Part shown: positions 1-64,000 of the stretch, in pieces
Position numbering within the stretch: the first letter of the stretch is position 1
How the letters are laid out: each line of letters opens with the position of its first letter
NCBI GenBank assembly: GCA_001915065.1
Contig: MNDT01000061.1
Coordinates: 2,954 to 66,953 of the forward strand
Source: an archaeon 13_2_20CM_2_53_6
Lineage (GTDB): Archaea; Thermoproteota; Bathyarchaeia; 40CM-2-53-6
DNA length: 64,000 nucleotides
Direction: 5' to 3'
Translations under genes and position numbers: made by a program
Notes under the pieces: generated by a model
What the model was told of the DNA's origin: nothing
The model's database searches: none
Seen by the model: the letters and a program-made list of their open reading frames with translations, nothing else

Positions 1-1
1 A

Positions 2-892
2 TACTGCGACGAGGAGCTTCTCTTGGATCTAAGAGACCCCGGAAACTGCCTCAGAGCCACTGAAGGTATGGACATGGTGTACGATCTTGCTGCCAACATG
101 GGAGGGATCGGGTTCATCACAGCGGTAGGTGCAGAAGTAATGCGAGATAACATTTTGATTAACGCGAACATGTTGGAGGCTGCGCGGCTGAGTAAAGTCA
201 AGAGATTCCTGTTTAGTAGCTCAGCCTGCGTCTATCCAGATTTTCGTCAGATGAGCCCGAATGTCTCGGGTCTCAGAGAGGAAGACGCGTTCCCAGCTTC
301 ACCAGACACTTTCTACGGATGGGAGAAGCTGGCAACCGAGAAGATGTGCGAAGCTTACAAAAGAGATCATGACCTGGATGTGCGAATAGTCCGTTATCAC
401 AACATTTACGGGCCCAACTGCACCTACAAGGGAGGGAGAGAGAAGTCACCCGCTGCACTCTGCAGAAAGGTCTGTGAAGCTGCAGACCCCGGAATGATTA
501 CAATCTGGGGAGATGGTGAGCAAACTCGATCTTACTGTTACATTGACGATGCCGTAGCAGGCACGATAATGCTGATGGAGTCAGCATTCTCCGAGCCGAT
601 TAACATCGGTTCGGATCGTCTGGTGTCAATTAACGATATGGCAGATCTGATAATTGACAGTTCTGGGAAGAAAATTGCGAAACGATACGACCCAACGGGA
701 CCACAAGGGGTACGTGGCAGAAATGCGGACATCAGTCTCGCAAAGCGAGTGTTAGGATGGGTGCCCAAGGTCAGTCTTGAGGAAGGTCTATTGCGTACCT
801 ACGATTGGATAGCGGAAGAGATCGCTGAAGATCGGCAGGAGATCGTGGTTGTACCTAATACCGCGAGAGGAACAAGCCAAGCAGGCGCTTAA
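2..892 (+). CDS. NAD-dependent epimerase/dehydratase (SDR), GDP-mannose 3,5-epimerase-like; N-terminus lies outside the window
   Basis: The frame is open from the window start. YxxxK motif (YGWEKLATEK). The block RYHNIYGPNCTYKGGREKSPAALCRK closely matches the GDP-mannose 3,5-epimerase signature region. Confidence 0.65.
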   Translation, partial: YCDEELLLDLRDPGNCLRATEGMDMVYDLAANMGGIGFITAVGAEVMRDNILINANMLEAARLSKVKRFLFSSSACVYPDFRQMSPNVSGLREEDAFPASPDTFYGWEKLATEKMCEAYKRDHDLDVRIVRYHNIYGPNCTYKGGREKSPAALCRKVCEAADPGMITIWGDGEQTRSYCYIDDAVAGTIMLMESAFSEPINIGSDRLVSINDMADLIIDSSGKKIAKRYDPTGPQGVRGRNADISLAKRVLGWVPKVSLEEGLLRTYDWIAEEIAEDRQEIVVVPNTARGTSQAGA

Positions 893-1224
893 ACCCAGTT
901 TCAGCCAAACACTTGGATAGGCGAATATCCCACAGCAAGTAGATCGCTCTAATAAATGCGACAAGTGCCGCATGGATCGACACCACACCTCGTACGATCC
1001 GGCAACTGTTTCACCGGAAAATAGCCCGCGCTTTTTGATTTGCTTAGGCTGATTCTAAGATGGTACGGGGGTTTGACCGGGAAAAGATTATGTCAAGACT
1101 TCCGATGAACTTGAGATTCTGCCTATTATCCTATTCCTGCCCGAGAAAGGGTCCCGTTGTTCGGCAGTTATTTGGACTACAGTTGGGTCAATATGTCGGA
1201 ATTCAATTGTCACTTTACAATCGC

Positions 1225-2682
1225 CTATACAATATTCTTCAGGTTCTTGGACAGATTCATCGACTTGAGGGTCAGCGTGCCAAATCCTGCGAGGGTTAGA
1301 GCGAGGGCCCAGACTCCGTCTAGGAGCACAAAGATACTCATTGCCAGGGCAACCGCGGCAAAGGCCCCCTCGGCGATTGCAATCCTGTCGAGACGAATAT
1401 CGCGATGATATTGCTTGTTCCTATGTGTCATGAGCCCGTGTTTTGGGGTTCTGAAGAAGAAGCCTGTCTTGCCTCGGATCCCGTTCAAGAATCCGATCAT
1501 GATTGCAGTGGTCATGCAGGAGCTCGTGTAAGAGAGCAAGGGAAGGAGGGCAAGATTGTGTGGGCTCATTATTTTTTGGATATAAAGAGCATAGACGCCT
1601 GAAGCGAAAAAGGACAGCACGGGCAGGGTTACGATAATAATGTAGGTCGGGCTGGAGAATATCGAGTCAGAAGGGGCGCTCAGCCCTAATATTAGCCCGA
1701 GAGCTGACACGAACGTGACAACTACCCAGCTCAGTCCCTGGAAGGGGCCAACTAAGGTCGAAAAAAGGACAATTCTTCTCCAGATAGAGAGGTTCTTGCA
1801 CTTCAGTATCTTTGGTCCGTTGGCAATAGCGCATTTCGCCCATCCCTGGGCGACTCTGGCCGCCTGTTTCTTCCAAACCTCCAGGCTAGATGGATCCTCG
1901 CTGAATATTCGGACATTGCTCAGGTATACTCCTCTATATCCCGCACAGTAGATCTTGCAAGACAGATCGGCATCCTCGACGATCGAGTCGTTCGACCAAA
2001 AACCGACCCGTCTCAGCACGGCCATCGAGATTAGGACGAAACCGCCTTGGAAGGAGTATGGAGCGTCGATTGAATAAGCTCCCATCTTCGAAACTGTATC
2101 TCCCTGGTCAAGCTGGAGCGCAAATAGTCGGGTCGTCAGGTTCTGTTCTCGGTTGTAGTGCCCGACTCGAAATGAGACGAAGCCAATTCGAGGATCATGA
2201 CTCGTTGCGCTTAGCCCTCTCTTCAGGACGTCGGCTGAGACTGTCGAGTCGGCGTCTAATAATAAGACGTAATCACCCTTTAGAAGCGGGGCTGCACGGT
2301 TCAGCGCACCACTCTTGAAACCCGCCCGGCCTTTCCTCCTGGACACCACACTCTGAATGCCTAGGCTGTTAAGTTCCAGAAGTTTGTTGTCGATCACCTC
2401 AACCGTCTCGTCGGAAGAGTCGTCTGCTATTACAACTAGAAGCTTGTCTCGGGGGTAGTCGAGGCTCTTGATGGCCTCAAGCGTGGAGGCTATGACCAAT
2501 TTCTCGTTGAATGTCGCTATCAGAATTGAGACGAAGGGGGGATCTCCAGGGAGAGAGCCTTCCGAGAGAGATCTTGGATAGCGGAATGTGCTCAGAAAGA
2601 GAATCACGCTGTAGTAGGCAAACAATAGGCCTGGTATGCTGAAGGCGAGCGAAATCCCTGAGATGTATATCCATGACTCCAT
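1225..2682 (-). CDS. GT2-family membrane glycosyltransferase (processive-type, N-terminal GT-A domain plus C-terminal TM helices)
   Basis: DxD motif in LLLDADS, a QxxRW-like segment (QAARVAQGW), and multiple hydrophobic helices in the C-terminal half. Confidence 0.65.
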   Translation of the reverse strand: MESWIYISGISLAFSIPGLLFAYYSVILFLSTFRYPRSLSEGSLPGDPPFVSILIATFNEKLVIASTLEAIKSLDYPRDKLLVVIADDSSDETVEVIDNKLLELNSLGIQSVVSRRKGRAGFKSGALNRAAPLLKGDYVLLLDADSTVSADVLKRGLSATSHDPRIGFVSFRVGHYNREQNLTTRLFALQLDQGDTVSKMGAYSIDAPYSFQGGFVLISMAVLRRVGFWSNDSIVEDADLSCKIYCAGYRGVYLSNVRIFSEDPSSLEVWKKQAARVAQGWAKCAIANGPKILKCKNLSIWRRIVLFSTLVGPFQGLSWVVVTFVSALGLILGLSAPSDSIFSSPTYIIIVTLPVLSFFASGVYALYIQKIMSPHNLALLPLLSYTSSCMTTAIMIGFLNGIRGKTGFFFRTPKHGLMTHRNKQYHRDIRLDRIAIAEGAFAAVALAMSIFVLLDGVWALALTLAGFGTLTLKSMNLSKNLKNIV

Positions 2683-2852
2683 CTTGAGCAGTTCACGTAT
2701 TTGTTATGGGCGACTGAAGCTTCATACCGGCTGACAGCCTATTGCTTGTTGTCAAGACTTCCGGATCTGTTCGACTCTTAACCTATCCTCATCTTCTTCG
2801 CTGATAATGGCTCTGGAAAATACTATTAATTCAGATATCGAAGAGCGGGACG

Positions 2853-3377
2853 GTGGCCGGACAGTTGAGTCTCAAGGCGGTCTTCTTAGATCGGGACGGT
2901 GTGCTGACACGAGAGAGAACAGACTACGTTAAGACACCGGAAGAGCTTGAGATTCTGCCTGGTATCGGACCGCCCCTCCGTACTCTTCGAGATGGGGGAT
3001 TCCGACTGATTATTGTGACTAACCAGTCTGTAGTCGGAAGAAGACTGACTACTCACGACGAAATTGGCAGGATTCATGAGAAGTTAAAGTCCGAGCTCAA
3101 ACGAATGGGTTGTTTCGTGGATGGCATCTACTACTGTCCGCACCTGCCCGGAGAGGGATGCAGCTGTCGAAAGCCCGAGCCTGGCCTCATTCTAAGGGCC
3201 GCGGAGGACCTGGGGATCGATATCGCAGCTTCTTGGATGATTGGTGACAAGGAGATTGATCTCGAAGCGGCGAAGAGGGCTGGGTGCCGTGGTATTCGTG
3301 TCCAGACGAACCTAGGAGACTTGCAGAACGCGGTTTCTAGCATCATCAAAGCCGGAGAGAAAGGTTGGGAATGCTGA
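2853..3377 (+). CDS. gmhB: D-glycero-D-manno-heptose 1,7-bisphosphate phosphatase (HAD superfamily)
   Basis: FLDRDGV HAD motif I, zinc-binding C-x-H...C-x-C cluster (CPHLPGEGCSCRKP), GDKxxD motif; sits in an operon with hddA and gmhA. Alternative TTG start at 2865. Confidence 0.75.
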   Translation: MAGQLSLKAVFLDRDGVLTRERTDYVKTPEELEILPGIGPPLRTLRDGGFRLIIVTNQSVVGRRLTTHDEIGRIHEKLKSELKRMGCFVDGIYYCPHLPGEGCSCRKPEPGLILRAAEDLGIDIAASWMIGDKEIDLEAAKRAGCRGIRVQTNLGDLQNAVSSIIKAGEKGWEC

Positions 3378-3383
3378 GATGAT

Positions 3384-4397
3384 ATGGTGAAGATTCGGGC
3401 CAGGGCACCTCTCAGAGTCAGCTACGCAGGAGGGGGAACAGATGTCCCTCCTTATCCCGGATTGAAGGGCGGGGTGGTTCTCTCTTCTACAATTCAGAAT
3501 TACGCTTACTGTTCTATTGCGCCTCGAACTGATGGGATGGTTACTGTATTCAGGGAAGATCAAGATGTCTCCACTGGACCTCAGAGACTTGGTCAACTGG
3601 AGACTAGCGGAGAGGTGGAGTTTGTCCGAGCGGTCGCCAAGCGATTTCAGGTGGACGAAGGATTTGATGCAAATCTCAGATACGACGCGGCCCCCGGCAC
3701 AGGGCTAGGATCGTCCTCGGCACTGTGCGTCGCTCTTATTGGCGCCTTCCGCGAATGGAAGGGCGCTTCGATGACAGACTATGACATAGCAAATCTTGCC
3801 TATGATGTCGAAAGGAAGGATGTCGGAATTCCAGGAGGTCTGCAGGATCAATACGCGTCGACCTTTGGGGGCTTCAACCTGATCGAGTTCAAGAAGGGTG
3901 CAAACATCGTCAATCCTCTTCGAATAAAGCGAGAGACCTTGAACGAGCTAGAGTATAACAGCCTCCTCTGCTTCACCGGGACTACGCGACGTTCGGGCGG
4001 TATTCTTCAGAGACAGATAGAATCGTATGAAAATAGGGAGTTGAACGTCATGGACGCGCTTGAGCGTATGAAGGAATTGACGCTCGAGATGAAGGACTCA
4101 CTCCTAACCGGCAATCTCACAGAGTTCGCTAGACTGTTGAACTCTGAATGGGAGACGAAGAAGGCACTCGACTCTGCAATCTCCAATGATGAGATAGACA
4201 AGCTGCTCCAAACGGCCCGACAGAACGGGGCCATAGGCGGCAAGCTTCTAGGAGCCGGAGGCGGAGGATTCCTCTTCCTATACTGTGAGCCTGGCAAACG
4301 GGTCCATGTCGAAAAGGAGGTCGAGCGTCTCGGAGGGAAGGCCTTCCCTGTCAGATTCGATCTCGAAGGTTTGCAAACCTGGCGAAGCCCAAAGTAG
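3384..4397 (+). CDS. hddA: D-glycero-D-manno-heptose 7-phosphate kinase (GHMP kinase)
   Basis: N-terminus RAPLRVSYAGGGTD and GHMP motif PGTGLGSSSA; lies between gmhB and gmhA. Confidence 0.7.
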   Translation: MVKIRARAPLRVSYAGGGTDVPPYPGLKGGVVLSSTIQNYAYCSIAPRTDGMVTVFREDQDVSTGPQRLGQLETSGEVEFVRAVAKRFQVDEGFDANLRYDAAPGTGLGSSSALCVALIGAFREWKGASMTDYDIANLAYDVERKDVGIPGGLQDQYASTFGGFNLIEFKKGANIVNPLRIKRETLNELEYNSLLCFTGTTRRSGGILQRQIESYENRELNVMDALERMKELTLEMKDSLLTGNLTEFARLLNSEWETKKALDSAISNDEIDKLLQTARQNGAIGGKLLGAGGGGFLFLYCEPGKRVHVEKEVERLGGKAFPVRFDLEGLQTWRSPK

Positions 4398-4401
4398 GAC
4401 T

Positions 4402-5052
4402 ATGAAAACTATGCAAGATAGCCGACTAGCTCACAAACGATCAGAAGAAGAAGGCCGATCCGCCGCGGCACTGGCAGCCATTCGAAACAGCATCGAAACG
4501 AAAGAAAAAGTTGCCAAGGAGTGTCTCGATGACATCGTCGAAATGGCCAACGTAATGGCCTCAGCCCTGCAAAAGGGCCGAAAAGTTGTCTTCTTCGGGA
4601 ACGGTGGAAGTGCCGCCGACGCGCAGCACATGTCGGCGGAGCTTGTTGGAAAGTTCAAGAGAGTCCGTCCGGCCCTCCGGGCGTCTGCCCTAACGACCAA
4701 CACTTCAGTTCTGACCGCCATAGGCAACGACATCGGTTTCGATGAAATCTTTTCGCGTCAGGTCCAGGCGACATTGGAGCCCGGCGATGTCGCCGTCTGC
4801 ATCAGTACGACAGGCCGCTCAAAGAACGTTATCAGAGGCGTTCAGGAAGCGAGAAAGATCGGGGCAAAAACAATAGCCCTGACAGGCTCTGGGGGCGGTC
4901 AGCTCGCCTCGTTGTGCGATCACGAAGTGGTTGTCCCCTCGGATGATGCACAGAGGATACAGGAGTGTCATATCATGATAGGACACATCGTCTGCGAATT
5001 GATCGAGGAAATTCTCAGCGAGACTAGTTCCTGGAAAGAGAGTCTCGACTGA
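4402..5052 (+). CDS. gmhA: Phosphoheptose (sedoheptulose-7-phosphate) isomerase, SIS domain
   Basis: SIS-domain motifs GNGGSAADAQH and ISTTGRS. The ATG at 4402 follows the hddA stop at 4395-4397, so the ORF-track start at 4285 is an upstream over-extension. Confidence 0.8.
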   Translation: MKTMQDSRLAHKRSEEEGRSAAALAAIRNSIETKEKVAKECLDDIVEMANVMASALQKGRKVVFFGNGGSAADAQHMSAELVGKFKRVRPALRASALTTNTSVLTAIGNDIGFDEIFSRQVQATLEPGDVAVCISTTGRSKNVIRGVQEARKIGAKTIALTGSGGGQLASLCDHEVVVPSDDAQRIQECHIMIGHIVCELIEEILSETSSWKESLD

Positions 5053-5182
5053 AGATTCACGTTGCTGCGATTCTTCCTTTCATAACGAGTTTGTTCCAAA
5101 GCCGTAGAGCTACTTTCCGCGTAATCCTTAAGTGTGAAAATTCCAGCACCACAACCATTTCAGACGATGGGCGGCAAGGAGA

Positions 5183-7501
5183 GTGAGAAGACGTTTGTTC
5201 TTGACGAGATTACTCGGTGCACCGCAATGGGCCATTGACAAGCTTTACAATTATCTTGGACTACGCGAAGGCCTCTCCACCGCTGCAAGGTGGACTCGTG
5301 TCGGTCTGGGAGCTTCAGCAGGATTCCTGATTCTCGCAGGCGTGCTGCTACTAGCAGTCGAACCATGGGTAGTCGAAGTTTTGGGCCTATCCGCAGGGTT
5401 GATCGGGTTTGGCCTCTTCAATCTGATCTCAGCGCATGGAAAGAAGCTCACCATGCTTCGCGCGAATCAGCTCTCTTTGCTTGGTCACTTTACCGCGATG
5501 ATTGCTCTATATGTTATCGTCTCAAGAGTTCTCATCGTCAGCTACACGACGGACACGGTTGTTGGAACCTATATGGGAGTGTTGAAGGTTCTCGAGGTGC
5601 AGAGTCCATACGGTGTTTCGATCAAGCCTTTGCTCGACGCGTTTGGCTTTTCACCCTCATTCTACACGCCCGGCGTTGACGGTTCCTTCGACTTCCACCT
5701 AGCCTATCCCTCGCTAAGCTTCCTGTCGGTCCTCCCATTCTATGTCTTGGGAATCCGAGATCTGCGCGATACCGTCTTCATCTTCTTCCTTCTCTCAGTC
5801 CTAATCGTCTTCGCATTGGCCCCGGCCAAGTTCAAGAACATGAGTCTCGCACCCTTCGGCCTATTTCCAGTCGTAATCGCTGGTGGCTGGACTGATAGTG
5901 TCTGGGCCTTCTTCCTCGTCCTTACAGCATTTCTCTGGTACCGTCACCCGAAGGCCAGCTGGGCCACTCTAGGCTTGGCGATCGCAACCAAACAGATTGC
6001 CATCGTCGTCGCCCCTTTCCTTCTTATTCGACTCTGGCACGAAACCCCCCAGTCAAGAACGCGTAGTCTTCTCACAAGTTTTGCCCTGATGACCGCAGCA
6101 TTCTTCCTGCCCAATCTTCCCTTCATGATCGCCTCTCCAAATGCTTGGTGGAACGCTGTCGTGGTTCCATACCTGCCGAGTTCTCCCTCTCAGGTTCCGG
6201 GCGGCGTAGGTCTCTCGGACATCCTGCTAGACCTGGGTGTTGCGCTACCTTCCTCCTTCTATCTGATCCTGGTACTCGGCGCCTCCAGCTTCCTCCTCTA
6301 CAGCTACGCTCGACACTATCAGGGCTTGAACAGCATGGTCTTCGTCTTCCCGATATTCATCTTCTTCCTCTACTACCGCTCTTTTCCCAATTACATGGCC
6401 TACTGGGGATTCCCTCTTGTCATCGAACTAACGCGCCTCGGAGGTCCGAATCTGCGAGCGCTATTCTCAATGAGGCTACCGAACATCGCCTGGCGGCCGC
6501 CAACCGAAACACTTCTAAGAATCACCAGGAGGAGACTTACTCCCTCACTGCTGGTACTGGTTGCACTCACTTTCGCTTTCGTCGGCGCGTCTGGTGCCTA
6601 CATATCTCAAGCCGCAACGCAGCAGGCATCGATCCAGATCAACGGCGTGATGGACCCGGACAATATCGGGGCCGCGACCATGATCAACGTCACTCTGAAG
6701 AACCTATTCTCCACACCGGTGTCCCCCACCTTCTTCGTGAAATGGTGGAACCCGCTGACATACTTCTGGACCACCAATTCGACCACACTCCTAGAATCGG
6801 GAGCGCAGAACTCGTACATCATAACTGCTCCCGACGCCTTGAGCGCCGTCCCAAGAGGAGCTCAGTTCCACGTAATGATCTATGACAAGCTGACCAACCA
6901 GCTATTGGGCGAATCCTCGTCCTACAAGGCAAGCATTCCAGCCCCTCCAGTTGCGAACCCGCGCCTGAAGTGGTGGGCACTAGACGCGAGCGTCGGGAAA
7001 AAAGTGCCCTTCAGCTGGAAACTCTCCCCCATCAACACTGACCTTACTACATCCCGAATCTCTCCCTTGGGCGTAGACGGGACAGGCGGATTACAGATGA
7101 TTCTGAATTATACGAATACCGGTATCGGGATCGAACAATTGGCACTCTCGCAGAGGGTCCTTTTCAACGCCACCAGCGTAAACATCAACTTCGAGCCTCA
7201 GGGCACGAAGAGCGTTGCGGCGAATGTCATGTTCGCCGCCAGCGTGACAGACGGAACTCACATCTTGTATTTCGTTTTCTCGAACCGGACGAACCGGGAG
7301 AGCATAACCACATACTCATCCAACACTACCGTCGTCGTTCCTACAGAGGCATCTGCCTGGAACACCGTGAGGATGGACCCAGTATCGATCTGGCAAAGCC
7401 AAGGATGGAACACGCCTCAGCAAGTCACGCTAGCTATTGTCCTCAAATCAGACGCCCCCGGAGTCTACTTCGCTAGTGTTCTCAGCGTCGACCCTGCTTA
7501 G
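5183..7501 (+). CDS. Large polytopic membrane protein with a C-terminal Ser/Thr/Asn-rich extracytoplasmic domain; possible GT-C-type glycosyltransferase
   Basis: More than 10 predicted TM helices across the first ~480 aa, then a ~280-aa soluble domain rich in N-x-S/T sequons. Sits in the glycosylation cluster. No diagnostic AglB WWDYG motif, so the function is uncertain. Confidence 0.35.
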   Translation: MRRRLFLTRLLGAPQWAIDKLYNYLGLREGLSTAARWTRVGLGASAGFLILAGVLLLAVEPWVVEVLGLSAGLIGFGLFNLISAHGKKLTMLRANQLSLLGHFTAMIALYVIVSRVLIVSYTTDTVVGTYMGVLKVLEVQSPYGVSIKPLLDAFGFSPSFYTPGVDGSFDFHLAYPSLSFLSVLPFYVLGIRDLRDTVFIFFLLSVLIVFALAPAKFKNMSLAPFGLFPVVIAGGWTDSVWAFFLVLTAFLWYRHPKASWATLGLAIATKQIAIVVAPFLLIRLWHETPQSRTRSLLTSFALMTAAFFLPNLPFMIASPNAWWNAVVVPYLPSSPSQVPGGVGLSDILLDLGVALPSSFYLILVLGASSFLLYSYARHYQGLNSMVFVFPIFIFFLYYRSFPNYMAYWGFPLVIELTRLGGPNLRALFSMRLPNIAWRPPTETLLRITRRRLTPSLLVLVALTFAFVGASGAYISQAATQQASIQINGVMDPDNIGAATMINVTLKNLFSTPVSPTFFVKWWNPLTYFWTTNSTTLLESGAQNSYIITAPDALSAVPRGAQFHVMIYDKLTNQLLGESSSYKASIPAPPVANPRLKWWALDASVGKKVPFSWKLSPINTDLTTSRISPLGVDGTGGLQMILNYTNTGIGIEQLALSQRVLFNATSVNINFEPQGTKSVAANVMFAASVTDGTHILYFVFSNRTNRESITTYSSNTTVVVPTEASAWNTVRMDPVSIWQSQGWNTPQQVTLAIVLKSDAPGVYFASVLSVDPA

Positions 7502-7743
7502 CCAGCGTCTCGACACACACCCTTAGGCCTTGTAGCTTCGGTCGATGAGCGGCCTCGCCAGAGGATTGGTTCTAGGCACCCGGAGTCGAACGGAGGGTGC
7601 TTCTTGTTTTGTAATGGCAAGCCATACGTGAACATGAACTCATTTATTGAGGCGATAAATGCGCACAACTCTGGAGGCATGGCTACCTGACGAATCTAAA
7701 GGGACTACTGCTAGCCGGGGGACATGGTACCCGACTCCGTCCC

Positions 7744-8763
7744 TTGACCTATACGGGAAACAAGCACATGCTTCCCATCGCCAACAAGCCGATGCTCATG
7801 TACGGCTTCGACCAGATCAGAGTCGCAGGGATCAAAGAGATCGGAGTCATACTCGGACCCCTACAAGAAGGCATAGTGGAAGCTCTCGGAGACGGCTCGA
7901 AATATGACGTCAAGATTACCTACATCGACCAGCCTGACCCGAAAGGCATAGCCCATGCAGTCCTGATCTCACGCGGCTTTCTAGGAGACTCTCCCTTCGT
8001 GGTGCACCTTGGCGATAACTTGTTGAAGGACAGTGTTCCTGAACTAGGACAGGAATTTCTCAAGTCAGACTCTGACGCGACTGTTGTATTAACCAAGGTG
8101 AAGGATCCGAGCAGGTTCGGCGTCGTCCAGATAGAGAACGGAAGAATCGTTAAGCTAGTGGAGAAGCCGAAGGAATACATTAGCGACCTTGCTTTGGCCG
8201 GGGTCTACTTCTTCCGACCTAGCATATTCGCGGCCATTGAGAAGCTGAAGCCGAGTTGGAGGAATGAGTTGGAGATCACAGATGCGATACAAAAGCTGTT
8301 AGATATGGGGGGAAAGATTGGCTATCACGAAGTATCAGGCTGGTGGAAGGATACGGGAAGACCTGAAGATATTCTGGAGGCCAATCAGCTTGTGTTGAGA
8401 GATTTGAAACTACTCGTCGAGGGCAAGATCGAGAAGGGCGTTTCGGTTTCGGGAAATGTGGAAGTTGGCGAAGGGTCCATTGTACACACTGACACAGCAT
8501 TGCGCGGGCCCGTTATCGTAGGTGAGAATTCTGAGATCGGGGACGGGGCACGCGTGGGACCCTATACCTCCATTGGGAGCAGAGTAAAGATTCTTGGAGC
8601 TGAGATTGAGAACAGCATAGTTCTCGACGGAACCGTAGTGAATTGTAGGGAAAGGATTACGGATAGCATTATCGGGAAGAATTCACGGATTGTTTCAGAT
8701 CCCGCCCACCAGTCGGCAGGAAGAAAGTTCGTGGTGGGCGAAAGCACTTTCGTGAGCCTCTAG
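7744..8763 (+). CDS. Sugar-1-phosphate nucleotidyltransferase with C-terminal left-handed beta-helix (archaeal long-form RmlA-like glucose-1-phosphate thymidylyltransferase); true start lies upstream
   Basis: The GLLLAGGHGTRLRPLT pyrophosphorylase signature is encoded at 7699-7743, upstream of the called TTG and in the same frame. An ATG at 7679 sits in the +1 frame as ATG-GCT-ACC-TGA, so a -1 shift at ACC/CTG would give MATLTNLKGLLLAGG. The C-terminal hexapeptide repeats form an LbH domain. Co-located with rmlB/C/D. Confidence 0.7.
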   Translation: MTYTGNKHMLPIANKPMLMYGFDQIRVAGIKEIGVILGPLQEGIVEALGDGSKYDVKITYIDQPDPKGIAHAVLISRGFLGDSPFVVHLGDNLLKDSVPELGQEFLKSDSDATVVLTKVKDPSRFGVVQIENGRIVKLVEKPKEYISDLALAGVYFFRPSIFAAIEKLKPSWRNELEITDAIQKLLDMGGKIGYHEVSGWWKDTGRPEDILEANQLVLRDLKLLVEGKIEKGVSVSGNVEVGEGSIVHTDTALRGPVIVGENSEIGDGARVGPYTSIGSRVKILGAEIENSIVLDGTVVNCRERITDSIIGKNSRIVSDPAHQSAGRKFVVGESTFVSL

Positions 8764-8798
8764 TCCCATGCCCTTCGAGCGCGCGTTACTCCCGTTGA

Positions 8799-9539
8799 TC
8801 AGTGGGTGAGATATCCTATCAAGACGAAAGGACGCATTCTGAGGATCGAATGCAGGAGAGTTCGTTCTGGAGAAATACCCCGCTCCTTTCGTGCTCGACC
8901 AGCTTGTATTTGGTAGGCAATAGACCTCGCAAGTGTCATCCGTCGTCGATGCAACACAACTACTCCTTTGTCCAGCTTCACCTTGAAGCCCGCTCTCCGG
9001 AGCCGTAGGTCAAGGTCGGACTCCCACGCGTAGACGTCTCTGAATCCTCCCACCGCCTTTAGAGCCGCGATCGAGATAGCTCGTGCCCCTCCACATGACT
9101 GTTCTCCCAAAGGAGAGATTGTATATGTTAGTTCCCAGAATGAAATGAGCCTGTTCAGCACGCTTCTCGATGAATCGGTTTTAGCAATTGCGGAAACGAC
9201 TGCGAACCTATCCATCTGGGGCAATATGATCGCCAAGAAATTTGGAGAAAGGGTCATGTCCGCGTCAACGACGACTAGGGCGTCTCCAATCGCTCTGCTG
9301 AAGCCTAGTTGTAGATTTTCTGATATGCTGTTCCTCCAGTTCAAACGATCCTTCCGAAGAATCAACGATGGGCTTCGCTCCAATTGCTTCTTCGCAAGAT
9401 CCACCGTTCGATCGGTACATCGATCTGCAACGACGATGATAAGTCCGGCGGATGGTTTGTGTCTTAGAATTGATTCTAGGCAGTCGCCTATGTAGTCCTC
9501 TTCATTATGTGCACAGACGAGGACTGTAGCAGAAGTCAA
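8799..9539 (-). CDS. GT2-family glycosyltransferase (soluble GT-A)
   Basis: N-terminal LVCAHNEE fold and DxD in VVVDADM. Confidence 0.6.
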   Translation of the reverse strand: MTSATVLVCAHNEEDYIGDCLESILRHKPSAGLIIVVADRCTDRTVDLAKKQLERSPSLILRKDRLNWRNSISENLQLGFSRAIGDALVVVDADMTLSPNFLAIILPQMDRFAVVSAIAKTDSSRSVLNRLISFWELTYTISPLGEQSCGGARAISIAALKAVGGFRDVYAWESDLDLRLRRAGFKVKLDKGVVVLHRRRMTLARSIAYQIQAGRARKERGISPERTLLHSILRMRPFVLIGYLTH

Positions 9540-9545
9540 CCAAGG

Positions 9546-9911
9546 TTACTCTATGTTCGTCGCCAGAAAATACACTAATGAAATTGCGAGAGGAAAGAGG
9601 AATATCGCGTAGTAGAAGACTAGGAGGCCACTTGCGAACATTACTCCAAGGGCTGCAATGTCCCTTCTCGCCCTCGGATTGGCCAAATCAATCGTCCATA
9701 CACCTAGAGCCCAAAGACTGAATCCAATCATTGCCAACAAGGCAGCGATGTTGAAAAACAGAACAGGAAAATATGAGCCTCCGATCGGCTTATCGTTGGG
9801 AATGGTGGGGAGGCTGTTGAGTATTGGCCCTAGGAGATAGTTGACGATCACCACTACTCCGAGGCCGTATGAGCCCCAAATAATCGGTAAAAGGGCGATT
9901 CGCTTCTGCAT
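9546..9911 (-). CDS. Small integral membrane protein, hypothetical
   Basis: 121 aa with 3-4 hydrophobic helices; immediately downstream of the GT2 gene on the same strand. Confidence 0.3.
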   Translation of the reverse strand: MQKRIALLPIIWGSYGLGVVVIVNYLLGPILNSLPTIPNDKPIGGSYFPVLFFNIAALLAMIGFSLWALGVWTIDLANPRARRDIAALGVMFASGLLVFYYAIFLFPLAISLVYFLATNIE

Positions 9912-10257
9912 CGAATCTTCAATCGCAGTCCACTACGAGATATTGATATAGTATTCGGATGCCTCTAGTTGGCTCGGCGTTTGCCCTGGTTTACTTTCTG
10001 ATGTGAGCATCTCTCGAGGTTGGTCCTCGGGAGGAACATGGGTGAGAATGGATGCCTTGCCCACCGAGGGTTATCCTTAGGCATTCGGGGGCCATCCATT
10101 CGGCATTTCCAAGCTCGGTGGAAATGGGCAAGTTCCTTCAGCAATTTTCCTCTTCTACTTTTTTTCCGGAACCTCCTTGTAACCTATCCTTCGACATGGT
10201 ACTCATAGGAAAGACATTGTCTACCTCTGCTTCTGTCGCCGACTAGTCGATAGGAAT

Positions 10258-11265
10258 TCACCACTCTTCCTTCCATGGGAGCTCTGAAAGAACCTTCTCA
10301 GTCGCCAAATGCCCCCACCAAGAAGAGTGTTCACGATACCAATTCACAGTCCTCGTTAATGCGGCGTCAAATTCGATTGCGGGCTTCCATCCGAGCTGGC
10401 GACGTGCCTTTGCGGAGTTCAGGCTGTATCTGAAATCGTGCCCCGGCCTGTCATCAACTTCAACTAACTCGGCCGAGGGAATGTCAAGCAAACGAAGCAA
10501 ACGTTGCGCCAGGTCTCTATTCGACAATTCATTTCCAGCAGAAATGTTGTACACTTGCCCCGGATCTCCTTTCTGTATCGCGAGCTCTATTGCGGCACAG
10601 AAATCATCCACGTATATCCAATCTCGAATTTGTCTTCCCCCACCGTAGATGGGAATGCCCTTTCCTCGTATGGATCGAATGATGGCTTTGGGAATGAACT
10701 TCTCGGGGTGTTGCCAAGGTCCGAAGTTGTTCGTACACCTAAGAATAACTGTTTGAAGCTTGTATGTCGCGGCCCAAGCACACACGATTAGGTCGGCGGC
10801 GGCTTTGGTTGCCGAGTAAGGGCTGGACGGATTAAGGGGACTCTCTTCGTCAAAAGACCCACGGTCGATCGATCCATAGACCTCATCCGTCGAAATATGC
10901 ACCAACCTGTCAACGTTCACCTCATTAGCAGCTCTAACGAGGTTGAAGACTGCCCTAGCGTTGCTCTCAAAGAATGGCTCTGAGTTCGCAATGCTTCTAT
11001 CCACATGAGTCTGGGCTGCAAAGTTCACGATTAAGTTAGCATTCTTCACGACTCGCCGAGTGAACTCATAGTCGGCGAGGTCCCCTTTGACGAAATGGTA
11101 ACGCTTGTCTTCGCTAATGTCTTGAAGACTTGCACGGTTGCTTCCGAGACTTTCGTTATCGATGTTAGTGACCCTGAGGTTCTTACGAGAGGATCGAAGC
11201 AGACGATGAACGAAGTTGCTTCCAATGAAACCTAGACCTCCAGTTACAATGATTTGATCTGTCAA
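10258..11265 (-). CDS. rmlB: dTDP-glucose 4,6-dehydratase
   Basis: Rossmann TGGLGFIGSNF, catalytic YSATKAA (YxxxK), and other RmlB-typical blocks (ISTDEVYG). Confidence 0.85.
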   Translation of the reverse strand: MTDQIIVTGGLGFIGSNFVHRLLRSSRKNLRVTNIDNESLGSNRASLQDISEDKRYHFVKGDLADYEFTRRVVKNANLIVNFAAQTHVDRSIANSEPFFESNARAVFNLVRAANEVNVDRLVHISTDEVYGSIDRGSFDEESPLNPSSPYSATKAAADLIVCAWAATYKLQTVILRCTNNFGPWQHPEKFIPKAIIRSIRGKGIPIYGGGRQIRDWIYVDDFCAAIELAIQKGDPGQVYNISAGNELSNRDLAQRLLRLLDIPSAELVEVDDRPGHDFRYSLNSAKARRQLGWKPAIEFDAALTRTVNWYREHSSWWGHLATEKVLSELPWKEEW

Positions 11266-11364
11266 ATAACGGTGGCCTCTGTCATTCCGGTCATGGCACT
11301 TTCAGCCACTCGCTGCCTTTCACTCAAGCTTGAAAAGGCATGCATCCTGTGTTGTGTTTCGCTC

Positions 11365-12288
11365 TTGGACAAGCTTCTTGTCGTTGGTTCCACTGGGTTA
11401 GTAGGATCGAAAATTGCCTCTTTGGCTCATGGTTATGAATTTGAGACGTATAACACTCATAACTCCAGACCTTCGCCCTTTCCAAACTCGACAAAGCTCG
11501 ACATTACGGACCGAGACGCCACTATGACTTTATTGGCCAAGATCCGCCCTTATGCGATAATCAACGTTGCGGCCCTGACAAATGTGGACTATTGTGAGAC
11601 TCATAAGGAAGAAGCTGAACGGGTTAACGTTGGCGGGGCTACGAGCCTAGCTGATGCGGCGCGTCAGAACAACAGCAGATTTGTCCACGTATCAACCGAC
11701 TCGGTGTTCGATGGAACGTATGGCCACTACACTGAAGACGATATGCCCAATCCGATCAACCACTATTCGAAGACTAAGCTGGATTCCGAGACTGTTGTAG
11801 CTCAGCTCTTGAGCTACGCGATTGCTAGACCTAGCGTCGTTTATGGTTGGCATGCTCGGGTTGGTAGAACACCTTCCGGTTCGACGAAAGCGATGAACTT
11901 TGCCATGTTTGTTTTGGACAGGCTCGGCAAGAGTGAGCCGGTTAGGGTCGTTAGAGACCAGTATAGTTCTCCCACGTTTGCAGACAACTTGGCTCATTCA
12001 CTGCTCAGACTCGCAAGGCTAACCGAGAATGGCATCTTTCATACGGCAGGCAGGTCATGTCTTAGCCGCTACGAGTTTGCCCTATTGTTGGCCAAGATTT
12101 TCGGGTACCCGCCTGATTTGGTGCAACCTGTCTCTACTGGTGAATTCGATCAGGCGGCCCAAAGGCCAAAGAATTGCTGCCTCCGAGTCGAGAAGGCGGA
12201 GAAGGCCCTAAAAATGCACTTTCTAACTGCGCAAGAGGGATTGATTGAGATGAAGAAACAGGCCCGGTCCAAGCCCAATGACCGTTGA
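11365..12288 (+). CDS. rmlD: dTDP-4-dehydrorhamnose reductase
   Basis: N-terminal LLVVGSTGLVG Rossmann motif and YSKTKLDSE (YxxxK). A TTG start at 11365 is likely. The ORF-track start at 11254 would overlap the divergent rmlB by 12 nt. Confidence 0.7.
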   Translation: MDKLLVVGSTGLVGSKIASLAHGYEFETYNTHNSRPSPFPNSTKLDITDRDATMTLLAKIRPYAIINVAALTNVDYCETHKEEAERVNVGGATSLADAARQNNSRFVHVSTDSVFDGTYGHYTEDDMPNPINHYSKTKLDSETVVAQLLSYAIARPSVVYGWHARVGRTPSGSTKAMNFAMFVLDRLGKSEPVRVVRDQYSSPTFADNLAHSLLRLARLTENGIFHTAGRSCLSRYEFALLLAKIFGYPPDLVQPVSTGEFDQAAQRPKNCCLRVEKAEKALKMHFLTAQEGLIEMKKQARSKPNDR

Positions 12289-12404
12289 ATCGAATGCCTG
12301 CTGGTTCGAATAAGCGGCGTCGGAGCGGGCGATATACGTCCGCATGAATGTGCATATCCGAAGGCGAGGAGAGAGGAATTTGGTTGTTCTCGACGTTATC
12401 CTTC

Positions 12405-13415
12405 TTACACACTGATTACACCTCTGATTTGCAATGCCGAGTCCTGAAGTGACTTCCTTATCGCCACCCTAAAGTTGCGGTTCCTGATCTGCCTTACCAC
12501 CGTAGATAGAGGGAGCCCAAGAATGGCATCGACAAAGAAGAGGAACTGCAGAAGGTTCGGACGCATATTCCATTTACGAGCGAATAAGATCATACTCCTG
12601 CAGAAAAGATACCTTCTCGTTGCGCTCTCCATCTGTAGTACACCTCCATGACCCTGACGATGCTCCACTTTAACGCTAGAGAGCAGGATTCTTTTGATTC
12701 CCGCTCTTTCAGCCCTCTTGGCAAGATCTACATCGTTCCACCAGACGGGAAAGCGGGGGTCAAAGATGATCCCGAGGTTCTCAATCGCGCGACGGCTTAG
12801 AAGTAGAAAGCTTGCTCCTGGTGACTCGACAGAAACTGTTTCAGGAAAATTCTCGTCCTGATAGGTGTATCTTCTTCGGACGAGATGGTTCATCAACTTC
12901 CCATCTAGAAAAGACCCCACATAGCCGAAGTCGAAGAAGACTCGTGTGACGGTGGGAAAACGCCTCGTGACTACCCTCTGGGTCTTGCCGTTTTCGTGAA
13001 CCATCTCTGTCGTCATGATTGCATTCGTGTGAGAGGTTCCGTAACGCAATAATTCTAAGAACCCTGTGTTAAAAGCAACGTCAGGGTTGCACAGCAAGAT
13101 CCAATTTCCTCTTGCTTTCCGGTACGCCTGGTCTGTAGCCCTTGATAGACCCACATTTTTCGAATTGTACGCTACCTTCAGCCCTATACCCTTGAAGGTC
13201 AATTCGCTTTCTTGAAGGTATTCGACAGTACCATCTGTTGAGCCATTGTCAACTACCAGGGTTTCTATTTCAATAGGAAGATCCTTCAGTCTGGCCAGTG
13301 ACATGAGACAGGTCATAATCGCATTTCTGCAATTCCACGTGACGATCAATATTGAAACCATGCCTAGCTGTCGGGCGATTGGGGATTCGCTTGAGGTTTT
13401 GCGAGGTTTCGCCAT
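12405..13415 (-). CDS. GT2-family glycosyltransferase (rhamnosyltransferase-like)
   Basis: ILIVTWN...VVDNGSTDGT and a DxD-like CNPDV, typical of GT-A fold. Confidence 0.65.
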   Translation of the reverse strand: MAKPRKTSSESPIARQLGMVSILIVTWNCRNAIMTCLMSLARLKDLPIEIETLVVDNGSTDGTVEYLQESELTFKGIGLKVAYNSKNVGLSRATDQAYRKARGNWILLCNPDVAFNTGFLELLRYGTSHTNAIMTTEMVHENGKTQRVVTRRFPTVTRVFFDFGYVGSFLDGKLMNHLVRRRYTYQDENFPETVSVESPGASFLLLSRRAIENLGIIFDPRFPVWWNDVDLAKRAERAGIKRILLSSVKVEHRQGHGGVLQMESATRRYLFCRSMILFARKWNMRPNLLQFLFFVDAILGLPLSTVVRQIRNRNFRVAIRKSLQDSALQIRGVISV

Positions 13416-13592
13416 GATTTTACAGTGTCATTTTTTAGTTTGGGGCTTCCATGAACTATTGAAGCCTGTGTCGAGATCTCTCATGGTATTCACGTTATCC
13501 CATGACTTTATGATCATCGCCTGGTTAGGGCAGAATACAATTGCAAAGACTTCGCAAATTAGTCAAATTGAATTTGACTATTCATCGACTAT

Positions 13593-14135
13593 TTGCATGA
13601 AGAATCGATTTGCAGGTTCGAACTGGAGTCGTTTAGCTTGACTACCCTGAATCTGGGATGCGCAAACGACCCTTGGGGAGATGTCAAGGTTGACATTTCC
13701 TTCAGGACTCAGACCGGTGCACCCTCGCATCCTGACATGATTGCTGATGCTCACAACCTGCCCTTTCGAGATGCTTCATTTGAGTTTACTCGTTGTTGGC
13801 ATGTCTTGGAACACTTGAAGAATCCACATCAAGCTTTGAGAGAAATACGTAGGGTCTCAAGTCATGGCGAAATTAGGTTTCCGTATGATGACGGTTTCAA
13901 GAGGGAAGCGATTTGGGGAATCTCGATCCTTCAACCCATGATATTCTGGGGTGCCATAAAGACCCGCAGCGTAAGGGCCCATCTTTGGAAGATTCATCCA
14001 GACTCGCTAGCGCATGGTTGCAAAGTCAGGCTGAACCATCACTTCCTATTCGCTCCGATCAGCGGCCGGAAGGCCCACTATTTTCGAGGCTTCGCCTTTC
14101 CTAGAATAAAGCGTGAGTGGGTTCTGACATACTAA
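13593..14135 (+). CDS. Class I SAM-dependent methyltransferase domain protein
   Basis: Motif I-like LNLGCANDPWGDVKVD, an acidic loop, and HVLEHL motif (Methyltransf_11-like). The precise start is uncertain. Confidence 0.5.
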   Translation: MHEESICRFELESFSLTTLNLGCANDPWGDVKVDISFRTQTGAPSHPDMIADAHNLPFRDASFEFTRCWHVLEHLKNPHQALREIRRVSSHGEIRFPYDDGFKREAIWGISILQPMIFWGAIKTRSVRAHLWKIHPDSLAHGCKVRLNHHFLFAPISGRKAHYFRGFAFPRIKREWVLTY

Positions 14136-14267
14136 AAATGTGGCAGTGCGACCGATTATAAGAACCGAGCAGACTAGGAAACCCGCCTTCAATGCTCCCT
14201 GATTCCAGAAATTTCAGAAAGTCTGTAAGTGGAAGCCATAGACTTGATTCTACCCGAGTTTTCTTGA

Positions 14268-14759
14268 CTATTTGTGCGGCGCCGAGTTCCACTCAAAAGG
14301 TTTCGATGTCCTCGGATCGACAATCCGGGGGTCATTCCACGGCCTTCTTTGTTCGTCAGGGTTACTGGCATCATAGAGGCGAGTTACCAAGTAGAGCGTA
14401 AACGAGGCTTTTGGCCCTAGTGTCTTCGTACCGTGCCAATAATGTCCCGGCACTCGAACCATCTGAAGCTTCTCGCTACTTGCGATGATTTCCGATAATT
14501 GTTTTTGAGTTGGGGAGTCTTCCTCATCATCGTAGGCGCATATCTTCATCGTGCCCTTCAGGACAATCAGGTAGTCCACTTGGCCTTTCTCATGTCTGTG
14601 CCAAGCTCTGATTGTCCCAGGATAGGTAAAAGACAAGTTCGATTGCATGATTCTGTCTTGTCCTAATAGCATCTTCCAGTCTTCTCTCATTATTTCTGCA
14701 AAGAAGCCACGTTCGTCCACCGATTTGTTGATGTCCTGAACCTTAACGCCTGGTAGCAT
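14268..14759 (-). CDS. rmlC: dTDP-4-dehydrorhamnose 3,5-epimerase (cupin)
   Basis: DERGFF motif and the conserved His/Tyr pattern of RmlC (WHRHEKGQVDY). Confidence 0.75.
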   Translation of the reverse strand: MLPGVKVQDINKSVDERGFFAEIMREDWKMLLGQDRIMQSNLSFTYPGTIRAWHRHEKGQVDYLIVLKGTMKICAYDDEEDSPTQKQLSEIIASSEKLQMVRVPGHYWHGTKTLGPKASFTLYLVTRLYDASNPDEQRRPWNDPRIVDPRTSKPFEWNSAPHK

Positions 14760-14921
14760 GAGAACGGATCTGATCCACGTTTATTAAAAAGCATCTAACT
14801 GTATTCCAGTAAACAATTGAGAATCCTAATCTAGTAGTCTGATCAATCTTTCCAATCGATGAAATGGGTGTTTTCAAATGATCGATCCTCAAATGGTCCC
14901 GCCTTGTGAGACGGCCCAACA

Positions 14922-16163
14922 ATGATGCTTCTATCGAACCTTTCGGCGTGTAGAGCTTGCGGTAGCTCTCAACTGAGACTTGGCCTTGACCTAGGCCGGC
15001 TCCCGCTTGCGAATTCGTTTCTGTCGCGCCAGCGTGCCATGGACGCGACCCCCGACCCACTATATCCGCTAAGAGTATTTCGTTGCGAGAATTGCGGGCT
15101 CATCCAACTCCTTGACGTGGTTGACAAGAAAGAGATGTTTGACGATTACGTTTTCCTAACATCAACTGCTAGAACGACAGTGCTTCACTTCGACCGTTAT
15201 GCCGAAGAACTGACCAAGAGACTATCTCTGAACTCGGAGGATCTAGTGGTTGACATAGGGAGTAACGACGGTACCCTGCTTAAGGCCTTCAAACAACGAG
15301 GCACTCGAGTCTTGGGAATAGAGCCCGCCCACAACCTAGCCATCCGAGCTACGAAAGAGGGGATACCCACCCTTAACGAGTACCTTGGACCGGAAACGGT
15401 GGAACGAATTGGGAGAAGTCAGTCGCGACTGGTAACAGCAAACAATGTTGTATCGCATGTCAACGACTTGAACGGATTCATGAAAACAGTATCCATGCTT
15501 CTGGCCCCCCAAGGGCTCTTTGCGTTCGAGGTCCCCTGGGTGGTCGATGTCATGCACAATTACAATTTCGACATCATCTATCATGAACACCTCTCTTATT
15601 TTGGGTTCAAGCCTCTAGCACGAGTATTGGAGAGTCACAACCTGGAGCTGATCGACCTGCAACAATTCCCCGAAATACATGGAGGCACTCTACGAGGATT
15701 GGCATCACATACTGATGCCTTCGCGAAGCGATCTGACGTCCTCAAGAAAGCATTCCTCAATGAAGAAAGGGGGGCAAGCTTTCAAGCGCTTGAACAATTT
15801 GCGAACCAGGTCTACTCCATCAAGACTAGGTTATCAGAGATGCTTCACAGGCTGAAGAAAGAAGGAAAGAAGATCGTTGGTTACGGCGCCCCCGCCAAAG
15901 CCACGATCCTGCTGAACTATTGCTCCATAGACAGGTCTGTGCTCGATTTCGTTACCGATACCACCCCTTTGAAGCAGGGCAGATTCGTTCCAGGAGTACG
16001 AATCCCCATAGTTTCGCCAAACGAATTGGGAAAATCAAGGCCTGATTACGCCCTTCTCCTAGCTTGGAATTTCAAGGATGAAATTGTTCAGAAGGAGCAG
16101 GAATACCTCAAGTCGGGTGGAAAGTTCATAATTCCCTTTCCAGAACCAAGAATCTTGAATTAA
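14922..16163 (+). CDS. NDP-hexose C-methyltransferase (TylCIII/EryBIII-like): N-terminal Zn-ribbon, SAM MTase domain, C-terminal C-methyltransferase domain
   Basis: CRACGS...CENCG zinc ribbon and a VVDIGSNDG SAM motif. A ~120-aa C-terminal domain typical of sugar C3-methyltransferases. Confidence 0.65.
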   Translation: MMLLSNLSACRACGSSQLRLGLDLGRLPLANSFLSRQRAMDATPDPLYPLRVFRCENCGLIQLLDVVDKKEMFDDYVFLTSTARTTVLHFDRYAEELTKRLSLNSEDLVVDIGSNDGTLLKAFKQRGTRVLGIEPAHNLAIRATKEGIPTLNEYLGPETVERIGRSQSRLVTANNVVSHVNDLNGFMKTVSMLLAPQGLFAFEVPWVVDVMHNYNFDIIYHEHLSYFGFKPLARVLESHNLELIDLQQFPEIHGGTLRGLASHTDAFAKRSDVLKKAFLNEERGASFQALEQFANQVYSIKTRLSEMLHRLKKEGKKIVGYGAPAKATILLNYCSIDRSVLDFVTDTTPLKQGRFVPGVRIPIVSPNELGKSRPDYALLLAWNFKDEIVQKEQEYLKSGGKFIIPFPEPRILN

Positions 16164-16198
16164 GCCCACCTTCAACTCGCCAACGTAGGTCCATGTGA

Positions 16199-16858
16199 AT
16201 GACTGGGGAGATAATTGCAACGATAGCAATCGTCACGGCGGTAAGAACGTTCTGGATTGCCACCCGTCCACTCCCGCACGATGTGCAGCCGGCCATCATG
16301 GTAGGATTGCGAAGGATTCTGCGGGTTCTTAGTAGTGAGGTCAAGGTCGAAGGGAATGCGCCTTATGGCTTAGTCTGGTATGGGATCAATCTACCTTTCG
16401 CCAAACTTGCCGCTTACGACGGTCGAAGATGGATGATCGCACTCGCGCTCGTTGACAGTCTCTTTCTCTGGCTAAGCCAGACCTTGGGTCTCTTAGGATT
16501 CGCCGCTTACCTGTTCATAGGTACTTTCCAACTCCTTCGCGCTCCCTGGAATGTAACGATAGACTGGATTATTGTCTTGGGACCCATTGCCTGGTGGTTC
16601 CTAATCATTGCGCCAATCGCCAAGCTGCCGATAGGTCTGCCGTTGCACGCGTTCGGGGATACTGGCCGCGGGCTTTTCTATCAACACAACTACATCTATT
16701 ATGGCCTGCTCGGAACACTCTGGCTGATTGTCTTCTTCGATCTCTTCCTTCAAGCGATCCGTGATCTATCAATAGTCGCGTTTGGATTCGCATGGGCTCC
16801 TCTTTTGGGGTATCTATACCTGAGGAGGCGTTCAAGTGGAGCCTTACATCCGAAGTAA
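16199..16858 (+). CDS. Integral membrane protein, hypothetical (glycan cluster)
   Basis: 219 aa, about 6 TM helices, Trp-rich; no recognisable motif. Confidence 0.35.
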   Translation: MTGEIIATIAIVTAVRTFWIATRPLPHDVQPAIMVGLRRILRVLSSEVKVEGNAPYGLVWYGINLPFAKLAAYDGRRWMIALALVDSLFLWLSQTLGLLGFAAYLFIGTFQLLRAPWNVTIDWIIVLGPIAWWFLIIAPIAKLPIGLPLHAFGDTGRGLFYQHNYIYYGLLGTLWLIVFFDLFLQAIRDLSIVAFGFAWAPLLGYLYLRRRSSGALHPK

Positions 16859-16868
16859 TTGGCAACCC

Positions 16869-17978
16869 TCACACCTCATATTCTTTCAAGGTAATAGCAA
16901 GAGACGACTCGAAAGCTTTCGTGTTGAACGCTTCTGCTCGTGTCGAAGCATGGTGAGAAAGCCGAGCCCGCAACGTTTCGTTCCCCATAACCTTCGAGAT
17001 TAGTTGAGAAGCCTCGTCGGTGTTCTTCCATCTATATCCCACATCCTCGGTCACTATTTCACGTGGACCACCGCTGTCATGCACGACTGGGACACAGCCT
17101 GCGGCCATGGCCTCGACAATCGTGATTCCAAAGTGTTCGTTCTCAGCGCAGTGGACGTAGACTTTTGCCCTCGAAACAACGTCTCTTGCCTTTCTCAGGG
17201 GTGATAAGACCACCGAGAGGTTGGGGGGCGCATTCCTTTCGAGAGACTTATAGTAAGGGTCATCTGTGTTCGGTACGCTTCCGATTATCATAAATCGAGT
17301 CTTCGGAAGTTTCCGTGCTATCTCTGCGAGAAGATGAAATCGTTTCTCGGGCACTATCCGGCCGGTAGCTATCGCGATGTCTTCCCGATCGCTGTTAGAT
17401 GACTTGTAGAGCTCTATGGGGCATGGCGGATAGAGTGTAGTCGAATTCCTGCGCCAGATCTGCCTCACAAATTCTCGTGAATAATCAGAGACAGCAAGGA
17501 ACCTGTCTACGTGTTTAGCCCGGTTTCGATAAAAAAGTCTGGCTGGTGAATAATATAGCCTCCACAGGGGCGATGATGGCGCGGATTGCAGATGCCTAAA
17601 GTATTCTGGAAAATAGCAATACTGGACTATAGGGGCTCGGATACTCGGAACATATCCTACATCTTGAGTACCGAGAACAAGACTAAACTGCTTTTTCCCT
17701 GAGAGAACCTTACGAAATTGGTTCTGGTAGTAATATAGCCTCTGGTAAAGAAGAGCCCAAGATCGTATCAATGGTTTGAATTCTGGGTAAGAGAGCTGCC
17801 AGACCTTTTCAAAAAGCCCGTAGCATCCAAAGAAATCCTCAAACCGCTGAACGTCGAATTCTTCTGACAAAAGCGTGACTTCGTGTCCCATATTCATTCC
17901 AGCAAGCATTGAGTGAATGGCGACACGTTCACCGCCGCCCATAATGCTCATTCTAGGATGAACAACCAGAATCCTCAT
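16869..17978 (-). CDS. GT4-family glycosyltransferase (GT-B fold)
   Basis: C-terminal EHFGITIVEAMAAGCVPV (the E-x7-E region typical of GT4). Confidence 0.7.
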   Translation of the reverse strand: MRILVVHPRMSIMGGGERVAIHSMLAGMNMGHEVTLLSEEFDVQRFEDFFGCYGLFEKVWQLSYPEFKPLIRSWALLYQRLYYYQNQFRKVLSGKKQFSLVLGTQDVGYVPSIRAPIVQYCYFPEYFRHLQSAPSSPLWRLYYSPARLFYRNRAKHVDRFLAVSDYSREFVRQIWRRNSTTLYPPCPIELYKSSNSDREDIAIATGRIVPEKRFHLLAEIARKLPKTRFMIIGSVPNTDDPYYKSLERNAPPNLSVVLSPLRKARDVVSRAKVYVHCAENEHFGITIVEAMAAGCVPVVHDSGGPREIVTEDVGYRWKNTDEASQLISKVMGNETLRARLSHHASTRAEAFNTKAFESSLAITLKEYEV

Positions 17979-18099
17979 CTATAGATCACCTGTTCATGAA
18001 TGATATTTTCAAGAGTTCATTGCGAGGTTGCAGACAGTTCGACAGCCTAGGTCGTTAGAACTCAAGGATTAAAGCAATCTCGTGTCCTGAATCGTCAGT

Positions 18100-18891
18100 T
18101 TGAAGACAAGCATCATAATCGTCAATTATAAGGTCCCGGACCTTTTGGAAAAGTGCTTGCAAAGCATTCGCGAGCACACGAGTGATTATGAGGTCCTCGT
18201 TCACGACAATGGTCCCCCCAATCCCAACCTGGGCTTTGCAAGAGCGAATAACCTACTCATACGCAAAGCCCGAGGCGACTACATTGTTCTCTTGAATCCT
18301 GATACTTGGGTAACTGAAGGTTGGCTCGAAAAGCTCATCGAGACAGCTCAATCGGATCCCAAGATAGGTGTCGTTCAGTCAAAGACCCTTCGTCCAAACG
18401 GACTCCTCGATAGCACAGGTCATCGATACACTTTCGTGTACGGGGTCTATATCCCCGGCGATAGAGGGGCTCTAGAAGTCGACAGGGGCCAGTATGATTC
18501 TGAGACCGAACTGAAGACCTGCACATTCGCTTCGGTCCTTGTGAAGAGAAGAGTGTTTGAGACATCGGGTCTCCTGGACGAGAAGATGTTCCTCTACTGC
18601 GAGGATATGGAGTTCTGCCTTCGTGCAGCCAGACACGGATGGCGAATAGTATATTGTCCTAAGAGTGTTGTATATCACGTCAGACATGGTTCGGCGTCCA
18701 TGGTAGTGAAGATCTCGCCGTGGCAGGTCTACTTCGCATATATACAATTCAGATATTTTGGGTTCATGCCATTTCTCGCCTTCATCTTCACAACAGTTGT
18801 CCGACTTCCAGCCGGTATAAGCCGCAAAGATGCAACCTATCTGAGGAGGAAGCTCTCCATGATCCCGAAATTGAAACGTATGGTCACGTAG
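18100..18891 (+). CDS. GT2-family glycosyltransferase
   Basis: IIIVNYK...DNG and DxD-like LNPDT; a C-terminal amphipathic/TM segment. TTG start. Confidence 0.65.
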   Translation: MKTSIIIVNYKVPDLLEKCLQSIREHTSDYEVLVHDNGPPNPNLGFARANNLLIRKARGDYIVLLNPDTWVTEGWLEKLIETAQSDPKIGVVQSKTLRPNGLLDSTGHRYTFVYGVYIPGDRGALEVDRGQYDSETELKTCTFASVLVKRRVFETSGLLDEKMFLYCEDMEFCLRAARHGWRIVYCPKSVVYHVRHGSASMVVKISPWQVYFAYIQFRYFGFMPFLAFIFTTVVRLPAGISRKDATYLRRKLSMIPKLKRMVT

Positions 18892-19013
18892 AAAACCCAC
18901 AACCCTTCTCAATGCAAGGGCGAGTCAATGTTGGACTAGCTACTCGCTGTAACCAGAAGGCGACTTGCGAATGCGATATCCAGTAACTTCTCGTCTCGCC
19001 TTCCGGAAAGACA

Positions 19014-19544
19014 TTGATATACCTTGAGGCCCCCAGCAGCCCCATGAAATTATTCCACTGGTTGAGTAGGTCAATCTGGCGAAGCTGGTTCTATTTCAGG
19101 GCAGGGTATGGCACGTATATCGCTCTGCTTATGGGCTATGCTGGCAATTTGGTCGTAATCTACAAGCTCGCAGTGGTCGGCAACAAGTATCTGGAGGTCG
19201 TCTTCTACTCCTTGACAGTTTTCGCAATATTCGGTGTGCTTATTTCTGTGCCGACCGCCATTCTTCTGGGGCTATTTCACGTGAAGAGAACCGGAGCCTA
19301 TGCTGCAGATGCCTCCCTTTCAACTGAAGCTAACCCATACGTGTACAAGGTGATTCCGGGAAAGGAGCGGGAGGTCTTCTTACCGCTGATGGTTCTGACG
19401 GCCAAGGGATTGGCAAAAGTAATGCGGGAGCAGAACGCACTTACAAGGCAGGATAAGGAGGAGTTCGATCTTGTTCTCGCCAAAGCCGAGAGTCTCCTTA
19501 GAGGCCAGATGATCGGCAACCCCAGACAGAAAAATATTCCATAG
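19014..19544 (+). CDS. Membrane protein (2 TM helices) with a conserved C-terminal KVMREQNALxRQDKEEFDxxLAKA module
   Basis: The C-terminal 35-aa module recurs at 22977-23080. The differences between the two copies are mostly synonymous on the + strand, which indicates purifying selection on this frame. Confidence 0.35.
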   Translation: MIYLEAPSSPMKLFHWLSRSIWRSWFYFRAGYGTYIALLMGYAGNLVVIYKLAVVGNKYLEVVFYSLTVFAIFGVLISVPTAILLGLFHVKRTGAYAADASLSTEANPYVYKVIPGKEREVFLPLMVLTAKGLAKVMREQNALTRQDKEEFDLVLAKAESLLRGQMIGNPRQKNIP

Positions 19545-19863
19545 ACTTGATTCCTGCACCCGAATAGCGTTTGAAGCATGGCAAGAATGTGGTCGACATA
19601 TTCTTGGTAGGTTTGCTCAATCCCAACCTGCCCTTCAGCCCAGTAATCTCTTAGCTCCCAACCCACGCCCCGCTTATCGAGGGCTGGTCTTGATTAGATT
19701 CACTGATTCACCGTCCATTCCTTGCAAACTTGTCAATGCGTTCCCGACTATCAGTTTGACCCATGAAATGTTATCACCACTCGCCATTGGTGACCTACGA
19801 AAACACTCTAGATTGCGGACAGGAGAAGTGCTGATGTTTCCGATATCCGAGTAGTGGTCTCGA

Positions 19864-20334
19864 ATGGTCAGTTCAGCGGGTACTCTCGAGAATAGGCCCG
19901 TTAATCGGATAAATTTTGACCACCATACATGGTTGAGCAGAGTTGAACGTGATGCGTCTGAGGAAATCGATGAGAAGGATGTTGCCTACGTCGCGGGTAT
20001 TATTGATGGCGAGGGTTCCTTAGGAATCAAGAAGGATCTATCCTCCATCAGGATGGGTTACTCGAAGAGCCCGCTACGTCACGAGCGAGTCCAGGGAAAA
20101 GACGGCTTCAGAGAGCGTTCTAAGGTTCATCCACCGTCTGTTTCATGGCAGTTTGTATAGGAGAAGACGTACCCAAGCAAGAGTGGCATCACGCCGAACA
20201 AGCCAATGTGGTGTCTCATTCTGTCCGATGCACGTGCGCGCAAGCTCCTGGAATTGGTTCTGCCTTACCTGCGCGTGAAAAAGGCCCAAGCAGAGTTCAT
20301 TTTGCAACTGGGCAAGAGCAAATAATCACCAGAG
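19864..20334 (+). pseudogene. LAGLIDADG-family homing endonuclease, degraded (two frameshifts plus an internal stop)
   Basis: YVAGIIDGEGS is a LAGLIDADG motif. Frame 2 over roughly 20090-20175 encodes SVLRFIHRLFHGSLYRRRR. Frame 1 after the TAG at 20158 encodes KPMWCLILSDARARKLLELVLPYLRVKKAQAE, a typical endonuclease C-terminus. Confidence 0.6.
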
Positions 20335-20680
20335 GCAAGAATACGGAGTTTTCCGGCTAAACGCACAATGAAGGCTGAGATTCTCCATTTTAGGGAGAAA
20401 CTTTACGAGATGGTCAAGCTCTAAACTATTCACGTTCGACCTAGCTGTCGTGCACCCTGACTCGTTTTTATGTATTACACCTGTCCTTAAGGAATATTGA
20501 GCCTACCAAGAGCCTCACACTGAAGAAGTCTCAAATGCAGCAAGGACTTTCAACCCTGGAAAAGCGTCACTCGTATGATACGAAAGAGAGCGAGGAATTG
20601 GCAGGCCCAGGCGTAGTGGCTTTCGAAATCGAGACCGCTATCCTTCGCCTCTTTCTGCCGCTGGTAATCGGAGCGTTCAT

Positions 20681-21301
20681 ATGAAGAGAACAAGAACAAT
20701 GAAAGTCTTCAGAGTTGTTCCGAAGTTCAGGCCCCCGGAAACATACTCGGAGAGCGTCGCGAGAATCGTCAATCCGGTCCTCGACAGCTACACGCACATA
20801 GCCATAGTCGATGACGACACGTCCGTTCCTGAAGCGTTTTTCCAATTACCGGAGGAATATCCGGACGCGGACATCATAGTTCCGAGAGTTCTTCCAAGCT
20901 CCAGGATATACAGAACATGGGAAACGCTAACCTACTGGCTCCGTCTAAGCCGTGTGAGAGCCAGAGGCTGCGCTGTCATATACTCCACGAGATTTCTCAA
21001 ACGGATGGGAGGATATCCCTCCTGGACAGAACAGTATGAGGACACGTACATCCTGAGGAAGGCGAACGCCGTCGTCCAATACAAGAAGATGATAGCTTAT
21101 CACATGGAAAAGTTCAGCATTCGAAAGTCCATAGAAAGGCAGAAGAGGCAAGGCAGAGCGAGGGCGAAACTTCACGACAGTTTCTGGAGAGTCTTAGCGC
21201 ACTCCATCGTGAGGGTCAGGCCAGCGCTTTTCTTCGCCTACGTAGGTCAGAGAATTAGCAGCCCGACCCACAAAGTCGAAGGGCCGGATCACGGACAATA
21301 G
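20681..21301 (+). CDS. Hypothetical protein with a GT-A-like acidic motif (HIAIVDDDTSVP); has a decayed paralog at 22284-22695
   Basis: 206-aa ORF with no confident family assignment. A paralogous fragment lies downstream. Confidence 0.4.
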   Translation: MKRTRTMKVFRVVPKFRPPETYSESVARIVNPVLDSYTHIAIVDDDTSVPEAFFQLPEEYPDADIIVPRVLPSSRIYRTWETLTYWLRLSRVRARGCAVIYSTRFLKRMGGYPSWTEQYEDTYILRKANAVVQYKKMIAYHMEKFSIRKSIERQKRQGRARAKLHDSFWRVLAHSIVRVRPALFFAYVGQRISSPTHKVEGPDHGQ

Positions 21302-21319
21302 GCAAACGGTGGTTGAAAG

Positions 21320-22192
21320 ATGAAAGCGCTGATAACAGGTGGACTCGGGTTCTTAGGACAACATCTTACCAGAAGGCTCAAGGGCGACGGGCATGACGTA
21401 TCCGTCTTAGACGTCAAAGACAATAGTGGGGATGTAAGAGACTATGAAAGCGTAAAGTCTGCGATACGTGGCGTCGATACGGTCTTCCATCTAGCCGCCG
21501 TCGTAGGCGTGGAACAGGCCTCTGCCAACCCGATAGACGTGATGGACACGGAACTGATTGGGATACGAAACCTCGTCAGAGCGTCCGTCGAGAAAGGCGT
21601 CAAAAGAATAGTCTACGCTTCTTCCTCGGAAATCTATGGGAACCGCGCGCTACTTCCGATGAGCGAGTCCGATAGTCCTTCCCCCCTGTCTTCATACGGC
21701 GTTTCAAAGCTGGCAGTCGAACACTATCTGAAAGCCTTCGGCGATAAGATCGAGAGCGTTTCATTGCGCATATTCAATGCATACGGCCCAGGTCAGGATG
21801 AGAGATTCGTGGTAGCCAGATTCATAAACCAGGCCCTGAAAAACGAGCAGATAACAGTCTATGACGACGGACGCCAGACGAGAGATTTCACGTACATTGA
21901 CGATGTCGTCGAGGCTTTCGTCCTGGCAAGCGGGACGAAGTATTTGGGAGAAGTTTTCAACGTGGCAACAGGCATCCAAACCCGAGTCATCAGTCTCGCC
22001 AAGATTGTCAAGTCCGCGACAAGATCCGATTCTAAAATAGTTCTGGTTAGACCTTCCAAGAGATTACCCGAATTTGAAGTCAGGAAAAGGACCGCAAGCC
22101 TCCTGAACTCCAGAAAGAAACTTGGGTTCGAAGCAAAGACTGTTCTAAGAGACGGAATAGTGAAAACCATTACTCTTAGGACCAGAGCTTGA
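21320..22192 (+). CDS. NAD-dependent epimerase/dehydratase (UDP-glucose 4-epimerase-like SDR)
   Basis: TGGLGFLGQHL Rossmann motif and YGVSKLAVE (YxxxK). Confidence 0.75.
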   Translation: MKALITGGLGFLGQHLTRRLKGDGHDVSVLDVKDNSGDVRDYESVKSAIRGVDTVFHLAAVVGVEQASANPIDVMDTELIGIRNLVRASVEKGVKRIVYASSSEIYGNRALLPMSESDSPSPLSSYGVSKLAVEHYLKAFGDKIESVSLRIFNAYGPGQDERFVVARFINQALKNEQITVYDDGRQTRDFTYIDDVVEAFVLASGTKYLGEVFNVATGIQTRVISLAKIVKSATRSDSKIVLVRPSKRLPEFEVRKRTASLLNSRKKLGFEAKTVLRDGIVKTITLRTRA

Positions 22193-22283
22193 GAAATATC
22201 CCTGCGGAACAATGGTGGTGCGTGCACCCTGACTTTTCATCCAGAACTCTGTATGAGAATCTGGGAAACAGATAACCCCCGAA

Positions 22284-22695
22284 TTGTTGGGTAAATACAG
22301 CCATATCGCAATCGTTGATAACAATGTCACCGTCCCAGCAGAATTCTATTCCCTTCACGAAAAATTCGACGCCGACATCATTGAAGTCTATGTCGAACCC
22401 TCCTCACCGGTATTCAGGAGTGCGGTAGAAAGCGACGTTCTGGGTGAGACTTCGGGAAAGGGTCAGAGACTGTGCGACCATTTATCGGACTGACTTTTCC
22501 ATGCGCGTCGGGAGCATCCCAGAGGTAGAAACAGCAGGGACATGGTTCCTAATGCAGACGAAGAAAACAGCGGTCGCGGACTTGACAGTTATTCACAATC
22601 AGAACTTTAGCTTGCGGCATTCGATCAAATTCGAGCTCGAGACGGGAAGAGCAGAGCGAGCTACGCTACTCCTTCACAAAGACGATGCTTCATAG
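22284..22695 (+). pseudogene. Frameshifted paralog of the 20681-21301 gene
   Basis: YSHIAIVDNNVTVPAEFY in one frame and RVRDCATIYRTDFSMRVGSIP...SIKFELETGRAERA in a second frame align to consecutive parts of the 20681 protein. Confidence 0.5.
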
Positions 22696-22764
22696 CACTT
22701 TCAGAGTACCACGAATCGTACTGTTCTCCTCTCTCTATTACAAGCTTATGGATCTTGGTCGTGC

Positions 22765-22972
22765 CTAGGAGCTTGACGAAACCCTCGTCCAGCCCGTCCG
22801 CACCGTCACGCTCACCGCGTTTGGCAAGCGCCCGGCCGAGAACCTCCGGTTCGACCTCGCCCCAGGCGACGAGGGCCTTGACAGACCAGAGCATGCCAAG
22901 ATTCGACGGCGAATTCTCCAACAACCTAGCTTGGAAAGTCCGCTCCAGCCTCAACGACTCCATAGTCTTCCC
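22765..22972 (-). pseudogene. Truncated duplicate of ribosomal protein L30 (uL30) gene
   Basis: ~85-90% nucleotide identity to 26215-26420 (the rpl30 core). Encodes KTMESLRLERTFQARLLENSPSNLGML...GERDGADGLDEGFVKLLG but lacks the L30 N-terminus. Confidence 0.6.
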
Positions 22973-22979
22973 AAAAGTG

Positions 22980-23207
22980 ATGCGTGAACAAAACGCACTG
23001 AGCCGGCAGGACAAGGAAGAGTTCGACAGCATCCTCGCCAAAGCCGACAACCTCCTAAAAGGGCCAGATGATTGGACACCCACGAGAAAGGATTTCGTAG
23101 ACTCGAGTCCGAAAGAAAACAAAGTACACACGCTGGCGCTGACTGAAAGGGATGTACATCCCCACCGCCCATTCGCTATTTATGGAGGCAACCTCCTAGC
23201 AAACTGA
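22980..23207 (+). CDS. Small ORF carrying the conserved MREQNALSRQDKEEFDSILAKADNLLKG module (paralog of the 19014 C-terminus)
   Basis: Same module as 19420-19530, with synonymous-biased divergence. The portion of ORF 22755 upstream of it is antisense to the L30 fragment and probably non-coding. Confidence 0.3.
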   Translation: MREQNALSRQDKEEFDSILAKADNLLKGPDDWTPTRKDFVDSSPKENKVHTLALTERDVHPHRPFAIYGGNLLAN

Positions 23208-23219
23208 GCGCTTAGGATG

Positions 23220-23936
23220 TCACTTGATTGCGTCTGATCCGTGATTCTGATAGATTAGTCCTATTCCTCCCCATCCCTGATTCCAATCCTTGACCATCTC
23301 CTGATAATTGTATTTTGGCATTATCTCATTCCAGAATCTTTGAACCTCTACGGACCTATCTTTTGGGTGCTCAACTATGTCGTGGAGTGCTATCATACCG
23401 CCACTTCTGACTAGCTGAGAATAAGATTCGAAATCAGACTTTACTCCTTCGTATGTGTGGTCGCCATCTATGAACAGGAAGTCTACAGGCCTTCCTTTCA
23501 GAATGTCTTTTACTATTCTTATGGTCGATGGTTCGTGCGAATTGCTGTTTATGAGATGAATTTCTTGCTTTCCTTTCGCAAACGATTTGTAAAGTGGAAT
23601 TCTTAACCTCGAATATCCTCCCCCATAGACTCCGCCGCGGAGATCGACGCTGATTATTGATGCTCTAGGCGAAGCGGCCATGCAAAATAGATACAAACTT
23701 CCGCCATGCGAAGTTCCTATTTCCAACACTGTTCTAGGACTAAACTTTTCGAGCTTCTGCACTAGCGACATGATTTCTTCTCTAACCTGAAGCGGCCTTA
23801 TTGTTACCCCGTGAAATTCGAACTCATAGGCACAGGCAACCGCGTCTTCAAGCGTGTGAACTTGCTTCTTCCGTTCCTTGAATCTCCTGACGACGAGTAA
23901 TTTACCAGGAACATCGAGAAGTGCCGGCAAGTCCAT
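23220..23936 (-). CDS. Class I SAM-dependent methyltransferase (CmcI/TylF-like, Methyltransf_24 type)
   Basis: LEIGTSHGGS motif I and FIDGDHTYEGV, characteristic of this sugar/macrolide O-methyltransferase-like family. Confidence 0.6.
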   Translation of the reverse strand: MDLPALLDVPGKLLVVRRFKERKKQVHTLEDAVACAYEFEFHGVTIRPLQVREEIMSLVQKLEKFSPRTVLEIGTSHGGSLYLFCMAASPRASIISVDLRGGVYGGGYSRLRIPLYKSFAKGKQEIHLINSNSHEPSTIRIVKDILKGRPVDFLFIDGDHTYEGVKSDFESYSQLVRSGGMIALHDIVEHPKDRSVEVQRFWNEIMPKYNYQEMVKDWNQGWGGIGLIYQNHGSDAIK

Positions 23937-24191
23937 TAGACCGCCTTGGTTTTCATTGCCATAAATCTAACCCCGCGCTCGTTTGAATAACTTCCATAAT
24001 CATTCGACTCATGATTTGCGACGCCTCTTCGCGTCCAAGCCGTTCCAGAGCATAGCGGGACGGGGTATTCCAGTGGTGACTACAACCCTATCACTTTGCT
24101 CGTCTTTTCTGCAAAGATTATTGCAATCCTTCCAACGTAGGCTGTTATGAAACAGCGAACAGCTAGTTCTTTAATCGAGAGATTGGCGGCG

Positions 24192-24525
24192 ATGAAATGT
24201 GTCCCTTGCGAAGGTATCGATCGTCTCTCTGAAGGGCAGGTAGAGAATGCATTGTTAGATTTGCCCGGGTGGGTTCGAAGAGACGACTCGATTGAGAAGG
24301 AGTCTCGTTGGATCGTACGGGGCTTGTCTGGAATTCGCTTATGACGTTGGAATGACTGCTGACGCGCAGAATCATCATCCCGAGCTGACGATCAGATGGC
24401 GACGAGTCAGGCTCTCTTGGTCCACTCATTCGATTGGTGGCCTCAGTCAGAATGACATGATAATGGCCGCGAAGTCAGAGTCAGAATATGGAAAGTTCAA
24501 CGACCACCCACAGCATGCGCTTTAA
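24192..24525 (+). pseudogene. Pterin-4a-carbinolamine dehydratase (PCD/DCoH), interrupted by a frameshift near 24300
   Basis: Frame 1 gives MKCVPCEGIDRLSEGQVENALLDLPGWV...SIEKE, the PCD N-terminus. Frame 2 gives SYGACLEFAYDVGMTADAQNHHPEL...THSIGGLSQNDMIMAAK, the PCD core with the NHHPE motif. Confidence 0.55.
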
Positions 24526-24605
24526 CCTGGCCTCACGTTAGGACTCGCGCACAAATCCGTCCGAGCATAAGCCGAGAGAGCCATTGAGTCCGCTGTAGCC
24601 GGGGA

Positions 24606-24923
24606 CTATTTCCTGGCCTTGATTTGTTCTTCTATTGCCTTGAGCCTGTTTTCTATCAGGGTTATCTTGTCGAGTATTTCTTTCAATATTCTTCCCAGCT
24701 CCTCTTCTCGTGGTCCGATGTACTGTCCAGGTCTCAGTGGTGACGGCATCGGCCCTATGGGTCTGGGTCGCAGAGGATCTGGGAGATTTGATGGCTCCAT
24801 AACGGGTCCGATTGGTCTAACGCGCGCTGAGTTTTCAGGGTTTTCATCTGCAAGACCTGCACTTTTTAGAGTTCGAATAGTAGAATTGAAGTCCTCTCGG
24901 ATAAGAGACGAAAGGAAATACAT
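24606..24923 (-). CDS. Hypothetical small protein with Pro-rich segment and C-terminal coiled coil
   Basis: The C-terminal EEELGRILKEILDKITLIENRLKAIEEQIKARK is a heptad-repeat helix. The ORF-track N-terminus (to 24980) is encoded by the leader repeat that is non-coding at the orc1 copy, so an internal Met is preferred (24923, or alternatively 24800). Confidence 0.3.
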   Translation of the reverse strand: MYFLSSLIREDFNSTIRTLKSAGLADENPENSARVRPIGPVMEPSNLPDPLRPRPIGPMPSPLRPGQYIGPREEELGRILKEILDKITLIENRLKAIEEQIKARK

Positions 24924-24944
24924 GTGCACGAGAAAACGCCTAGA

Positions 24945-25155
24945 AAAGCCCTGATCGGCAATCAGGGAGGGGGGTCCCACTGAGCAACTTATTCACGCTT
25001 GAAGGGCCCTCACCAACACGTACTGGAAAACGCTGATCAGCCCGTTCTACGCGTCAAATCGGAAATTTCGCCCAATTCTGTTTCAGATGGCCAGACGACC
25101 CATCCAGGATTTAGAAATAAAAAAATTCCCGCGACACAAGAGTGCTCTCTGGAGT
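24945..25155 (-). repeat. Inverted copy of the orc1 upstream promoter/leader element (34-bp perfect core at 25106-25139)
   Basis: The reverse complement of 24945-25155 aligns to 36113-36330 at roughly 80% identity, including the exact 34-mer ttgtgtcgcgggaatttttttatttctaaatcct. Confidence 0.7.
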
Positions 25156-25402
25156 ACGATCCTTTGCTAGGAAATCGCCTGGAACGAGCCCAGATCGCAA
25201 ATCCAAGCATCCGATTTGAAACCGCGACTTTTCCGCGCTGAGTCATGCGGATACCTCGCACCTACGAAAACCTCCGACCGGCCTATTCCGCGCCCAGAAT
25301 CGCCGGTCTCGCCCAGATCAGTTTCAACTGGTTCGACCTCTCTCCAGAAAATTTCCAGAGCGTTGATCGTCGCGACACATGAGTGGTCTTTGTGGTCTGT
25401 AG

Positions 25403-25933
25403 CTATTCTATCTGTATGGGCCGGCTCGGCTTCTTCTCGTCGCTCTTGATGAACCGGACCTCCAGCACACCGTTCTTGTACGTGGCCTTCGCGGTACGAG
25501 GATCGACCAGATGCCCGAGGTCGAGCTCTTTCAGATAACGCCGTTTCGCCGAGTCCACGCTTATCTTCAACGACCTGTCCGTAGACTCCAACCGTATCTC
25601 GTCCCGCTCCACGCCCGGCAGTTCAGTTACGACCACGATCTCGCGCCCCTCGTCCATAACATCCACCAACGGCTCGCGCTCCTCCTTGACCAAGGGCCCA
25701 CGCGCACTGGGCGCGACATTCCCGAACTCTCTAATGACCGGCTTCCCATCAGCACCGAGAGACATGGAGAAGCCGTAGACGAACGGCGAGACACCCTCCT
25801 GCGTCTTCGGCATCTCCACCGCTTTACGCATCATATCATCCATCAAACGATCCATCCGCTCCATCTCCTCGAACACGTCGAACCACCAGCCGGACCGGCT
25901 GTGGCGACGGCGAGACTCTCTCTTAGGAGCCAA
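25403..25933 (-). CDS. hsp20: Small heat-shock protein, Hsp20/alpha-crystallin family
   Basis: Alpha-crystallin domain (VDVMDEGREIVVVTELPGVERDEI...GVLEVRF). Confidence 0.8.
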   Translation of the reverse strand: MAPKRESRRRHSRSGWWFDVFEEMERMDRLMDDMMRKAVEMPKTQEGVSPFVYGFSMSLGADGKPVIREFGNVAPSARGPLVKEEREPLVDVMDEGREIVVVTELPGVERDEIRLESTDRSLKISVDSAKRRYLKELDLGHLVDPRTAKATYKNGVLEVRFIKSDEKKPSRPIQIE

Positions 25934-26006
25934 TATTCAGCGACCCATCCTTCGAGACAAGTATTCCAGTCGTATTTGAGCTAGCAGAACAATCGATTCG
26001 ACCGGG

Positions 26007-26495
26007 CTAGATCATGCGCTTGACTAGATGGTTGATATCCGCGCCCCGGTAGCCCAGCTCACCACCATCAGTCGCAGCCCTCCTCAGACTCCGCTTAAAC
26101 CCGCCCCGCGGAGGGTGGAGACGGAAACGCGGTTTCAGACCCGCCCGGTACAACGCCTGGACCCCGACCTCGCCAGCCACAACCGCCTTGGCCAGATCCT
26201 CGAAGCTCGTCTTGCCTAGAAGCTTGACAAAACCCTCGTCCAGCCCGTCCGCACCGTCACGCTCCCCACGCTTGACCAGCAGCCGGCCGAGAATCTCCGG
26301 ATCCACCTCGCCCCACGCAACGAGCGCTTTGGCCGACCTTAGCATACCAAGATTCGACGGCGTGTTCTCCAGCAGCCGGGCCTGGAAGGTCCGCTCCAGC
26401 CTCAACGACTCCATAGTCTTCCTTACATCCGGATTATCAGCGGCCGTCCCGCGCAACCGGACCGCAAACAGCAAACCCTTGCTCGACTCTTCCAA
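26007..26495 (-). CDS. rpl30p: 50S ribosomal protein L30 (uL30)
   Basis: VRLRGTAADNPDVRKTMESLRLERTF...SNLGMLRSAKALVAWGEV; position after rps5. Confidence 0.85.
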   Translation of the reverse strand: MEESSKGLLFAVRLRGTAADNPDVRKTMESLRLERTFQARLLENTPSNLGMLRSAKALVAWGEVDPEILGRLLVKRGERDGADGLDEGFVKLLGKTSFEDLAKAVVAGEVGVQALYRAGLKPRFRLHPPRGGFKRSLRRAATDGGELGYRGADINHLVKRMI

Positions 26496-27131
26496 CTAGT
26501 TCACCCAGTCACCCTGCGTCACGACACTGTATGTCCGCGTCAGCGCGTCAAAGACCGCGAGCGCAGATGACGTCAGTGTCGAAGTCGAGCCGAACGTACG
26601 AGTCCAGCAATCCCGCACCCCAGCCAGCCGCAGTACCTGTTTCGGAATCTCACCCGCCACGAGACCCAGACCCCGAGGCCCAGGCAACACCTCCACACGG
26701 ACACTGCCAGTCTTGCCAGTCACGTTAAACGGGACGGTATGCATCGTCCCACAACGACACTCCCAACTCCCACAACCCCGACGGATAGGAATAACATTCA
26801 ACTTCGCCTGGACAGTCCCCTTGTCGATAGCCGTCCGGACCTGTCGAGCCTTCCCTTCTCCCAGCCCGATATAGCCATCCCCATTCCCGACAGCAACGAT
26901 CGCCCGGAAGCGCGATCTCTCCCCCGCGTCAGTCTGCTTCTGCACGAAGCCAATGCCCAAAACCTCCTGCTGAATATTCGGCAACAAGGTATCCACAATC
27001 TCCGGCTCCTTGATCCGTAAACCTTGCGTGAAGATCTCCTCCATCGAGACGATCTCGCCTTGCTGCACCTGCCGGCCCAGCTTCGTCTTAGGGACCCAGC
27101 CGACCTCTTGGCCCGGACGCTGACCCATCAA
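26496..27131 (-). CDS. rps5p: 30S ribosomal protein S5 (uS5)
   Basis: dsRBD plus the S5 C-terminal domain (GIGFVQKQTDAGERSRFRAIVAVGNGDGYIGLGEGKA). Confidence 0.9.
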   Translation of the reverse strand: MMGQRPGQEVGWVPKTKLGRQVQQGEIVSMEEIFTQGLRIKEPEIVDTLLPNIQQEVLGIGFVQKQTDAGERSRFRAIVAVGNGDGYIGLGEGKARQVRTAIDKGTVQAKLNVIPIRRGCGSWECRCGTMHTVPFNVTGKTGSVRVEVLPGPRGLGLVAGEIPKQVLRLAGVRDCWTRTFGSTSTLTSSALAVFDALTRTYSVVTQGDWVN

Positions 27132-27724
27132 GAAGCCCCCAACGACGTGGACAGTACGCTCTTTCTAACCTGCTCGAAATGCCCCGACAAGTCCTCCGGC
27201 TTCAACCCGCGAGCCAGATACGCGCCAAATCGCTTCCTGTACAACTCCTGCTCCCCAACCAACGACTTGGCGTAGGCCGCAATGTGCGAGCCGTTGATCC
27301 TCTCCATCGGAGGCAATGGACCATCAGAGTGTGGAACAATCAGCCCCGAGTCGGCCAATCCTTTCAAAGCCGCAAAAACTTTTGATCCCTTAGTCGGACC
27401 CCTAAGACCGATATCGAGAACTGCCTCCTTAACACCCCGATCAACCGCCCGTCGCGCAGCAAGAACACCCGTCAGATACGCCGCAGGCAGATTCCCAGCT
27501 CCGCCCTTCCAGCCAAGCTTCGCAAGCTCTCGCGAGGATGCCGATGCTCTAACAATATCCCCCCGGATGTCCGCCTCTGAGACCTGAACGATGACGTACT
27601 TGTTGGTAAGCCGGACGACGGCCCTCGGCTTTCCCGACCTGACTAGGGCGCGGCGAAGCTTATAGTCCGTCCTACCCTCCCGCCTACGCCGGTATGGGAC
27701 CGCATAACGTGGACCGTCAGCCAA
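27128..27724 (-). CDS. rpl18p: 50S ribosomal protein L18 (uL18)
   Basis: RRRREGRTDYKLRRALV...RLTNKYVIVQV. Confidence 0.85.
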   Translation of the reverse strand: MADGPRYAVPYRRRREGRTDYKLRRALVRSGKPRAVVRLTNKYVIVQVSEADIRGDIVRASASSRELAKLGWKGGAGNLPAAYLTGVLAARRAVDRGVKEAVLDIGLRGPTKGSKVFAALKGLADSGLIVPHSDGPLPPMERINGSHIAAYAKSLVGEQELYRKRFGAYLARGLKPEDLSGHFEQVRKSVLSTSLGAS

Positions 27725-27728
27725 AGTC

Positions 27729-28157
27729 CTACCGCTTCCTCACCAGGTGATGGGCCTTTACATACTCGTCGACGTGAGACCTGCTCCTAAACACGCCACC
27801 CTTGGCCAAGGCGAGCAGAGTCTTGTAGCCGCCAGGAGCTAGCTGTCTCTTGTCTCTAAGCCAGCGTAGATGGCGGCGGATCGCTCGTATTTTGAGAACC
27901 CAGGCCTCCTTGCCAGGCTTCTGGCCGCCCTTACGGCTCCCCGCCCCCTTACGCCGGCCAGACCGAGCCCTCACGCGTCCTCTGCTGACCCCTGTCTTCG
28001 GTAGCAAGCTTATGCTCCCCTCGCGGATAAGCTTCTTGACCTCGTCGCGCGTTATCGCCGACTGAACCCGATCGATATCTTCAGGGTCGATCCAGACCCT
28101 GTTCAAGCCTCCACCCAGAAGATCAGCGGCGAGTCTCCTCTGGCTCTTGAGGCTCAT
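27729..28157 (-). CDS. rpl19e: 50S ribosomal protein L19e (eL19)
   Basis: SLKSQRRLAADLLGGGLNRVWIDPEDIDRV...IRAIRRHLRWLR. Confidence 0.85.
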   Translation of the reverse strand: MSLKSQRRLAADLLGGGLNRVWIDPEDIDRVQSAITRDEVKKLIREGSISLLPKTGVSRGRVRARSGRRKGAGSRKGGQKPGKEAWVLKIRAIRRHLRWLRDKRQLAPGGYKTLLALAKGGVFRSRSHVDEYVKAHHLVRKR

Positions 28158-28642
28158 TCAGAATCCTCTCCGGTCACAGACTCCTCTTCGCCATCCTCGG
28201 CAACCTCGACTTGTTCAGTTGGCTCCTCAACTGGAGTTTCAGTAGGGACAGGTTCCCTTTCCTCGACCCTCTCAGCTACTGGTCGACTCTCTCCCTTTCC
28301 AGGGTTTGCGATATGAAAATTCTGCTCTTTCGCCTTGGCGACGATCCCTATCCGCTTTCTCTCGCCAACCCGCGCGGCGATCCTGATGATGTGTATCTTC
28401 GCATCGAGCTTCTCGAGTTCTGACTCGCGCCACACGAGATGTTCGACCAGCCCTCTGGGATGGAGGCCTCTCGCGGATGCGATGGATCCGTACCCCACCT
28501 TTACTTTCGGAGGGAACCCGCTCTCCTCCTTCCGCATCTTACTCGTGACCCCACGCGGTCGACGCCAGTTTTCCGCCACTCTCCTGTACCGCCAGCTCTC
28601 CTGGCGCTTGAATTCGGGCTTTGAACTCTTCATCATTCTCAC
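28154..28642 (-). CDS. rpl32e: 50S ribosomal protein L32e (eL32) with acidic C-terminal tail
   Basis: KPEFKRQESWRYRRV...WRRPRGVTSKMR. Confidence 0.8.
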   Translation of the reverse strand: MRMMKSSKPEFKRQESWRYRRVAENWRRPRGVTSKMRKEESGFPPKVKVGYGSIASARGLHPRGLVEHLVWRESELEKLDAKIHIIRIAARVGERKRIGIVAKAKEQNFHIANPGKGESRPVAERVEEREPVPTETPVEEPTEQVEVAEDGEEESVTGEDSE

Positions 28643-29130
28643 TTTGACGGGCTATGCGGCGAATGCGCGGGCCCTTTTGCGGAGATGTAGATTCCGTCCA
28701 GGAAGACCCGCAGATCCTTCTCCTTGATCCTGGTGCTATCCTGAATATTCGCAGCCGTCTGGCTTACAGATTTCAGGTCTACCCCTTCAACTGATATGTC
28801 ATCGCCCTTGATGGCAACTTTCACTCCTTCCAGGATCCTCGCGTATCTGGGGGTTTTCTCGCCTGTGAAGTTCTCGATCTTCAAGACCTTCGCCTTCTCG
28901 TCCACTTTGACGGTTACTGGAAAGTGGGCGTAGACCGTCCGCAGATCGTACTTGTAGCCCTGCGTGACCCCTTTGATCATGTTTCTGACATGGGCGGCGG
29001 CGGTTCCCAGCATTCCAATCTCTCGCTTCCGCGGCCACACGGTCTGTAGCCGGACCTGGTTCTGTTCGACGCTGAGTGAGACTGGCAGGTGTGAAAGGTC
29101 CTCGACGAGGGCGCCTAGTGGGCCCTTCAC
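28639..29130 (-). CDS. rpl6p: 50S ribosomal protein L6 (uL6); N-terminus probably extends upstream of the called GTG
   Basis: Two L6 repeats. The in-frame upstream sequence (to ~29215) encodes ...VPENVSVQIEGRIVKVKGPLGAL, which matches the L6 N-terminal strand, but no ATG/GTG/TTG is available there. Confidence 0.8.
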   Translation of the reverse strand: MKGPLGALVEDLSHLPVSLSVEQNQVRLQTVWPRKREIGMLGTAAAHVRNMIKGVTQGYKYDLRTVYAHFPVTVKVDEKAKVLKIENFTGEKTPRYARILEGVKVAIKGDDISVEGVDLKSVSQTAANIQDSTRIKEKDLRVFLDGIYISAKGPAHSPHSPSK

Positions 29131-29224
29131 TTTTACAATTCGGCCCTCTATTTGTACGCTGACGTTTTCTGGTACCTGAAGGGTTCTCTGAAGAGTCTCA
29201 AATCGTGCCGTGGATCCTCGCCCT

Positions 29225-29608
29225 CTAGAAGACGTATCCGAGGAGTTGTCCGCCTGAGCCCGCTTCGCGTGCCTCTTTGTGTGCCAAGACTCCTTTCGGG
29301 GTTGTCAGTATGAGGATGCCGACATCTCGCGAGGGAAGGTATCGTCTGCCCCATTTTTCGAATTCGCCTATTGTGGTGGAGAATCTTGGTCGTACGCTGC
29401 CGCAGTTGTTGACCCGTCCTAGGAGCTGGATCTTGAATTTTCCTCCTCTGCCGTCGTCCACGAACTCGAACTCTCCCACGTAGCCATATTTCTGCATGAC
29501 CCGGAGAACCTGGCCCATCAGTTTGGATGCGGGATAGACGATACACTCGTGCTTGTGTCTCCGCTCGTTGTTGAGGATGGATGAGAACATGTTTGATATT
29601 GGTTCCAT
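29225..29608 (-). CDS. rps8p: 30S ribosomal protein S8 (uS8)
   Basis: ISNMFSSILNNERRHKHECIV...GGQLLGYVF. Confidence 0.85.
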   Translation of the reverse strand: MEPISNMFSSILNNERRHKHECIVYPASKLMGQVLRVMQKYGYVGEFEFVDDGRGGKFKIQLLGRVNNCGSVRPRFSTTIGEFEKWGRRYLPSRDVGILILTTPKGVLAHKEAREAGSGGQLLGYVF

Positions 29609-29770
29609 GAGTTGTCACATGTATTTCTTGAACCCGAGGCCTACTGCTACTTCTCTGAAGCATTGTCTGCAAAAGTTGAGCCCGTATTTTCTAACGATGG
29701 GACCGTATTGGCCGCATCGTTTGCAGGGGCGAGCACCCTTCCCATACTTCCGCTGTTTCCTTGGTTTGAT
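29606..29770 (-). CDS. rps14p: 30S ribosomal protein S14 type Z (uS14, zinc-binding), 54 aa
   Basis: Not in the ORF track because it is under 60 aa. Translates to [54 protein letters not shown], with the CxxC...CxxC motif. Lies between rpl5 and rps8 as in the canonical operon. Confidence 0.8.
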
Positions 29771-29786
29771 CTTGGCCATGTCCGGT

Positions 29787-30326
29787 TCAGCTTGCTATGT
29801 TTGTGCCGAAGTTGTTCTGCATGAACGTTACTGCTTCCGCCCGCGACACGTAGTGGTTGTGCCCTATCTTGGCCGGGCGTATTCCGCGCGATCTGATCCG
29901 GTATCCCGGGCGTCCCAGAGTGACGTGAATGGTTGCTCCGAATATTCCCAGCTCGGGGACGTACCTGGTTCCGGGGATCTCGATATGCTCCTTGATTCCG
30001 AAGGAGAAGTTGCCGAACTGGTCGAAGCTGGACTCGTTGACTTTGTTGCTGACAGCGTCTAGGGCTCTTCTCAAGAATTCGCCTGCGTCTTTTCCCCTGA
30101 GCGTGACGACCGCGGCTATTGGTTCTCCCTTTCTCACTCCAAAGTCCTTGATGGCTTTTTTCGCCTTCTTTGTTGCTGGGGTCCTTGCGGTCAGCTGGTT
30201 GAGAACTTTCTTCGCCTTTTCTAAGGGTTCCCCAGATTTGCCTGTCGCTATGTTCAGGGTGACCTTCTCGATCCTTACAACGCGTAAGGGATTACTCACT
30301 TCATCGTCACCTTTGGGTTTGGACAC
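29787..30326 (-). CDS. rpl5p: 50S ribosomal protein L5 (uL5)
   Basis: [21 protein letters not shown]...[11 protein letters not shown]. Confidence 0.85.
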
Positions 30327-30327
30327 C

Positions 30328-31077
30328 CTACTGTTTTCCTAGCCCGATGAGAGGTGTTCCCATGCCAATAGGTATCACGTAGGCTGCGGGGGTCTCGAAT
30401 GCCTCGTCAGTCGTCTCGATCCTAACTCCCTTCCGACGCGCGTGGGTTCCTGGTGTTATTGAGAAGATCTTGCCGAAGTGTCCTTGGTTTCGTCCATCGA
30501 CGACGAGTCCGATAGCTCCCGTCTGGAATGGGATGTGGCCCACTATGTTTTGTTCGGGGAGTCCTAGTTGTATTGCGCCTCCAACTGCGTACTCCTCCCC
30601 AGGTCTCTGTCTTGGCTCGCGAGCTTGAAGAATTAGGTTGCGCCCGTCGTGAAAGTTGAGCTGGGTCCGGCCGCCTTCAACGGTTTTCTTTCCAACTATC
30701 TTGCAGAGCTTGAATCCGGACTCTCCCTTTTCGATGGGTACGGTGGTCAGTCCTTTGTCGGGTCTGGGTAGAACCCGGAAGCTCTGGGGGGATCCCTCGA
30801 TCTGTAGCACGTCCATTAGGCCTACTGGGAATCTATGGTCTCTTCGGACGACTCCGTCGACTTTGACTCTGCCAGTACTGATGATGTGGATCGCCTCTTT
30901 CGCGGTTCTTGCGTATCCCAGGATTTCACGTATGACGATGACGAGTGGGAGGCTTCTATCGCGACGATGCGGACCAGGTCTGGTCATGGGTGCCCAGGCC
31001 ATTTCCTTTCGGTGTATCGGCCAGAATCCTGGGGCTGGTTCTCGTTTCAGCTGTCTGGGTCCAGATTTTCTCGCCAC
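30328..31077 (-). CDS. rps4e: 30S ribosomal protein S4e (eS4)
   Basis: S4 and KOW domains; HRRDRSLPLVIVIRE...GRVKVDG. Confidence 0.85.
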   Translation of the reverse strand: MARKSGPRQLKREPAPGFWPIHRKEMAWAPMTRPGPHRRDRSLPLVIVIREILGYARTAKEAIHIISTGRVKVDGVVRRDHRFPVGLMDVLQIEGSPQSFRVLPRPDKGLTTVPIEKGESGFKLCKIVGKKTVEGGRTQLNFHDGRNLILQAREPRQRPGEEYAVGGAIQLGLPEQNIVGHIPFQTGAIGLVVDGRNQGHFGKIFSITPGTHARRKGVRIETTDEAFETPAAYVIPIGMGTPLIGLGKQ

Positions 31078-31080
31078 TTT

Positions 31081-31452
31081 CTATTCCTCCGCGCTCTTTG
31101 CCTTCTCGGACAATATTCCGCTCCGCCACTTGTCGGATAGGTTCAGTTCGGTAATGAGCACCTTGCTGGAATGTACTGGAAGCTTTGATGAGACCCCCGC
31201 GGCCTTTTCTCGTGTCATTCCTTCGACGAAGATCCTTCCGGTAGAATATTCCACTCGCTCGACTTTTCCTTCAAGTCCTGCGAATTCTCCCCGCATTATG
31301 CGTACTCTGTCGCCGGTTCTGAGTGGGACCCGTCTGATTCTGTGTCTACCGGTCAGATCGTTTGAGAGTCGAGCTGAGAGCCTTCTCCGTTGTCTGTGCT
31401 TCGGTGCCTGGAAGAGGAGTTTTCTCTGTTTTGACGGCTTTGAGCTTCTCAT
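31081..31452 (-). CDS. rpl24p: 50S ribosomal protein L24 (uL24)
   Basis: KOW motif (RTGDRVRIMRGEFAGLEGKVERV). Confidence 0.85.
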   Translation of the reverse strand: MRSSKPSKQRKLLFQAPKHRQRRRLSARLSNDLTGRHRIRRVPLRTGDRVRIMRGEFAGLEGKVERVEYSTGRIFVEGMTREKAAGVSSKLPVHSSKVLITELNLSDKWRSGILSEKAKSAEE

Positions 31453-31455
31453 TCT

Positions 31456-31854
31456 CTATATCACTGTCGAGGCTAGATTGGCTACTCTGGGCCATCTCTC
31501 TGCGGCTTCGCGCGCGACTGGTCCTCTGATCTCTGTTCCTTTCATTTCTCCCTCGGGCGTCATGATTACGGCGGCGTTGTCCTCGAAGGAGAGTCGCGTG
31601 CCGTCGGGCCTTCGCAATGCTCTTGCCTGTCTGACAACTACCGCTGGAAAGACTTGTTTCCTAAGATCGGGGGCACCCTTGGTGACTGAGACCATTATCA
31701 TATCTCCGACGCAGGCGGCCGGTACTCTGCGGAGGCGTCCGTGGTATCCTCGTACGTTTATCAGCTTCAGCTCTTTTGCTCCGGTGTTGTCCGCGCAGGT
31801 CATCCGGGAGCCGACTGGTAGGCCTCTGGCGATTCTTGGCCTGTATTCGACCAT
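31456..31854 (-). CDS. rpl14p: 50S ribosomal protein L14 (uL14)
   Basis: [20 protein letters not shown]...VVRQ. The internal Met at 31854 gives the canonical ~133-aa length; the ORF-track start at 31959 overlaps rps17. Confidence 0.85.
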
Positions 31855-31895
31855 TCCACGGGCGCTGACGGCCCTCGTCTTCGGTGCTGGCATGT

Positions 31896-32231
31896 CTACT
31901 CTGCCACTCCCTTTCTGTCGATCACTACAAAGGAGACTTCCTTGCTGAGCGGTCGGCACTCAGCGATTGTCACGTGATCGCCTGTCGTTGCGGATATGCA
32001 TGGGGGGTTGTGGGCTAGGGTCTTGCTCCTGCGCCGCTCGTACCGGTTGTATTTCGGATAATAGTGGAGATAGGCTCGTTCTACAGAGACCGTTCTTGGG
32101 GATTTTGAAGTTGAGACCGTTCCTTCGAAGACTCTTCCCCTGACGGAGACGTTCCCATGGTAGGGGCATGCAGGATCGTTGCATCCGGATTTTGGCGGTT
32201 TGACGTCTAGTCCGATGTTGCGTACTACCAT
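31896..32231 (-). CDS. rps17p: 30S ribosomal protein S17 (uS17)
   Basis: OB fold: [45 protein letters not shown]. Confidence 0.8.
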
Positions 32232-32506
32232 CTGCTCAGCCCTTTCTTTATTCTGTCTTCTGGCCGGTGCTTCAGCATACTTCCTTCAACTGTCATGGTT
32301 TCTCCTGTCGGCAGCTTGGCGATGAATACGGTGTTGGGTTTTGCGATTCTGCGAGTCCTCCCATGTGTCTCTACGACCAGTGTATTCCTTGTCTCGTCTC
32401 GAACGAGTCCGGAGAGACCCTCCAGTTTCGTATCTGGACTTTTCTTAATGGTGATTTCGAGGCCTATCCATTCGTGTGCTAGAATGTTCCGGGAAGTGAT
32501 CGGCAT
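32225..32506 (-). CDS. rnp1: RNase P protein component 1 (Rpp29/Pop4 homolog)
   Basis: Sm-like barrel motifs (IGLEITIKKS...GLVRDETRNTLVVETHGRTRRIAKPNTVF) and the conserved archaeal position between rpl29 and rps17. Confidence 0.65.
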   Translation of the reverse strand: MPITSRNILAHEWIGLEITIKKSPDTKLEGLSGLVRDETRNTLVVETHGRTRRIAKPNTVFIAKLPTGETMTVEGSMLKHRPEDRIKKGLSRW

Positions 32507-32509
32507 CTA

Positions 32510-32722
32510 CTACGCTTTCTCCGTTGGGGCTTTGAGGTTCTGGGCGGTGAGGAGTCTTGCTATGGCCCGGCGTAGTTCTCTTACTCTGGCCGGGTTGTCG
32601 ACTGTGCCGCCGGAGTTCACCTGGGTTCGGATTGTGGTGAGCTCGGCTCTCAGTTCTGAGACTTTCTTTTCCCGTTCCTCGGGAAGCATCTGTCCTATCT
32701 CACGCTTGCGTAGGATTGCCAA
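32510..32722 (-). CDS. rpl29p: 50S ribosomal protein L29 (uL29)
   Basis: 70-aa helical protein, LSELRAELTTIRTQ...ARLLT. Confidence 0.8.
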   Translation of the reverse strand: MAILRKREIGQMLPEEREKKVSELRAELTTIRTQVNSGGTVDNPARVRELRRAIARLLTAQNLKAPTEKA

Positions 32723-33407
32723 CTGTTGCCTCCTCCTTCTCTGTTTCGACTTCCGGGGCCGAGGGAGCTGGTACTGACACTTCCGTTATGACTGGTTGTG
32801 CTACCGCCGCTGCGACTATCTTCATCGTGGGCTTGTCGACAAAGTTGATGTTGGGGGGTAGGATTCGGACCTTTATCCCGAAGAGTCCTTGCTTTAGCTG
32901 GACGTCCGTTACGGCGACCTTCACGCTCTTGAGGACTGGGTCTCCGACCCGTGGGAGGTATCCGGCTCTGAACTTCTCGTATCTGGCGCGTTCGGTTGTG
33001 AGTTTTCCTCTGATAATGATCTCTACTCCTAGGGCTTGTGATTCCATGACTCTCTGTATTGCCCAGTAGGCGGATCTTCTGAAGTGGACTCCGCGCTGGA
33101 GGGCCTGGGCGACCTGGGAGGCGACTACCTTCGGGTCTTGTTCTGGGATTTCGATGGCTGCTACGGATAGCTGGGCATTCTCTATGCCGAATTTTGTCTC
33201 GAGGAGTTTTGTGAGATCTTTTATGCTCTGGCCTCTTCGGCCTATGACCATCCCGGGTTTTGCCGCGTAGATTACGACGCGGGTTCCGACGGGGCTTTTT
33301 GTGAGTTCTACGTGGCTGTATCCTGCTCGTTTGAGATCGTTCTGGAGTAGTTCGTCGATCTCGAGTCGGCGGGATACGTCTTTGATGAAGTATTTGGTTA
33401 CTGACAT
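32700..33407 (-). CDS. rps3p: 30S ribosomal protein S3 (uS3)
   Basis: KH domain (GMVIGRRGQSIKDL) plus the S3 C-terminal domain. Confidence 0.9.
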   Translation of the reverse strand: MSVTKYFIKDVSRRLEIDELLQNDLKRAGYSHVELTKSPVGTRVVIYAAKPGMVIGRRGQSIKDLTKLLETKFGIENAQLSVAAIEIPEQDPKVVASQVAQALQRGVHFRRSAYWAIQRVMESQALGVEIIIRGKLTTERARYEKFRAGYLPRVGDPVLKSVKVAVTDVQLKQGLFGIKVRILPPNINFVDKPTMKIVAAAVAQPVITEVSVPAPSAPEVETEKEEATVGNPTQA

Positions 33408-33411
33408 GGGG

Positions 33412-33879
33412 CTATTCTGCCTCGAAGCCGACCAGTTCGATGTGGGTGGTTGTTGCTTTTAGGAGGTCTGAGCGTCCGAAGGCTCTCGGGTTGCGTCTCG
33501 GGATCTTGTTTGCGCGCTGGGCGGCTGCGTGTATTATCTTGAGCCGTTCAGTATCCAAGTTACGGTATTCGGCGTTTGCTTCGAGCTCTTCTAGTAGGCG
33601 GAGGAGTCTGCCGGCTGCTTTCTGCGGGAATCTTCCGGCGAACCATGGTTCGGTGAGCTGTCTCCGGTGTGGGACTTCTTTCTTGTAGTGTCGGTATGCT
33701 ATAGCCTGTTTCTTCTCGACTACTCGTTCTAGAAGTTTTTTCGCGTCGGAGAGTTTCATTCCTCTGATTGTTCTGCAGATCTCGACTGATGCTTTGGGGG
33801 ATATTCTGAGTTGTCGGCCTGAACATTTTACCGTCCGGTCTGGGTCGAGGCCTGTTATCGAGTATCCCCGTTCAGGCAT
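33412..33879 (-). CDS. rpl22p: 50S ribosomal protein L22 (uL22)
   Basis: SPKASVEICRTIRGMKLSDAKKLLERV...IELVGFE. First gene of this truncated operon. Confidence 0.85.
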   Translation of the reverse strand: MPERGYSITGLDPDRTVKCSGRQLRISPKASVEICRTIRGMKLSDAKKLLERVVEKKQAIAYRHYKKEVPHRRQLTEPWFAGRFPQKAAGRLLRLLEELEANAEYRNLDTERLKIIHAAAQRANKIPRRNPRAFGRSDLLKATTTHIELVGFEAE

Positions 33880-34047
33880 CCACTGTCACGAAGGTTGGGA
33901 TTGCGGGTTGGCTTGCCCTAAAAAGGTTCCTTGGTCTCGAGTCGAGTATCGTGGCTTGAGGTCGTCGCGTGTCGTTGTTACTTCTACGGTTCGGGACTGG
34001 TTACTCTAGTCTTATTGTCGGTGTTTCCTGCTTTCGAGCGGGATATT

Positions 34048-34851
34048 ATGGCAGAGTCAGTTGCTATCGAAAGGGTCCACACTGGAATCCCTGGCCTGGA
34101 CCACGTGCTTGAGGGAGGTTTCCCGAAGGGCGCGAGGGTCTTATTGGCTGGGGGGGCTGGCTGTGGGAAGACCATCTGTTGCGGCCAGTATCTGTACAAG
34201 GGCGCTACGCGCTACGGTGAGCCAGGTGTCTATGTCTCGACTGAGGAGCCTCCGCAGGAGTTCAGAGCGAACATGCTCCGTTTCGGCTGGGATTTCAAGA
34301 AGCTTGAGGCGGAGCGGAAGATCGGTATGGTCGATGCTGTCTATCAGCGTGTCGAGACGGAGATCGCGGAGCAGGAGTCGTTGCAGTCGATACTGTACAA
34401 TCTCCGGTCGAAACTGTCTGAGGTGAAGATTCTCGTTGAGCAGCTTGGCGCGACGAGGCTGGTTGTGGATTCGCTTCCCGGTTTTGGTTTCCGGGTGACG
34501 GATCTCAACACGCTGCGAGAGATCTTCCTCGAGGTCGGGCTGCTGTTGAAGGATGTTGGCTGTACGACCTTGATGACGACGGAGATCGTTGAGGGCTCGG
34601 GATTGATCAGCCGCTATGGCATCGAGGAGTTCCTCGCTACCGGGGTGATGGTCCTCTCGCTGGTCCGGCAGTCCTCGGTTATCCGGAAGGTGTATGTCCG
34701 GAAGATGCGTGGGACGAGTCACAGCCTGAACGACTTTGCGTTCACCATCGGCCGTGAGGGTGTCGAGCTGAAGGGGCCGATTGGTGTTCGTAGTGTTAGC
34801 CGACAACGACGCCTCCATAGTCCGCGGAGAAAGCGTCGAAGCCGGCGCTGA
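34048..34851 (+). CDS. KaiC-like RecA-superfamily ATPase (single KaiC domain), intact Walker A
   Basis: GIPGLDHVLEGGFPKG, Walker A GGAGCGKT, Walker B RLVVDSL. The ATG at 34048 is preferred over the ORF-track TTG at 33931. Confidence 0.7.
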   Translation: MAESVAIERVHTGIPGLDHVLEGGFPKGARVLLAGGAGCGKTICCGQYLYKGATRYGEPGVYVSTEEPPQEFRANMLRFGWDFKKLEAERKIGMVDAVYQRVETEIAEQESLQSILYNLRSKLSEVKILVEQLGATRLVVDSLPGFGFRVTDLNTLREIFLEVGLLLKDVGCTTLMTTEIVEGSGLISRYGIEEFLATGVMVLSLVRQSSVIRKVYVRKMRGTSHSLNDFAFTIGREGVELKGPIGVRSVSRQRRLHSPRRKRRSRR

Positions 34852-34987
34852 CACGTACGAAGAAGCCGAGTCGGGGACTGTTCCAGTATCCGAGGTGGGG
34901 AGGGTAGTGGAACAAGGGGTTCAAGGACAAGGGACGGCTATCGACCAGCTAGGCTGGACGGGCCAGCGACGACAGGTGTGATCTAGA

Positions 34988-35701
34988 ATGGTGCAGAATT
35001 TGAAGAGCGGGATCTCAGCGTTCGACGAGTCACTGGGCGGTCTGCCCGGCGGGAGTATTATCCTGTTTCTCGGCGAGGCTGATACGGGGATGACGACGTG
35101 TGCGCAGCAGATAATGTACCAAGGCTTGCTGGATGGTCGGCCGGCTGTCTATTTCACTACGGGCCGGTCTTGGGAGGATATTGTCGGGGAGATGGGTGTG
35201 TACGGCTGGACACTGGAACGGTTCTTTGAGCAGCGGAAAATGTGGTTCATTGACAGTTTCGGGATGAAACGGGAGAAGGTGGCGGGGGAGGTTAGCTGGG
35301 ATATTGGTCCGGCGAATCTCTTGGCGAAGGAGTTTCCACGGGTTGTTGCGCCATTGGGGGCCTGTACGCTTATTGTGGATAGCTTGAGTGATGTGATTCG
35401 TAGTGCTCCTTTTCCGGCGGTCGAGCAGACCTTGAAGCTGTTACAAGCTCATGTGCGGGCTAGCGGGGGATTGTATGTTCTAATGGCGAACAAGGGGATT
35501 CACACTGATCATATCGAGAATACGGTGAAGCACTTGAGTGATGGCGTTGTTGATCTTTCTACGGAACCGTTCGGGTCTGAGGATTATGCGCGTAAGATGC
35601 GCGTGTTGAAGATGCCGGGCGCGTTCACGGACATGAAAGTCTACGCTTACCGGGTCGGCGCGGCGGGTATCGAGATGGCGGCGTTGCATAGGGTGCGATA
35701 A
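34988..35701 (+). CDS. KaiC-like RecA-fold protein with a degenerate Walker A (GEADTGMT); probably a non-catalytic partner
   Basis: KaiC-domain blocks (GISAFDESLGGLPGGSIILFLGE...LIVDSLSD), but the Walker A Lys/Ser position is replaced. Confidence 0.6.
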   Translation: MVQNLKSGISAFDESLGGLPGGSIILFLGEADTGMTTCAQQIMYQGLLDGRPAVYFTTGRSWEDIVGEMGVYGWTLERFFEQRKMWFIDSFGMKREKVAGEVSWDIGPANLLAKEFPRVVAPLGACTLIVDSLSDVIRSAPFPAVEQTLKLLQAHVRASGGLYVLMANKGIHTDHIENTVKHLSDGVVDLSTEPFGSEDYARKMRVLKMPGAFTDMKVYAYRVGAAGIEMAALHRVR

Positions 35702-35705
35702 GAAA

Positions 35706-36044
35706 ATGCTGACGGACGTTGCTGTTTTGCCGACGCAGGTGTCTGGTACGACGAGTTTTGGTTTGACGAAGCCGAGGATGTCTGAAGAGGAGATCTTCCG
35801 GATACTCACGACCACTGAGGTGAATATTCAGATTGTTCGGATTTGTGAGACTCCGCGGAGTGCGCGTGAGATTGCGCGGGGGTTGGGTGAGGTCTATCCT
35901 GGTCATAAGGAGAAGGGGTTTCCGCCGGACAAGCTGGGCGAGCATCTGGCGAATCTGGAACGGTTGGGGGCTGTCAAGTTTAACGGTGAGAAGTGGGCTG
36001 CGAGCGATGTGGGCGTGAAGATGGTCAAGAAATACTTCGGCTAG
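35706..36044 (+). CDS. Winged helix-turn-helix protein (putative regulator of the KaiC-like operon)
   Basis: IVRICETPRSAREIARGLG...LERLGAVKFNGEKW is a wHTH pattern. The start is 5 nt after the upstream stop; an internal Met at 35778 is an alternative. Confidence 0.4.
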   Translation: MLTDVAVLPTQVSGTTSFGLTKPRMSEEEIFRILTTTEVNIQIVRICETPRSAREIARGLGEVYPGHKEKGFPPDKLGEHLANLERLGAVKFNGEKWAASDVGVKMVKKYFG

Positions 36045-36082
36045 ACACGAAGACGGATTGGATTAGAAGAACCGTATCTTTC

Positions 36083-36210
36083 TATCGCGGGGATCTTTCC
36101 CAAAGAGCACGTTTGTGTCGCGGGAATTTTTTTATTTCTAAATCCTAGAGAGTGTCGTCTCGCCATCTGAAACAGAATTGCGCGAAATTCCCGGTTTGTC
36201 GCGCAGAACA
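36083..36210. promoter_or_regulatory. Candidate replication-origin / promoter region upstream of orc1: inverted cgggaattt motifs flanking an A/T-rich stretch
   Basis: tcgcggggatc (36086), tcgcgggaattt (36117) and the inverted gcgcgaaattcccgg (36181) bracket the A/T-rich 36127-36180. The sequence gggaatttttttatttctaaa also resembles an archaeal BRE/TATA element. Confidence 0.35.
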
Positions 36211-36330
36211 GGCTTATCGGCTGTTTTCAGTAGTTGCCGTGTGGCGGCCTCCAAGCGTGCGAAACCCGCCGCGTGGGACCCCACTCCCGGATCGCTGATC
36301 AGGGCTTATTCTGGGGCGATTTGCCGGATC
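36113..36330 (+). repeat. orc1 upstream promoter/leader element (copy 2; 34-bp perfect core at 36113-36146)
   Basis: See copy 1 at 24945-25155. Similarity extends ~185 bp downstream of the core (gtcgtct.gccatctgaaacagaattg.gcgaaatt... through ...gatcagggctt). Confidence 0.7.
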
Positions 36331-36467
36331 GGATATGCTATCTTTTCTACTCCGAAAAGTAGTATGGTCTCGGCTGTTTTTCTGCCCTGCTCCTCTCCCG
36401 GAGAGTTTACTTTCGCCCCTCTCTGCTCATCTTATACGTTCAACAGTACAGTTTAGGAGCTTACACG

Positions 36468-37706
36468 GTGGAAGTAATCAAAGTGCAGAAGAACAGCCTA
36501 GCCGCACCCGGCGAGATCGTCCGAGAAGCGCTCTCCAAACCAACCATATTCAAGAACGAAGAGCCGCTCAGCCTAGAGTGGCTGCCGCCCCGCCTCCCAC
36601 ACCGGGAGACCCAGCTACGCTTCCTAACAGAACTCTTCCGATCCGTCATAGACAAGCCCGGAACCACCAGCCCGAAGGTCCTGATAACCGGAGAGATCGG
36701 AACAGGAAAGACTGTTCTGACGCAACGGTTCGGGATGGACATTCAACGCACCGCCCGGACACTGAAGCAGAACCTCCAGTACATCCACGTCAACTGTCGC
36801 GAGTTCCGCGGCAGCCTCTTCATGATCCTCAAACAGGTACTGCAGAAGTTCACCCCGCAGTTTCCCCAGCGCGGATTCTCCAGCGAAGAACTCTTGCATA
36901 TACTGCTGGACCAGCTGGAGACGAAGAACCTCCACATTATTCTCACACTAGACGAGGCCGATGTCCTGATCGCCGCGGAAGGATCAACAAGCCTCTACAA
37001 CCTGACGCGTATTCAGGAGGAGCGGCCCGGTCGTCCCATACGACTGTCGCTGATAGTGGTACTGCGCGAGATAGAGAAGCTACAGGATCTCGATAGGAGT
37101 ACGCAGAGCACACTGCAGCGGAACCTGATACGGCTCGACCGGTACTCGGCCAGCCAGCTGGAATCGATCCTCAGAGAACGAGTAGAGCTGGCGTTCAAGG
37201 AAGGGACGATATCAGAACAGGTCGTGGATTTCGTGGCGGACATGGCGGCGCCGGCAGGCGATGCGAGATACGCGATCGAACTGGTCTGGCGCGCTGGAAA
37301 ATATGCTGATACTGAAGGGTCGCGGGAGGTCCGGGCGGAGCATGTCCGGGCCGCGGCCCAGAGCGTCTACCCGGTGATGAGGACAGACTACGCCCAGCAC
37401 CTGAACCTGCACGAAAAGCTGCTACTCCTGGGCCTTGCTAGGACCTTGGAGCGGACACAGGAGACGTACGCGTCGATGGGCGAGAGTGAGATAGCCTACA
37501 AGATGGCGTGCGAGGAGTACAAGGAACAGTTCAGAGCGCATACCCAGGTCTGGAAGTATGTCCAGAACCTCAGCGCCACGGGAATAGTCTCGACCCAGCC
37601 CTCGACCGCGGGGTTCAGAGGAAAGACGACGCTGCTGGGACTGCCCACAGCCCCGGCCTCGGCGATACGACGATGGCTAGAGTCGAGCCTAGTACGCAGG
37701 CCCTAA
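36468..37706 (+). CDS. orc1: Orc1/Cdc6 replication initiator (AAA+ plus C-terminal winged helix)
   Basis: Walker A GEIGTGKT, Walker B LTLDEADVL, sensor motifs, and a C-terminal wH. GTG start. Confidence 0.85.
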   Translation: MEVIKVQKNSLAAPGEIVREALSKPTIFKNEEPLSLEWLPPRLPHRETQLRFLTELFRSVIDKPGTTSPKVLITGEIGTGKTVLTQRFGMDIQRTARTLKQNLQYIHVNCREFRGSLFMILKQVLQKFTPQFPQRGFSSEELLHILLDQLETKNLHIILTLDEADVLIAAEGSTSLYNLTRIQEERPGRPIRLSLIVVLREIEKLQDLDRSTQSTLQRNLIRLDRYSASQLESILRERVELAFKEGTISEQVVDFVADMAAPAGDARYAIELVWRAGKYADTEGSREVRAEHVRAAAQSVYPVMRTDYAQHLNLHEKLLLLGLARTLERTQETYASMGESEIAYKMACEEYKEQFRAHTQVWKYVQNLSATGIVSTQPSTAGFRGKTTLLGLPTAPASAIRRWLESSLVRRP

Positions 37707-37713
37707 CAGGACC

Positions 37714-38019
37714 TTGCCCCAGAAAGCCTCGCTCGCAAATGTCCTCTCCAGCAGCGGCAGAATCAAGATACTGACCGTCCTCTCCAACGTGGGAGAGCTG
37801 CACCTTAGCGAGATTGCGAGGAAGACTGACCAGAGCTACAGCGCCACCGATCGACATTTACAAGAACTGTCGGAGGCCTCGATTGTCGAGGAGCACGATT
37901 ATGGACGGGTCCGAATGTTTAGGCTGAACTTGGAAAATCCGCGGGCGAAGATCCTGCGACAATTGATCCTCGAATGGGACAACAGTACGAATCCGAGAAT
38001 GATCGACGGACAGGTTTAA
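37714..38019 (+). CDS. ArsR-family wHTH transcriptional regulator
   Basis: RIKILTVLSNVGELHLSEIARKTDQSYSATDRHLQELSEASIV is a typical ArsR/SmtB HTH. Confidence 0.6.
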   Translation: MPQKASLANVLSSSGRIKILTVLSNVGELHLSEIARKTDQSYSATDRHLQELSEASIVEEHDYGRVRMFRLNLENPRAKILRQLILEWDNSTNPRMIDGQV

Positions 38020-38027
38020 ACTACAAT

Positions 38028-38219
38028 ATGATCGAGACTAGTTCAGACCTGGCCAGAATGACAAAGTGCGACAAGTGCGGCAAAGAGACAAAACAGAACA
38101 AACAGTGCGAATACTGCGGAAAGACGTTCTGCGAAGAACATATGCCTGACCACCAAGCATGGGAGCACCGCCACGAGACCCTGGCCCAAGACGAGTCCAG
38201 ACTCTGGAAAAGACGATAA
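38028..38219 (+). CDS. Small zinc-finger protein (AN1-like C-x2-C...C-x2-C...C-x2-H)
   Basis: CDKCGKETKQNKQCEYCGKTFCEEHMPDHQAWEH. Confidence 0.4.
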   Translation: MIETSSDLARMTKCDKCGKETKQNKQCEYCGKTFCEEHMPDHQAWEHRHETLAQDESRLWKRR

Positions 38220-38381
38220 AGACCACAGACGCGACTCGTTCGAAAGAAAGAAGCATCATTGACAGCCAGAGATCCGGCGGGTCTCTTTTGAGCATGACAA
38301 GACGCTGTGAGGAAACCTGACCTCGGGGGCCATGTTGACCCTTTTAGTAGGCTCGCCTGAAATCGCGGGCTCGTTCTCTTC

Positions 38382-38915
38382 CTAGATTACTTTGGCTGTG
38401 GCGACCGGCGTCAGAGTCATGGTCGGGTTGTTCATGATCTCGTTGTTGTTGAAAGACAAGTCCAGCTGGACTGTCATCGTTTCTCCACCATAGATGTGGA
38501 AGCCTCCGCCAGAGACTGGCACCTTGATTCCTGTCTGTGTGCCACTGGGAATTGTGTACGTGCTGTTGGTGCCGCTGATGGTGATTATCGCTTGGCTGGA
38601 GAAGAACCGGAGTTCGGTGTATCTGCCTGGTGGTAGCTGAGTTGTGCCGAGGAGTTTTGGTGTCGAGAAGGTTGTCATGAGGTTTACCGTGACATTCGTG
38701 GCCAGTGTCTGCCAGCCGCTGTTGTTGCCAGCGTTTGCGGCATGGATCTCGATGGTGGTCAGCGTGATGTAGATGGCTGTGATGTTGTTGCTGTAGGGTG
38801 TCGGGGGAGGGTCGGTTATGGACAGTGCGAGGTGTGATGGTGCATAGTAGAGGTAGGCGATGCTGCTGGAAGCGCCGAGAATGATTGTTAAAATCGCTAG
38901 TATCTTCCGGGCCAT
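38382..38915 (-). CDS. Exported/membrane-anchored protein, hypothetical (possibly DUF4382-like)
   Basis: N-terminal signal/anchor helix, then a Thr/Asn-rich beta-rich domain with N-x-T sequons. Confidence 0.4.
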   Translation of the reverse strand: MARKILAILTIILGASSSIAYLYYAPSHLALSITDPPPTPYSNNITAIYITLTTIEIHAANAGNNSGWQTLATNVTVNLMTTFSTPKLLGTTQLPPGRYTELRFFSSQAIITISGTNSTYTIPSGTQTGIKVPVSGGGFHIYGGETMTVQLDLSFNNNEIMNNPTMTLTPVATAKVI

Positions 38916-39071
38916 TGTTTGTTCAGGATACTAGCCTAGTTATCCACCGTATTCAATCGAGAGTTCTAGGTTGGTTAGTGCAACAGTACTGGTGGGCCGA
39001 GTGGAGACACGTATCCTGGATGAGCGCTAGTCTTTGTGGCCGCCGAGATTGCTAGTCATGGGCCTTGCATA

Positions 39072-39464
39072 TCATTTTGGGCTGTGAAGGCCGCCCCCTC
39101 GAACAGCCTCAGACCGAACCTTCTTCGGACGCTCAAACCTAGTCTCCTCTAGAACTATTCCATTGCGTATAGCGTCCTTCACGTAGGTGCTTCTCTGTCG
39201 AAGCTTTCGAAACTCTTCGACCGTGTAGCCGAAGGCTTCTAAGGGGATCCTGTTCTTCCATTCCTTCTGAAGATAGCGCAGTCTCTCGGGGACCGGCATG
39301 GCGGAGAAGCCGTCGGAGACGATTATCAGGTCTATGTCACTATCCTCCAGATAAGTTCCGGAGGCCCAAGAGCCGGTCAGTATCACCTTGTTGATCGTCA
39401 TGTTTCGGGCCAGCCGTTGAATGTATTGCCTGGTTATTCTCTTGATATTCTTCTCTTTAGCCAT
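39072..39464 (-). CDS. Minimal nucleotidyltransferase (MNT, Pol-beta superfamily), partner of the HEPN protein
   Basis: GSWASGTYLEDSDIDLIIV (GS...D.D catalytic motif). Confidence 0.7.
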   Translation of the reverse strand: MAKEKNIKRITRQYIQRLARNMTINKVILTGSWASGTYLEDSDIDLIIVSDGFSAMPVPERLRYLQKEWKNRIPLEAFGYTVEEFRKLRQRSTYVKDAIRNGIVLEETRFERPKKVRSEAVRGGGLHSPK

Positions 39465-39850
39465 CGGACGAGTTCTCCCACTTCTCTGAGATATCTCTGG
39501 GCCTGCTCCTTTTTGAATAGTGTCCCCGGTGCCCCGAGAGCAGCGTCTGGGTATTCGGATGGGAGATAGAGAGGGGAAAGATCGTCCAGCGTTCTGATCA
39601 GCTTCGGGGATAGTTTCGCCTGTCGAGCAACCATTGCGTGAAGCCGGACCAGGTTGTGGCCGCTGGCCCCTCTCGGGGGCCTCTTCCTCTCAGAGAGGAT
39701 TGCCGCTTTCAGCGCCTTTTCCGCAGAGTTGTGCAGGACATGGATGCATTTGCTGTACTTTCCACCCTTGAAGAGAAGCTGGGCGGACTCGTAATCATCG
39801 ATCGCAGCCTCCAGCCACCATCCCGCGTCTTCGCGGACCGCCCTAGCCAA
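39434..39850 (-). CDS. HEPN-domain protein (HEPN-MNT toxin-antitoxin-like module)
   Basis: R-x4-H motif (RGASGHN) in a helical ~130-aa protein; overlaps the downstream MNT gene by ~30 nt. Confidence 0.65.
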   Translation of the reverse strand: MARAVREDAGWWLEAAIDDYESAQLLFKGGKYSKCIHVLHNSAEKALKAAILSERKRPPRGASGHNLVRLHAMVARQAKLSPKLIRTLDDLSPLYLPSEYPDAALGAPGTLFKKEQAQRYLREVGELVRWLKRRISRE

Positions 39851-39957
39851 TATGGGTCTCTACTCAGCGACGTCCGCATCAGATTAAAAACTGACGCGAG
39901 GGTAGGCAAACGTGCTCGCAGACTGTAAAACCCCATATGTAGGCTGACTTCTGCGAC

Positions 39958-40620
39958 GTGATGTTGTCCACGCAAGAGGGAGACAGGCCGCGTCGACGGC
40001 CTCGACCTAGGTTAGAGTCGCTCTCCGATCTCATCTATGGATTGTCGCTGTCGATAGGCGCGATCAGTCTTGTCCTAACCAACGCCCAATCGTCGACAGT
40101 GAGTGACATCAACCGGAATGTTCTCGAGTTTCTCTTCGTCTTTCTTCTCTTGATTACGAGCTGGATAATCTATACCAGCGACATGTCGGTTCTCCCGATC
40201 GAGACCCGACTTGTAACATTCCTCAACGTTGTCCTCCTCATCCTTGTGGCGATATTCCCGTACCTCTTCGACCAGGTCGTCTCAACCTTCAACCCGGACA
40301 GTGTCCAGGAGTATGCGTCGATCCTTTTCACAGCTGACCTAGCGGGTACACTGGTGATCATGGCCACTTTTGCCCATATCATCGCGAGGGAAGAGGAGCA
40401 TCTGGTCGATGGAGAGATCATGATAAGGTTCCGTACGGCGCGAAACAGAATGAGCGTATTGACAGTGGTAGTGCTCTTGTCGCTTGCTACCCCCTGGGAC
40501 TGGCTGTTTCTCGGAGTGCACGTCAGGCTGTTAGTCTGGTACGTTCCGATTGTTTCGTTCTGGGTTAACAGGATGGCACGCTCCCCATTTTCATACTCAA
40601 GCTCCGCCCGGCAAGGATAG
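39958..40620 (+). CDS. Membrane protein, DUF1211/TMEM175-like
   Basis: N-terminal RLESLSDLIYGLSLSIGAI resembles the RxxxFSD motif of the DUF1211 family; 5-6 TM helices. Confidence 0.4.
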   Translation: MMLSTQEGDRPRRRPRPRLESLSDLIYGLSLSIGAISLVLTNAQSSTVSDINRNVLEFLFVFLLLITSWIIYTSDMSVLPIETRLVTFLNVVLLILVAIFPYLFDQVVSTFNPDSVQEYASILFTADLAGTLVIMATFAHIIAREEEHLVDGEIMIRFRTARNRMSVLTVVVLLSLATPWDWLFLGVHVRLLVWYVPIVSFWVNRMARSPFSYSSSARQG

Positions 40621-40724
40621 GCCGTTACGAACTTGAACTACATCGGGACACGTTCAGGGTTCACGACTGGAGTCGTGGATGATATGCCGGAACCTTCTAT
40701 AAATGTCGGAGCTGAGCGCGGCGC

Positions 40725-41411
40725 ATGAGTGACCCGGCTCTTCCTCTTGTGGAGCCAGATCTTGTCGGGATCTGGCGAAAGAATGTCTGGTGGTTTGGCC
40801 TCCGCTGGCCGTTCAGCATGGTCCTATTCTCCTGGGTCACAGTCGCGTCGACTCTTGCCCCGGAGTTTCACCTAGATCGCTATCTTCTGACGATGCTCGC
40901 AGGTTTCTTCGGTCTTGTTATCGGGGCCCACTATATCGACATAGCCGGAAGTGGGGAGAAGTATCTCCCATATTTTCCGAGGATGAACCGGGCAGCGATT
41001 AGATGGGTTGGGGTTTTGGCGGTTCTGGTCGGGGTTGCTGTTGGCGTCTACATGTCGCTCCTCTACTCTCTCTGGTTCCTGAGTTTCGTTGTACTGGGAG
41101 GATTCTTCGCGTTGTTCTATCCGGTCGAGACGCCCAAGTGGCTACACTCGTATCCCGGGTTTGGCGTGGCCTGGGGTTTCATGCCCGTGCTGGCTAGCTA
41201 CTATATCCAAGGGCTCCGGATTGATCTCGTTGGCGTTGGCTTGGCGGTCTTTCTAGGGATCACGGTGGTCGAGATGCATCACATGGCAGTCCTGACGAAT
41301 GAGAGAGAGTATGCTCCGGAGACAAGCGGGAACGCTAGGTTGTTGTTGAAGCTTCACCGGGGAGCTGCATACGCTATCGGGCTGATACTGCTCTTAGCAC
41401 GACTTGTGTAG
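40725..41411 (+). CDS. Integral membrane protein, hypothetical
   Basis: 228 aa, about 7 TM helices; no clear motif. Confidence 0.35.
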   Translation: MSDPALPLVEPDLVGIWRKNVWWFGLRWPFSMVLFSWVTVASTLAPEFHLDRYLLTMLAGFFGLVIGAHYIDIAGSGEKYLPYFPRMNRAAIRWVGVLAVLVGVAVGVYMSLLYSLWFLSFVVLGGFFALFYPVETPKWLHSYPGFGVAWGFMPVLASYYIQGLRIDLVGVGLAVFLGITVVEMHHMAVLTNEREYAPETSGNARLLLKLHRGAAYAIGLILLLARLV

Positions 41412-41463
41412 AGTCCCGACCAGCTCAGCGAAACCCCAAACCTAGATAGCCGTAATACATCGT

Positions 41464-41730
41464 GTGAGGTGTTATCTGTTGGACGATGAGCTGATCGTGC
41501 GGTATTACTCCCGTGTGACTCGGAAGGGTCAGACCACGATTCCATCCGTGCTCCGGAGGAGGTTTGGGTTCGCGGAGGGCGACAGAGTAGTGTTCGAGGA
41601 GACGAAGCATGGTCTGGTTCTGAAGCGCGCCGCCGACATTGAGGATTCTGCGGGGGTCCTCTCTCGCTTTGCGGACGCTAGCGAAGTTATCGACCACCTT
41701 CTCCGAGAGAGACGAAATAGCTTCAGATAG
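41464..41730 (+). CDS. AbrB/SpoVT/MazE-family DNA-binding protein (solo antitoxin-like)
   Basis: VTRKGQTTIPSVLRRRFGFAEGDRVVFEE is a swapped-hairpin barrel motif. No PIN/MazF partner was detected downstream. Confidence 0.5.
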   Translation: MRCYLLDDELIVRYYSRVTRKGQTTIPSVLRRRFGFAEGDRVVFEETKHGLVLKRAADIEDSAGVLSRFADASEVIDHLLRERRNSFR

Positions 41731-42117
41731 AGACTTCTCCACGAAGATCCTCACTTCAGAGACATAAGAGAGGTCAGAGCAAGGACACTGGCAGAAATCA
41801 AGATTTGAGTGGCGAGGGAGGCCTTTTGGAGCTAGTCGAAATTCTGCGTGGTGTCTGGTCCGGACGAGAGGCTCCGATACGCTTTCGATGCAATGGAACC
41901 GACTGCAGATGTAGACGTTTATCGAGTTATGCTAATTTCGTGGGCTGAGTAGGACGGGACTTGAGACTGGTACTTTTCTAGTGTGGTCTCCCACTCGATG
42001 ATGTAGCGAGTGCTGCCGCCTTTGCCAGTGGACGCGTATACTTGGGCATAACAATAGTTTCACCAAATTTTTCGGAGCTCTCTCACCTTTCTTCTTCCAG
42101 ACGATCTAACAGTTCCC

Positions 42118-42288
42118 ATGCAGAGCATGGATCTGAAGATCTTCTGTCCGCGCTGCCGAGAGCCTACATATCGCGAGGTCCGATACCGTTCCGACCCTCA
42201 GTTCATCGGCCGAGTACTAGTCTGCGAGCACTGTGGCGAAAGGATTCTAGAACCGCTCGGGTCCGGAAGGGAGTGCGAGGACTGTTGA
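42118..42288 (+). CDS. Small zinc-ribbon protein (56 aa), hypothetical
   Basis: MQSMDLKIFCPRCREPTYREV...LVCEHCGERI carries CPRC...CEHC. It is under 60 aa, so absent from the ORF track; the overlapping ORF-track entry 42042..42392 looks non-genic (Ser/Arg-rich). Confidence 0.3.
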   Translation: MQSMDLKIFCPRCREPTYREVRYRSDPQFIGRVLVCEHCGERILEPLGSGRECEDC

Positions 42289-42474
42289 CCAGCCTACAAG
42301 CGATGTGGCTGATGGACCTACGCCAGCCACGCAGAGAGAATCGACGGAGACCAAGACGCAATACCACCAAGCGTCGCTCAACAGGACCCTGATTCTGGGC
42401 CGGTTACAGTTATCGTATTACGAGCTCCGCGCGATTCTTTCACTAGTCTTCTATAGACTCGCCTGGAGTAGCTG

Positions 42475-43080
42475 GTGCTCGATTTGGCAGCTTTGCCGGT
42501 ATTCGCCTCGGGTCTCGGGCTCGTTCTCTTCGACACTGGCTACTTCGTCTGGATTGTGAGTGAGCTGTTCGGAGCGGTGCTGGTTCCAAGGCTTCGAGGG
42601 CGAGGAGCGACACGGGTGAGGAGGGATCGTGGCTCTGGGGCCTTGATCATCTTCACTGTCTTCATCTCGATCGGGCTCGCGCTAAGCTTCGGGTACGCTG
42701 GTGTAGTTGTATTGCCTGATTGGGTCTTCTATCCCGGAATTTTCCTGATGCTGCTCGGCGTTCTGGTCCGGCAGTGGGCAATCGCCGTCCTGGGACGGTT
42801 CTTCTCCTTGACTGTCCGGGTAGCCACGGACCACCAGGTTGTGACGAGGGGTCCTTATCGTCTGATCCGACACCCATCCTATACGGGCGTCCTGATCACG
42901 TTCATCGGACTGGGTCTGGCTGTGCAGTCCTTGGGAGGATTGCTGGTCTTGCTCGGAGTCTTCAGCCTCTCCTACGGCTACCGGATCAGAGTGGAAGAGA
43001 AAACCCTGCTGTCCGAGCTCGGCCAAGACTACGCCAGCTACATGAAACGGACGAAACGGCTCATACCCGACTTCGTCTAG
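42475..43080 (+). CDS. Isoprenylcysteine carboxyl methyltransferase (ICMT)/phospholipid methyltransferase family membrane protein
   Basis: RLIRHPSYTG and the EE..L...G..Y..Y motif; about 5 TM helices. Confidence 0.7.
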   Translation: MLDLAALPVFASGLGLVLFDTGYFVWIVSELFGAVLVPRLRGRGATRVRRDRGSGALIIFTVFISIGLALSFGYAGVVVLPDWVFYPGIFLMLLGVLVRQWAIAVLGRFFSLTVRVATDHQVVTRGPYRLIRHPSYTGVLITFIGLGLAVQSLGGLLVLLGVFSLSYGYRIRVEEKTLLSELGQDYASYMKRTKRLIPDFV

Positions 43081-43205
43081 CTATAGCGTTTCGCGTGAAA
43101 TTCGGGACGCCCCATCTGTGACGAGAGAGGGTTGAAGGATCTGACTCCTGGTCGGTTTGGAACCCGGCTCCCGGCATCGAATGCCCCCCGCTTGTAGGGG
43201 CTCAG

Positions 43206-43664
43206 TCATCTCTCCACATAGTCGCCCAGAACAATTATCTGCAGCTCGCTGACTCTCTTCAGTTTGTCGTCATTGGTAACGAAGCCGGTTGCGCGGTTTG
43301 AGAGTGCGGTGCCAATCTGGATAGCGTCCGGCGGTTTGAGGCCATAGGCGGCTCTTAGGTCCGAAGCCCTCTCTGCACAATTATCATCTATCGGTTTCAA
43401 CGCGAGATTTGGGAAGGTCTTTAGAAGGAATCTGTAGTCTTCGGCCGCTTGCATGTTTCCGATCTGCTTTGGCCTGACGAGCACTTCCATCAACGTGAGG
43501 GTGGAAGTGAGGGCCTTGAGGCTGCCGTTCTCAACCTCCTCGAGTAGCCGGAGTGTCAGTTTGGAATACTCCGGATCCTTCTCGAGATGGTAGATGAAGG
43601 GTGAAGTGTCGATTCCGACCAGCTTGTGCCTGGCTAGGCTTTTGAGGAGGCCTCTCTCGCCCAT
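43206..43664 (-). CDS. vapC: PIN-domain ribonuclease toxin VapC
   Basis: VGIDTSPFIY and the conserved acidic residues (D..E..D..D). Confidence 0.75.
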   Translation of the reverse strand: MGERGLLKSLARHKLVGIDTSPFIYHLEKDPEYSKLTLRLLEEVENGSLKALTSTLTLMEVLVRPKQIGNMQAAEDYRFLLKTFPNLALKPIDDNCAERASDLRAAYGLKPPDAIQIGTALSNRATGFVTNDDKLKRVSELQIIVLGDYVER

Positions 43665-43891
43665 GATTCTCGCTCCTTCCTCACGTACTCATCTGGCTTG
43701 ACGCCCTTCCAGACATCCTTGTGCAACCCTAGCATGTGCCTAGCATAACTGCGCGGCCGGGGCTTGATCATAACCTTCCCCTTCTCAACCTCGACAACCA
43801 GTTCGTCCCCAGCGCCGACTCCTAACGCTTCCCGGGCCTCTCGCGGGACCACGACCTGGTGTTTCCGGCTCACCCTTACGATGGAGCCCAT
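43634..43891 (-). CDS. vapB: AbrB/SpoVT-family antitoxin VapB
   Basis: VSRKHQVVVPREAREALGVGAGDELVVE; sits upstream of vapC and overlaps it. Confidence 0.65.
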   Translation of the reverse strand: MGSIVRVSRKHQVVVPREAREALGVGAGDELVVEVEKGKVMIKPRPRSYARHMLGLHKDVWKGVKPDEYVRKERESWAREASSKA

Positions 43892-44426
43892 GTAACAATC
43901 ACTTTACTCTTATGGGCGACGCTTTACAATAAACATTCCGCTTTACCCTTAATCCCGGCATGAGGTATCCGTTTCTCCGCGAAATCCCGAAAATAATTCG
44001 TGCGCGCTTATCGGCATGACTCGAAATAAGAGTTTAGCGAAGTAGCGGTTTACCGTAACCTTCTAGACTTATCTGAGAATGACTCGATCTTAGTCTCGAT
44101 CAAGGCGCGTCTATCTGGACTCGTTTGAGGCAGAATCCAAACGGTCACGATTCACAATCCGAGAAGTACTAAGCGCTGCGACTCATGGAGGAAGGCTGTG
44201 GACCCCGGCATCCGTCGTCCTGGGCGAGAATCGGGTCCGGGTTGTTACAAATGAAGGGTCTCTCGAACTGCGACCACGCAGGCTCGTATGGACCGAGCCT
44301 AACAGTTTTCGCATCACCGGACTCAGTAGACGCCTAGCCTTTCGACGCAGCCATCTGCGATTCAAGAGTCCCGAGGAAGCGTCTCGGGCCGCGTCGATCA
44401 TCAAGCAGAATTCCACAGTTCTGGAA

Positions 44427-44900
44427 GTGCCGTGGGTCCCGGTCGAGGAGTTCCCCGTGCAAGTCCGACTAATGATCACTGCGAGGTACGTGGTTCTCCT
44501 AGCCTATGTTGCCTTTTGGAACGTGCTTGTCGGACTATTTCTATTGCTCGTGCTAGGCGCTCTCGGGACATTCGGACTCGTAGCCGGAGTAGTAGCACTC
44601 ATGGGTTACTCAGGATTCCCGCTATGGATAGCAATCGCGCGAACGAGAAGGAAGACCCACGGCTGGCTCAGGATTCAGGGCAGATCGGTTGTCGTGCGAA
44701 GTCTAGATTGGATACCCGTCTTTCCGAAATTGATTGAATGGAAAAGCCCTCAGGTCATTGTTCTTAGAGGCCGGGGGATAAGCTATGAACTGTCCTTTCT
44801 GACCAGTGAGAGTCTAACCCGAGCGGTAGCGAGGATAAGAACCGCCTATCCCGGGGTCCAAGAAATTCTCGCTGAGACGTACATGCAAGATTCACGATGA
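44427..44900 (+). CDS. Membrane protein, hypothetical; its 3' end is duplicated 8.3 kb downstream
   Basis: Two TM helices. The C-terminal 45 codons plus ~15 bp of 3' flank recur at 53081-53253. Confidence 0.35.
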   Translation: MPWVPVEEFPVQVRLMITARYVVLLAYVAFWNVLVGLFLLLVLGALGTFGLVAGVVALMGYSGFPLWIAIARTRRKTHGWLRIQGRSVVVRSLDWIPVFPKLIEWKSPQVIVLRGRGISYELSFLTSESLTRAVARIRTAYPGVQEILAETYMQDSR

Positions 44901-44915
44901 TTTCCTGGTGGCAGA
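44741..44915 (+). repeat. Direct repeat copy A (~175 bp, ~80% identical to 53081-53253)
   Basis: ...gaactgtcctttc...agtctaacccgagcgg...ggtccaaga.attctcg.t.agacgtaca.gcaagat is shared between the two copies. Confidence 0.6.
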
Positions 44916-45302
44916 TTGAGGAACGTCTCTTCATAGACGCGTCCATGCCTCGTACAAAGAGCAGTTCTGCGTCACGAGGATCAACGTTTTTGAGATTTTT
45001 GGAGAGGGGTCCAGCTGGTTGAACAAGATCTGGGCGAGTCTCGTGATTCCGGGCGTGTTATGGGCTGGTCAGGCGCTTTGGATATCGTGGAGGTCAGCGT
45101 GCAGGTCAGCGTGAAAACTGCGCGAGGTCAAATCGTCTTCCCCGATCGTCAATCCGGGCTTGTTCTGCGCTTGTCGGGCTTGAAACGGAACAGTTTCCAA
45201 GTTTCGAATCTTCTGCGTGATGCTTGGCCTGCGTGACCTATAATCGGAAAATAGGACTCGACTGGGTCTGTCACGAGTGGGAGGGCCAAGATCAAAGGTT
45301 GG

Positions 45303-46199
45303 CTAGCAGGGTGCATGGAGATAACTCCGGACGAGACAGGCCGTAAACTTGTAACCTGCGATGTTGAGTCCGAAGGAGCCGGTGACTTGGCTTGCGGCTA
45401 GGAAGGCGATGAAGAATGCGACAACGAGATAGTCTTTGCGGGTCATTCTAATCACCCTTAGGGAAGTTCTCTTGCCGGGGTTGTAGCCGAATCCTCTTGA
45501 TGATATTGCTGCTGCGAGAAACTCAGCCCTTGTAAATGATCTTACTATAGTTGGAATAATGGCTGGGATGTAGAGCCTCAGAGCCTTCACGGGATTCCTG
45601 GTCTTAATCCTCCAGCCCCGGGCCTTCTGCGCTTCGAATATTGTAGTTGCCTGCCTAGCGGTGACCGGTAGGAATCCGAAGGCCACGCTTATGGCCGTGG
45701 TTATCTCTACAGGAACACGGAACTTGCTCCAGGCCAGAGCAACCTCCGTCGGCGAGGTGAAGGTGAGGAGAAGCCTGCCTGCGGTGGCGATTATTATGAG
45801 CCTCTCCATGGCTCCGACCGCGTAGACGAGGTTCTCGATGGTCAGCTTTCCGTAAGGGCCGAAGCTACCGATCTTGGGAATGATGTAGCCGATGATGAGG
45901 GGCTGGATAGTGGAGGAGACGCCGAGCCCAGTGGGTCCGTAGAAGAAGATGTTGAACAGAATGAGGAAGACTAGGGCGGGGGTTAGAAACACAAGTGGTT
46001 TCAGGATTGCCTTGAGGCTCTGCTTCGCGAGAAGCCCCACAGAAATTATCGCGAAAAATAGTGCCGTCAGCCATATAGGATCAGTCCATGCGACCGCGGG
46101 AAGTGTGAATGCAAAGAACCAGAGAAACTTGACTCTGGGGTCCAGACGATGGATCGGACTGTCTTCTTCCTTGTAGCTGAAGAGGTTCAGAACGCTCAT
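45303..46199 (-). CDS. ecfT: ECF transporter transmembrane (T) component, EcfT/CbiQ family
   Basis: CbiQ-like topology and the conserved coupling helix with an ARG motif (EAQKARGWR). Confidence 0.75.
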   Translation of the reverse strand: MSVLNLFSYKEEDSPIHRLDPRVKFLWFFAFTLPAVAWTDPIWLTALFFAIISVGLLAKQSLKAILKPLVFLTPALVFLILFNIFFYGPTGLGVSSTIQPLIIGYIIPKIGSFGPYGKLTIENLVYAVGAMERLIIIATAGRLLLTFTSPTEVALAWSKFRVPVEITTAISVAFGFLPVTARQATTIFEAQKARGWRIKTRNPVKALRLYIPAIIPTIVRSFTRAEFLAAAISSRGFGYNPGKRTSLRVIRMTRKDYLVVAFFIAFLAASQVTGSFGLNIAGYKFTACLVRSYLHAPC

Positions 46200-46237
46200 C
46201 GAAAATTATCCTGCCGATGGGTCAACGATGGTTCAGG

Positions 46238-48016
46238 CTATCCTGTGAGATACGCGATTGCGCTTTCAACATCGAGAATGTCGCGCGGCAGATCGAATTC
46301 TGATGAGAGAGCCTGAAAGAGTGAAGTGATTTGCGGCGGAGCGAGAGACGTCTCTATCAACTTCTCCGGTGCTGAGAAAACCTCTCTTGGACTCCCCGAC
46401 ATGAATATGGCTCCTCGTCTGAAAACGAAGATTAAGTTACAGTATTCCGCGACGAGGTTCATGTTGTGGCTTATGATGATCACTGTCTTGCCGGTGTCGT
46501 TGAATCTCTTACAGATCTCCATTACAGTCTTGGCGCGCGCGTAGTCTTGGCCAGTCGTCGGCTCGTCTACAATGAGCACTCGAGGCTCTAGGGTCATGAT
46601 CGAGCCGAAGGCGACCCTCTGACGAAGTCCCTGGCTTAGGGAGAATGGACTGTGGCTGAGATAATTCTCTATTTCCAGGTCCCTTGCGACTTCCCTGACC
46701 CGACGGCCTATCTCATCCGGAGGCAGTTTCTTGTTCTTGGGTCCGAATTCCAGTTCCTCCTTGACCGTTCGGGCAAAGAACTGGTCGTCTGGGTTCTGAA
46801 AACTGTAGCCCACGATACTGGCTAGCTCGTCTGCTTCCTTTCCCGATGAATCCTCTCCGAAGATCTTGATCCTTCCCTTCGAGGCCTTGTAGAGTCCATT
46901 CAGGAGCTTCGCCGTTGTCGTTTTGCCCGAGCCGTTCTGCCCGACGAAGCCTACAAAGTCGCCTTCTCTAAGAGTAAGATTTAGTTCGGAGATCGCCTGC
47001 GTACCGTCAGGATAGTTGTACGCTACTCCTTCGCACTGGACCGAGATGCGATCGGAAAGCATAGGTGGCTTCTTGTCACTGTTTCGAAGACTGGTCTTCG
47101 GAAGGACGATTCGATGGCTCAGAATTTTTCTGAATGCCTCGATGCCTTCATCTAGTGTTACCGGTATCTTGTCGAGATTGATCCCTTTCTCCATGAGTTT
47201 GTAGGCAAGGCGCGTAACATCGGGGACCTGGATCTCCATTCCCTCGATCAAGCTGGCTCTGGAGAGGACATTGAGGGGCTTGTCGTCGGCTACTATCCTG
47301 CCATTGGACAGAACTATCATTCTGTCTGCGAAGGGCAGGACGTCTTCCAGCTTGTGCTCAACGATGATCACAGTTCTTTTCTCAGTCTTGACAAGTTCTC
47401 TGATCCTTTCGAAAACGAGGGTGGTCCCAATCGGGTCTAGGTTTGATGTGGGCTCGTCGAGAACCAGTATCTGAGGATGCATCACTTCGATTGCAGCAAT
47501 CGCACACGCTTGCTGCTGGCCTCCGGATAGGCTATGAGGGCTCTTCTTCTCCATTCCCACAAGCCGAGAGATTTGGAGGCCTTCGTTGACACGGTTTCTT
47601 ATCTCGGTCGATGGCAGGCAGAAGTTTTCGGGGCCAAATGCCAGTTCCTCCTCGACCGTCGAGTTGAAGAGCTGGTTTGAAGGGTTGTCAAAGCATAATC
47701 CTGTTATGGCTGAGAGAACCGGAACATCATAAACCCTAATGTCCAAGTCCGCGATCGTTACGTTTCCTTGGAGATCTCCGCGAAAGAAATGAGGTATCAG
47801 ACCATTCGTTGTTCTGCAGAGTGTCGTCTTTCCTGCGCCGCTCGGCCCCGTTATTATGATAACTTCGCCTGGGGCGACTTCGAGATCTATTCCTTGGATT
47901 GCGTCTTCTGTCGACCCTTCGTACTTCCACGATAGTCCCTTCATCTTTATGATAGCTTTAGACTTGGAATCGATTTCGGAATTGACGAGTTGGGTTTGTG
48001 GCAGTCCTTCCTGCAA
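46238..48016 (-). CDS. ecfA: ECF/ABC transporter ATPase, fused tandem ATP-binding domains (EcfA1-EcfA2 fusion)
   Basis: Two Walker A motifs (GPSGAGKTT, GQNGSGKTT), two ABC signatures (LSGGQQQ, LSQGLRQ), and two Walker B motifs (LVLDEPT, LIVDEPT). Confidence 0.85.
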   Translation of the reverse strand: MQEGLPQTQLVNSEIDSKSKAIIKMKGLSWKYEGSTEDAIQGIDLEVAPGEVIIITGPSGAGKTTLCRTTNGLIPHFFRGDLQGNVTIADLDIRVYDVPVLSAITGLCFDNPSNQLFNSTVEEELAFGPENFCLPSTEIRNRVNEGLQISRLVGMEKKSPHSLSGGQQQACAIAAIEVMHPQILVLDEPTSNLDPIGTTLVFERIRELVKTEKRTVIIVEHKLEDVLPFADRMIVLSNGRIVADDKPLNVLSRASLIEGMEIQVPDVTRLAYKLMEKGINLDKIPVTLDEGIEAFRKILSHRIVLPKTSLRNSDKKPPMLSDRISVQCEGVAYNYPDGTQAISELNLTLREGDFVGFVGQNGSGKTTTAKLLNGLYKASKGRIKIFGEDSSGKEADELASIVGYSFQNPDDQFFARTVKEELEFGPKNKKLPPDEIGRRVREVARDLEIENYLSHSPFSLSQGLRQRVAFGSIMTLEPRVLIVDEPTTGQDYARAKTVMEICKRFNDTGKTVIIISHNMNLVAEYCNLIFVFRRGAIFMSGSPREVFSAPEKLIETSLAPPQITSLFQALSSEFDLPRDILDVESAIAYLTG

Positions 48017-48261
48017 AGTGTGGGACTCGGCTAGCTCTTGTAGGCTCGGAGCTTTTATACAAATCTGGAAAAGCCTCCACGCGAGCCCCGTATGTACTTA
48101 TAAACCGATTTTGCGTCCGATTTGTCCCATATCCGCCAAAGTTATATCGATCCTGAATCCCATTCTTGAATCGTATGTCGGATAGCCCAAAGAATGTTCG
48201 GGCCGTGCCAACCTCTCCGGGTGGAGTTCCTCCTGCAGTGGCATCGATTGTTCCTAGAAAG

Positions 48262-48852
48262 ATGCTCCTCAGTACTCGAGGAATCGCGATATCGGCGATT
48301 TTGGGAGGCATGGCACTTGTAACAGAAGCTCTGGGACTTTCCCTGCCTGGATATCTTCCTGGTGTAAACTTCAACCTTGTCGGAACCTACCTCTCGATAG
48401 CCACAATGGCGGCGGGACCGTTGGGTGGGATGATTGTTACAATTCTTGATTCGTTCACATCAAGCGTCGGATTCTACGGACTGCCCTTCTACTGGCCCCA
48501 CGTTTTCATTCTAGCATATTTCTGGCCTAAGATCTACAAGCTTTCGAACACGGCTTACAGACTCGGGCTGTACTGGGCTGTCAGTGCGGTAGCGCTCTTC
48601 ACCCAATACTGGGGCTGGTTCTGGCTGTATGTAGTTGTCTTCAAGTACGCTGATACCGTCGTACCGCTTGCGGTCTACAACTTCGGAGGAGGCGCCTTCT
48701 GGATATTCCTCCTCATCTACGCACTGATTCCATCAGCGATCCTAACCGCATTTCCCTCTTTCGTAAAGCCAGAGTGGAAGTTTGCGAATCTGAAGTGGTG
48801 GACCCTTGCCGTCGTAGTGATATTTCTAGCGCTCGCAGCAACGAAGGCGTAG
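48262..48852 (+). CDS. Membrane protein, putative ECF substrate-binding (S) component
   Basis: About 195 aa with about 6 TM helices, divergent from ecfA-ecfT. No family-specific motif was recognised. An alternative start lies at 48166. Confidence 0.35.
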   Translation: MLLSTRGIAISAILGGMALVTEALGLSLPGYLPGVNFNLVGTYLSIATMAAGPLGGMIVTILDSFTSSVGFYGLPFYWPHVFILAYFWPKIYKLSNTAYRLGLYWAVSAVALFTQYWGWFWLYVVVFKYADTVVPLAVYNFGGGAFWIFLLIYALIPSAILTAFPSFVKPEWKFANLKWWTLAVVVIFLALAATKA

Positions 48853-48862
48853 GTAAAGAGTA

Positions 48863-49021
48863 ATGGCAGACCCCACGGACCTTCAGATGGCGGGCGCCAT
48901 AGCGATGATCATCGTCGTCTTCATCCTCGCTGTGATATTTTCCAAGTATTGGCGTCCCAAGGCGACAGAAGAGACGAGTAGGAATCAGCCTGCGAAGATA
49001 GGAAATAAAGGGCTCGGCTGA
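48863..49021 (+). CDS. Small single-TM protein (52 aa), hypothetical
   Basis: MADPTDLQMAGAIAMIIVVFILAVIFSKYWRPK... found by manual translation. It is under 60 aa, so absent from the ORF track. Speculative. Confidence 0.2.
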   Translation: MADPTDLQMAGAIAMIIVVFILAVIFSKYWRPKATEETSRNQPAKIGNKGLG

Positions 49022-49129
49022 GAAACCGTCGCAGCTACTAGACTGCCGAACTCTTTCTATGCCTTATCGCCGCTCGCTCTGAGCCTACGAGTTACGCTAT
49101 AGTTAATCTGATTAGTCGGTCGAACGATC

Positions 49130-51178
49130 TTGGGCTACAGAGTGGCAGTAGACGTCGGTGGCACGTTCACTGACCTGTGCGCCCTTAATGAAGAAACTGG
49201 AGAACTTGTTTTCGTCAAGGACTCTACCACACCAGCAAACTTCGCGCACGGGGTCGTCCAGGTCATCCGGAAGAGCGGACTCAAAAAAGAGGACTTTACC
49301 AGTTTCCTCGGAAACGGTTCAACTATCGTCATCAATGCGATTACTGAGCGGAAAGGAGCGAAGACAGGCCTCATCACCACGAAGGGGTTCAGGGACGTCC
49401 TGGAGATCCAGAGGTCCAACAGGACTGACATGTACAATTTCAGATATGAGAAGCCGAGACCGTTTGTTCCCCGGCATCGCGTCTTCGAAGTGGATGAGCG
49501 GCTCGACTTTCAAGGGAACGTCCTCAAGGCGCTTGACGAGAAGAGCGTCCAGACCGCTCTCGAGAATTGCAAGGGATTTGGTGTGGAGTCGTTAGCGGTT
49601 TGTCTTTACAACTCTTACAGTAATCCGGAGCACGAGGAGGTGATTGGCGAGGCAGCGAGGAAAATTCTTCCTCAGGTTCCTGTGACTCTCTCACATGAGC
49701 TGACGAGAGAGTGGAGAGAGTATGAGCGGATGAACACGGCTGTGATGAACGCATTCGTCCAACCGGTAGTCGACCTGTACTTGAGCACCTTGACCTCGGA
49801 ACTTCGAAAGATGGGCGTGACGATTCCATTGCACGTGATGCAGTCGAACGGCGGCGTCTCGACCTTTGATCGAGCTCGGGAGATTCCTATCTATCAAATT
49901 GAATCAGGTCCGATCGGCGGGATAATTGGAGCCACTTTTCTCGGCAGAGTGATCGGCGAGCCCAATGTCCTCTCACTGGACGTAGGAGGCACGACGGCGA
50001 AGACATCGCTCGTGGATGATGGAGAGGTGAAGGTCAACACGGATTACAAGGTCGCTAGGTCGGCTTTCTCTTCCGGCTATCCTGTGAAGGTGCCGGTTGT
50101 CGATATAGTCGAGATCGGGGCAGGGGGAGGGAGCATAGCTTGGGCCAACGAGGTCGGGTCGTTGAACGTGGGTCCTCAATCGGCTGCAGCCGACCCTGGA
50201 CCCGCCTGCTACGACAGGGGCGGAAAGAGCCCCACAGTCACAGACGCTTTCCTCTTGACAGGAGTAATCGATCCTGACTACTTCTTGGGCGGAGAGATCA
50301 AGCTGCAAAAGTCAAGGTCAGAAGAGGCGTTCAAGGAACTGGCATCGACACTGGGCAGATCCCTCAGAGATGCGGCCATCGGCACGATACAGGTGGCCAT
50401 TGCTAACATGATCAACGCGCTCAAGCTGGTTTCGGTCCGGAGAGGCTACGATCCGAGGGATTTCGCAATGGTGGCTTTTGGTGGAGGGGGTCCCATGTTT
50501 GCAACAGCGTTGGCGAGAGAGCTGGGCGTTGAGAGAGTAATCGTGCCGCGTGTTCCAGGGGTCTTCTCTGCGCTTGGTATGCTTCTGACGGATCTTCGGC
50601 ATGACTTTCTCCAAACGAGGGTGCTTAGGCTGTCCCAAGAGGCTCTGAAAGAAGCCTTGGGTGTTGGAGAGGGATTCAGAGAGGAGGCTGTGAAGAGGTT
50701 TGAAGAAGAGCGTGTGTTGTTAGCGGATGTCTGGCACGAGCTCTCATTCGACCTTAGATACCTAGGCCAGGAGCACACGGTCAACGTTCCAATAGACTGG
50801 AAAGATTCCGTGGCCGACGTAGAGAAGAAATTCCATGATCGTCATTTCAAAGAGTACACCTTCAAGCTAACGGATCCCCTGGAGATCGTGAACATTCACG
50901 TTGCATCCTACGGCAAGGTGAAGAAACCCCGGCTCAAGAAGTACAAAGCGTCAGGCGCGGTCGGCGACGCCCTAAAGGGGAAGAGAAACGTGGTCTTCGA
51001 AAACGGGAAGCTCGTACGGATCCCCGTCTTCCAACGGGACAAGCTACCGTCAAAGAATCGTCTCAAGGGACCCGCGATCATAGAGGAGCCTACTTCTACA
51101 ACCATCTTGCGTCCCGGCGACAAGCTCATGGTCGATGATTATGGAAATCTCATGATCAGTATCCCGGGAAGCGGTTGA
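49130..51178 (+). CDS. hyuA: Hydantoinase/oxoprolinase family protein, A subunit (N-methylhydantoinase A-like)
   Basis: N-terminal VAVDVGGTFTD (ASKHA fold) and the conserved hydantoinase A blocks (LDVGGTTAK...). Confidence 0.85.
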   Translation: MGYRVAVDVGGTFTDLCALNEETGELVFVKDSTTPANFAHGVVQVIRKSGLKKEDFTSFLGNGSTIVINAITERKGAKTGLITTKGFRDVLEIQRSNRTDMYNFRYEKPRPFVPRHRVFEVDERLDFQGNVLKALDEKSVQTALENCKGFGVESLAVCLYNSYSNPEHEEVIGEAARKILPQVPVTLSHELTREWREYERMNTAVMNAFVQPVVDLYLSTLTSELRKMGVTIPLHVMQSNGGVSTFDRAREIPIYQIESGPIGGIIGATFLGRVIGEPNVLSLDVGGTTAKTSLVDDGEVKVNTDYKVARSAFSSGYPVKVPVVDIVEIGAGGGSIAWANEVGSLNVGPQSAAADPGPACYDRGGKSPTVTDAFLLTGVIDPDYFLGGEIKLQKSRSEEAFKELASTLGRSLRDAAIGTIQVAIANMINALKLVSVRRGYDPRDFAMVAFGGGGPMFATALARELGVERVIVPRVPGVFSALGMLLTDLRHDFLQTRVLRLSQEALKEALGVGEGFREEAVKRFEEERVLLADVWHELSFDLRYLGQEHTVNVPIDWKDSVADVEKKFHDRHFKEYTFKLTDPLEIVNIHVASYGKVKKPRLKKYKASGAVGDALKGKRNVVFENGKLVRIPVFQRDKLPSKNRLKGPAIIEEPTSTTILRPGDKLMVDDYGNLMISIPGSG

Positions 51179-51180
51179 GG

Positions 51181-52917
51181 ATGGTCAGGAAGGGAGTTAC
51201 CGAAAGTTTCACCTTGGACATTATCCAGAACTCGCTCATTACTGCCGCCGAAGAGATCTTCGCCGTCTTCGGCCGCACGAGCAAGAGCCCAGTCATCTAC
51301 GAAGTTCTCGATTACGCTTGCGGCTTGACCGACAACCAGGGGAGGATGATTGCGCAAGCGAACGGGGTCCCGGGGTTTCTTGGAACGCTCGACATGGCCG
51401 TCGTCCAAGCGATAAAGAAGTTCGGTCTGAACGGATTTCACAACGGAGACATAATCATAACGAACATTCCCTATACGGACGGGACGCATCTCAATGATGT
51501 TACTCTGATCATGCCCATCTACTATCGTGACGAGATCGTAGCCTTCTCTGCAAACAAAGGGCACTGGAGCGAGGTGGGAGGGATGCACTTTGGCAGCTGG
51601 ACATCAGATTCGACCGAGATCTACCAGGAAGGCCTCCAGTTCCCAACGATCAAACTGTTCAGCAAAGACAAGCCCGTCCAAGAGGTGATCGACATCATCC
51701 GGGCAAACGTAAGGACCCCGACGATGACGCTGGGCGATATGGAGGCCCAGGCCGCGTCCCTGAGAGTGGGGCGAAGACGGGTCCAGGAACTCTGCGACAA
51801 GTACGGGGGTAGGGTCGTTGAGAACGCGATGGAGAGGCTCATCGAGCAAGGAGAGGAACTGATGCTCAAGCGGCTTCGAGAACTGCCACATGGCACGTTC
51901 ATGGCAGAGGATTGGGTTGACGATGATGGGATCACAGACAATCCCGTGCAGGTGAAGGCGAAGGTTGAGATCAGCGATCAGAGCTTCACGATCGACCTTA
52001 CCGGGTCAGGGGCTCAAGCGAAGGGATCAATCAATTCTCCCTGGGTAGCCACGGTCTCGGCCGCCAGAACCATCCTCAAGGCGGTTACTGATCCGCACAT
52101 GCCGGTGACTGATGGTAGCTTCCACCCATTGAAGATCGTCGCGCCGGAGGGTACGATATTCAACCCCAAACCTCCAGCACCCACGTCCACGTACTGGGAG
52201 GCAATGGCCTTTGTGACCGACCTGGTCTGGAAGGCACTCGCGCCAGTGGTGCCTGATAGGCTGACTGCAGGTCACTTTCTGAGCGTCTGCGCGACCATCG
52301 TCGGCGGCATAGACGACAGGTCGAAGGAGCCGTTTGCCATCGTCGAGCCGCAGGCCGGTGGCTGGGGGGCCGGGAAGGGAAAGGACGGTGAGAGCGGGCT
52401 TGTCTGCAGCGGCGACGGCGAGACATACATCATGTCTAATGAGGTGATCGAGGTCCGCCATCCAATCATAGTGGAACAGTACTCGCTCAACGTAGAAGAT
52501 GGCGTGTCTCACGGAGAGTTCAGGGGTGGCTTCGGTCTCGTCAAAGACTATCGGATCAACAACTCCAACGCGACCTTCACCGCATCCTTCGGGAGATCGA
52601 AGTATCCTCCATGGGGAATGAACGGAGGAGACGGCGGAGGACCCAACTACTTCATCATCTACAAGTCAGGAAGAGAGCCTTTCAAGACAAGAAAAGTCGC
52701 AGCTGTCGAACTTGGAAAGGGAGACTTGATCAGGCTGAAGACCGGGCGTGGGGGAGCATACGGGAATCCGCTCGATAGAGACCCGAAACGCGTCGCTGAC
52801 GATGTCCGAGACGGATACTTGACGCCGGAAACTGCGAAAGAGAAGTATGAAGTCGTTCTTCCCATAGACTTGGACCCCGACCAGAGGAGAACCGAAACAA
52901 CACGAAAGAGTCGGTGA
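51181..52917 (+). CDS. hyuB: Hydantoinase B/oxoprolinase family protein, B subunit
   Basis: The hydantoinase B signature region (DYACGLTDNQGRMIAQANGVPGFLG...) follows hyuA with a 2-nt gap, typical of A/B pairs. Confidence 0.85.
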   Translation: MVRKGVTESFTLDIIQNSLITAAEEIFAVFGRTSKSPVIYEVLDYACGLTDNQGRMIAQANGVPGFLGTLDMAVVQAIKKFGLNGFHNGDIIITNIPYTDGTHLNDVTLIMPIYYRDEIVAFSANKGHWSEVGGMHFGSWTSDSTEIYQEGLQFPTIKLFSKDKPVQEVIDIIRANVRTPTMTLGDMEAQAASLRVGRRRVQELCDKYGGRVVENAMERLIEQGEELMLKRLRELPHGTFMAEDWVDDDGITDNPVQVKAKVEISDQSFTIDLTGSGAQAKGSINSPWVATVSAARTILKAVTDPHMPVTDGSFHPLKIVAPEGTIFNPKPPAPTSTYWEAMAFVTDLVWKALAPVVPDRLTAGHFLSVCATIVGGIDDRSKEPFAIVEPQAGGWGAGKGKDGESGLVCSGDGETYIMSNEVIEVRHPIIVEQYSLNVEDGVSHGEFRGGFGLVKDYRINNSNATFTASFGRSKYPPWGMNGGDGGGPNYFIIYKSGREPFKTRKVAAVELGKGDLIRLKTGRGGAYGNPLDRDPKRVADDVRDGYLTPETAKEKYEVVLPIDLDPDQRRTETTRKSR

Positions 52918-53080
52918 GGGCTCGGTTCTCAGCGGACTAGAACAATCCCCTATAGGATTCATCGATCTGAACACGATCACGGAATCCTCCGCAGATCTTG
53001 TCTCCCAGGCGAACTCGAACGAACAGGCACAGGAGAGTTCTTCGCAGAATACAGCCTCAACGTCGAACCACAAGCAGCTA

Positions 53081-53253
53081 GGAAAGCCTCGGGTCATTCC
53101 TCCTAGACGCCGCGGGACCACGTACGAACTGTCCTTTCCAACTACTGAAAGTCTAACCCGAGCGGTTACGAGAACAAGAGCCGTATACCCGGGAGTCCAA
53201 GAGATTCTCGGTTAGACGTACAGGCAAGATCCAAGGTGATTCCAGGTTGATGG
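53081..53253 (+). repeat. Direct repeat copy B: truncated, stop-containing duplicate of the 3' end of gene 44427-44900
   Basis: Encodes ...RRGTTYELSFPTTESLTRAVTRTRAVYPGVQEILG* with no upstream ORF; similarity continues past the stop. Confidence 0.6.
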
Positions 53254-54335
53254 TATCAGAGCGTAACTGGACGACCTCAACAAGATAGACCGGCTGCAGC
53301 TGCCATGAATCGAGAACGCAAAACGAAGACACGACTGGACCAGACGCCTATGGCCCATGCCGGACATGAGCGAAAGAATCCAGAACCTAACATTGGACTA
53401 ATTATCTCTCATGAGTCTCAGGAACTGAAATAACTAGAAGACGACCAAACCAGTTATCTGACACGGGTCGAAATACCAGTCCGGGCAGTTCTGCGTCGCG
53501 AGACCAGCACGCATACCCTATTTTTCGAGACGCTCTATTGCTAGTCGGATCTTTACAGGGACCCATCAAGAATCCTGTTCGCGTCTCTCTAAGGTCAAGC
53601 CGATCTTATCACTGACATAGACGGCTAGGCCGTTTTCTAGGCGTTTTCCTTTGCACCCTCAGGGTCAGCAGCGTCTCCAGCCTCGGGGGTCTGATATCCT
53701 TCCGCCACGGAGATTGGTTACAGCATGCTGAAGCATCAAGACAGCGAGGGATCCAGATCGGCAAGGATTGAGCGAGATCGTCCATGACCTGGTGCGTCAA
53801 ATGCTCAGACTGCCCTTCGACGACGCCACCATAGTCTTCCACCTCAAATCGGCCAAGATTCGCAACGCGCAACAGATCCTGGACAGCGTCCTAGCAGAGG
53901 CCAAACAAGAAGCAATAGCCCAACTATCTTCCAGAAACCGCTAGATCAACGGATAGCGTCTTAGCAGTCAAATGCCAAGCAGGTCATTGAGACAGCAGAA
54001 GCCCAAGAGATCGTCTGCCGAGAATTCCACGAACAACTCTACGAAAATACCTCGACGCAACACGCGTGAAATGAGAAACATGGATCATCGACGGCGACCC
54101 TACTGCACCCACACGATCCCATGAACCTAAGACAGGTTGAACTGCAAGAAGTCTCGGAGATTGGGCTCGGAGACCTGATTCTCTTGATGACACTATCGCG
54201 ACGATTTTGCGTTCATCACTTGTGAGGGGTGTTGTAAAGATGATGTGTCAAGCACTTTCTGCAATGAATCCACGCTCCACACTTCCAACATTTCACCCAC
54301 TGAGATTTGCCTTCTTGTGGCAATGGTTCTGAGGA

Positions 54336-54698
54336 GTGTCTCTCCGATCGTCCGGGCATCGAATCTATACTGCTTTACCGCAAGGCTATTTTCGATTTGC
54401 TTTCGACTCGGCGAGGAGGTTCGCACGGAAGAACCTCGCAACACAGATCATAATCGCGAACGAGCAGACCCGGGACACTCTTCCTCCCTCCCGGGTCCAG
54501 ACAGAGTCTCGAAAGATCACGATAACCGAGCGAGGCTTGCAAGAGATCAGAACCGGCCGCTATGGAAGGGTCCAGCTGCCCAGCCAGGAAGAGGCCCGCT
54601 ACTGGCTCCAACAATGGCGTGAAGCCGCTATGCCCAAGGAAGAGGTTGTTGTACGCAAGAACTTGGTTCGGAGAAAACCACCAGAGGTGAGAGAATGA
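54336..54698 (+). CDS. Hypothetical protein (low confidence)
   Basis: 120-aa ORF. Its stop overlaps the next ORF start (ATGA at 54695), which suggests a two-gene unit. No homology was recognised. Confidence 0.2.
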   Translation: MSLRSSGHRIYTALPQGYFRFAFDSARRFARKNLATQIIIANEQTRDTLPPSRVQTESRKITITERGLQEIRTGRYGRVQLPSQEEARYWLQQWREAAMPKEEVVVRKNLVRRKPPEVRE

Positions 54699-54949
54699 CA
54701 AAGAACAAGACCCGAGAAGGACCACTACCGCCGCCCGATAAGGGAGTCAATGATGCGAGACCTGGACTGCCAACTCCAACAGTGCGGAAACCTGTTACCT
54801 GGGTCCAACCAGAACCAACGACAGCCGACGTTACGCGACCTCAACAGCTGAGCCCAGACACGACATGGGCCGAGCCCAGCGTCGCCAAGTCGAAGCTGGC
54901 AAGAGGGTCCCCAGGGCTCTCAACCACTAGGGACCAGACAAAAGAGTAG
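54695..54949 (+). CDS. Hypothetical Pro/Thr-rich protein (low confidence)
   Basis: 84 aa; composition-biased. Confidence 0.15.
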   Translation: MTKNKTREGPLPPPDKGVNDARPGLPTPTVRKPVTWVQPEPTTADVTRPQQLSPDTTWAEPSVAKSKLARGSPGLSTTRDQTKE

Positions 54950-55386
54950 GCACCAAACGATGGTCCGGTCCAAGTACGTTATTTGGTTGTCTTGTAGTTT
55001 GATTGCTAGTTCTTGTTCCATTCGTGAGGGGTTGGCGTGTAGTCGTTCGCGCCAGTCGCTCCGCTGACTCGACATCTGCAATCTTGAGCTAGGGTTCGGC
55101 TATTGCTCAGACACGAGAGCGAAACTGCCTGTACTCTCGTCCATCTCTCCAGACTAAGAACACAGAGGCCACCATCACCACTTCCATGGAGGCTGCAAGA
55201 CCCGCACGCGACACTGGTCTGTGCTTGAAGGCGTCCTCAGCCTCCTCCTGACCATCGAGTTGGTCCCTCAACCCTCAATCGATACAGCCTTGAAAAGTGT
55301 CTTGTGGAGACTGAGCTATGCAGGTGAAGGTGTCCTGCAGAGGAAGACTTACATGTATCCTGCATGTAATTTTAGATGGATACTAA

Positions 55387-55623
55387 ATGGAGCGCAAGGT
55401 GGCTCAGACGGAGCTTGAGCCTGCTGAGTATTCTACACTCGCGGCGACGGCCCGGAAGAAGGGCTTGACCATAAAGGAGGCACTGCGCGAGGCGGCTCTG
55501 CGGTGGAGCCAGGAAGAATCGGGAATAAACCCCAGCGATCCCATCTTCCACGTGAAGGCTCGGGATTGGGGCAGAGGCACAGAGAACGCCTCTAGAGAAG
55601 TGGACGAAACAGTGTACGGATAG
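55387..55623 (+). CDS. vapB: Type II antitoxin (VapB-like, putative RHH/Phd-type)
   Basis: 78 aa, immediately upstream of the PIN gene; LTIKEALREAALRW is a helix typical of small antitoxins. Confidence 0.5.
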   Translation: MERKVAQTELEPAEYSTLAATARKKGLTIKEALREAALRWSQEESGINPSDPIFHVKARDWGRGTENASREVDETVYG

Positions 55624-55635
55624 GAACAGCCTTCT

Positions 55636-56058
55636 TTGCGGCTCTTCATCGACACTGGACCCTTCATGGCCAGGCATAACAAGAGAGACAAGCAACATTC
55701 CTATGCCGTCCAATCATTCGACAAGATCAGAGATGGAGAGACGGCATACAGGAAACTCTACACCTCTGACTATATCCTGGATGAGGCTGTAACTGGATGC
55801 CGGCAGAGAACACACAACCACGGACTCTCAGTCGAACTCGGCACCCTCATCCTCTCCTCCGAATCACTTCTCATGCTCAGAGTTGACGAGGATACTCTCT
55901 TGGAGGCCTGGGAACTCTTCAAGTCGAGGAGAGAGATACCGCTCAGTCTGACCGACTGTACTTCTGCAATACTCGCGAGAAAACATGGAATAACAGACGT
56001 CTACAGTTATGACAGCGACTTTGAAGCGCTGGGTTTCAGGGTGCTCGCGCGACTCTAG
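55636..56058 (+). CDS. vapC: PIN-domain toxin VapC
   Basis: MRLFIDTGPFMA...D.E...TDCTS...SYDSDF: the four conserved acidic PIN residues. Confidence 0.7.
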   Translation: MRLFIDTGPFMARHNKRDKQHSYAVQSFDKIRDGETAYRKLYTSDYILDEAVTGCRQRTHNHGLSVELGTLILSSESLLMLRVDEDTLLEAWELFKSRREIPLSLTDCTSAILARKHGITDVYSYDSDFEALGFRVLARL

Positions 56059-56211
56059 CTCCGTTATCAGACGTTCAACCGTATTCTCGACTACCTGGAA
56101 AGCTCCAACAAGATCCTCCTTGACATGGGAGAGATTGTCTGGACCTTCCCCAATAATCCGAGACTGCGAAGACTGCTTAGAGAAAGTGTCCGGGTCTGAT
56201 AGACAGATCGC

Positions 56212-56412
56212 TCATTTCAATCGTTTTCGGAAGCTGGGTACGGTTATGCCGATGATTCTATCGCCTTTGTAGTGTAATATTATGTCATTGTTGAGTACGA
56301 TACTATCAGAGGCAGGCTTCGGTGGGCCGAAACTGATGTAGAGCACATCAGCCTCCTTATCATAGTCGACGTCCAGCTCCTCTACTTTGGAGATGGTCAA
56401 CGCTTTGGCCAA
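56212..56412 (-). CDS. DUF2283-family small protein (antitoxin-like)
   Basis: VDYDKEADVLYISFG is the DUF2283 hallmark. Confidence 0.55.
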   Translation of the reverse strand: MAKALTISKVEELDVDYDKEADVLYISFGPPKPASDSIVLNNDIILHYKGDRIIGITVPSFRKRLK

Positions 56413-56626
56413 ACTATCCCCCTCTTGTGATTCCTAACATCGGAAGAACCGCCGTTATCATAAAAGCTACCGACTTGCTGTCTGTCGACTCGCCCAGCAA
56501 ACTAAGTCTTGGCTAGTTTTTCCAAAAGCTCTCGGTCTTCTCGAAGAGCTTCTTCCATTGCTTGGTTGAACTCTTCGTCTGCGAATGTATCAGGCTTCTT
56601 ATTCTGCCCCAACATGTTCGTATACA

Positions 56627-57028
56627 CTATTCTCCTCTGTTCTCAGCTAAATTGGTTGCTATCCATTCTTCCACGCGGTCGAGTGAGATTCTGCCGGCTG
56701 CGATATCCGCTAGAAAGACATACGTCTCTTGAGATTTGGCTTTGATCTCATATCCATTCAGTCGGAGGAATAGTTTCACGAGTTCGAATGCTGTCCTCTT
56801 GTTTCCATTCACGAATGGGTGCTGTGAGATAAGATTGTAGAGTAGGAATGATGCTTTCCTCTTGACCGCGTGACGATCACCTGCGTTCCCGCCGATCTGT
56901 TTCACCGCTTCTAACACATATTCCAAATTGGACCTGCTGAGATCCCCGTGCTCGCCACCAGTCACGTCTAGGACACGATTGTGTAAGCGCTCAACCTGTT
57001 CTAACGAGGGGTACCTGATTCCCTTCAT
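56627..57028 (-). CDS. doc: Fic/Doc-family toxin (death-on-curing)
   Basis: Fic motif HPFVNGNKRTA. Confidence 0.8.
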   Translation of the reverse strand: MKGIRYPSLEQVERLHNRVLDVTGGEHGDLSRSNLEYVLEAVKQIGGNAGDRHAVKRKASFLLYNLISQHPFVNGNKRTAFELVKLFLRLNGYEIKAKSQETYVFLADIAAGRISLDRVEEWIATNLAENRGE

Positions 57029-57031
57029 GTT

Positions 57032-57511
57032 TCATTCAACCTTTCTCTTTTTCAGATTCGTCTTCAACCAAGCATCAGATGAAACAAGTTCGAGTTTTCC
57101 ACCCCTGACTATTGCAATCCTTTTGTCGTCTCGCAGTATCACGGTCTCGGGCTTCCAATCTTTACGATCCTTCGCCATCTCCGACATCAGCAGACCCATT
57201 AGGTACCCTCTGATGTGAGTGTACAAATTCGCCGCCAAGACCCCTTTCAAAGTATACGGCTGGGAGCGCCCGACAACATCCTCCATTCTCCACCTTCCGT
57301 TTTCGTCACGGTATGCCTTATCGGGACCAAGCTTTGTCGGATACAGTTTCACCTGATAATATTGGCGAGTCTCGCCAGACAGTTCCTTGCAGAACTGGTC
57401 AATCGTGATTCCGTCGGCCTCAGTTTTCATTTGGATTGCTCTCAGTCGCATCCTATCCGAGACCGTGACTCTTGCGTGGTCCACCCTGATCTCTAACCGA
57501 CGTCTACCCAA
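57032..57511 (-). CDS. Putative cognate partner of Doc (159 aa, not Phd-like), hypothetical
   Basis: Ends 3 nt before doc on the same strand. The N-terminus RLEIRVDHARVTVSDRMRLRAI is RHH-like. The C-terminal ~100 aa could not be assigned to a family. Confidence 0.4.
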   Translation of the reverse strand: MGRRRLEIRVDHARVTVSDRMRLRAIQMKTEADGITIDQFCKELSGETRQYYQVKLYPTKLGPDKAYRDENGRWRMEDVVGRSQPYTLKGVLAANLYTHIRGYLMGLLMSEMAKDRKDWKPETVILRDDKRIAIVRGGKLELVSSDAWLKTNLKKRKVE

Positions 57512-57789
57512 GGTTCACCCGAAGAGTCCAAGACCGACCAAGATACCGTATTTAGGAATCGTCATCTGCAACCTTCATTATTGCTTCCTCGGACTGCCGA
57601 CTAATTCCCGAAAGATTCCTCGAATCTGCCTGAAATGATGCTTGTCTGTGGAGAGGATTATCCAGAGCTAGGCCCTCCTCAAAACCGCTCCGTCCGCGGA
57701 ATCCTACGTGCTAACCACAGTTGAAAAAGGTACATACGAATACGCTCAGCCATCCGGCCTCACTGCTGGAGCACACGTGAAGCCTGACC

Positions 57790-58668
57790 ATGATTCGCCC
57801 AAAGAGACCGGAATCTAATCGTGTCAAGATTCGGAAGGCAACTGCGGTCGACAAGGCTCCGATTCTAGAGATTTGTAAGAACATCTGGAACGGCCACGAC
57901 TATCTCCCGGGGGTCTGGGATGACTGGCTCGCCGACAAAGACGGTAGACTCATAGTCGCGACTGTCAAGGGAAGAACTGTAGGCGTTGCCCATGCCAGCC
58001 TCCAGACCCCTGACGTTGCCTGGCTCGAAGGCGTCAGGGTCCACGAGCAATACCGGGGCCTCGGAATCGCTGGTAAGCTGAACAGAGCACTCGTAGAATG
58101 GGCGAGAAAGAGACGAGCACGTGTTGCACGCCTTTGCACAGGCAGCTCAAACATAGCCTCCAAGAAACATCTAGCGAAGATAGAATTCCCTTTGCTGCAG
58201 ACCTTCCACCGGCTAGACGCGACCAGAGGACTCCACGCCAAACCTGCGAATGTCACCAGACCAAGACGTTCGACAAAAGCTCTCTGGGAGTGGTTGAGCG
58301 CTCGCCCCGAGTTTGCAGACAACCGTGCGATGTATTCTGACGGGTGGACATGGCATCCTCTTACAGCTCAAGCTTTCAGAAAACATGCGGCCCACGGCTG
58401 CGTCCTCCTCACATCAAGAAGCAAACAGACGAGAGCCTGCTGCATCCTCCTAGCCGAGGACGAAGTCTTGACAGTGGGATTTGTTGCGGGAGAGCCGAGT
58501 GAGGTTGGAAGGCTGATGCGAATGTCACGATTCTTGATGCTTCAGAAGAGGCGCAGAAAGCTCCGGGTCCTCCTCCCCGCGAAATCGCCCTTGATTCGAG
58601 CCCTGCAACGTTCGAGCTTTGAGAAGACCGGAAAGATCCTGGTCTACGAGAAATTCCTGGAAGAATGA
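57790..58668 (+). CDS. GNAT-family N-acetyltransferase with an additional C-terminal domain
   Basis: Acetyl-CoA binding motif VRVHEQYRGLGIAGKL in the N-terminal 150 aa. The C-terminal 140 aa is unassigned. Confidence 0.65.
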   Translation: MIRPKRPESNRVKIRKATAVDKAPILEICKNIWNGHDYLPGVWDDWLADKDGRLIVATVKGRTVGVAHASLQTPDVAWLEGVRVHEQYRGLGIAGKLNRALVEWARKRRARVARLCTGSSNIASKKHLAKIEFPLLQTFHRLDATRGLHAKPANVTRPRRSTKALWEWLSARPEFADNRAMYSDGWTWHPLTAQAFRKHAAHGCVLLTSRSKQTRACCILLAEDEVLTVGFVAGEPSEVGRLMRMSRFLMLQKRRRKLRVLLPAKSPLIRALQRSSFEKTGKILVYEKFLEE

Positions 58669-58946
58669 CGGTACGGTCTAACCCGACCGCCCTTCATGTC
58701 TCTCAACCCTTCCCTCGAAGCCTTTGATGTGCGAGAATCGCTCGACACCTCGAGGGTCTCCAGAATCTCGTCTAGCAACTCCCGCGTATGAACCAAGAGT
58801 TCGACATCCTGCTTCCTTAGTATGGCGGTGGCCAATTCAGGTATCAAGGGGGAGACTCGACATATTACGGCTTTGACCCAGAAATCGCGTTCGCCGTCCT
58901 GGTCGCTATTTGATAAATACCTGTTCTGTTGTAGTCTGGGGCTGCC

Positions 58947-60776
58947 TTGACAGAGCCTCTGCTTGTCTCGCCTAGGGTGTCCTATGTTGAACGCGTTATC
59001 GGGATTCCAGACATTGAGCTGTTCGACCTTTCAAAGGATGGAAAGACGGCGCTCGTACTCTCTAACAGGACCGGCTCATACCAGCTGGCCGCTCTGGACA
59101 CGAGAGGCGGCCAGCTACGCCCCGTTTCCCATGGAAAGGAGCGGGTGGCATGTGCCCGCATCTCCAACGACTCGGAGACAGTCTGCTTCTCAAGAGACTT
59201 TGGCGGAAGAGAAGAACACCAGCTCTTCACAATACCTCTAGAAGAGGGCGAAGAAGAGGAACAACTTACACAACTACCCTCGACTAGGGTATTCGACTTC
59301 AACTGGTCCAACGGCGACGACCGGCTGACGCTCGCAGGCGCGACAAATGAGGCGAACGGGCTCTGGATCGTCGACTCGAGCAACGGCACTCACGCCCAGA
59401 TCTTTCAGAATCGGCACTGGGTCTTCAGCCCCGAATGGTCACGGGACGATTCCCGGATCTGTGTCTCAGCCAAGACGACAGAACATCCCACAGCCGCGGA
59501 ACTTGGCTTCCTCTCCCCCGAAGGAGGACAAGAGCCACTGGTCTACACTCCAAAGCCTGGCTCGGAGAATACGAACGGCGGATGGCACCCCTCACAGCCC
59601 ACTGTCCTGTTCAAGACAGACGCTAGAGGCAGATACGAACTCGCACTCTACAAGACAGAGACCCAAGAGCTAAGCTATCTCAAAGGCAACGATCTCGGCC
59701 TCGACTTTCCAGTCTTCTCCTGGATGCCTGACGGAGGATCAATCTACTACCTCGCCGCGAACAAGGGACGGACCCGTCTGTACATCGAATCCGTCGACAC
59801 CTCCGAACCCCCAAGAGAGGTTCCCCTTCCCGACGGCTACCATGCTGGCTTCTTCGGCAGCTCGGTAAAGGCTGCTCGGTCCGGCGATCATTTCGTCTTC
59901 TCCTGGTCCTCGCTCTCCACGCCGCCCACCCTGTCCAGATTGAATACGGCTACCGGAAGAGTCGAGACGCTCCACGAGCACTACACAGACCTACCACTAG
60001 GACGCGCCGAGCCTGTAGTCTACGGCTCGTTCGACGGTCGCCCGATACACGGATGGTTCCTCCGACCCGCACAAATGGAAGGCCGCCGTCCCTGCGTCCT
60101 CTGGATACACGGCGGACCCGCCTGGGAGGTGGCAGACGCTTGGAACCCGGCCATCCAGTCGTTCCTAGTTGCGGGCTACACGCTCTTCGCTCCGAACATC
60201 CGCGGCAGCACCGGCTACGGCGTCGAGTTCCAGAACCTCAACATACACGACTGCGGAGGCGCGGACCTCAAGGACGTCGAAGAAGCCGCCAAGTATCTCC
60301 AAACACGGCACGACGTGGACCCTTCTAGGATCGCGCTCGTCGGCGCAAGCTACGGCGGCTTCATGACATTCCTCGCAACCACAAAACTCCCCGACTACTG
60401 GGCCGCAGCCGCAGCAATCGTCGGAATCACAGACTGGAGAGAAATGTACGACCTATCAGACGCGGCCTTCCGCAGCTTCATCGAACGATACTTCGGAAAA
60501 CCAGAAGACAACCCCCAGCTCTACGCAGACCGCTCACCCATCAACTTCGTCGACAATATCAAAGCCCCGCTCCTCATCTGGCACAGGGGAAACGACAGCC
60601 GCTGCCCACTACAGCCAGTCCAGAAGTTCGCCGACCGGCTCAACGTTCTAGGCAAGGAGTACGAGATGAACGTGGTCTGGGACGAAGGCCACGGATTCCA
60701 GAAGACCGAAAACCTGGCCCGCCAATACAAATCAGTCGTCGAGTTCCTAGACAAGAAACTAGTGCAGCCCAGCTAG
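58947..60776 (+). CDS. S9-family serine peptidase (prolyl oligopeptidase/acylaminoacyl-peptidase type): N-terminal beta-propeller plus alpha/beta-hydrolase
   Basis: Nucleophile elbow GASYGG, catalytic Asp/His region (WHRGNDSRCP...EGHGF), and a propeller-like N-terminal half. Confidence 0.8.
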   Translation: MTEPLLVSPRVSYVERVIGIPDIELFDLSKDGKTALVLSNRTGSYQLAALDTRGGQLRPVSHGKERVACARISNDSETVCFSRDFGGREEHQLFTIPLEEGEEEEQLTQLPSTRVFDFNWSNGDDRLTLAGATNEANGLWIVDSSNGTHAQIFQNRHWVFSPEWSRDDSRICVSAKTTEHPTAAELGFLSPEGGQEPLVYTPKPGSENTNGGWHPSQPTVLFKTDARGRYELALYKTETQELSYLKGNDLGLDFPVFSWMPDGGSIYYLAANKGRTRLYIESVDTSEPPREVPLPDGYHAGFFGSSVKAARSGDHFVFSWSSLSTPPTLSRLNTATGRVETLHEHYTDLPLGRAEPVVYGSFDGRPIHGWFLRPAQMEGRRPCVLWIHGGPAWEVADAWNPAIQSFLVAGYTLFAPNIRGSTGYGVEFQNLNIHDCGGADLKDVEEAAKYLQTRHDVDPSRIALVGASYGGFMTFLATTKLPDYWAAAAAIVGITDWREMYDLSDAAFRSFIERYFGKPEDNPQLYADRSPINFVDNIKAPLLIWHRGNDSRCPLQPVQKFADRLNVLGKEYEMNVVWDEGHGFQKTENLARQYKSVVEFLDKKLVQPS

Positions 60777-60849
60777 GCCCGAAACGCATCGAACAATGCG
60801 AAACGCTTAACTGCATGGTACCGCCTCCGTTCACATGGTGGGCTGATTT

Positions 60850-61089
60850 TTGGGCCAGGTCGCGACGGTCACCAGCAAGAGCATGATAACCATCCCTGCA
60901 AAGATACGGCAGAAGTACGGCTTCAAGCAGGGGTCCAAGCTCGAGTTCATCGACACCGAGGAAGGCATACTCCTAGTCCCCGTCAAGACCCTGCGCGAGC
61001 TGAGGGGCGCGTTCAAGTCGCATGAGAAGATCATCCGGCAAGCCATCAAAGAAATGGAACGGGAGCACAGAGAGGAAGCCCGGACCTGA
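60850..61089 (+). CDS. vapB: AbrB/SpoVT-family antitoxin VapB
   Basis: SKSMITIPAKIRQKYGFKQGSKLEF. Confidence 0.65.
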   Translation: MGQVATVTSKSMITIPAKIRQKYGFKQGSKLEFIDTEEGILLVPVKTLRELRGAFKSHEKIIRQAIKEMEREHREEART

Positions 61090-61484
61090 AAGAAAACCTA
61101 GTCCTGGACGCCGGGGTCCTCGCCCTACACTTCATCTCAAACCCCAAAGTCAAAAGGTTCTTCGACGAGATAGATGACGAAGAGAAGCAAGGCTTCGTCT
61201 CCTCCGTCAACCTCTCCGAATTCCACTACAAGACATGCCAGAAACTGGGCAAACCGGTCGCAGACATCCGCTACTACCAGCTCAGAAGAACAAGCCTCAG
61301 AATAGTCGAGACAGACGAGGAACTCTCAAGAATAGCAGGGCATGAAAAATGCCGGCAGCAGAAGCTCTCCCTCGCAGACTGCTACGCCCTCGGCCTCGCC
61401 AAACGCGTGAAGGCCACACTCCTCACTACAGACAGTGAACTCGCCAAGGTCAGAGAGATCCGCTCCCTACTATTCACTCCCTAG
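61086..61484 (+). CDS. vapC: PIN-domain toxin VapC lacking any canonical start codon (begins at a CTG overlapping the vapB TGA)
   Basis: LVLDAGVLALHF...NLSEF...SLADCYALG...LTTDSEL gives the four PIN acidic positions. 132 codons with no Met anywhere, so the ORF track missed it. The reading frame opens only at 61026. Confidence 0.55.
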   Translation: MKENLVLDAGVLALHFISNPKVKRFFDEIDDEEKQGFVSSVNLSEFHYKTCQKLGKPVADIRYYQLRRTSLRIVETDEELSRIAGHEKCRQQKLSLADCYALGLAKRVKATLLTTDSELAKVREIRSLLFTP

Positions 61485-61531
61485 CATCCTGGAAACGCCA
61501 ACAACCCAACCCTCACAGCCGAAACCTCATG

Positions 61532-61951
61532 TCAGAGTCTTGCTCCGCAACTGGGACACTTCAGCGTCCCTCCCGGGATGCTGTTACCACAGTTCGGGCA
61601 GTACTTCCTCAGCACGGGAGCCGCCGTCAACGTCGGCTGCGACCCCATCGAGTATGAGGATCTCGCCGACAGCCCAGACCTCTCCAGCTGCGAGATAGCT
61701 CCATCAACAGTCACCTTCACGATGCTGGCGTATAGGCCGATAGTAGCGATTAGGACGCTAAGAAAGATTCCGACGAAGAACGCGGCCAGAAAGGCCGCAG
61801 GATTCGACGCTACAGCCGCCGGGTTAGAAACAACCCCAGCAAGAGTGCCACCAGTGATCAATACTGCGACTATTCCAGCGACGATCGCCCAGACAATGCT
61901 CCAGAGAAATATGACGATGCCCCTACCGAACGCAAAACCCCACCCGACCAT
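61532..61951 (-). CDS. Membrane protein with C-terminal zinc-ribbon (CPNCG...CPSCG), hypothetical
   Basis: Three TM helices plus C-x2-C...C-x2-C. The overlapping + strand ORF 61578..61982 is judged antisense. Confidence 0.35.
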   Translation of the reverse strand: MVGWGFAFGRGIVIFLWSIVWAIVAGIVAVLITGGTLAGVVSNPAAVASNPAAFLAAFFVGIFLSVLIATIGLYASIVKVTVDGAISQLERSGLSARSSYSMGSQPTLTAAPVLRKYCPNCGNSIPGGTLKCPSCGARL

Positions 61952-62039
61952 GACGCTTGCCCGAACCCTCGTCGATACTTAAGACACCCGGAAAAAATTC
62001 TCGACCACAAGTGGTTCCTGTCGATCCTGGATCTTCATC

Positions 62040-62075
62040 GGGATTTTTTTTCTACGTGTTGACGGCCAGTTTTTA
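62040..62075 (+). promoter_or_regulatory. Putative promoter (partial copy of the cgggaWttttttt..cta core, followed by the TATA-like tttttattc)
   Basis: cgggattttttttcta resembles the 34-bp core at 36113. Lies 20-50 nt upstream of the 62093 ATG. Confidence 0.3.
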
Positions 62076-62092
62076 TTCTCACCAACATAATC

Positions 62093-62335
62093 ATGGCGAG
62101 TCCGGGAAGCTTGAGAATGTCCCATCGCAAGCGGAAGGTAGAGACTGTCAATTCGACGGGTCGGACACTTCGAACGTTGAGTGGTGAAGCCCGCGTCAAA
62201 CTCGCCGCCGAGATGAGCTCGGCCGTATCAGCCATCATGCTTGACTCGATTCTGGACCGCAACCCTGGAATATCAAAAACGAGACTCGTGAAGCTGGCTC
62301 ACAAGAGACTCGAGCCGGGACGTAGGATCCGCTGA
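62093..62335 (+). CDS. Hypothetical small basic protein (possible antitoxin/regulator of the downstream NTase-like gene)
   Basis: 80-aa ORF. Its TGA overlaps the CTG that opens the next conserved frame. Confidence 0.25.
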   Translation: MASPGSLRMSHRKRKVETVNSTGRTLRTLSGEARVKLAAEMSSAVSAIMLDSILDRNPGISKTRLVKLAHKRLEPGRRIR

Positions 62336-62886
62336 AGACCCGGTCTTTCACCGAGTTTTTCAAAGCCCTCGTCTCCCTCCTCAACAAATCCGGCTACGAA
62401 TACGCGATAACGGGTGCCATGGCAGCCAGCTACTATGGTCTGCCCCGAACGACGCTGGATGTGGACTTCATCGTCCAACTCTCCAATGAGCAGCTTGACC
62501 CTTTCCTGGACAAGCTCGCCGGGTTCGGGCTCGAGGTGGACAGGACTAGGATCAAGAGACGATTGAGAGCAGGATACAACATCGTAACTCTCAGAGACAA
62601 GGCCTCTCAGAACAGAGTTGACTTCATCATCCAGACAACAGGGAAGATCCATCGACGCCCCGGAAGAGCCCTTGGACTAAAGTCCTTCTATCAATCTCCC
62701 GAAGCGCTCATTCTCGCAAAGCTGCGGATGATCAAGGCAACCCACCCGCCGGAGAGAAGCTTCAAAGATCGAGACGACATTAGACAGATACTCGCAAACA
62801 TCAAGACCAGCAGACGAAAGCTCTTCCGACTTGCAGAAGAACAACACACCGGCGCGTTTCTCAAGGAGATCCTCGAACTATCATAG
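62332..62886 (+). CDS. Nucleotidyltransferase-fold protein (toxin-like), N-terminus lacks a canonical start
   Basis: The conserved-looking N-terminal region EFFKALVSLLNKSGYEYAITGAMAASYYGLPRTTLDVDFIV precedes the first ATG (62419). The frame opens at 62326 with CTG at 62332. The family assignment is tentative. Confidence 0.4.
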   Translation: MKTRSFTEFFKALVSLLNKSGYEYAITGAMAASYYGLPRTTLDVDFIVQLSNEQLDPFLDKLAGFGLEVDRTRIKRRLRAGYNIVTLRDKASQNRVDFIIQTTGKIHRRPGRALGLKSFYQSPEALILAKLRMIKATHPPERSFKDRDDIRQILANIKTSRRKLFRLAEEQHTGAFLKEILELS

Positions 62887-63209
62887 CTGGCCACCAAAGG
62901 GGCCTCACATTTTTCAGCACAGTCATCATAATCCACCAGCTTTGAAGCTGGACCAGCCAGTTGCGAGATTTGCAATGCCCTGACGCTCCGAGACAAAATC
63001 GCGAATCAAGTCTAAGAAAACCGAAATCGAGAACGGTCGACTTGCATATCCCGGCCGGGAAGTCTCGAACGTTCCAGAGAAAGACATGGATATACCCCTT
63101 CGCCCGGCAATCGTGGGATAGCCGGCATGAGGGAATCTCTTCAAATGTGGCAGAATGTAACCGTCACCTTTAAACATCAACCGAAACAGGGGTTCTCGGT
63201 CATTATTTC

Positions 63210-64000
63210 ATGAGAAGTCACGCGCGACCGATCATATTGTTCGCTCTGACCCTTGCCAGCCTCTTGCTGGCCCCCGCCATTCAGGGGGCGCACGCGGCCC
63301 CTACCTATACTCCCGGAGTCAAACCCGGTGATATGGCCGTCTACGCCCGCGCCTCTGGGTCGTGGGGCCTGGGGGGCCCCCCGCAGCCGCCCTTTTCGCA
63401 GTTCATCGACCTCAACTACACAACGCTTCAAGTCACCAGCGTGACCGGAGAGAATGTGACTGCCGCCCAGACATTCGTCTATGCCAACAAGACAAGCGTA
63501 TCCGACACGATTCTCGGTAGCGTGGCCACAGACTCGGGCAACATTACGTTCTGGTTCATAGCCGCGAACTTGACGGCGGGTGATCCGATCTATACAACCC
63601 CGAACCCACCGGTCATTAATCAGACGTTTACACAAACCTTCGCGGGCGCACCTAGAACCGTCGACGCGCTTAACATAACACAGACTCCATCTCCCGGCGT
63701 CGTGCTGTTTGTCAACGTCTGGTGGGACCAGGCAACAGGCATCCTACTCCTCATCGACTACATAGTAACAACGCCCACAGGATCCGCATCGCTCTTCGCG
63801 AGTCTGGTCGAGACGAACATTTGGAGCCCAGTCCCGCAACCTGGATTTGGGATCGGCACGGACCCCAACTTCCTGACAATTCAGGAAGGCGGCTCAAACA
63901 GTAGCACCATTAGACTGGTCAGCGAACTGGGTTTCTCAGGAAGCATCACCATCACGCCCGTTGCCTTCCTATGCAACTTCAACAGCACCATCGGCTTCTG
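63210..64000 (+). CDS. Secreted/surface protein with signal peptide and 11 N-glycosylation sequons (partial, runs off the window end)
   Basis: MRSHARPIILFALTLASLLLAPAIQGAHA is a signal peptide, followed by a Thr/Ser-rich domain with NYT, NVT, NKT, NIT, NLT, NQT, NIT, NSS, NST, NFN... No stop before 64000, so it is absent from the ORF track. Confidence 0.5.
   Translation, partial: MRSHARPIILFALTLASLLLAPAIQGAHAAPTYTPGVKPGDMAVYARASGSWGLGGPPQPPFSQFIDLNYTTLQVTSVTGENVTAAQTFVYANKTSVSDTILGSVATDSGNITFWFIAANLTAGDPIYTTPNPPVINQTFTQTFAGAPRTVDALNITQTPSPGVVLFVNVWWDQATGILLLIDYIVTTPTGSASLFASLVETNIWSPVPQPGFGIGTDPNFLTIQEGGSNSSTIRLVSELGFSGSITITPVAFLCNFNSTIGF

Follow-up and report, generated by a model that had tools for sequence, protein, structure and literature searches.

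Three consecutive plus-strand genes of a soil Bathyarchaeia genome, KaiC1, KaiC2 and ORF3 in that order, are predicted to form a lineage-specific KaiC/iKaiC regulatory module of soil Bathyarchaeia with a membrane-tethered winged-helix (wHTH) partner, a reading to which we assign a probability of about 0.55. A module of this kind has already been predicted by comparative genomics, and the KaiC1-KaiC2-ORF3 cluster is a new example of it. In the passages concerned of PMC5847659 and PMC10983859, citing Makarova 2017, KaiC-like ATPases and their inactivated homologues are proposed as archaeal signalling hubs. The relevant passage of PMC5847659, citing Makarova et al. 2017, also treats inactivated KaiC domains ("iKaiC") as an established concept in archaeal signalling, so that the pairing of a KaiC with a pseudo-ATPase is not as unusual as the preliminary description of this DNA had supposed. 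The features of the window, i.e. the whole stretch of 64,000 nucleotides that was analysed, are the following.

33412..33879, minus strand: rpL22, first gene of the ribosomal-protein operon, divergent from the cluster (context only)
34048..34851, plus strand: KaiC1, 267 aa, predicted active single-domain CI-type KaiC-family ATPase
34783..34848, plus strand: basic C-terminal tail of KaiC1, aa 246-267, Arg-rich
34852..34987, plus strand: KaiC1-KaiC2 spacer, with conserved blocks, a Shine-Dalgarno (SD)-like element and an open +1 frame
34988..35701, plus strand: KaiC2, 237 aa, predicted inactivated KaiC-domain protein (iKaiC)
35706..36044, plus strand: ORF3, small predicted wHTH-fold protein, shortened variant
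35729..35730, plus strand: ORF3 deletion junction, in-frame loss of 123 nt (41 codons) from the alignment to L004, L006 and L009
36468..37706, plus strand: orc1/cdc6, NCBIfam NF001623 (context only; adjacency not clade-wide)

Regarding the flanking genes, the window rpL22 is 81% identical to the syntenic gene of locus L001, itself a PF00237 Ribosomal_L22 member, and orc1 scores 354 bits on NF001623 (cut-off 311). The cluster had been described as divergent from rpL22 and lying about 400 bp upstream of orc1, which agrees with the spacings of 168 nt between rpL22 and KaiC1 and of 423 nt between ORF3 and orc1. KaiC1 and KaiC2 are 136 nt apart. The ORF3 start follows the KaiC2 stop after 4 nt in the window, not 5 nt as first given, and after 4-6 nt when L001, L004 and eight near-identical contigs are included. 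This short gap fits translational coupling, and ORF3 is probably coupled to KaiC2. The source organism is uncultivated. An Rfam scan of the whole window returned no match. A scan for sigma-70 promoters and terminators gave counts at the level of shuffled sequence, the sigma-70 consensus not being relevant to archaea. The PADLOC defence models gave no meaningful match, and a defence-system reading was therefore dropped.

Both KaiC proteins match the Pfam KaiC family PF06745 (gathering cut-off 26.6 bits, profile length 231) from profile position 1-2 to 226-227, KaiC1 with 219 bits (E 7e-65) over the whole domain and KaiC2 with 97.8 bits (E 8e-28), which removes the possibility, raised earlier, that they belong to an unrelated family. 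KaiC1 carries the full set of motifs of a competent KaiC: a Walker A of the form GxxxxGK[TS] (GGAGCGKT, aa 35-42, 34150-34173), the catalytic glutamate pair within VSTEE (aa 63-67, 34234-34248), the Walker B aspartate within RLVVDS (aa 137-142, 34456-34473) and the K-x-R-G arginine finger within KMRGTSH (aa 219-225, 34702-34722). Among PDB entries, it matches PH0186 (2zts) with an E value of 2e-59 and the CI half of KaiC at about 1e-50, CI being the best-scoring half in each KaiC alignment. Two glutamates of KaiC1, in the sequence YGIEEF, align with the S431/T432 phospho-sites of CII (431/432 in 3s1a; IST in other CII domains). Half of the 22 residues of the KaiC1 tail (11/22) are lysine or arginine, giving a pI of 12, and an Arg-rich tail is also present in P0208, a 74%-identical KaiC1 homologue, which supports the annotated KaiC1 frame as real. 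Across the clade, KaiC1 is 88-99% identical.

KaiC2 lacks three of the four features of a competent KaiC. First, its P-loop is replaced by GEADTGMT (35072-35095), with loss of the P-loop lysine; in 17 homologues, G29, E30, D32, T33, G34 and T36 of this motif are invariant, position 31 is variable and M35 is nearly invariant, with one leucine. Secondly, the catalytic Glu-Glu has become Gly-Arg (FTTGRS, 35153-35170), as in 16 of the 17 homologues, the remaining one having histidine in place of arginine. Thirdly, the arginine finger K-x-R-G reads K-M-P-G (KMPGAF, 35609-35626), without exception in the 17 homologues. The Walker B motif TLIVDS (35366-35383) is retained. Motif inspection and the PF06745 matches thus bear out the earlier view of tandem KaiC genes, the first catalytic and the second with a degenerate Walker A; GEADTGMT had been correctly recognized, while the losses of the glutamate pair and of the arginine finger had been missed. 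An intact second Walker A in a corrected sequence can be discarded, since the invariance of the degenerate P-loop in 17 homologues rules out a sequencing error.

In all, 108 KaiC2 positions do not vary among the 17 homologues. The protein aligns best to the CI half of KaiC and is not CII-like, its residues equivalent to S431/T432 of CII being Lys-His. Apart from PF06745, only sub-threshold matches to DUF7125 and DUF7504 were obtained, and the Pfam scan gave no match to MEDS or DUF835 at E <= 0.01. An AlphaFold2 (AF2) model of KaiC2, built from the 17-sequence alignment, is of low confidence (pLDDT 56) and still retrieves KaiC CI, PH0284 and PH0186. With its KaiC domain kept, its catalytic residues lost and its sequence conserved under selection, KaiC2 is classified as an iKaiC. 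With iKaiC proteins of other archaea it shares 31% identity (138 bits), with KaiC1 only 27% (67 bits), which argues for an old pseudo-ATPase lineage rather than a recent copy of KaiC1. Because both proteins are CI-like and KaiC2 is nearer to these foreign iKaiC proteins, the earlier proposal of a split double-domain KaiC was rejected.

The spacer between the two KaiC genes contains conserved blocks inside 34859-34926, namely CCAGTATCC at 34883-34891 and GGTAGTGGAACAAGGGGTTCAAGG at 34903-34926, and an SD-like element, AGGTGTGATC, at 34974-34983. Its +1 frame (34781-34981) is open in 21 of 21 loci. This frame was submitted to NG86 pN/pS estimates in three frames, codon-position entropy, shuffles and a start-codon census. 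The codon-position entropies of the 66-nt block 34859-34924 are 0.47/0.50/0.74. Taken together, the tests are no more than suggestive of coding in the +1 frame, and no gene is claimed for it. An RNA element in the spacer is unsupported, as the consensus fold across 13 loci contains seven weak pairs with no covariation.

The third gene, ORF3, matches no Pfam or NCBIfam family. Its AF2 model (pLDDT 70.8) has the topology H-H-H(-H)-H-beta-beta-H, and the top-ranking PDB matches in Foldseek are mostly wHTH regulators (RosR, Csa3, TubR, SmtB; TM 0.5-0.63), the best named one being RosR 6qfd (TM 0.63, Foldseek E 9e-3), with T4 MotA and methyltransferases also appearing at lower ranks. These matches point with moderate confidence to a winged-helix fold, in line with the small wHTH gene announced in third position. 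The domain has a pI of 7.9, and the helix that may serve for recognition shows no marked basic character, which leaves DNA binding hypothetical.

ORF3 homologues are confined to the same clade, where full-length genes encode about 150 aa and begin with some 20 hydrophobic residues followed by RRHR or RRRR. The window copy carries a 123-nt in-frame deletion that takes out the hydrophobic helix together with the RRHR flanking it (QFDGVFGLLENAGFLWALLIGTWGALSYSFLRRHRNGPKVG), and it is alone in this among the relatives examined; translations of L004 and of the eight near-identical contigs (L027-L034) contain the hydrophobic segment. On the Kyte-Doolittle scale, a full-length homologue peaks at 1.55, a borderline value for a transmembrane helix, and the window protein at 0.78. 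A hydrophobic helix flanked by basic residues, as expected of a membrane anchor, is thus found in the relatives and not in window ORF3. Judged from these sequences, the ORF3-type wHTH is normally membrane-anchored and the window copy is a deletion variant, for which the in-frame loss of the anchor predicts a soluble wHTH. KaiC1, KaiC2 and the rest of ORF3 are still intact in the window.

Among 21 soil Bathyarchaeia loci, every one that retains the flanks has the order rpL22-KaiC1-KaiC2-ORF3, and KaiC1 is directly preceded by rpS3 and rpL22 in each related locus that includes this side. The same order in related loci indicates that the cluster is not due to chance, and the neighbourhood conservation proposed as a check therefore holds for the three genes and rpL22, but not for orc1. 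Measured over the same 16 loci (15 for ORF3), dN/dS is 0.029 for KaiC1, 0.054 for KaiC2 and 0.028 for ORF3, compared with 0.030-0.039 for rpS3 and rpL22. Such low ratios, a sign of purifying selection that is strong in KaiC2 too, argue that all three genes are functional. Neither in nor beside the Bathyarchaeia cluster was a sensor domain (PAS, GAF, V4R or similar) found, in contrast to typical KaiC signalling islands.

The position of orc1 is more variable. It adjoins the cluster in the window, L004, L006-L008, L018, L020, L024 and L028-L032, lies 6-7 kb away in L010 and L012-L017, is inverted at about 4.5 kb in L009, and does not occur within about 5-5.5 kb in L001-L003. An AT-rich stretch at 36079-36194 is bordered by ORB-like repeats, and a replication origin between ORF3 and orc1 is plausible; among the relatives searched, the ORB-like motif TCGCGGGRATYTTT was found in the nearest ones only. 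As adjacency to orc1 is held only in the closest subclade, the link to the origin to which significance had been attached is weak, and the position reflects local gene order without a conserved association.

An exhaustive profile search set KaiC2 within a larger family whose P-loops are mostly dead and whose more distant members share the motifs WD.G..N.L, GMHD, H.ADGV and ETA.RI. At least two further archaeal contexts place an iKaiC beside a KaiC1-like active KaiC. One is that of L035 and L038-L040, where the KaiC partner is 41% identical to KaiC1 and a giant CLIPPER-repeat protein flanks the pair, joined in L038-L040 by a Pilin_N/PKD protein. A second is that of L043-L044, where the partner is 37% identical to KaiC1 (E 4e-59); signalling genes are densely packed in L043, which encodes a MEDS-PAS histidine kinase, a receiver protein, a GvpD-like KaiC and further KaiC proteins. 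The iKaiC gene of L045 precedes genes for a Pilin_N protein and a prepilin peptidase. The operons of L035, L038-L040 and L043-L044 resemble the window cluster in their adjoining iKaiC (31% identical to KaiC2) and KaiC (37-41% to KaiC1), but their order is reversed, iKaiC coming first. Their third partner is a protein of 133-144 aa that looks coiled-coil by eye, or is missing, in place of the TM-wHTH type, and their neighbours are surface proteins or two-component genes instead of ribosomal-protein genes and orc1.

These neighbours raise the alternative that the pair serves a cell-surface or type IV pilus-like structure as an accessory ATPase unit close to the membrane, much as ArlH acts on ArlI in the archaellum, with ORF3 being a membrane dock and not a transcription factor. 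The CLIPPER-repeat, Pilin_N and prepilin peptidase genes near the pairs of L035 and L038-L040 and the iKaiC of L045 speak for it, as does the hydrophobic N-terminal segment that normally anchors ORF3. ArlH (FlaH)-ArlI and Haloferax CirA are precedents of single-domain KaiC-like proteins that control motility structures, regulating another machine by nucleotide-dependent interactions. However, the Pfam gene tables of L001-L003 contain no pilin, secretion ATPase or prepilin peptidase, the other Bathyarchaeia loci having been checked for the window flank genes only, and no arl genes lie near the window cluster, which adjoins ribosomal-protein genes and orc1. The scores on the ArlH/FlaH family NF052589, 37.9 bits for KaiC1 and 48.2 for KaiC2, are far below its cut-off of 215, and KaiC2, lacking the P-loop lysine, is unlike ArlH, a protein that binds ATP and phosphorylates itself. 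Furthermore, the window has lost the anchor and kept KaiC1, KaiC2 and the remainder of ORF3 intact. We consider this alternative unlikely.

A role on DNA has even smaller odds. KaiC1 and KaiC2 would then form a recombination or replication mediator heterodimer of RadA paralogues (aRadC, Rad55-Rad57-like), with the KaiC1 tail and the wHTH as DNA-binding parts and a functional role for the position next to orc1 and the origin. Both proteins do belong to the RecA superfamily, and JGI names their homologues "KaiC/GvpD/RAD55 family RecA-like ATPase". Rad55-Rad57 and aRadC (SSO2452, 2w0m) are likewise pairs of RecA-superfamily paralogues with one catalytically dispensable partner; the RadA paralogue SSO2452 is matched by KaiC1 at E 1e-19 and by the KaiC2 profile at E 1e-16. 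The Arg-rich tail, the orc1 gene 423 nt downstream in the window and adjacent in the closest subclade, and the ORB-like repeats also fit. Nevertheless, KaiC CI and PH0186 (E 1e-50 to 2e-59) are far nearer to KaiC1 than SSO2452 or archaeal RadA (E 5e-3), the adjacency to orc1 is lost in much of the clade, replication or repair genes were never seen beside the pair outside the clade in the loci examined, and repair genes adjoin it in none of the loci, those of the clade included. The usual ORF3 partner, moreover, is membrane-anchored.

The strong similarity of KaiC1 to cyanobacterial KaiC might suggest a minimal timer or hourglass oscillator of the circadian kind, a proposal that is largely refuted and very improbable. 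KaiC1 and cyanobacterial CI share the same catalytic set and the Glu-Glu at the CII phospho-site positions, but KaiC1 has no linked second domain and no S/T phospho-site pair. The two tandem KaiC domains (about 500 aa) are absent, with one domain each in KaiC1 (267 aa) and KaiC2 (237 aa), and KaiC1 falls below the NCBIfam circadian KaiC cut-offs (183.9 vs 408 on TIGR02655 and 133.2 vs 546 on NF006799), as does KaiC2 with 65.1 and 42.1. Scans of the five window genes with Pfam and NCBIfam and the Pfam gene tables of L001-L003 gave no KaiB- or KaiA-family gene, and no KaiB-sized ORF was seen by eye in the immediate flanks of the window cluster. Finally, that KaiC2 is a functionless, decaying tandem duplicate of KaiC1, as the tandem genes, common domain and lost catalytic residues might suggest, is refuted by its dN/dS of 0.054, by the 108 invariant positions, some of them in the degenerate P-loop (G, E, D, T, G and T), and by a sequence that resembles KaiC1 less than it resembles iKaiC proteins of other classes.

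The preferred reading, a KaiC/iKaiC regulatory module with a tethered wHTH, has close counterparts among known proteins. Pyrococcus horikoshii PH0186 (2zts) and PH0284 (2dr3) are, like KaiC1, KaiC domains of about 250 aa that stand alone and have kept both Walker motifs, the glutamate pair and YGIEEF. KaiC1, which is matched to PH0186 along its entire length, differs from them by its Arg-rich tail, its dedicated dead paralogue and its wHTH partner. It also differs from the thermo_KaiC_1 family (TIGR03877), which is presumably linked to Pyrococcus horikoshii PH0284, with a score of 145.4 against a cut-off of 307 (56.9 for KaiC2). As for KaiC2, the iKaiC proteins, including the MEDS and DUF835 types, similarly combine a KaiC fold, dead motifs, selection and an active KaiC alongside (Makarova, Galperin and Koonin 2017, as cited in PMC5847659). 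KaiC2 is distinguished from the MEDS and DUF835 types as a stand-alone PF06745 domain, and its WD.G..N.L/GMHD/H.ADGV/ETA.RI signature and fixed pairing with a KaiC1-type protein may be further differences.

In our proposed mechanism, KaiC1 would be the engine, expected by homology to form a ring, bind ATP and hydrolyse it slowly. Since Glu-Glu occupies its CII phospho-site positions, it would probably signal via its nucleotide state and not by canonical S/T phosphorylation. KaiC2 would be the non-catalytic partner, without ATP hydrolysis and without an arginine finger to supply. Bound to KaiC1 as a capping ring, a stacked ring or interspersed subunits, it would read or modulate the nucleotide state of KaiC1 and act as an adaptor. 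An alternating hetero-hexamer would cripple the active sites of KaiC1, because KaiC2 has no arginine finger, and the architecture is uncertain. ORF3 would be the partner of KaiC2, its N-terminal hydrophobic helix and RR(H)R tethering a cytoplasmic winged-helix domain that may serve as output or docking element, for DNA or protein. Ring formation, the contacts of KaiC2 with KaiC1 and with ORF3, and both the direction and the target of signalling are inferred.

A more specific version of this mechanism is speculative and has little chance of being correct. The module would be a switch that frees the membrane-anchored wHTH, the anchor-less window allele would be "constitutively released", and KaiC1 would exist in two forms, the annotated one with its basic tail and a second arising by a +1 frameshift into the open frame that would add about 45 acidic, Gln-rich residues, up to the KaiC2 start. 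To our knowledge, neither a wHTH release switch nor a frameshifted KaiC1 has a described precedent among KaiC-family proteins.

KaiC-like ATPases and dead KaiC paralogues abound in archaeal genomes and are suspected to form a major archaeon-specific signalling system; we know of almost none with an established partner or output. Nothing in the present locus contradicts current expectations. It provides an unusually clean minimal case, in which a single active KaiC is joined by a dead one and by a small winged-helix protein. All three are predicted from their genes, whose degree of conservation is about that of rpS3 and rpL22 next to them. The locus invites one to ask how the dead subunit is arranged relative to the active ring, as a cap, a stacked layer or interspersed members, and what it recruits. 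As the pairing of active and dead KaiC recurs in unrelated archaea with other partners, the pair would offer a defined unit for reconstitution.

The preliminary description had placed two KaiC-like genes and a wHTH gene at 34048-36044, and three plus-strand ORFs were indeed found there. The profile search assigned both KaiC1 (the active KaiC-type ATPase) and KaiC2 (its catalytically dead paralogue, or iKaiC) to the Pfam KaiC family, and ORF3, the small third protein, obtained no family match in the Pfam or NCBIfam scans.

Features of the KaiC cluster and its flanks (window coordinates)
30328-33879, minus strand: r-protein operon, first gene rpL22
34048-34851, plus strand: KaiC1 (ORF 1), 267 aa from ATG, PF06745 end to end (E 7e-65)
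34883-34891 and 34903-34926: conserved blocks in the KaiC1-KaiC2 spacer
34988-35701, plus strand: KaiC2 (ORF 2), 237 aa, PF06745 end to end (E 8e-28)
35706-36044, plus strand: ORF3, 112 aa
36079-36098 and 36112-36131: TCGCGGGRAT-type repeat, two direct copies
36184-36194: TCGCGGGRAT-type repeat, one inverted partial copy
36468-37706: orc1, NCBIfam equivalog (354 bits, cut-off 311)
37714-38019: small ArsR-type wHTH gene, directly after orc1
37974-38219: 81-aa Cys-rich ORF overlapping the ArsR-type gene, possible Zn ribbon (judged by eye)

Besides KaiC1 and KaiC2, no further KaiC paralogue was detected within the 64-kb window, which also gave no Rfam match. The start of rpL22 lies 168 nt from the divergent KaiC1, KaiC1 and KaiC2 are separated by 136 nt, and 423 nt lie between ORF3 and orc1. 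The tight junction described between KaiC2 and ORF3 was recovered with a gap of 4 nt rather than 5 nt; this gap measures 4-6 nt in the window, in loci L001 and L004 and in eight near-identical contigs.

Soil metagenomes and MAGs named Candidatus Bathyarchaeota or Bathyarchaeia supplied all close homologues; isolate BA_12 (contig VBBG01000039, 97-99% amino-acid identity) is the nearest. Among 21 related loci, the order rpS3-rpL22 (minus strand) and KaiC1-KaiC2-ORF3 (plus strand) is kept wherever the relevant flank is retained. Nei-Gojobori dN/dS values, derived from 16 loci (15 for ORF3 and 11 for orc1), were 0.029 for KaiC1, 0.054 for KaiC2, 0.028 for ORF3, 0.030 for rpS3, 0.039 for rpL22 and 0.083 for orc1. 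Across the clade, KaiC1 (88-99% identity) is more conserved than rpL22 (72-99%).

Motif inspection confirmed the intact Walker A (GGAGCGKT) and Walker B (RLVVDS) of KaiC1 and completed its catalytic set with the Glu pair (VSTEE) and the K-x-R-G Arg-finger motif (KMRGTSH). In the PDB search, the top-scoring matches overall were the designed KaiC proteins 8zn5, 8zn6 and 8zn7, and the closest solved natural relative was Pyrococcus PH0186 (2zts, E 2e-59). Of the two halves of cyanobacterial KaiC, CI gives by far the better alignment to KaiC1; where CII has its phospho-sites S431/T432, KaiC1 carries Glu-Glu (YGIEEF). On these sequence comparisons, KaiC1 is thus a CI-type ATPase domain and no obvious autokinase. 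Its C-terminal tail (RSVSRQRRLHSPRRKRRSRR, 34783-34848) is strongly basic, with K/R at 11 of the last 22 residues; relatives in the clade share it, and the 74%-identical homologue P0208 has an Arg-rich tail as well. Since the matches of PH0186, PH0284 and other solved KaiC-domain relatives to KaiC1 stop at about residue 250, none of them has an aligned counterpart of this tail, which could possibly bind nucleic acid or an acidic partner.

KaiC2 proved as degenerate as described, with a P-loop reading GEADTGMT. It also shows Gly-Arg where the catalytic Glu-Glu is expected, and K-M-P-G replaces K-x-R-G, so that the Arg finger is lost too; the Walker B Asp is retained. Among 17 homologues (74-90% identity), no residue of K-M-P-G varies, nor do the P-loop residues G, E, D, T, G and T; one sequence has Leu for the substituted Met, and one has Gly-His for the Gly-Arg pair. 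A KaiC2 profile searched against 1.84 billion representative proteins retrieved one full-length representative of the family proper and, beyond it, a tail of proteins with 26-32% identity. These share the motifs WD.G..N.L, GMHD, H.ADGV and a C-terminal ETA.RI; in most of them the P-loop is dead (GPPGSGFS, GNPGTGHS, GEPGSGYD and others) and the Glu pair broken. KaiC2 belongs to an old pseudo-ATPase lineage.

The two genes had been read as a split KaiC. This origin is wrong, because KaiC2 reaches 31% identity and 138 bits with one of the tail proteins, against 27% and 67 bits with the neighbouring KaiC1; the recurrence of the pairing in other archaea does support the other half of the claim, a dedicated active/dead pair. 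An iKaiC of the KaiC2 kind directly adjoins a KaiC1-like active ATPase in two independent contexts. First, in L035 and L038-L040, which come from MAGs, a conserved operon encodes a giant CLIPPER-repeat protein, a protein of 133-144 aa with a coiled-coil look (judged by eye), an iKaiC, a KaiC and a metallo-beta-lactamase, followed in L038-L040 by a Pilin_N/PKD protein. The KaiC of this operon, P0230, is 41% identical to KaiC1 and is labelled 'Methanomicrobia archaeon' at NCBI; it is indexed in 59 blocks of the collection. The operon, whose CLIPPER-repeat product is a surface protein, lies within 32-5992 of L035 and 1-7496 of L038-L040, and the metallo-beta-lactamase matches the anti-Pycsar Apyc1 family. 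Secondly, in L043 and L044 the gene after the iKaiC encodes a KaiC that shares 37% identity with KaiC1 (E 4e-59); a receiver protein, a GvpD-like KaiC and one more KaiC paralogue are encoded alongside, joined in L043 by a MEDS-PAS histidine kinase. L043 (1-7756, GCA_046760505.1) is a dense KaiC signalling island, in which a MEDS-PAS-HisKA kinase, the receiver, the GvpD-like KaiC and the pair are accompanied by a DUF7504/DUF7090 KaiC and a KaiC-GTPase fusion. Of the other KaiC2 relatives, that in L037 is unpaired and that in L045 has a pilin and a prepilin peptidase as neighbours, and more distant KaiC1 homologues stand alone at L025 and L041.

An AF2 model of ORF3, built from 19 homologues (pLDDT 70.8, pTM 0.61), has its elements in the order typical of a winged helix (helix-helix-helix-wing-helix). 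The best-ranked Foldseek matches in the PDB are mostly wHTH proteins (RosR, Csa3, TubR, SmtB/ArsR, MarR), with TM-scores of 0.5-0.63 but E-values of only about 1e-2, so the predicted wHTH fold, in line with the preliminary description, is assigned with moderate confidence. ORF3 normally has about 150 aa: its full-length homologues carry an N-terminal stretch of some 20 hydrophobic residues, then RRRR or RRHR and a Gly/Pro/Ser linker, the signature of a predicted membrane anchor with a cytoplasmic wHTH domain; the Kyte-Doolittle maximum of the anchor segment, 1.55, is borderline. Exactly 123 nt (41 codons) are missing in frame from the window ORF3 at the 35729/35730 junction, and the hydrophobic segment concerned is kept in L004 and the eight near-identical contigs L027-L034. 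The ORF3 encoded here is therefore without the anchor, a variant unique to the window that could reflect either a genuine soluble allele or an error of assembly.

A KaiC/iKaiC regulatory module is the best-supported reading of the cluster. KaiC1 would form a nucleotide-driven ring, KaiC2 would bind it as a non-catalytic partner and adaptor, and ORF3, produced together with KaiC2, would supply a winged-helix domain, tethered to the membrane, for output or docking; we infer these contacts and the direction of signalling. Since KaiC2 is without an Arg finger, an alternating KaiC1/KaiC2 ring would disable the KaiC1 sites, and capping, stacking or sub-stoichiometric incorporation of KaiC2 is at least as likely. 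Less probable rivals are an accessory unit of a pilus or surface structure and a DNA function of the RadA-paralogue type; a clock is very unlikely, and a decaying duplicate is rejected, the dead paralogue being, by its dN/dS, clearly a functional protein.

The KaiC1-KaiC2 spacer may carry a further element. The +1 frame relative to KaiC1 (34781-34981 in the window) is open in 21 of 21 loci: it reaches back 53 nt or more from the KaiC1 stop and runs on to the SD/start of KaiC2, leaving a gap of 0-18 nt to that start (L011: 52 nt), and it stays open although the frame of KaiC2 relative to KaiC1 differs between loci. In shuffles, a frame this open arises with a probability of 0.06-0.25 per locus, which suggests a coding frame, as does the codon-position entropy of a 66-nt conserved block (0.47/0.50/0.74), highest at the third position with weak periodicity. 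However, some of the block shows no variation, synonymous sites included, pN/pS over the whole spacer is only 0.71, and two loci lack a start codon ahead of the conserved motif. No conserved RNA fold was found among the loci compared. The frame may encode a disordered acidic peptide, through frameshifting or unusual initiation, or the spacer may be a regulatory DNA or RNA block.

The rpL22 flank of the KaiC pair is conserved only within this one clade, and in the loci examined an iKaiC-KaiC pair never lies beside translation genes outside it. In archaea, rpl3-rpl4-rpl23-rpl2-rps19 usually precede rpL22; here KaiC1 occupies their site, with the same break in all relatives. On the other side, orc1 does not adjoin the cluster beyond the closest subclade: the distance is 6-7 kb in L010 and L012-L017 and about 4.5 kb in L009, where the gene is inverted, and in L001-L003 orc1 was not found within about 5.5 kb. 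The extra genes between ORF3 and orc1 in L010 and L012-L017 (e.g. L010 9200-15800) may be an insertion relative to the window arrangement. The trio of orc1, ArsR-type wHTH gene and Cys-rich ORF (36468-38219) stays together in L006, L008, L009, L018 and L024, even when inverted and displaced (L009). Just upstream of orc1, the repeats surround an AT-rich stretch (36079-36194), origin-like features of the ORB/DUE kind. Near-identical L028 has the repeat pair too, L004 and L006 have one copy each, and the more distant relatives searched have none; in the window, another copy is found at 25121 (minus strand). Within 28000-38000, AT skew is strongly negative over the r-protein operon (-0.26 to -0.39) and positive past 36 kb, and cumulative GC skew reaches its minimum at about 30-32 kb, a pattern that fits the switch in gene orientation and possibly also a nearby origin. 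As orc1 adjacency and the repeat motif are confined to the nearest relatives, the proposed origin linkage did not hold: proximity to the origin is local synteny and no evidence of function.

Two papers (PMC5847659 and PMC10983859, both citing Makarova 2017) treat inactivated KaiC domains and KaiC hubs as an established concept of comparative genomics. The observation of the preliminary description is confirmed and its interpretation supported only in part. The cluster is a lineage-restricted newcomer to a known, functionally uncharacterised class of archaeal KaiC/iKaiC modules, noteworthy for its membrane-anchored wHTH partner, the deletion allele of this partner in the window and the recurrent active/dead pairing.

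Follow-up and report, generated by a model that had tools for sequence, protein, structure and literature searches.

A family of ~235-bp intergenic units with a member upstream of orc1 in soil Bathyarchaeia: candidate small non-coding RNA genes

Two inverted copies, A and B, of a short intergenic unit in the analysed stretch of bathyarchaeal DNA (64,000 nucleotides; hereafter the window) belong to a family with several paralogues per genome, four in the window and at least two more elsewhere. The unit is ~235 bp long, its 5' and 3' ends are identical at seven or more unrelated loci, and the flanks are specific to each locus. We suggest, as a possible though short of probable explanation, that the members are autonomous small transcription units, i.e. 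candidate small non-coding RNA (ncRNA) genes. This is suggested by the fixed ends, the orientation independent of the neighbours and three loci that lack a co-directional downstream gene, together with the promoter-like start, the strand-specific hairpin at the end, the coding-level conservation and the concerted evolution of the paralogues. A further point in favour is that a member is kept upstream of orc1 in relatives whose Orc1 proteins are 87% and 75% identical to that of the window. The original prediction had offered three readings of the A/B pair, of which a duplicated small ncRNA gene fits best, as a candidate only; the other two, a shared promoter with a structured leader and an origin-recognition (ORB-like) sequence, are weighed below where the evidence bears on them. 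The features of the window to which we refer are as follows.

36097 to 36329, + strand: copy A (alpha form); nhmmer E 4e-61, covariance model (CM) R1 200.7 bits, alignments A1, A4 and A8
36100 to 36122, + strand: upstream conserved box of copy A, CCAAAGAGCACGTTTGTGTCGCG, common to alpha and beta members (alignments A6 and A8)
36122 to 36142, + strand: BRE/TATA-like core of copy A, GGGAATTTTTTTATTTCTAAA, within the perfect 34-mer at 36113-36146; invariant in 19 of 19 alpha sequences
36162 to 36180, + strand: invariant 19-mer GCCATCTGAAACAGAATTG, near the predicted 5' end of the transcript; ORB-core-like CCANNNGAAAC, then a G(G/C)GCG box
36287 to 36314, + strand: 3' hairpin of copy A, CCCGGATC-GCT-GATCAGGG with one G.A mismatch, then CTTATTCTG
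24921 to 25156, - strand: copy B (alpha form); nhmmer E 1.5e-65, CM R1 179.8 bits; upstream of the small proline-rich coiled-coil ORF
25157 to 25397, - strand: copy B2 (beta form), in tandem with B and directly upstream of it; begins 5 nt past the hsp20 stop
44949 to 45185, + strand: copy C3 (beta form), between the convergent genes 44427-44900 (+) and 45303-46199 (-, CbiQ family according to Pfam)
36405 to 36479, + strand: proximal orc1 promoter region, …CTCTGCTCATCTTATACGTTCAACAGTA…, conserved across species independently of the repeat unit
36468 to 37706, + strand: orc1/cdc6, 412 aa (Pfam Cdc6_lid, Cdc6_C, AAA_22)
37714 to 38019, + strand: gene of a winged-helix (wHTH) protein, just after orc1
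35706 to 36044, + strand: gene upstream of copy A, 112 aa here and annotated as 153 aa in related contigs
24606 to 24803, - strand: small proline-rich coiled-coil protein, downstream of copy B (translations of the window, L029 and L016)
25403 to 25933, - strand: hsp20 (Pfam HSP20), immediately upstream of B2

The inverted duplication is real: nhmmer delimits copy A at 36097-36329 (+) and copy B at 25156-24921 (-), with ~80% identity and the perfect 34-mer included. A repeat search of the window returned the same pair as inverted arms of 185 nt (24946-25130/36123-36307, 72% ungapped) and of 50 nt (25103-25152/36100-36149, 92%). The pairwise MAFFT alignment of A and B gave a mean column identity of 80%, and the similarity is continuous from ~36100 to 36315, well beyond the 34-bp core. 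It had been proposed to extend on the downstream side only, which is incorrect, as it also reaches ~13-25 nt past the 5' end of the 34-mer (CCAAAGAGCAC...). Exactly two occurrences of the 31-mer core, and likewise of the 19-mer GCCATCTGAAACAGAATTG, were counted in the window (shuffle expectations 0.00 and 0.01, respectively). The pair is thus genuine, but B2 and C3, which make it two of at least four copies in the window, had been missed. B2 scores 20.8-21.4 bits with CM R1 (E ~1e-5 to 9e-5) and reaches an nhmmer E-value of 7.6e-57 with the alpha+beta profile, of which it is itself a member; BLAST matches of B2 to C3 (74.6% identity over 118 nt) and to the locus L030 are independent of that profile. 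B2 lacks the long T-run and bears ACCAGTTGAAAC plus two TCTGGGCG boxes.

The local gene order begins with the small coiled-coil ORF, copy B, copy B2, hsp20 and the L30-to-L22 ribosomal protein operon, all on the - strand; then two KaiC genes are followed by the 112-aa gene, copy A, orc1 and the wHTH gene, all on the + strand. Copy A lies 53 nt past the stop codon of the upstream gene and ~140 nt ahead of orc1. The region also contains another local duplication, a truncated copy of L30 located 3.4 kb away.

A gapped pattern scan of metagenome contigs yielded 16 loci with the unit, and the covariance model and HMM then found the beta members. Alpha members occupy four types of loci: between the KaiC-KaiC-153aa genes and orc1; between hsp20 and the small proline-rich coiled-coil ORF; between a divergent DUF4382 gene and an ATP-dependent DNA ligase gene; and between a glyoxalase-family gene and the 3' end of a convergent purH gene (L014/L017). 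Another member (L039) is flanked by the 5' end of an integrase gene on one side and by the 3' end of a second gene on the other. The family was found only in a group of soil Bathyarchaeia. In the species collection, the soil Bathyarchaeota MAG BA_12 is the one archaeal genome that the invariant 19-mer matches, and an identical Orc1 protein is encoded on six soil metagenome contigs. We found no description of the unit in Rfam or in the searchable literature; judged by sequence, it appears to be a lineage-specific family of candidate sRNAs or cis-elements, previously undescribed as far as we could find, a small-RNA gene family being the reading we favour.

Upstream of orc1, a full-length diverged member is present in L030 (Orc1 87% identical) and in L032 (75%), and two tandem partial copies in L035; L031, L033 and L034 show just GGGCTT boxes and the conserved proximal promoter (~75 bp). 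All relatives examined thus have a family member or GGGCTT boxes ahead of orc1. The complete but more distant genome L037 is uninformative because a TnpB gene lies directly upstream of its orc1. At the DNA ligase locus, orthologues with 83% and 76% identity have no member upstream, which indicates that the ligase copy is recent.

Between the window and the related locus L019 the unit is 89-94% identical, like the flanking coding sequence, and the intergenic DNA just upstream of it falls to 51-68%. Forty-three sites tell A from B. At these sites the B-locus copy of L016 is A-type throughout, and that of L029 switches from A-type to B-type after its 5' third; therefore, gene conversion between the inverted copies occurs in natural populations. 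The copies had also been proposed to mediate inversion of the segment between them, of which no instance was seen in ~20 related contigs: every contig covering either locus has the flanks found in the window, and what is evident instead is gene conversion between A and B. The order of the ribosomal operon, KaiC and orc1 is the same in relatives without the alpha pair.

The unit is non-coding. As originally proposed for the copy at orc1, the conserved stretch carries no protein, with no frame open in both A and B; the 49 substitutions between them fall 17/16/16 over the codon positions, i.e. there is no codon periodicity. Copy B had been thought to run into the N-terminus of the ORF called at 24980, but that N-terminus does not encode protein: L029 and L016 show no conservation of the N-terminal third of the ORF, and the conserved protein starts near 24803. 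Instead of the GTG at 24980, the ATG at 24803 is probably the true start codon. A protein-coding reading was rejected on these grounds.

The 5' end of the unit is marked by a conserved box (CAAAGAGCAC..TG.GTCGCG), followed by the T-rich core. In alpha members this core, GGGAATTTTTTTATTTCTAAA, is a good look-alike of an archaeal BRE/TATA promoter (GGGAA + T7ATTTCTAAA). GGAGAG comes next in the unit. The promoter resemblance, already part of the original prediction, was retained: no alpha copy departs from the core, and a second promoter-like site of the window, CGGGATTTTTTTTCTA, which precedes the ORF at 62093, looks similar. The latter sequence had been taken for a partial third copy of the element (at 62040); it is not a family member, but a T-rich promoter-like stretch that precedes the ATG at 62093 by ~45 nt. 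Elsewhere in the window, TATA-like boxes are found at positions -27 to -45 relative to start codons. We infer that the T-rich core works as a promoter; against the ncRNA reading counts that beta copies have only a short T-rich box and lack a convincing TATA box. The body of ~160-170 nt contains the conserved blocks …TGAAAC…, TCTGGGCGAG, GGGCTG, GTTTTC and CAAGCGTG, and the 3' end consists of the stem-loop CCCGGATC/GATCNGGG, followed by CTT(A/G)TTCTGGGCGATTT.

A promoter-like start ahead of orc1 brings up one of the original readings, namely that the unit provides a distal promoter and a long 5' leader or attenuator for the downstream gene, the orphan copies being decayed remnants. At three loci a gene indeed follows 115-160 nt on (orc1, DNA ligase and the small ORF), two of these being replication genes, and the terminator tail is weak at orc1 and ligase, so read-through is plausible. 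At three other loci, namely C3, the purH locus (L014/L017) and L039, there is no co-directional downstream gene and the next gene is convergent, hence the unit cannot be only a shared 5' leader. Moreover, the ligase copy is missing from the 83% and 76% identical orthologues, orc1 has a conserved proximal promoter of its own (89% identity to L030 and 80-83% to L031 and L032), and no conserved leader structure was detected. The orphan loci, the separate orc1 promoter and the lack of a fold in the body weaken the promoter-plus-structured-leader proposal, which we keep as a minor and unlikely rival.

The analysis of RNA structure revealed conservation only at the 3' end. A scan of the whole window against Rfam 15 returned no match at the gathering score, and searches with A, B/B2, C3 and L039 at E-values up to 10 gave only chance-level hits (sR35, 11.6 bits; psbT-asRNA, 19.9 bits), hence a known RNA family was rejected. 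The folding energies (MFE) of most members are no better than those of dinucleotide shuffles on either strand, and the structure conservation index, compared with column shuffles on both strands, is low (alpha: 0.60, z -1.3; alpha+beta: 0.14, z -1.5), which leaves a globally structured RNA unsupported. A helix scan reported 13 short helices on the forward strand, dominated by T-run and G-run pairing and hence not a clean test. One apparently covarying stem (A5 columns 96-101/120-125; UGGCGG/CCGCCG vs GAGAGCC/GGUGCUC) was discarded as it is broken in L025-type copies, its seeming covariation separating orc1-type from other alpha copies. A long-range CGAUU/AAUCG pairing is only 78% kept.

The 3' hairpin behaves differently from its slid controls: in alignment A8 (11 sequences) its eight pairs are formed in 89.8% of the cells, as compared to 23-60% for the controls, and three pairs have changed on both sides (including A-U to U-A and G-C to U-A). 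All changes in the 5' arm are C to U, which keeps the pairing on the forward strand only (G.U); the reverse strand would have A.C. The covariation score was reached by 22 of 500 shuffles, so covariation in the terminal hairpin is suggestive, not decisive. In copy B the hairpin (24967-24949) with the following CTTTTCT was flagged as terminator-like. A run of at least four T past the hairpin is present only in copy B of the window, L030 and L032; since other members lack it, termination may be leaky. No sites complementary to the invariant 19-mer were found in the window, and duplex energies with 69 translation-start regions revealed nothing special about the neighbouring genes.

The absence of a conserved fold in the body, combined with its GGGC motifs, would fit an RNA that acts via motifs, whether through base-pairing or through protein binding. 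A DNA-binding role would, on the other hand, explain the GGGC boxes and the clustering of members around orc1 equally well, which counts against the ncRNA reading. According to this second explanation, which we consider somewhat unlikely, the unit works as a module of double-stranded DNA to which Orc1/Cdc6 binds, or else a regulator, for instance the wHTH protein encoded after orc1; the array of GGGC(T/G) boxes and, in this lineage, an ORB-core-like box would mark or control the origin next to orc1, and the extra copies would serve as titration or regulatory sites. ORB clusters outside oriC and the bacterial datA and DARS sites are analogues of such an arrangement. It agrees with the presence of a member or of GGGCTT boxes before orc1 in all relatives examined, where orc1 mostly resides in a neighbourhood of replication genes (Hel308, MCM, GINS, RFC), with the clustering of four members of the window in the 20 kb around orc1, and with a body devoid of a conserved RNA fold. 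Upstream of orc1 in eight genomes, GGGCTT was found 19 times vs 1.0 expected, with a strong strand bias (its reverse complement occurs just twice). The GGGC(T/G) boxes in the body are likewise strand-biased, and their spacings recur at 11, 18-20 and 30 bp; these spacings are weak evidence for helical phasing because they represent mostly homologous positions (19 + 11 = 30) and a 19-bp spacing falls out of phase, as it does not correspond to full helical turns. The DNA module also accounts poorly for members at unrelated loci (the 3' ends of the purH and CbiQ genes, the integrase gene), and the wobble-only substitutions in the hairpin point to RNA or to a single-stranded form of one strand.

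The consensus of archaeal origin recognition boxes (ORBs) has been given as CTTCCAGTGGAAACGAAAGGGGT (PMC4153887) and the common ORB motif as TCCA[CG]T[TG]GAAA[TC][GA]AAGGGGT (PMC4164010); in Pyrococcus, whose ORBs also form additional clusters at sites other than the origin, TTCC and GAA do not vary (PMC1904270). The alpha form contains GCCATCTGAAAC-AGAATT-G(G/C)GCG, the core of which agrees with the common ORB core (PMC4164010) at 9 of 12 positions. The best match found is that of B2 (ACCAGTTGAAAC-TGATCT-GGGCG), which agrees at 11 of 12 positions, is followed by GGGCG and has no TTCC; it speaks for the DNA module. Five matches to the ORB core with at most one mismatch occur in the window vs 2.2 expected, there is no exact core in any of the 37 loci, and the full ORB motif is missing from the window at up to three mismatches: the GGGGT G-string is absent, and GGGCG stands 6 nt after the dyad. 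An inverted ORB pair around an AT-rich unwinding region is absent as well; there is one box per unit, all on the orc1 strand, and the sole AT-rich stretch is ~20 bp long. The members upstream of orc1 in L030 and L032 have lost the ORB-like box, which further argues against the DNA module. A canonical ORB was therefore rejected, with no TTCC, no GGGGT and no inverted pair in the window or in related loci. In comparison with archaeal ORBs and mini-ORBs, the unit is likewise directly upstream of orc1 and has CCA-N3-GAAAC with a G-rich box a few bases on, but it lacks TTCC and carries GGGC at 6 nt instead of GGGGT at 3-4 nt. Of the ORB-like reading in the original prediction, the canonical definition fails, and a looser role in DNA binding is what we keep as a possible rival.

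The dispersed and partly tandem arrangement of the family could also be attributed to a selfish or neutral repeat, either a MITE-like element or functionless left-overs of segmental duplication. The positions of the copies vary between related genomes, some copies are in tandem (B2-B in the window and two in L035), and the truncated L30 copy mentioned above testifies to other local duplication in the region. Such an element would be expected to look different from what we found: there are no terminal inverted repeats, as the ends CCAAAGAGCAC… and …GGCGATTT are not complementary, no target-site duplications in the flanks at seven loci and no associated transposase; only about four alpha loci were found across 16 metagenome contigs; the orc1 position is kept across species, and conservation within a locus is at the coding level while the flanks decay. 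A mobile or viral origin was rejected, as the unit has no match in collections of viral contigs, phages or plasmids. Promoter-bearing intergenic repeats such as Correia/CREE and REP/ERIC are known in bacteria. The unit resembles them as a 100-250 bp intergenic repeat able to place a promoter or hairpin beside different genes, but differs in lacking terminal inverted repeats and target-site duplication, in its low copy number and in having one locus that is stable across species. We regard a selfish or neutral repeat as the least probable of all the explanations considered.

To return to the candidate ncRNA genes, the unit consists of an upstream box, a BRE/TATA-like core, a body of ~160-170 nt and a 3' stem-loop with a pyrimidine/U-rich tail. 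The T-rich core would fire as a promoter, and an RNA of ~165 nt, rich in GGGC(U/G) motifs, would be made from the body; we speculate that it could be a trans-acting or protein-binding regulatory RNA. The genome holds several paralogues that gene conversion keeps alike, one of them at a conserved position just upstream of orc1.

Bathyarchaeia are abundant and mostly uncultured, and to our knowledge nothing is known about their replication origins or regulatory RNAs. In the orc1 neighbourhoods examined in this clade we found no canonical ORB, and a unit member or GGGCTT boxes are present there instead. For a clade without canonical ORBs near orc1, the unit would be the first concrete candidate sequence linked to that gene. 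If it encodes an RNA, the family would be a new one among archaeal sRNAs, with multiple copies of which one is fixed next to the initiator gene; should it be a DNA module, it would point to a non-canonical origin or initiator recognition sequence; in either case it offers a concrete sequence open to synthesis and testing. A more specific proposal, which we consider unlikely, is that the unit is an origin-linked regulatory element peculiar to this clade of Bathyarchaeia, acting either as an sRNA that binds or titrates the initiator or a partner via GGGC(U/G), or as a DNA module that replaces canonical ORBs. If true, it would couple replication initiation to other loci such as that of DNA ligase. 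The family also offers a clear-cut case, from a natural archaeal population, of gene conversion acting between non-coding paralogues at dispersed sites.

Among known systems, Csr/Rsm sponge RNAs carry repeated short motifs and have little global fold, and the GGGC-repeat body of the unit, with little global fold of its own, may be comparable to them, purely by analogy. The unit differs in its motif, in that its transcript is predicted and in that one copy is fixed upstream of orc1; we know of no CsrA/RsmA-type partner in archaea. The presence of several paralogues per genome, in a unit with a conserved 5' block and a 3' stem-loop, is reminiscent of Qrr1-5, RsmX/Y/Z and CsrB/C. Finally, as a short autonomous intergenic unit in which the promoter and upstream box are best conserved, the candidate resembles archaeal intergenic sRNA genes with a BRE/TATA promoter of their own.

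Immediately upstream of orc1, the replication-initiator gene, lies a block of ~75 bp containing GGATTACTTTTATCC…CTCTGCTCATCTTATACGTTCAACAGTA…GAGAGCTT, which was found in the window and at the orc1 loci of related species:

Window 36405-36479, orc1-proximal block
L030 8615-8690, orc1-proximal block
L031 9891-9996, orc1-proximal block
L032 9868-10002, orc1-proximal block

The block exhibits 80-89% conservation between species, including those that have no alpha form of the ~235-bp repeat unit. It is probably the proximal promoter of orc1, with small inverted repeats that could serve as operator sites. Directly 3' of orc1, most relatives carry a small ArsR/HVO_A0114-like winged-helix gene, whose product is a candidate for the protein that binds the upstream boxes:

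Window 37714-38019 (+), winged-helix gene
L031 11227-11541, winged-helix gene
L033 11230-11550, winged-helix gene
L035 11188-11526, winged-helix gene

The orc1 and DNA ligase loci are the two sites at which an alpha unit points toward a replication gene, and DUF4382 paralogues are found close to both loci alike:

Window 38382-38915 (-), DUF4382 protein near orc1
L025 2903-3436 (-), DUF4382 protein near the ligase gene
L038 4833-5423 (-), DUF4382 protein near the ligase gene

Between orc1 and C3, a beta-form copy of the unit, there is a further gene pair:

Window 43206-43891 (-), PIN-domain/MazE-like toxin-antitoxin pair

On the other side of orc1, the gene 5' of the alpha-form copy A (35706-36044) contains a 123-bp indel polymorphism at ~35729; its product has 112 aa in the window vs 153 aa in six related contigs (L001, L003-L005, L019 and L021), of which L001 and L003-L005 are otherwise near-identical to the window. 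Two independent metagenome contigs (L002 and L006, positions 1-480 in each) share the same end point, 479 bp 5' of orc1 and immediately before copy A, as expected if short-read assembly breaks at the repeat.

A partial, truncated duplicate of L30 was found 3.4 kb from the real ribosomal protein L30 gene:

Window 22661-23131 (-), L30 copy, repeat at 22758-22971
Window 26007-26495 (-), L30 copy, repeat at 26209-26422

The DNA identity is 86% over 214 nt, and the truncated copy matches only the middle of the protein, its N- and C-termini being unrelated. Between the two copies lie hsp20, the unit copies B2 and B, a small ORF and a methyltransferase gene. This arrangement points to a local event where the ribosomal protein operon ends, either a segmental insertion or a segmental duplication.

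Four of the related loci (L030, L031, L033 and the integrase locus L039) come from one deposited MAG, GCA_030157145.1. The products of its three distinct orc1 orthologues share 87%, 79% and 78% identity with Orc1 of the window, and the bin probably combines sequence from several related species. Downstream of orc1, L030 and L033 encode, in the same order, deoxyhypusine synthase, inositol-1-phosphate synthase, a helicase, MCM and GINS; L031 shares only the first two of these. The MCM gene of L032 carries two intein insertions, its product reaching at least 1584 aa:

L032 16653-21227, MCM gene with inteins (Intein_splicing, LAGLIDADG_3)

The ligase upstream region of L038, from a species with an 83% identical ligase, exhibits a different repeat system, in which the ~60-bp direct repeat reads …cgtgagca.gtttt..gat.ctacgcca.t..gacgc…:

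L038 5650-5800 and 5540-5870, four GGTACCG boxes and the ~60-bp direct repeat

Finally, two species share a conserved inverted repeat, CCAATTTTTTGGAGA…TCTCCAA(A/T)TTTTTGGA, close to a gene for a XerC/D-like integrase:

L039 2255-2305, inverted repeat
L038 2835-2880, inverted repeat

This repeat could be a recombination site resembling dif.

Follow-up and report, generated by a model that had tools for sequence, protein, structure and literature searches.

An ECF transporter-hydantoinase cassette bordered by a duplicated gene end in a soil archaeon: a possible recombinational insertion scar

The stretch of DNA analyzed (64,000 nucleotides, hereafter the window) comes from the chromosome of a soil Nitrososphaerota archaeon and holds an archaeal r-protein operon, KaiC genes and orc1/cdc6. 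A variable, recombination-prone region with many toxin-antitoxin genes begins just past an ICMT-family methyltransferase gene (43081); at this site, related strains have genes for restriction-modification. The anchor gene of this region, here called X (44115-44900, forward strand), is a three-module mosaic and codes for a membrane protein with a PH-like domain, a transmembrane hairpin and a second PH-like domain. The AF2 model of X had a pLDDT of 75 and its best Foldseek matches were tandem-PH proteins. Homologues of X are confined to this soil archaeal clade. The gene had initially been annotated at 44427-44900; its end stands and its length does not, X being longer, with homologues of 262-275 aa and a conserved frame that stays open from 44094. 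Ahead of the GTG at 44427 no canonical start occurs; a CTG at 44115 lines up with the M/L at which distant homologues begin.

X is followed by a non-coding element (44955-45205, forward strand) made up of a box, CAAAGAGCAG-TTCTGCGTCACGAG-GATCAAC, at 44955-44985 and a stretch designated R2 that runs to 45205. No ORF, covariation or Rfam match was found in this element. Beyond it lie, on the reverse strand, ecfT (45303-46199), coding for the transmembrane T component (Pfam CbiQ, 2.4e-25; TIGR02454 weak and below cutoff), and a fused ecfA-ecfA' gene (46238-48016) with two ABC_tran stretches (Pfam), corresponding to two ABC ATPase domains. The fused EcfA-A' scored 454 bits against NCBIfam ECF_ATPase_1 (cutoff 315) and 443 bits against ECF_ATPase_2 (cutoff 330). 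The next ORF (48166-48852, forward strand, 228 aa) had no Pfam or NCBIfam match, although one homologue carries PF12822. Its AF2 model (pLDDT 86, pTM 0.80) has six TM helices, and the top 11 Foldseek matches in the PDB were all ECF S components (ThiT, RibU; probability 0.87-1.0). The predicted fold thus confirms this ORF as the S component, the substrate-capture subunit. Directly 3' of it is a 52 aa single-TM microprotein (48863-49021, forward strand) with no Pfam match, followed on the same strand by hyuA (49130-51178) and hyuB (51175-52917). HyuA, the caprolactamase-like A subunit of a hydantoinase/oxoprolinase, contains Hydant_A_N, Hydantoinase_A and Hydant_A_C (Pfam), and its best NCBIfam match was CapA at 521 bits, below the 1000-bit cutoff. 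HyuB, the B subunit, matched Hydantoinase_B (Pfam, 3.9e-167) and scored 256 bits against CapB, again below a 1000-bit cutoff.

Five other archaeal loci (L068, L079, L085, L096, L097) also have the S-component gene, ecfA, ecfT and hyuAB side by side; gene orders differ among them, and the S gene always adjoins ecfA/ecfT and hyuAB. The position of the microprotein and its motif, GAIxMIxIVFxLAxxF..KW+, are kept in all five. Relatives of hyuB at 64-76% identity occur in Nitrososphaerales and Caldarchaeales MAGs. A literature search found no paper joining an ECF transporter and HyuAB. The gene content given in the initial annotation (ecfT, fused ecfA, S component, 52-aa ORF, hyuA-hyuB) is confirmed, and its pairing of an importer with a hydantoinase is supported by the S fold and by the linkage in the five loci. 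Conserved linkage, the predicted S fold, above-cutoff ATPases and the conserved microprotein together indicate an old functional unit that combines a complete, dedicated ECF importer with HyuA/HyuB. The genes form a self-contained pair of operons, of which the ECF transporter would take up a small substrate and the ATP-dependent HyuA/HyuB would open its ring. We infer that the substrate class is most likely a cyclic amide; the caprolactamase models match below their cutoffs.

A repeat search of the window returned one direct-repeat family, 44748-44902 and 53087-53241 (155 nt, 79% identical, gap-free), on either side of these genes. With blastn of the window against itself the repeat extended to 44743-44902 and 53083-53241 (78.75% identity over 160 nt, E = 3e-33 to 4e-31), and with tblastn the X product matched 53087-53236 (68% identity, 50 codons, E = 1.3e-16). 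Partial similarity persists for ~15 nt beyond the stop codon. Copy A (44743-44915, forward strand) comprises the last 50 codons of X plus ~15 nt and codes for the last two strands and C-terminal helix of PH-like domain 2; copy B (53083-53255, forward strand) is a relic of the same 3' end and has no start codon. The copies share exact runs of up to 17 nt (AGTCTAACCCGAGCGGT), and nothing longer was found that could serve as an exact att core. The imperfect direct repeat of a gene 3' end, described beforehand at ~80% identity, is therefore confirmed. A multi-copy gene family as its source was considered and rejected because X alleles with a conserved left flank all lie at one locus and there is a single B-type copy. 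X is thus a single-locus gene, and the repeat truly duplicates its 3' end.

Copy B is in frame with the C terminus of X and reads ...YELSFPTTESLTRAVTRTRAVYPGVQEILG*TYRQDPR*, a Glu codon being replaced by TAG (53213-53215) ahead of the terminal TGA (53237-53239). TAG is an ordinary stop in this genome, where it ends 23 of 48 confident genes, and no ORF of at least 40 aa ends at copy B; the premature stop and missing upstream ORF first reported both hold. The same TAG is found in copy B of L065 and L066 (98.8%) and of L067 (87%), which has a frameshift in addition. Copy B is an outgroup to the X tails of the close clade (68-76% identity, against 77-100% among those tails). Since the TAG is common to three relatives, L067 is frameshifted and copy B falls outside the functional tails, copy B is an old, dead pseudogene relic.

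Adjoining copy B are the last ~45 codons of a second gene, Y, with an in-frame stop (53262-53406, forward strand); residues 259-300 of Y match 53267-53392 of the window (tblastn; Y of L039, 10782-11687, and of L043). In these two distant relatives Y lies directly downstream of X, and copy B plus the Y relic is collinear with their X-Y pair as well as with X plus a Y relic in L008. Next comes a degenerate 5' fragment of a small ORF family, d559 (53424-53502, forward strand, ELK*LEDDQTSYLTRVEIPV), at the end of which the box core (TTCTGCGTCGCGAG) occurs exactly for a second time (53489-53502). A truncated d559 5' fragment consisting of the first 35 codons lies at 54971-55128 (reverse strand) and is a multi-copy junction module in related loci. 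The gene relics and non-coding blocks past copy B support the decayed island border suggested there.

These relics might have arisen with no insertion, if two full X paralogues had existed, one (X_A) ahead of the ECF-hyuAB genes and the other (X_B, with Y) behind them, and X_B and Y had later lost their 5' parts by deletion. The deep divergence of B from all A-type tails would fit such decay, as would the many truncated genes of the region and the deletion seen in L088/L089 (below). Differences between A and B at codon positions 1/2/3 number 7/11/15, compared with 3/5/16 between two functional alleles, and part of the divergence seems to have accumulated under coding constraint. However, two separate deletions would be needed, each leaving a 45-50-codon tail of adjacent genes, and none of the 59 X loci from a metagenome scan, nor any of those fetched by exact-protein look-up, has two complete copies of X or a complete X 3' of hyuB. 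The 5' edge of copy B also bears on this point. X alleles recombine at 44450 and ~44750 (classes 100% vs about 58%, and 100% vs about 80%), and a crossover zone at 44735-44765 (forward strand) is a stretch of ~30 nt that hardly varies across all X alleles (GAATGGAARAGYCCTCAGGTCATTGTTCT, encoding EWKSPQVIVL). Natural recombinants switch here: L010 and L009 match the window without a difference as far as this stretch and at about 80% identity beyond it, and L025 is about 58% identical before and 100% after. Homology with copy B starts inside the same invariant stretch. Random 5' deletion of a second X copy would end in this zone with a chance of only a few percent and does not predict such an edge; decay of a paralogue is judged distinctly improbable.

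Strains were compared over about 95 related contigs. The left junction X-R2-ecfT is present on 13 contigs (L001-6, L010, L014, L017, L019, L024, L057, L088) with 88-96% identity overall across the junction. The right junction, hyuB-B-Y relic, is common to L065 and L066, and copy B with the Y relic is kept in L067, the contig of which begins at 53055, downstream of hyuB. On further contigs the X allele is followed by unrelated DNA (L012/L015/L054, L013, L016, L022/L023, L026-29, L038, L044). Left flanks of cassette-free strains, where on the contig, are 94-96% identical to the window (e.g., L013, L016, L023, L026-29). The cassette is present or absent despite this identity, which establishes it as strain-variable and bears out that aspect of the island proposed initially. 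X genes of the close clade, with or without the cassette, all have an A-type tail and most have the same 65-nt flank; in cassette-free strains the A-type tail is followed by other DNA. Among close relatives no clean empty site was found in which X leads directly into the 53.3-kb flank, the arrangement that the island proposal anticipated. X runs directly into the B flank only in the distant L008, where the truncation point of Y differs from that in the window.

Past X, strain-to-strain synteny breaks exactly at the start or the end of the box, a conserved sequence. In distant relatives, a tRNA gene followed by R2 lies just ahead of the entire X region. Other fragments in the region include d559 5' pieces, Y tails and, in L012, a duplicated part of the left flank. 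The starts of several independent Y relics are no more than about 8 codons apart, and cassettes of 2-3 kb in L065/L066 (Fic), L039 and L008 are flanked by Y tails as direct repeats.

The same gene order without the repeats, formally at odds with the insertion first proposed, occurs in L088 and L089, where the cassette is present and copy B is absent. Missing from both is a 706-nt relic block (52935-53640, forward strand), and the lineage that supplied the 3' end of their hyuB and their right flank is 5-6% diverged. The block ends in a 17-nt imperfect direct repeat (GGGCTCGGTTCTCAGCG / AGGCCGTTTTCTAGGCG, 13/17 matching). This state would most simply be a secondary 706-nt deletion between the 17-nt repeats, a direction favored only because the block holds the X and Y relics in native order. 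Were the block instead a later arrival in an L088/L089-like cassette, the flanking repeat would be a coincidence of a junk-rich region. Blocks of this region do recur in different places and orientations, and the right-junction lineage of L088/L089 is as diverged as L065 and L066, so that polarity is not fixed by it. Late arrival nevertheless seems very doubtful, given that the X tail and then the Y tail stand in native order and orientation directly 3' of the cassette, that the block is present in the window, L065 and L066 (its B/Y-relic part also in L067; 97% to 85% identity), and that a 13/17 direct repeat at indel ends is the expected trace of a microhomology deletion.

No integrase, transposase, replication or transfer gene was found in the roughly 75 window ORFs scanned, upholding the absence of an integrase reported earlier, or in the cassettes flanked by Y tails. 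In ORFs from related loci (given as 122 and as 148 ORFs) no integrase, transposase, replication or transfer gene was among the best 25 of 95 matched families listed, beside which weak single matches could be hidden. X, the 17-mer and the box were absent from IMG/VR apart from one chance 17-mer match. The composition of the cassette is native (GC 53.4% vs 52.8%, tetranucleotide z -0.5 to -0.65, GC3 0.57-0.69 and similar to neighboring genes), so the deviation sought as a mark of an island was not seen.

A decayed or satellite integrative element, with its tyrosine-recombinase-type integrase elsewhere or lost and an attP carrying a replacement X tail, would make A and B attL and attR. The topology fits: X is complete again with a new tail, and its former tail lies at the far border. 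Thaumarchaeal integrated elements use 3'-distal parts of protein-coding genes in 14 of 68 mapped cases and have short att sites with a median of 17 bp, the length of the longest exact A/B run (PMC6563490). The recurrent Y-tail repeats, Y relics beginning at nearly one codon, the box at synteny breakpoints and the tRNA gene by the X region of distant relatives point the same way. Against it stand the lack of mobility genes among the ORFs and families covered, the lack of IMG/VR matches beyond the chance 17-mer, native composition, the missing empty site in close relatives, the length of the repeat (160 nt) and its low identity (79%), the want of a better-conserved core where it starts on the 5' side, and a cargo that is a conserved archaeal metabolic operon. 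Such an element is unlikely, and the site-specific integration put forward initially is unsupported; its second option, recombinational insertion of a cassette, fits best.

A self-mobile or integrative element is not demonstrable here, and a scar in a flexible region is the best reading. Specifically, the 8.3-kb segment would be a strain-variable chromosomal cassette left by recombinational insertion, with B/Y as the remains of an earlier X-Y pair, to which we assign a probability of about one half. The direction and mechanism of the founding event, as we infer them, are as follows. An X-Y pair would once have been resident, and incoming DNA would have carried an X tail, the 65-nt flank, box/R2 and the ECF-hyuAB genes. 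Joining into resident X would have taken place within the ~30-nt stretch common to all X alleles, either by a single crossover of a circular intermediate or by one homologous crossover and one illegitimate join. This would have rebuilt an intact X and moved the old tail 8.3 kb downstream, where it decayed. Later spread among strains may have occurred by ordinary homologous recombination in the flanks, and one lineage would have lost the relic block. As every X gene of the close clade has an A-type tail, most of them with the 65-nt flank, the founding event would be older than that clade, and strains without the cassette would have lost or replaced it later; donor and recipient may instead have belonged to different lineages. 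The regular starts of Y relics and the box-exact synteny breaks are more orderly than expected from random illegitimate recombination and leave room for a site-specific process.

The locus resembles flexible genomic islands exchanged by homologous recombination in its presence/absence between left flanks about 95% identical to the window, its native composition, the toxin-antitoxin genes of the window and restriction-modification genes of related strains, and a mosaic anchor gene with sharp recombination breakpoints. It differs from them in the 160-bp diverged duplicate of the anchor tail at the far border and in having its breakpoints at a non-coding box that is conserved; none of the contigs extended to the right conserved flank. 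Like thaumarchaeal integrated elements, especially the 'cryptic integrated elements' described in 2019 (PMC6563490), it has a gene-tail target restored with a new end, direct repeats at both borders and metabolic cargo. Unlike these, it has no integrase or hallmark gene, is native in composition, has a repeat about 10x the typical att length that is only 79% identical, and lacks a close-relative empty site.

Campbell-type ('pop-in') single crossover and homology-facilitated illegitimate recombination predict this footprint without a dedicated recombinase, and are known chiefly from laboratory genetics and from transformation in bacteria. Both leave duplicated homology flanking the insert; here the junction lies in the best-conserved stretch of X. 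Neither a circular intermediate nor a donor arrangement was observed.

Among ATP-dependent hydantoinases, 5-oxoprolinases and caprolactamases (HyuAB, OplAB, CapAB), the cargo has full-length A and B domains and is closest to the CapA and CapB models, although its scores are far below their equivalog cutoffs. As in Group I (dedicated) ECF transporters (BioMNY, CbiMNQO, YkoEDC), S, T and A are encoded together; YkoD has a fused duplicated ATPase like that of EcfA-A', and the predicted six-helix fold of the S component is common to ThiT/RibU. The cargo transporter is set apart from Group I by an S family outside Pfam and NCBIfam, by the additional conserved single-TM microprotein and by its genomic coupling to HyuAB rather than to a vitamin or metal pathway.

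The segment carrying the ECF transporter genes and hyuAB is a flexible chromosomal cassette, a new member of that class. It lies between the 3' end of gene X (44115..44900, + strand; copy A of the tail, 44743-44915) and a dead second copy of that tail (copy B, 53083-53255). The surrounding DNA is archaeal chromosome, with an S3/S4e/L18/S5 ribosomal operon, two KaiC genes and Orc1/Cdc6 at 36468-37706. Near-identical contigs came from soil metagenomes, and the nearest hyuB matches among GTDB genomes, at 64-76% identity, were in Nitrososphaerales, 'Thaumarchaeota' and Caldarchaeales MAGs. Toxin-antitoxin genes were plentiful around X: MNT/HEPN (39072-39850), MazE/PIN (43206-43891), PIN (55636-56058), Fic (56627-57028) and MazE (60850-61089). 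At the same site other strains carried Mrr, methyltransferase, HNH, type I R-M, Fic, NERD and NTP_transf_2/HEPN genes.

A single direct-repeat family stood out in the 44-56 kb interval, pairing 44748-44902 with 53087-53241 over 155 nt at 79% identity without gaps. Self-blastn of the window extended the repeat to 44743-44902 / 53083-53241 (E 3e-33), and a tblastn search of the window with the X product matched 50 codons of copy B with 68% identity (E 1.3e-16). The recurrence of the X 3' end at 53.1 kb described in the initial annotation is real, at 79% over 155-160 nt. Within the 160 nt the longest exact run was 17 nt and fell in a protein-constrained stretch, the 5' edge was no more conserved than the remainder, and likeness past the stop codon was weak and continued for ~15 nt more. 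Copy B kept the frame of the X C-terminus but with a Glu codon changed to TAG at 53213-53215 and no start codon upstream, as expected from the earlier description of a copy with a premature stop and no upstream ORF. TAG was the most frequent stop in the window, used by 23 of 48 confident genes, so the TAG in copy B is a true premature stop. The same count ruled out an alternative genetic code with TAG readthrough, both within copy B and 5' of X; readthrough in copy B was also excluded by the missing start codon and by a frameshift in the copy on contig L067. L065 and L066 each carried copy B at 98.8% identity and L067 at 87%; the premature TAG was common to all three, and the frameshift was an addition in L067. 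Relative to every functional X tail copy B was an outgroup (68-76% identity against 77-100%), and the differences between A and B had a smaller third-codon-position bias than those between functional alleles. Judged by these alignments, copy B is an old relic. The X reading frame is intact through copy A and the displaced tail lies at the far border, corresponding to a 3'-distal insertion with the frame restored.

X had been annotated as the ORF 44427-44900 (157 aa), which is too short; its homologues have 262-275 aa, and a conserved open frame runs from 44094. ATG, GTG and TTG are all absent between the preceding stop and 44427, and in alignment with distant homologues a CTG at 44115 falls at their M/L start. 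At 44079-44127 an in-frame TAG (MTRS*SRSRRVYLDSFEAE) is followed by no ATG, GTG or TTG in the N-terminal domain, an arrangement repeated in at least 10 related loci, and from this alignment the start codon is likely to be non-canonical. Both soluble domains of the product were PH-like by fold. X relatives were found in none of the GTDB species representatives. Three modules make up this mosaic gene, which switches sharply at about 44450 and again at about 44750. The first, N-terminal module is conserved, the TM hairpin (44450-44750) falls into two classes of 100% or about 58% identity to the window, and the tail module (44750-44900) into classes of 100/~90% or about 80%. Every combination of classes was found, the modules being freely reassorted between strains, and the hairpin classes were seen despite flanks of >90% identity (44094-44900 compared in L010, L014, L017, L025 and others). 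Such hypervariability is typical of diversifying selection or of ancient balanced alleles. Entry to the tail module lies in ~30 nt of nearly invariant sequence common to all alleles, and the homology of copy B starts inside these 30 nt, in the zone of allele crossover.

A multi-copy X family, named in the initial annotation as an alternative source of the repeat, was rejected: the window contains one full copy plus B, and X alleles occupy one locus with a common left flank. Simple decay of a second X paralogue is disfavoured as the source of copy B because two full X genes were present at no locus, because the edge of B coincides with the crossover zone, and because two adjacent genes would both have to be trimmed to short tails. 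The second of these genes is Y, which in two distant relatives (L039, L043) directly follows X and encodes a ~300-aa membrane protein. In the window the last ~45 Y codons, with an internal stop, come directly after copy B at 53262-53406. Since X and Y are adjacent in distant relatives, copy B and the Y relic together represent a remnant of an X-Y locus.

Two cassette-bearing contigs (L088 and L089), which matched most of the window hyuB at 98.9% identity, jumped from 52934 to 53641 and so were without a 706-nt block holding copy B, the Y relic and a fragment of d559, a small ORF family. The block ends formed a 13/17 direct repeat. Over the last 334 nt of hyuB and the right flank (compared with window 52601-53950) the two contigs were only 93.5-94.6% identical to the window, about 94.5% in the 334 nt and 93.5% past hyuB, and this drop indicates a recombination break at the right border of the cassette. 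The missing block was probably deleted, because the X and Y tails are in native order within it. The initial annotation had held that the same gene order without repeats in related genomes would count against its interpretation; L088 and L089 formally show this order, which we take as secondary deletion.

Other sequences near the right border were also gene fragments. The Y tail piece (R3) and the d559 head piece (R4) had been considered as a diverged inverted-repeat pair, and sensitive blastn returned R3, R4 and R5 each as single-copy in the window; as fragments of Y and d559, R3 and R4 were also dismissed as mobile-element ends. An assignment of d559 (~135 aa) as a DUF559/Vsr-like nuclease, suggested by a motif, was dropped, as it had no Pfam match. 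The d559 gene was intact in several strains (for example L012, 3974-4378). Elsewhere its relics repeatedly comprised only the first 35-42 codons joined to differing downstream blocks (55075-54971, - strand; 53424-53485, + strand). Between 53500 and 54970 there is ~1.5 kb with no coherent gene, 82-95% conserved in other strains in both orientations; ORFs of L028 and L044 extend into its counterpart by apparent read-through.

For comparison between strains, 59 loci from a metagenome scan by X alignment and 19 from exact-protein look-ups were all mapped to the window. The left junction (X, a 65-nt flank, the non-coding element R2 at 44955-45205, then ecfT) was common to 13 contigs, with 88-96% overall identity across the junction. 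The right junction (hyuB, copy B, Y relic) was shared by L065 and L066; L067, which starts at 53055, past hyuB, contained copy B and the Y relic. The left flank at 40.4-43.08 kb was 94-96% identical in cassette-bearing (L017, L057) and cassette-free contigs (L016, L023, L026-29). No contig reached the right flank past 55.2 kb, so the flank comparison refers to the left side. In cassette-free L013, L016, L023 and L026-29 a left flank 94-96% identical to that of the window was followed by an X allele and then quite different DNA, part of which matched window 53.4-55.1 kb in inverted order; L012/15/54, L038 and L044 likewise had different DNA after X. Both states were found in the same samples. 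Given similar left flanks and different DNA after X, the cassette is a presence/absence polymorphism within the population. The two marks of a flexible island, presence or absence with near-identical flanks and breakpoints in anchor sequences, were both observed. An empty site with X followed directly by the 53.3-kb flank, predicted for a close relative, was found at none of the close-clade X loci: these X genes all had an A-type tail, none was followed by the flank of B, and most had the same 65-nt flank. Only the distant L008 had a full X running directly into a Y relic, which is shorter and has a junction different from that of the window. L022 and L023 (X, R2, Y relic) were ruled out as empty sites; their Y relic belongs to another composite of R2, a gamma unit and Y residues 276-300, and the window relic covers residues 259-300.

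Pfam searches confirmed the gene content reported between the two copies. EcfT matched CbiQ at 2.4e-25. A 592-aa protein with two ABC domains scored above the curated cutoffs of both the ECF_ATPase_1 and ECF_ATPase_2 equivalogs. The S gene is divergently adjacent to EcfT and the two EcfA ATPase domains, the arrangement of group I (dedicated) ECF transporters. Its 228-aa product had no match in Pfam (including the PF12822 profile) or NCBIfam. The AF2 model, generated from 33 homologues, had a pLDDT of 86, a pTM of 0.80 and six membrane helices. The best 11 Foldseek PDB matches were all ECF S components (ThiT, RibU; prob 0.87-1.0, target TM 0.43-0.67). By its model and these matches the protein is an S component with the six-helix fold of that class. 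A 52-aa ORF (48863-49021) encodes a conserved single-helix protein which was found directly 3' of the S gene in all six ECF-hyuAB clusters examined and is a candidate extra transporter subunit. Across the window, L068, L079, L085, L096 and L097 this protein was 43-64 aa, with the motif GAIxMIxIVFxLAxxF..KW+. HyuA and HyuB were full length and adjacent (Pfam 5e-95, 7e-51 and 1e-12 for Hydantoinase_A with its N and C domains, 4e-167 for Hydantoinase_B). The nearest curated NCBIfam models were caprolactamase CapA/CapB, with scores of 521 and 256 bits, well below equivalog cutoffs of 1000 bits each.

Five other archaeal loci also had S, ecfA, ecfT and hyuAB as neighbours, in varied gene orders: Nitrososphaerales (L068), Archaeon HR01 (L079), a locus labelled 'Thermoprotei' (L085), a JGI metagenome contig labelled BSDYNP (L096) and a soil locus (L097). 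From this linkage ECF-hyuAB is an old functional partnership and no chance juxtaposition. It is a reasonable inference that a putative cyclic amide is imported and then opened by ATP-driven HyuAB, and the earlier functional reading of an importer paired with a hydantoinase/oxoprolinase is sound. In the literature no paper linking ECF transporters with hydantoinases was found. The S-component family of this pair is previously undescribed. With its apparently obligatory one-helix partner and genomic coupling to HyuAB in several archaeal lineages, it provides a concrete, testable transporter-enzyme pair.

Synteny 3' of X broke exactly at the start or end of a ~35-nt box, CAAAGAGCAG-TTCTGYGTCRCGAG-GAKCAAC. 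Its 14-nt core was exact at two places in the window, 44965, at the start of the ~240-nt R2, and 53489, the endpoint of the truncated d559 fragment. Diverged box-bearing units of the same family were located 3' of HSP20 (25145-25384, with a weaker tandem unit at 24938-25144), of an ORF just upstream of orc1/cdc6 (36109-36316) and, in distant relatives, of an intron-bearing tRNA, placing the box 20-65 nt 3' of unrelated genes (X, HSP20, the ORF near orc1/cdc6, a tRNA). As a family (44955-45205; 24938-25384, - strand; 36109-36316, + strand; 53489-53502; L008, L039, L050, L051) the units share the box and have three body types, and are always 20-65 nt past a gene 3' end, on the same strand, some in tandem, at synteny breakpoints. 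Two R2-like units of 80% identity (24938-25144, - strand; 36109-36316, + strand) form an inverted pair around the ribosomal-protein operon and two KaiC genes, the latter unit ~150 nt upstream of orc1/cdc6. R2 contained no ORF and no structure supported by covariation, and it had neither an Rfam match nor a copy in IMG/VR; as a structured RNA it was ruled out by a positive (unfavourable) RNAalifold covariation term. At the borders ARAGORN found no tRNA and Rfam no RNA at gathering or E-value thresholds, and one tRNA with a 1.5-kb 'intron', returned when introns were allowed, was spurious. A tRNA-like gene with internal insertions and the 3' end TTCAAATCCCGGCGGCCGCACCA, missed by ARAGORN, is present in L008 (4922-5057), L050 (8291-8430) and L051 (1934-2066). 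It has an R2 unit within about 35 nt and the whole X region just 3' in these distant relatives. Searches of IMG/VR with X, the 17-mer and the box returned one chance 17-mer match on an unrelated contig of 37% GC.

Small cassettes in L065/L066 (a Fic gene), L039 and L008 were likewise flanked by Y tails in direct repeat, and the starts of several Y relics were no more than about 8 codons apart. In L065 (2650-4609) and L066 two Y-tail relics, ~78% identical, enclosed a secreted-protein ORF and the Fic gene, with a NERD-domain gene next, an architecture equal to that of the ECF-hyuAB cassette on a smaller scale. Together with the X tails around ECF-hyuAB these make four cases of diverged direct repeats of the last 25-50 codons bracketing cassettes. 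These cases, the box 3' of unrelated genes and the synteny breaks at it would fit an undescribed cassette-exchange system, not encoded locally, in these Nitrososphaerota. We consider this improbable; if true, ECF-hyuAB would be one cargo of a trans-acting site-specific recombination system.

The same footprint is produced by three models: site-specific integration, a Campbell-type single crossover of a circle with an X tail, and one-sided homologous recombination with an illegitimate join. Pfam searches (singly or in alignment mode) of about 75 window ORFs gave no integrase or transposase, bearing out the reported lack of an integrase. No integrase, recombinase or other mobility hallmark gene was among the best 25 of 95 families matched by 148 ORFs (122 from related loci, 26 from the window), where weak single matches could be hidden, and Pfam found no integrase in the Y-tail-flanked cassettes. 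The compositional deviation sought at 44.9-53.1 kb was not seen: cassette GC was 53.4% compared with 52.8% elsewhere in the window, tetranucleotide distance had a z of -0.5 to -0.65, and GC3 (0.57-0.69) was inside the range of other window genes. The only compositional outlier in the window was a sugar-nucleotide/glycosyltransferase cluster at 9000-21000 (GC about 49% against 53%, tetranucleotide z >2). A second, partial ribosomal protein L30 copy lies 3.2 kb past the operon end (22661-23131, - strand, and 26209-26422; 86% over 214 nt), with HSP20, two R2 units and a methyltransferase between the copies, as another cassette bracketed by gene-fragment duplication. A 140-nt repeat (74%) links 19.4 kb (19414-19554) with 23.0 kb.

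Native composition, the failure to find a recombinase in the material scanned, the lack of an empty site in close relatives and a repeat far longer and less exact than known att sites make a classical integrative element unlikely. A site-specific process acting in trans, suggested by the regularity of the box breakpoints and of the recurrent Y-tail relics, has a low probability. The points against a classical element, and those against simple paralogue decay, favour recombinational insertion, to which we assign a probability of about 0.5. The insertion would have been anchored in the conserved 30-nt stretch of X, the displaced X tail would then have decayed, and the cassette would have spread via homologous recombination in the flanks. 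The duplicated 3' end, first read as an integration or insertion footprint, therefore stands as a scar beside a variable cassette but not as evidence of a demonstrable site-specific mobile element. A metabolic trait, the import of a probable lactam or cyclic amide and its opening driven by ATP, appears to be won and lost within one uncultured soil Nitrososphaerota population. The trait probably travels by recombination at a hypervariable anchor gene beside the replication-initiator locus rather than on a classical mobile element. The main points of interest are the box, the tail-relic regularities and this anchor gene; the box and recurring relics offer leads to genome flexibility in a phylum whose known integrated elements have very short att sites.

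Integrated elements of Thaumarchaeota have att sites of median 17 bp (PMC6563490); the window repeat is ten times longer and much less exact. The cassette also differs from an integron cassette array, having no integrase, a box/R2 without supported secondary structure and a multi-gene divergent operon pair as cargo. In its logic the putative cassette-exchange system would be analogous to integrons or tycheposons.
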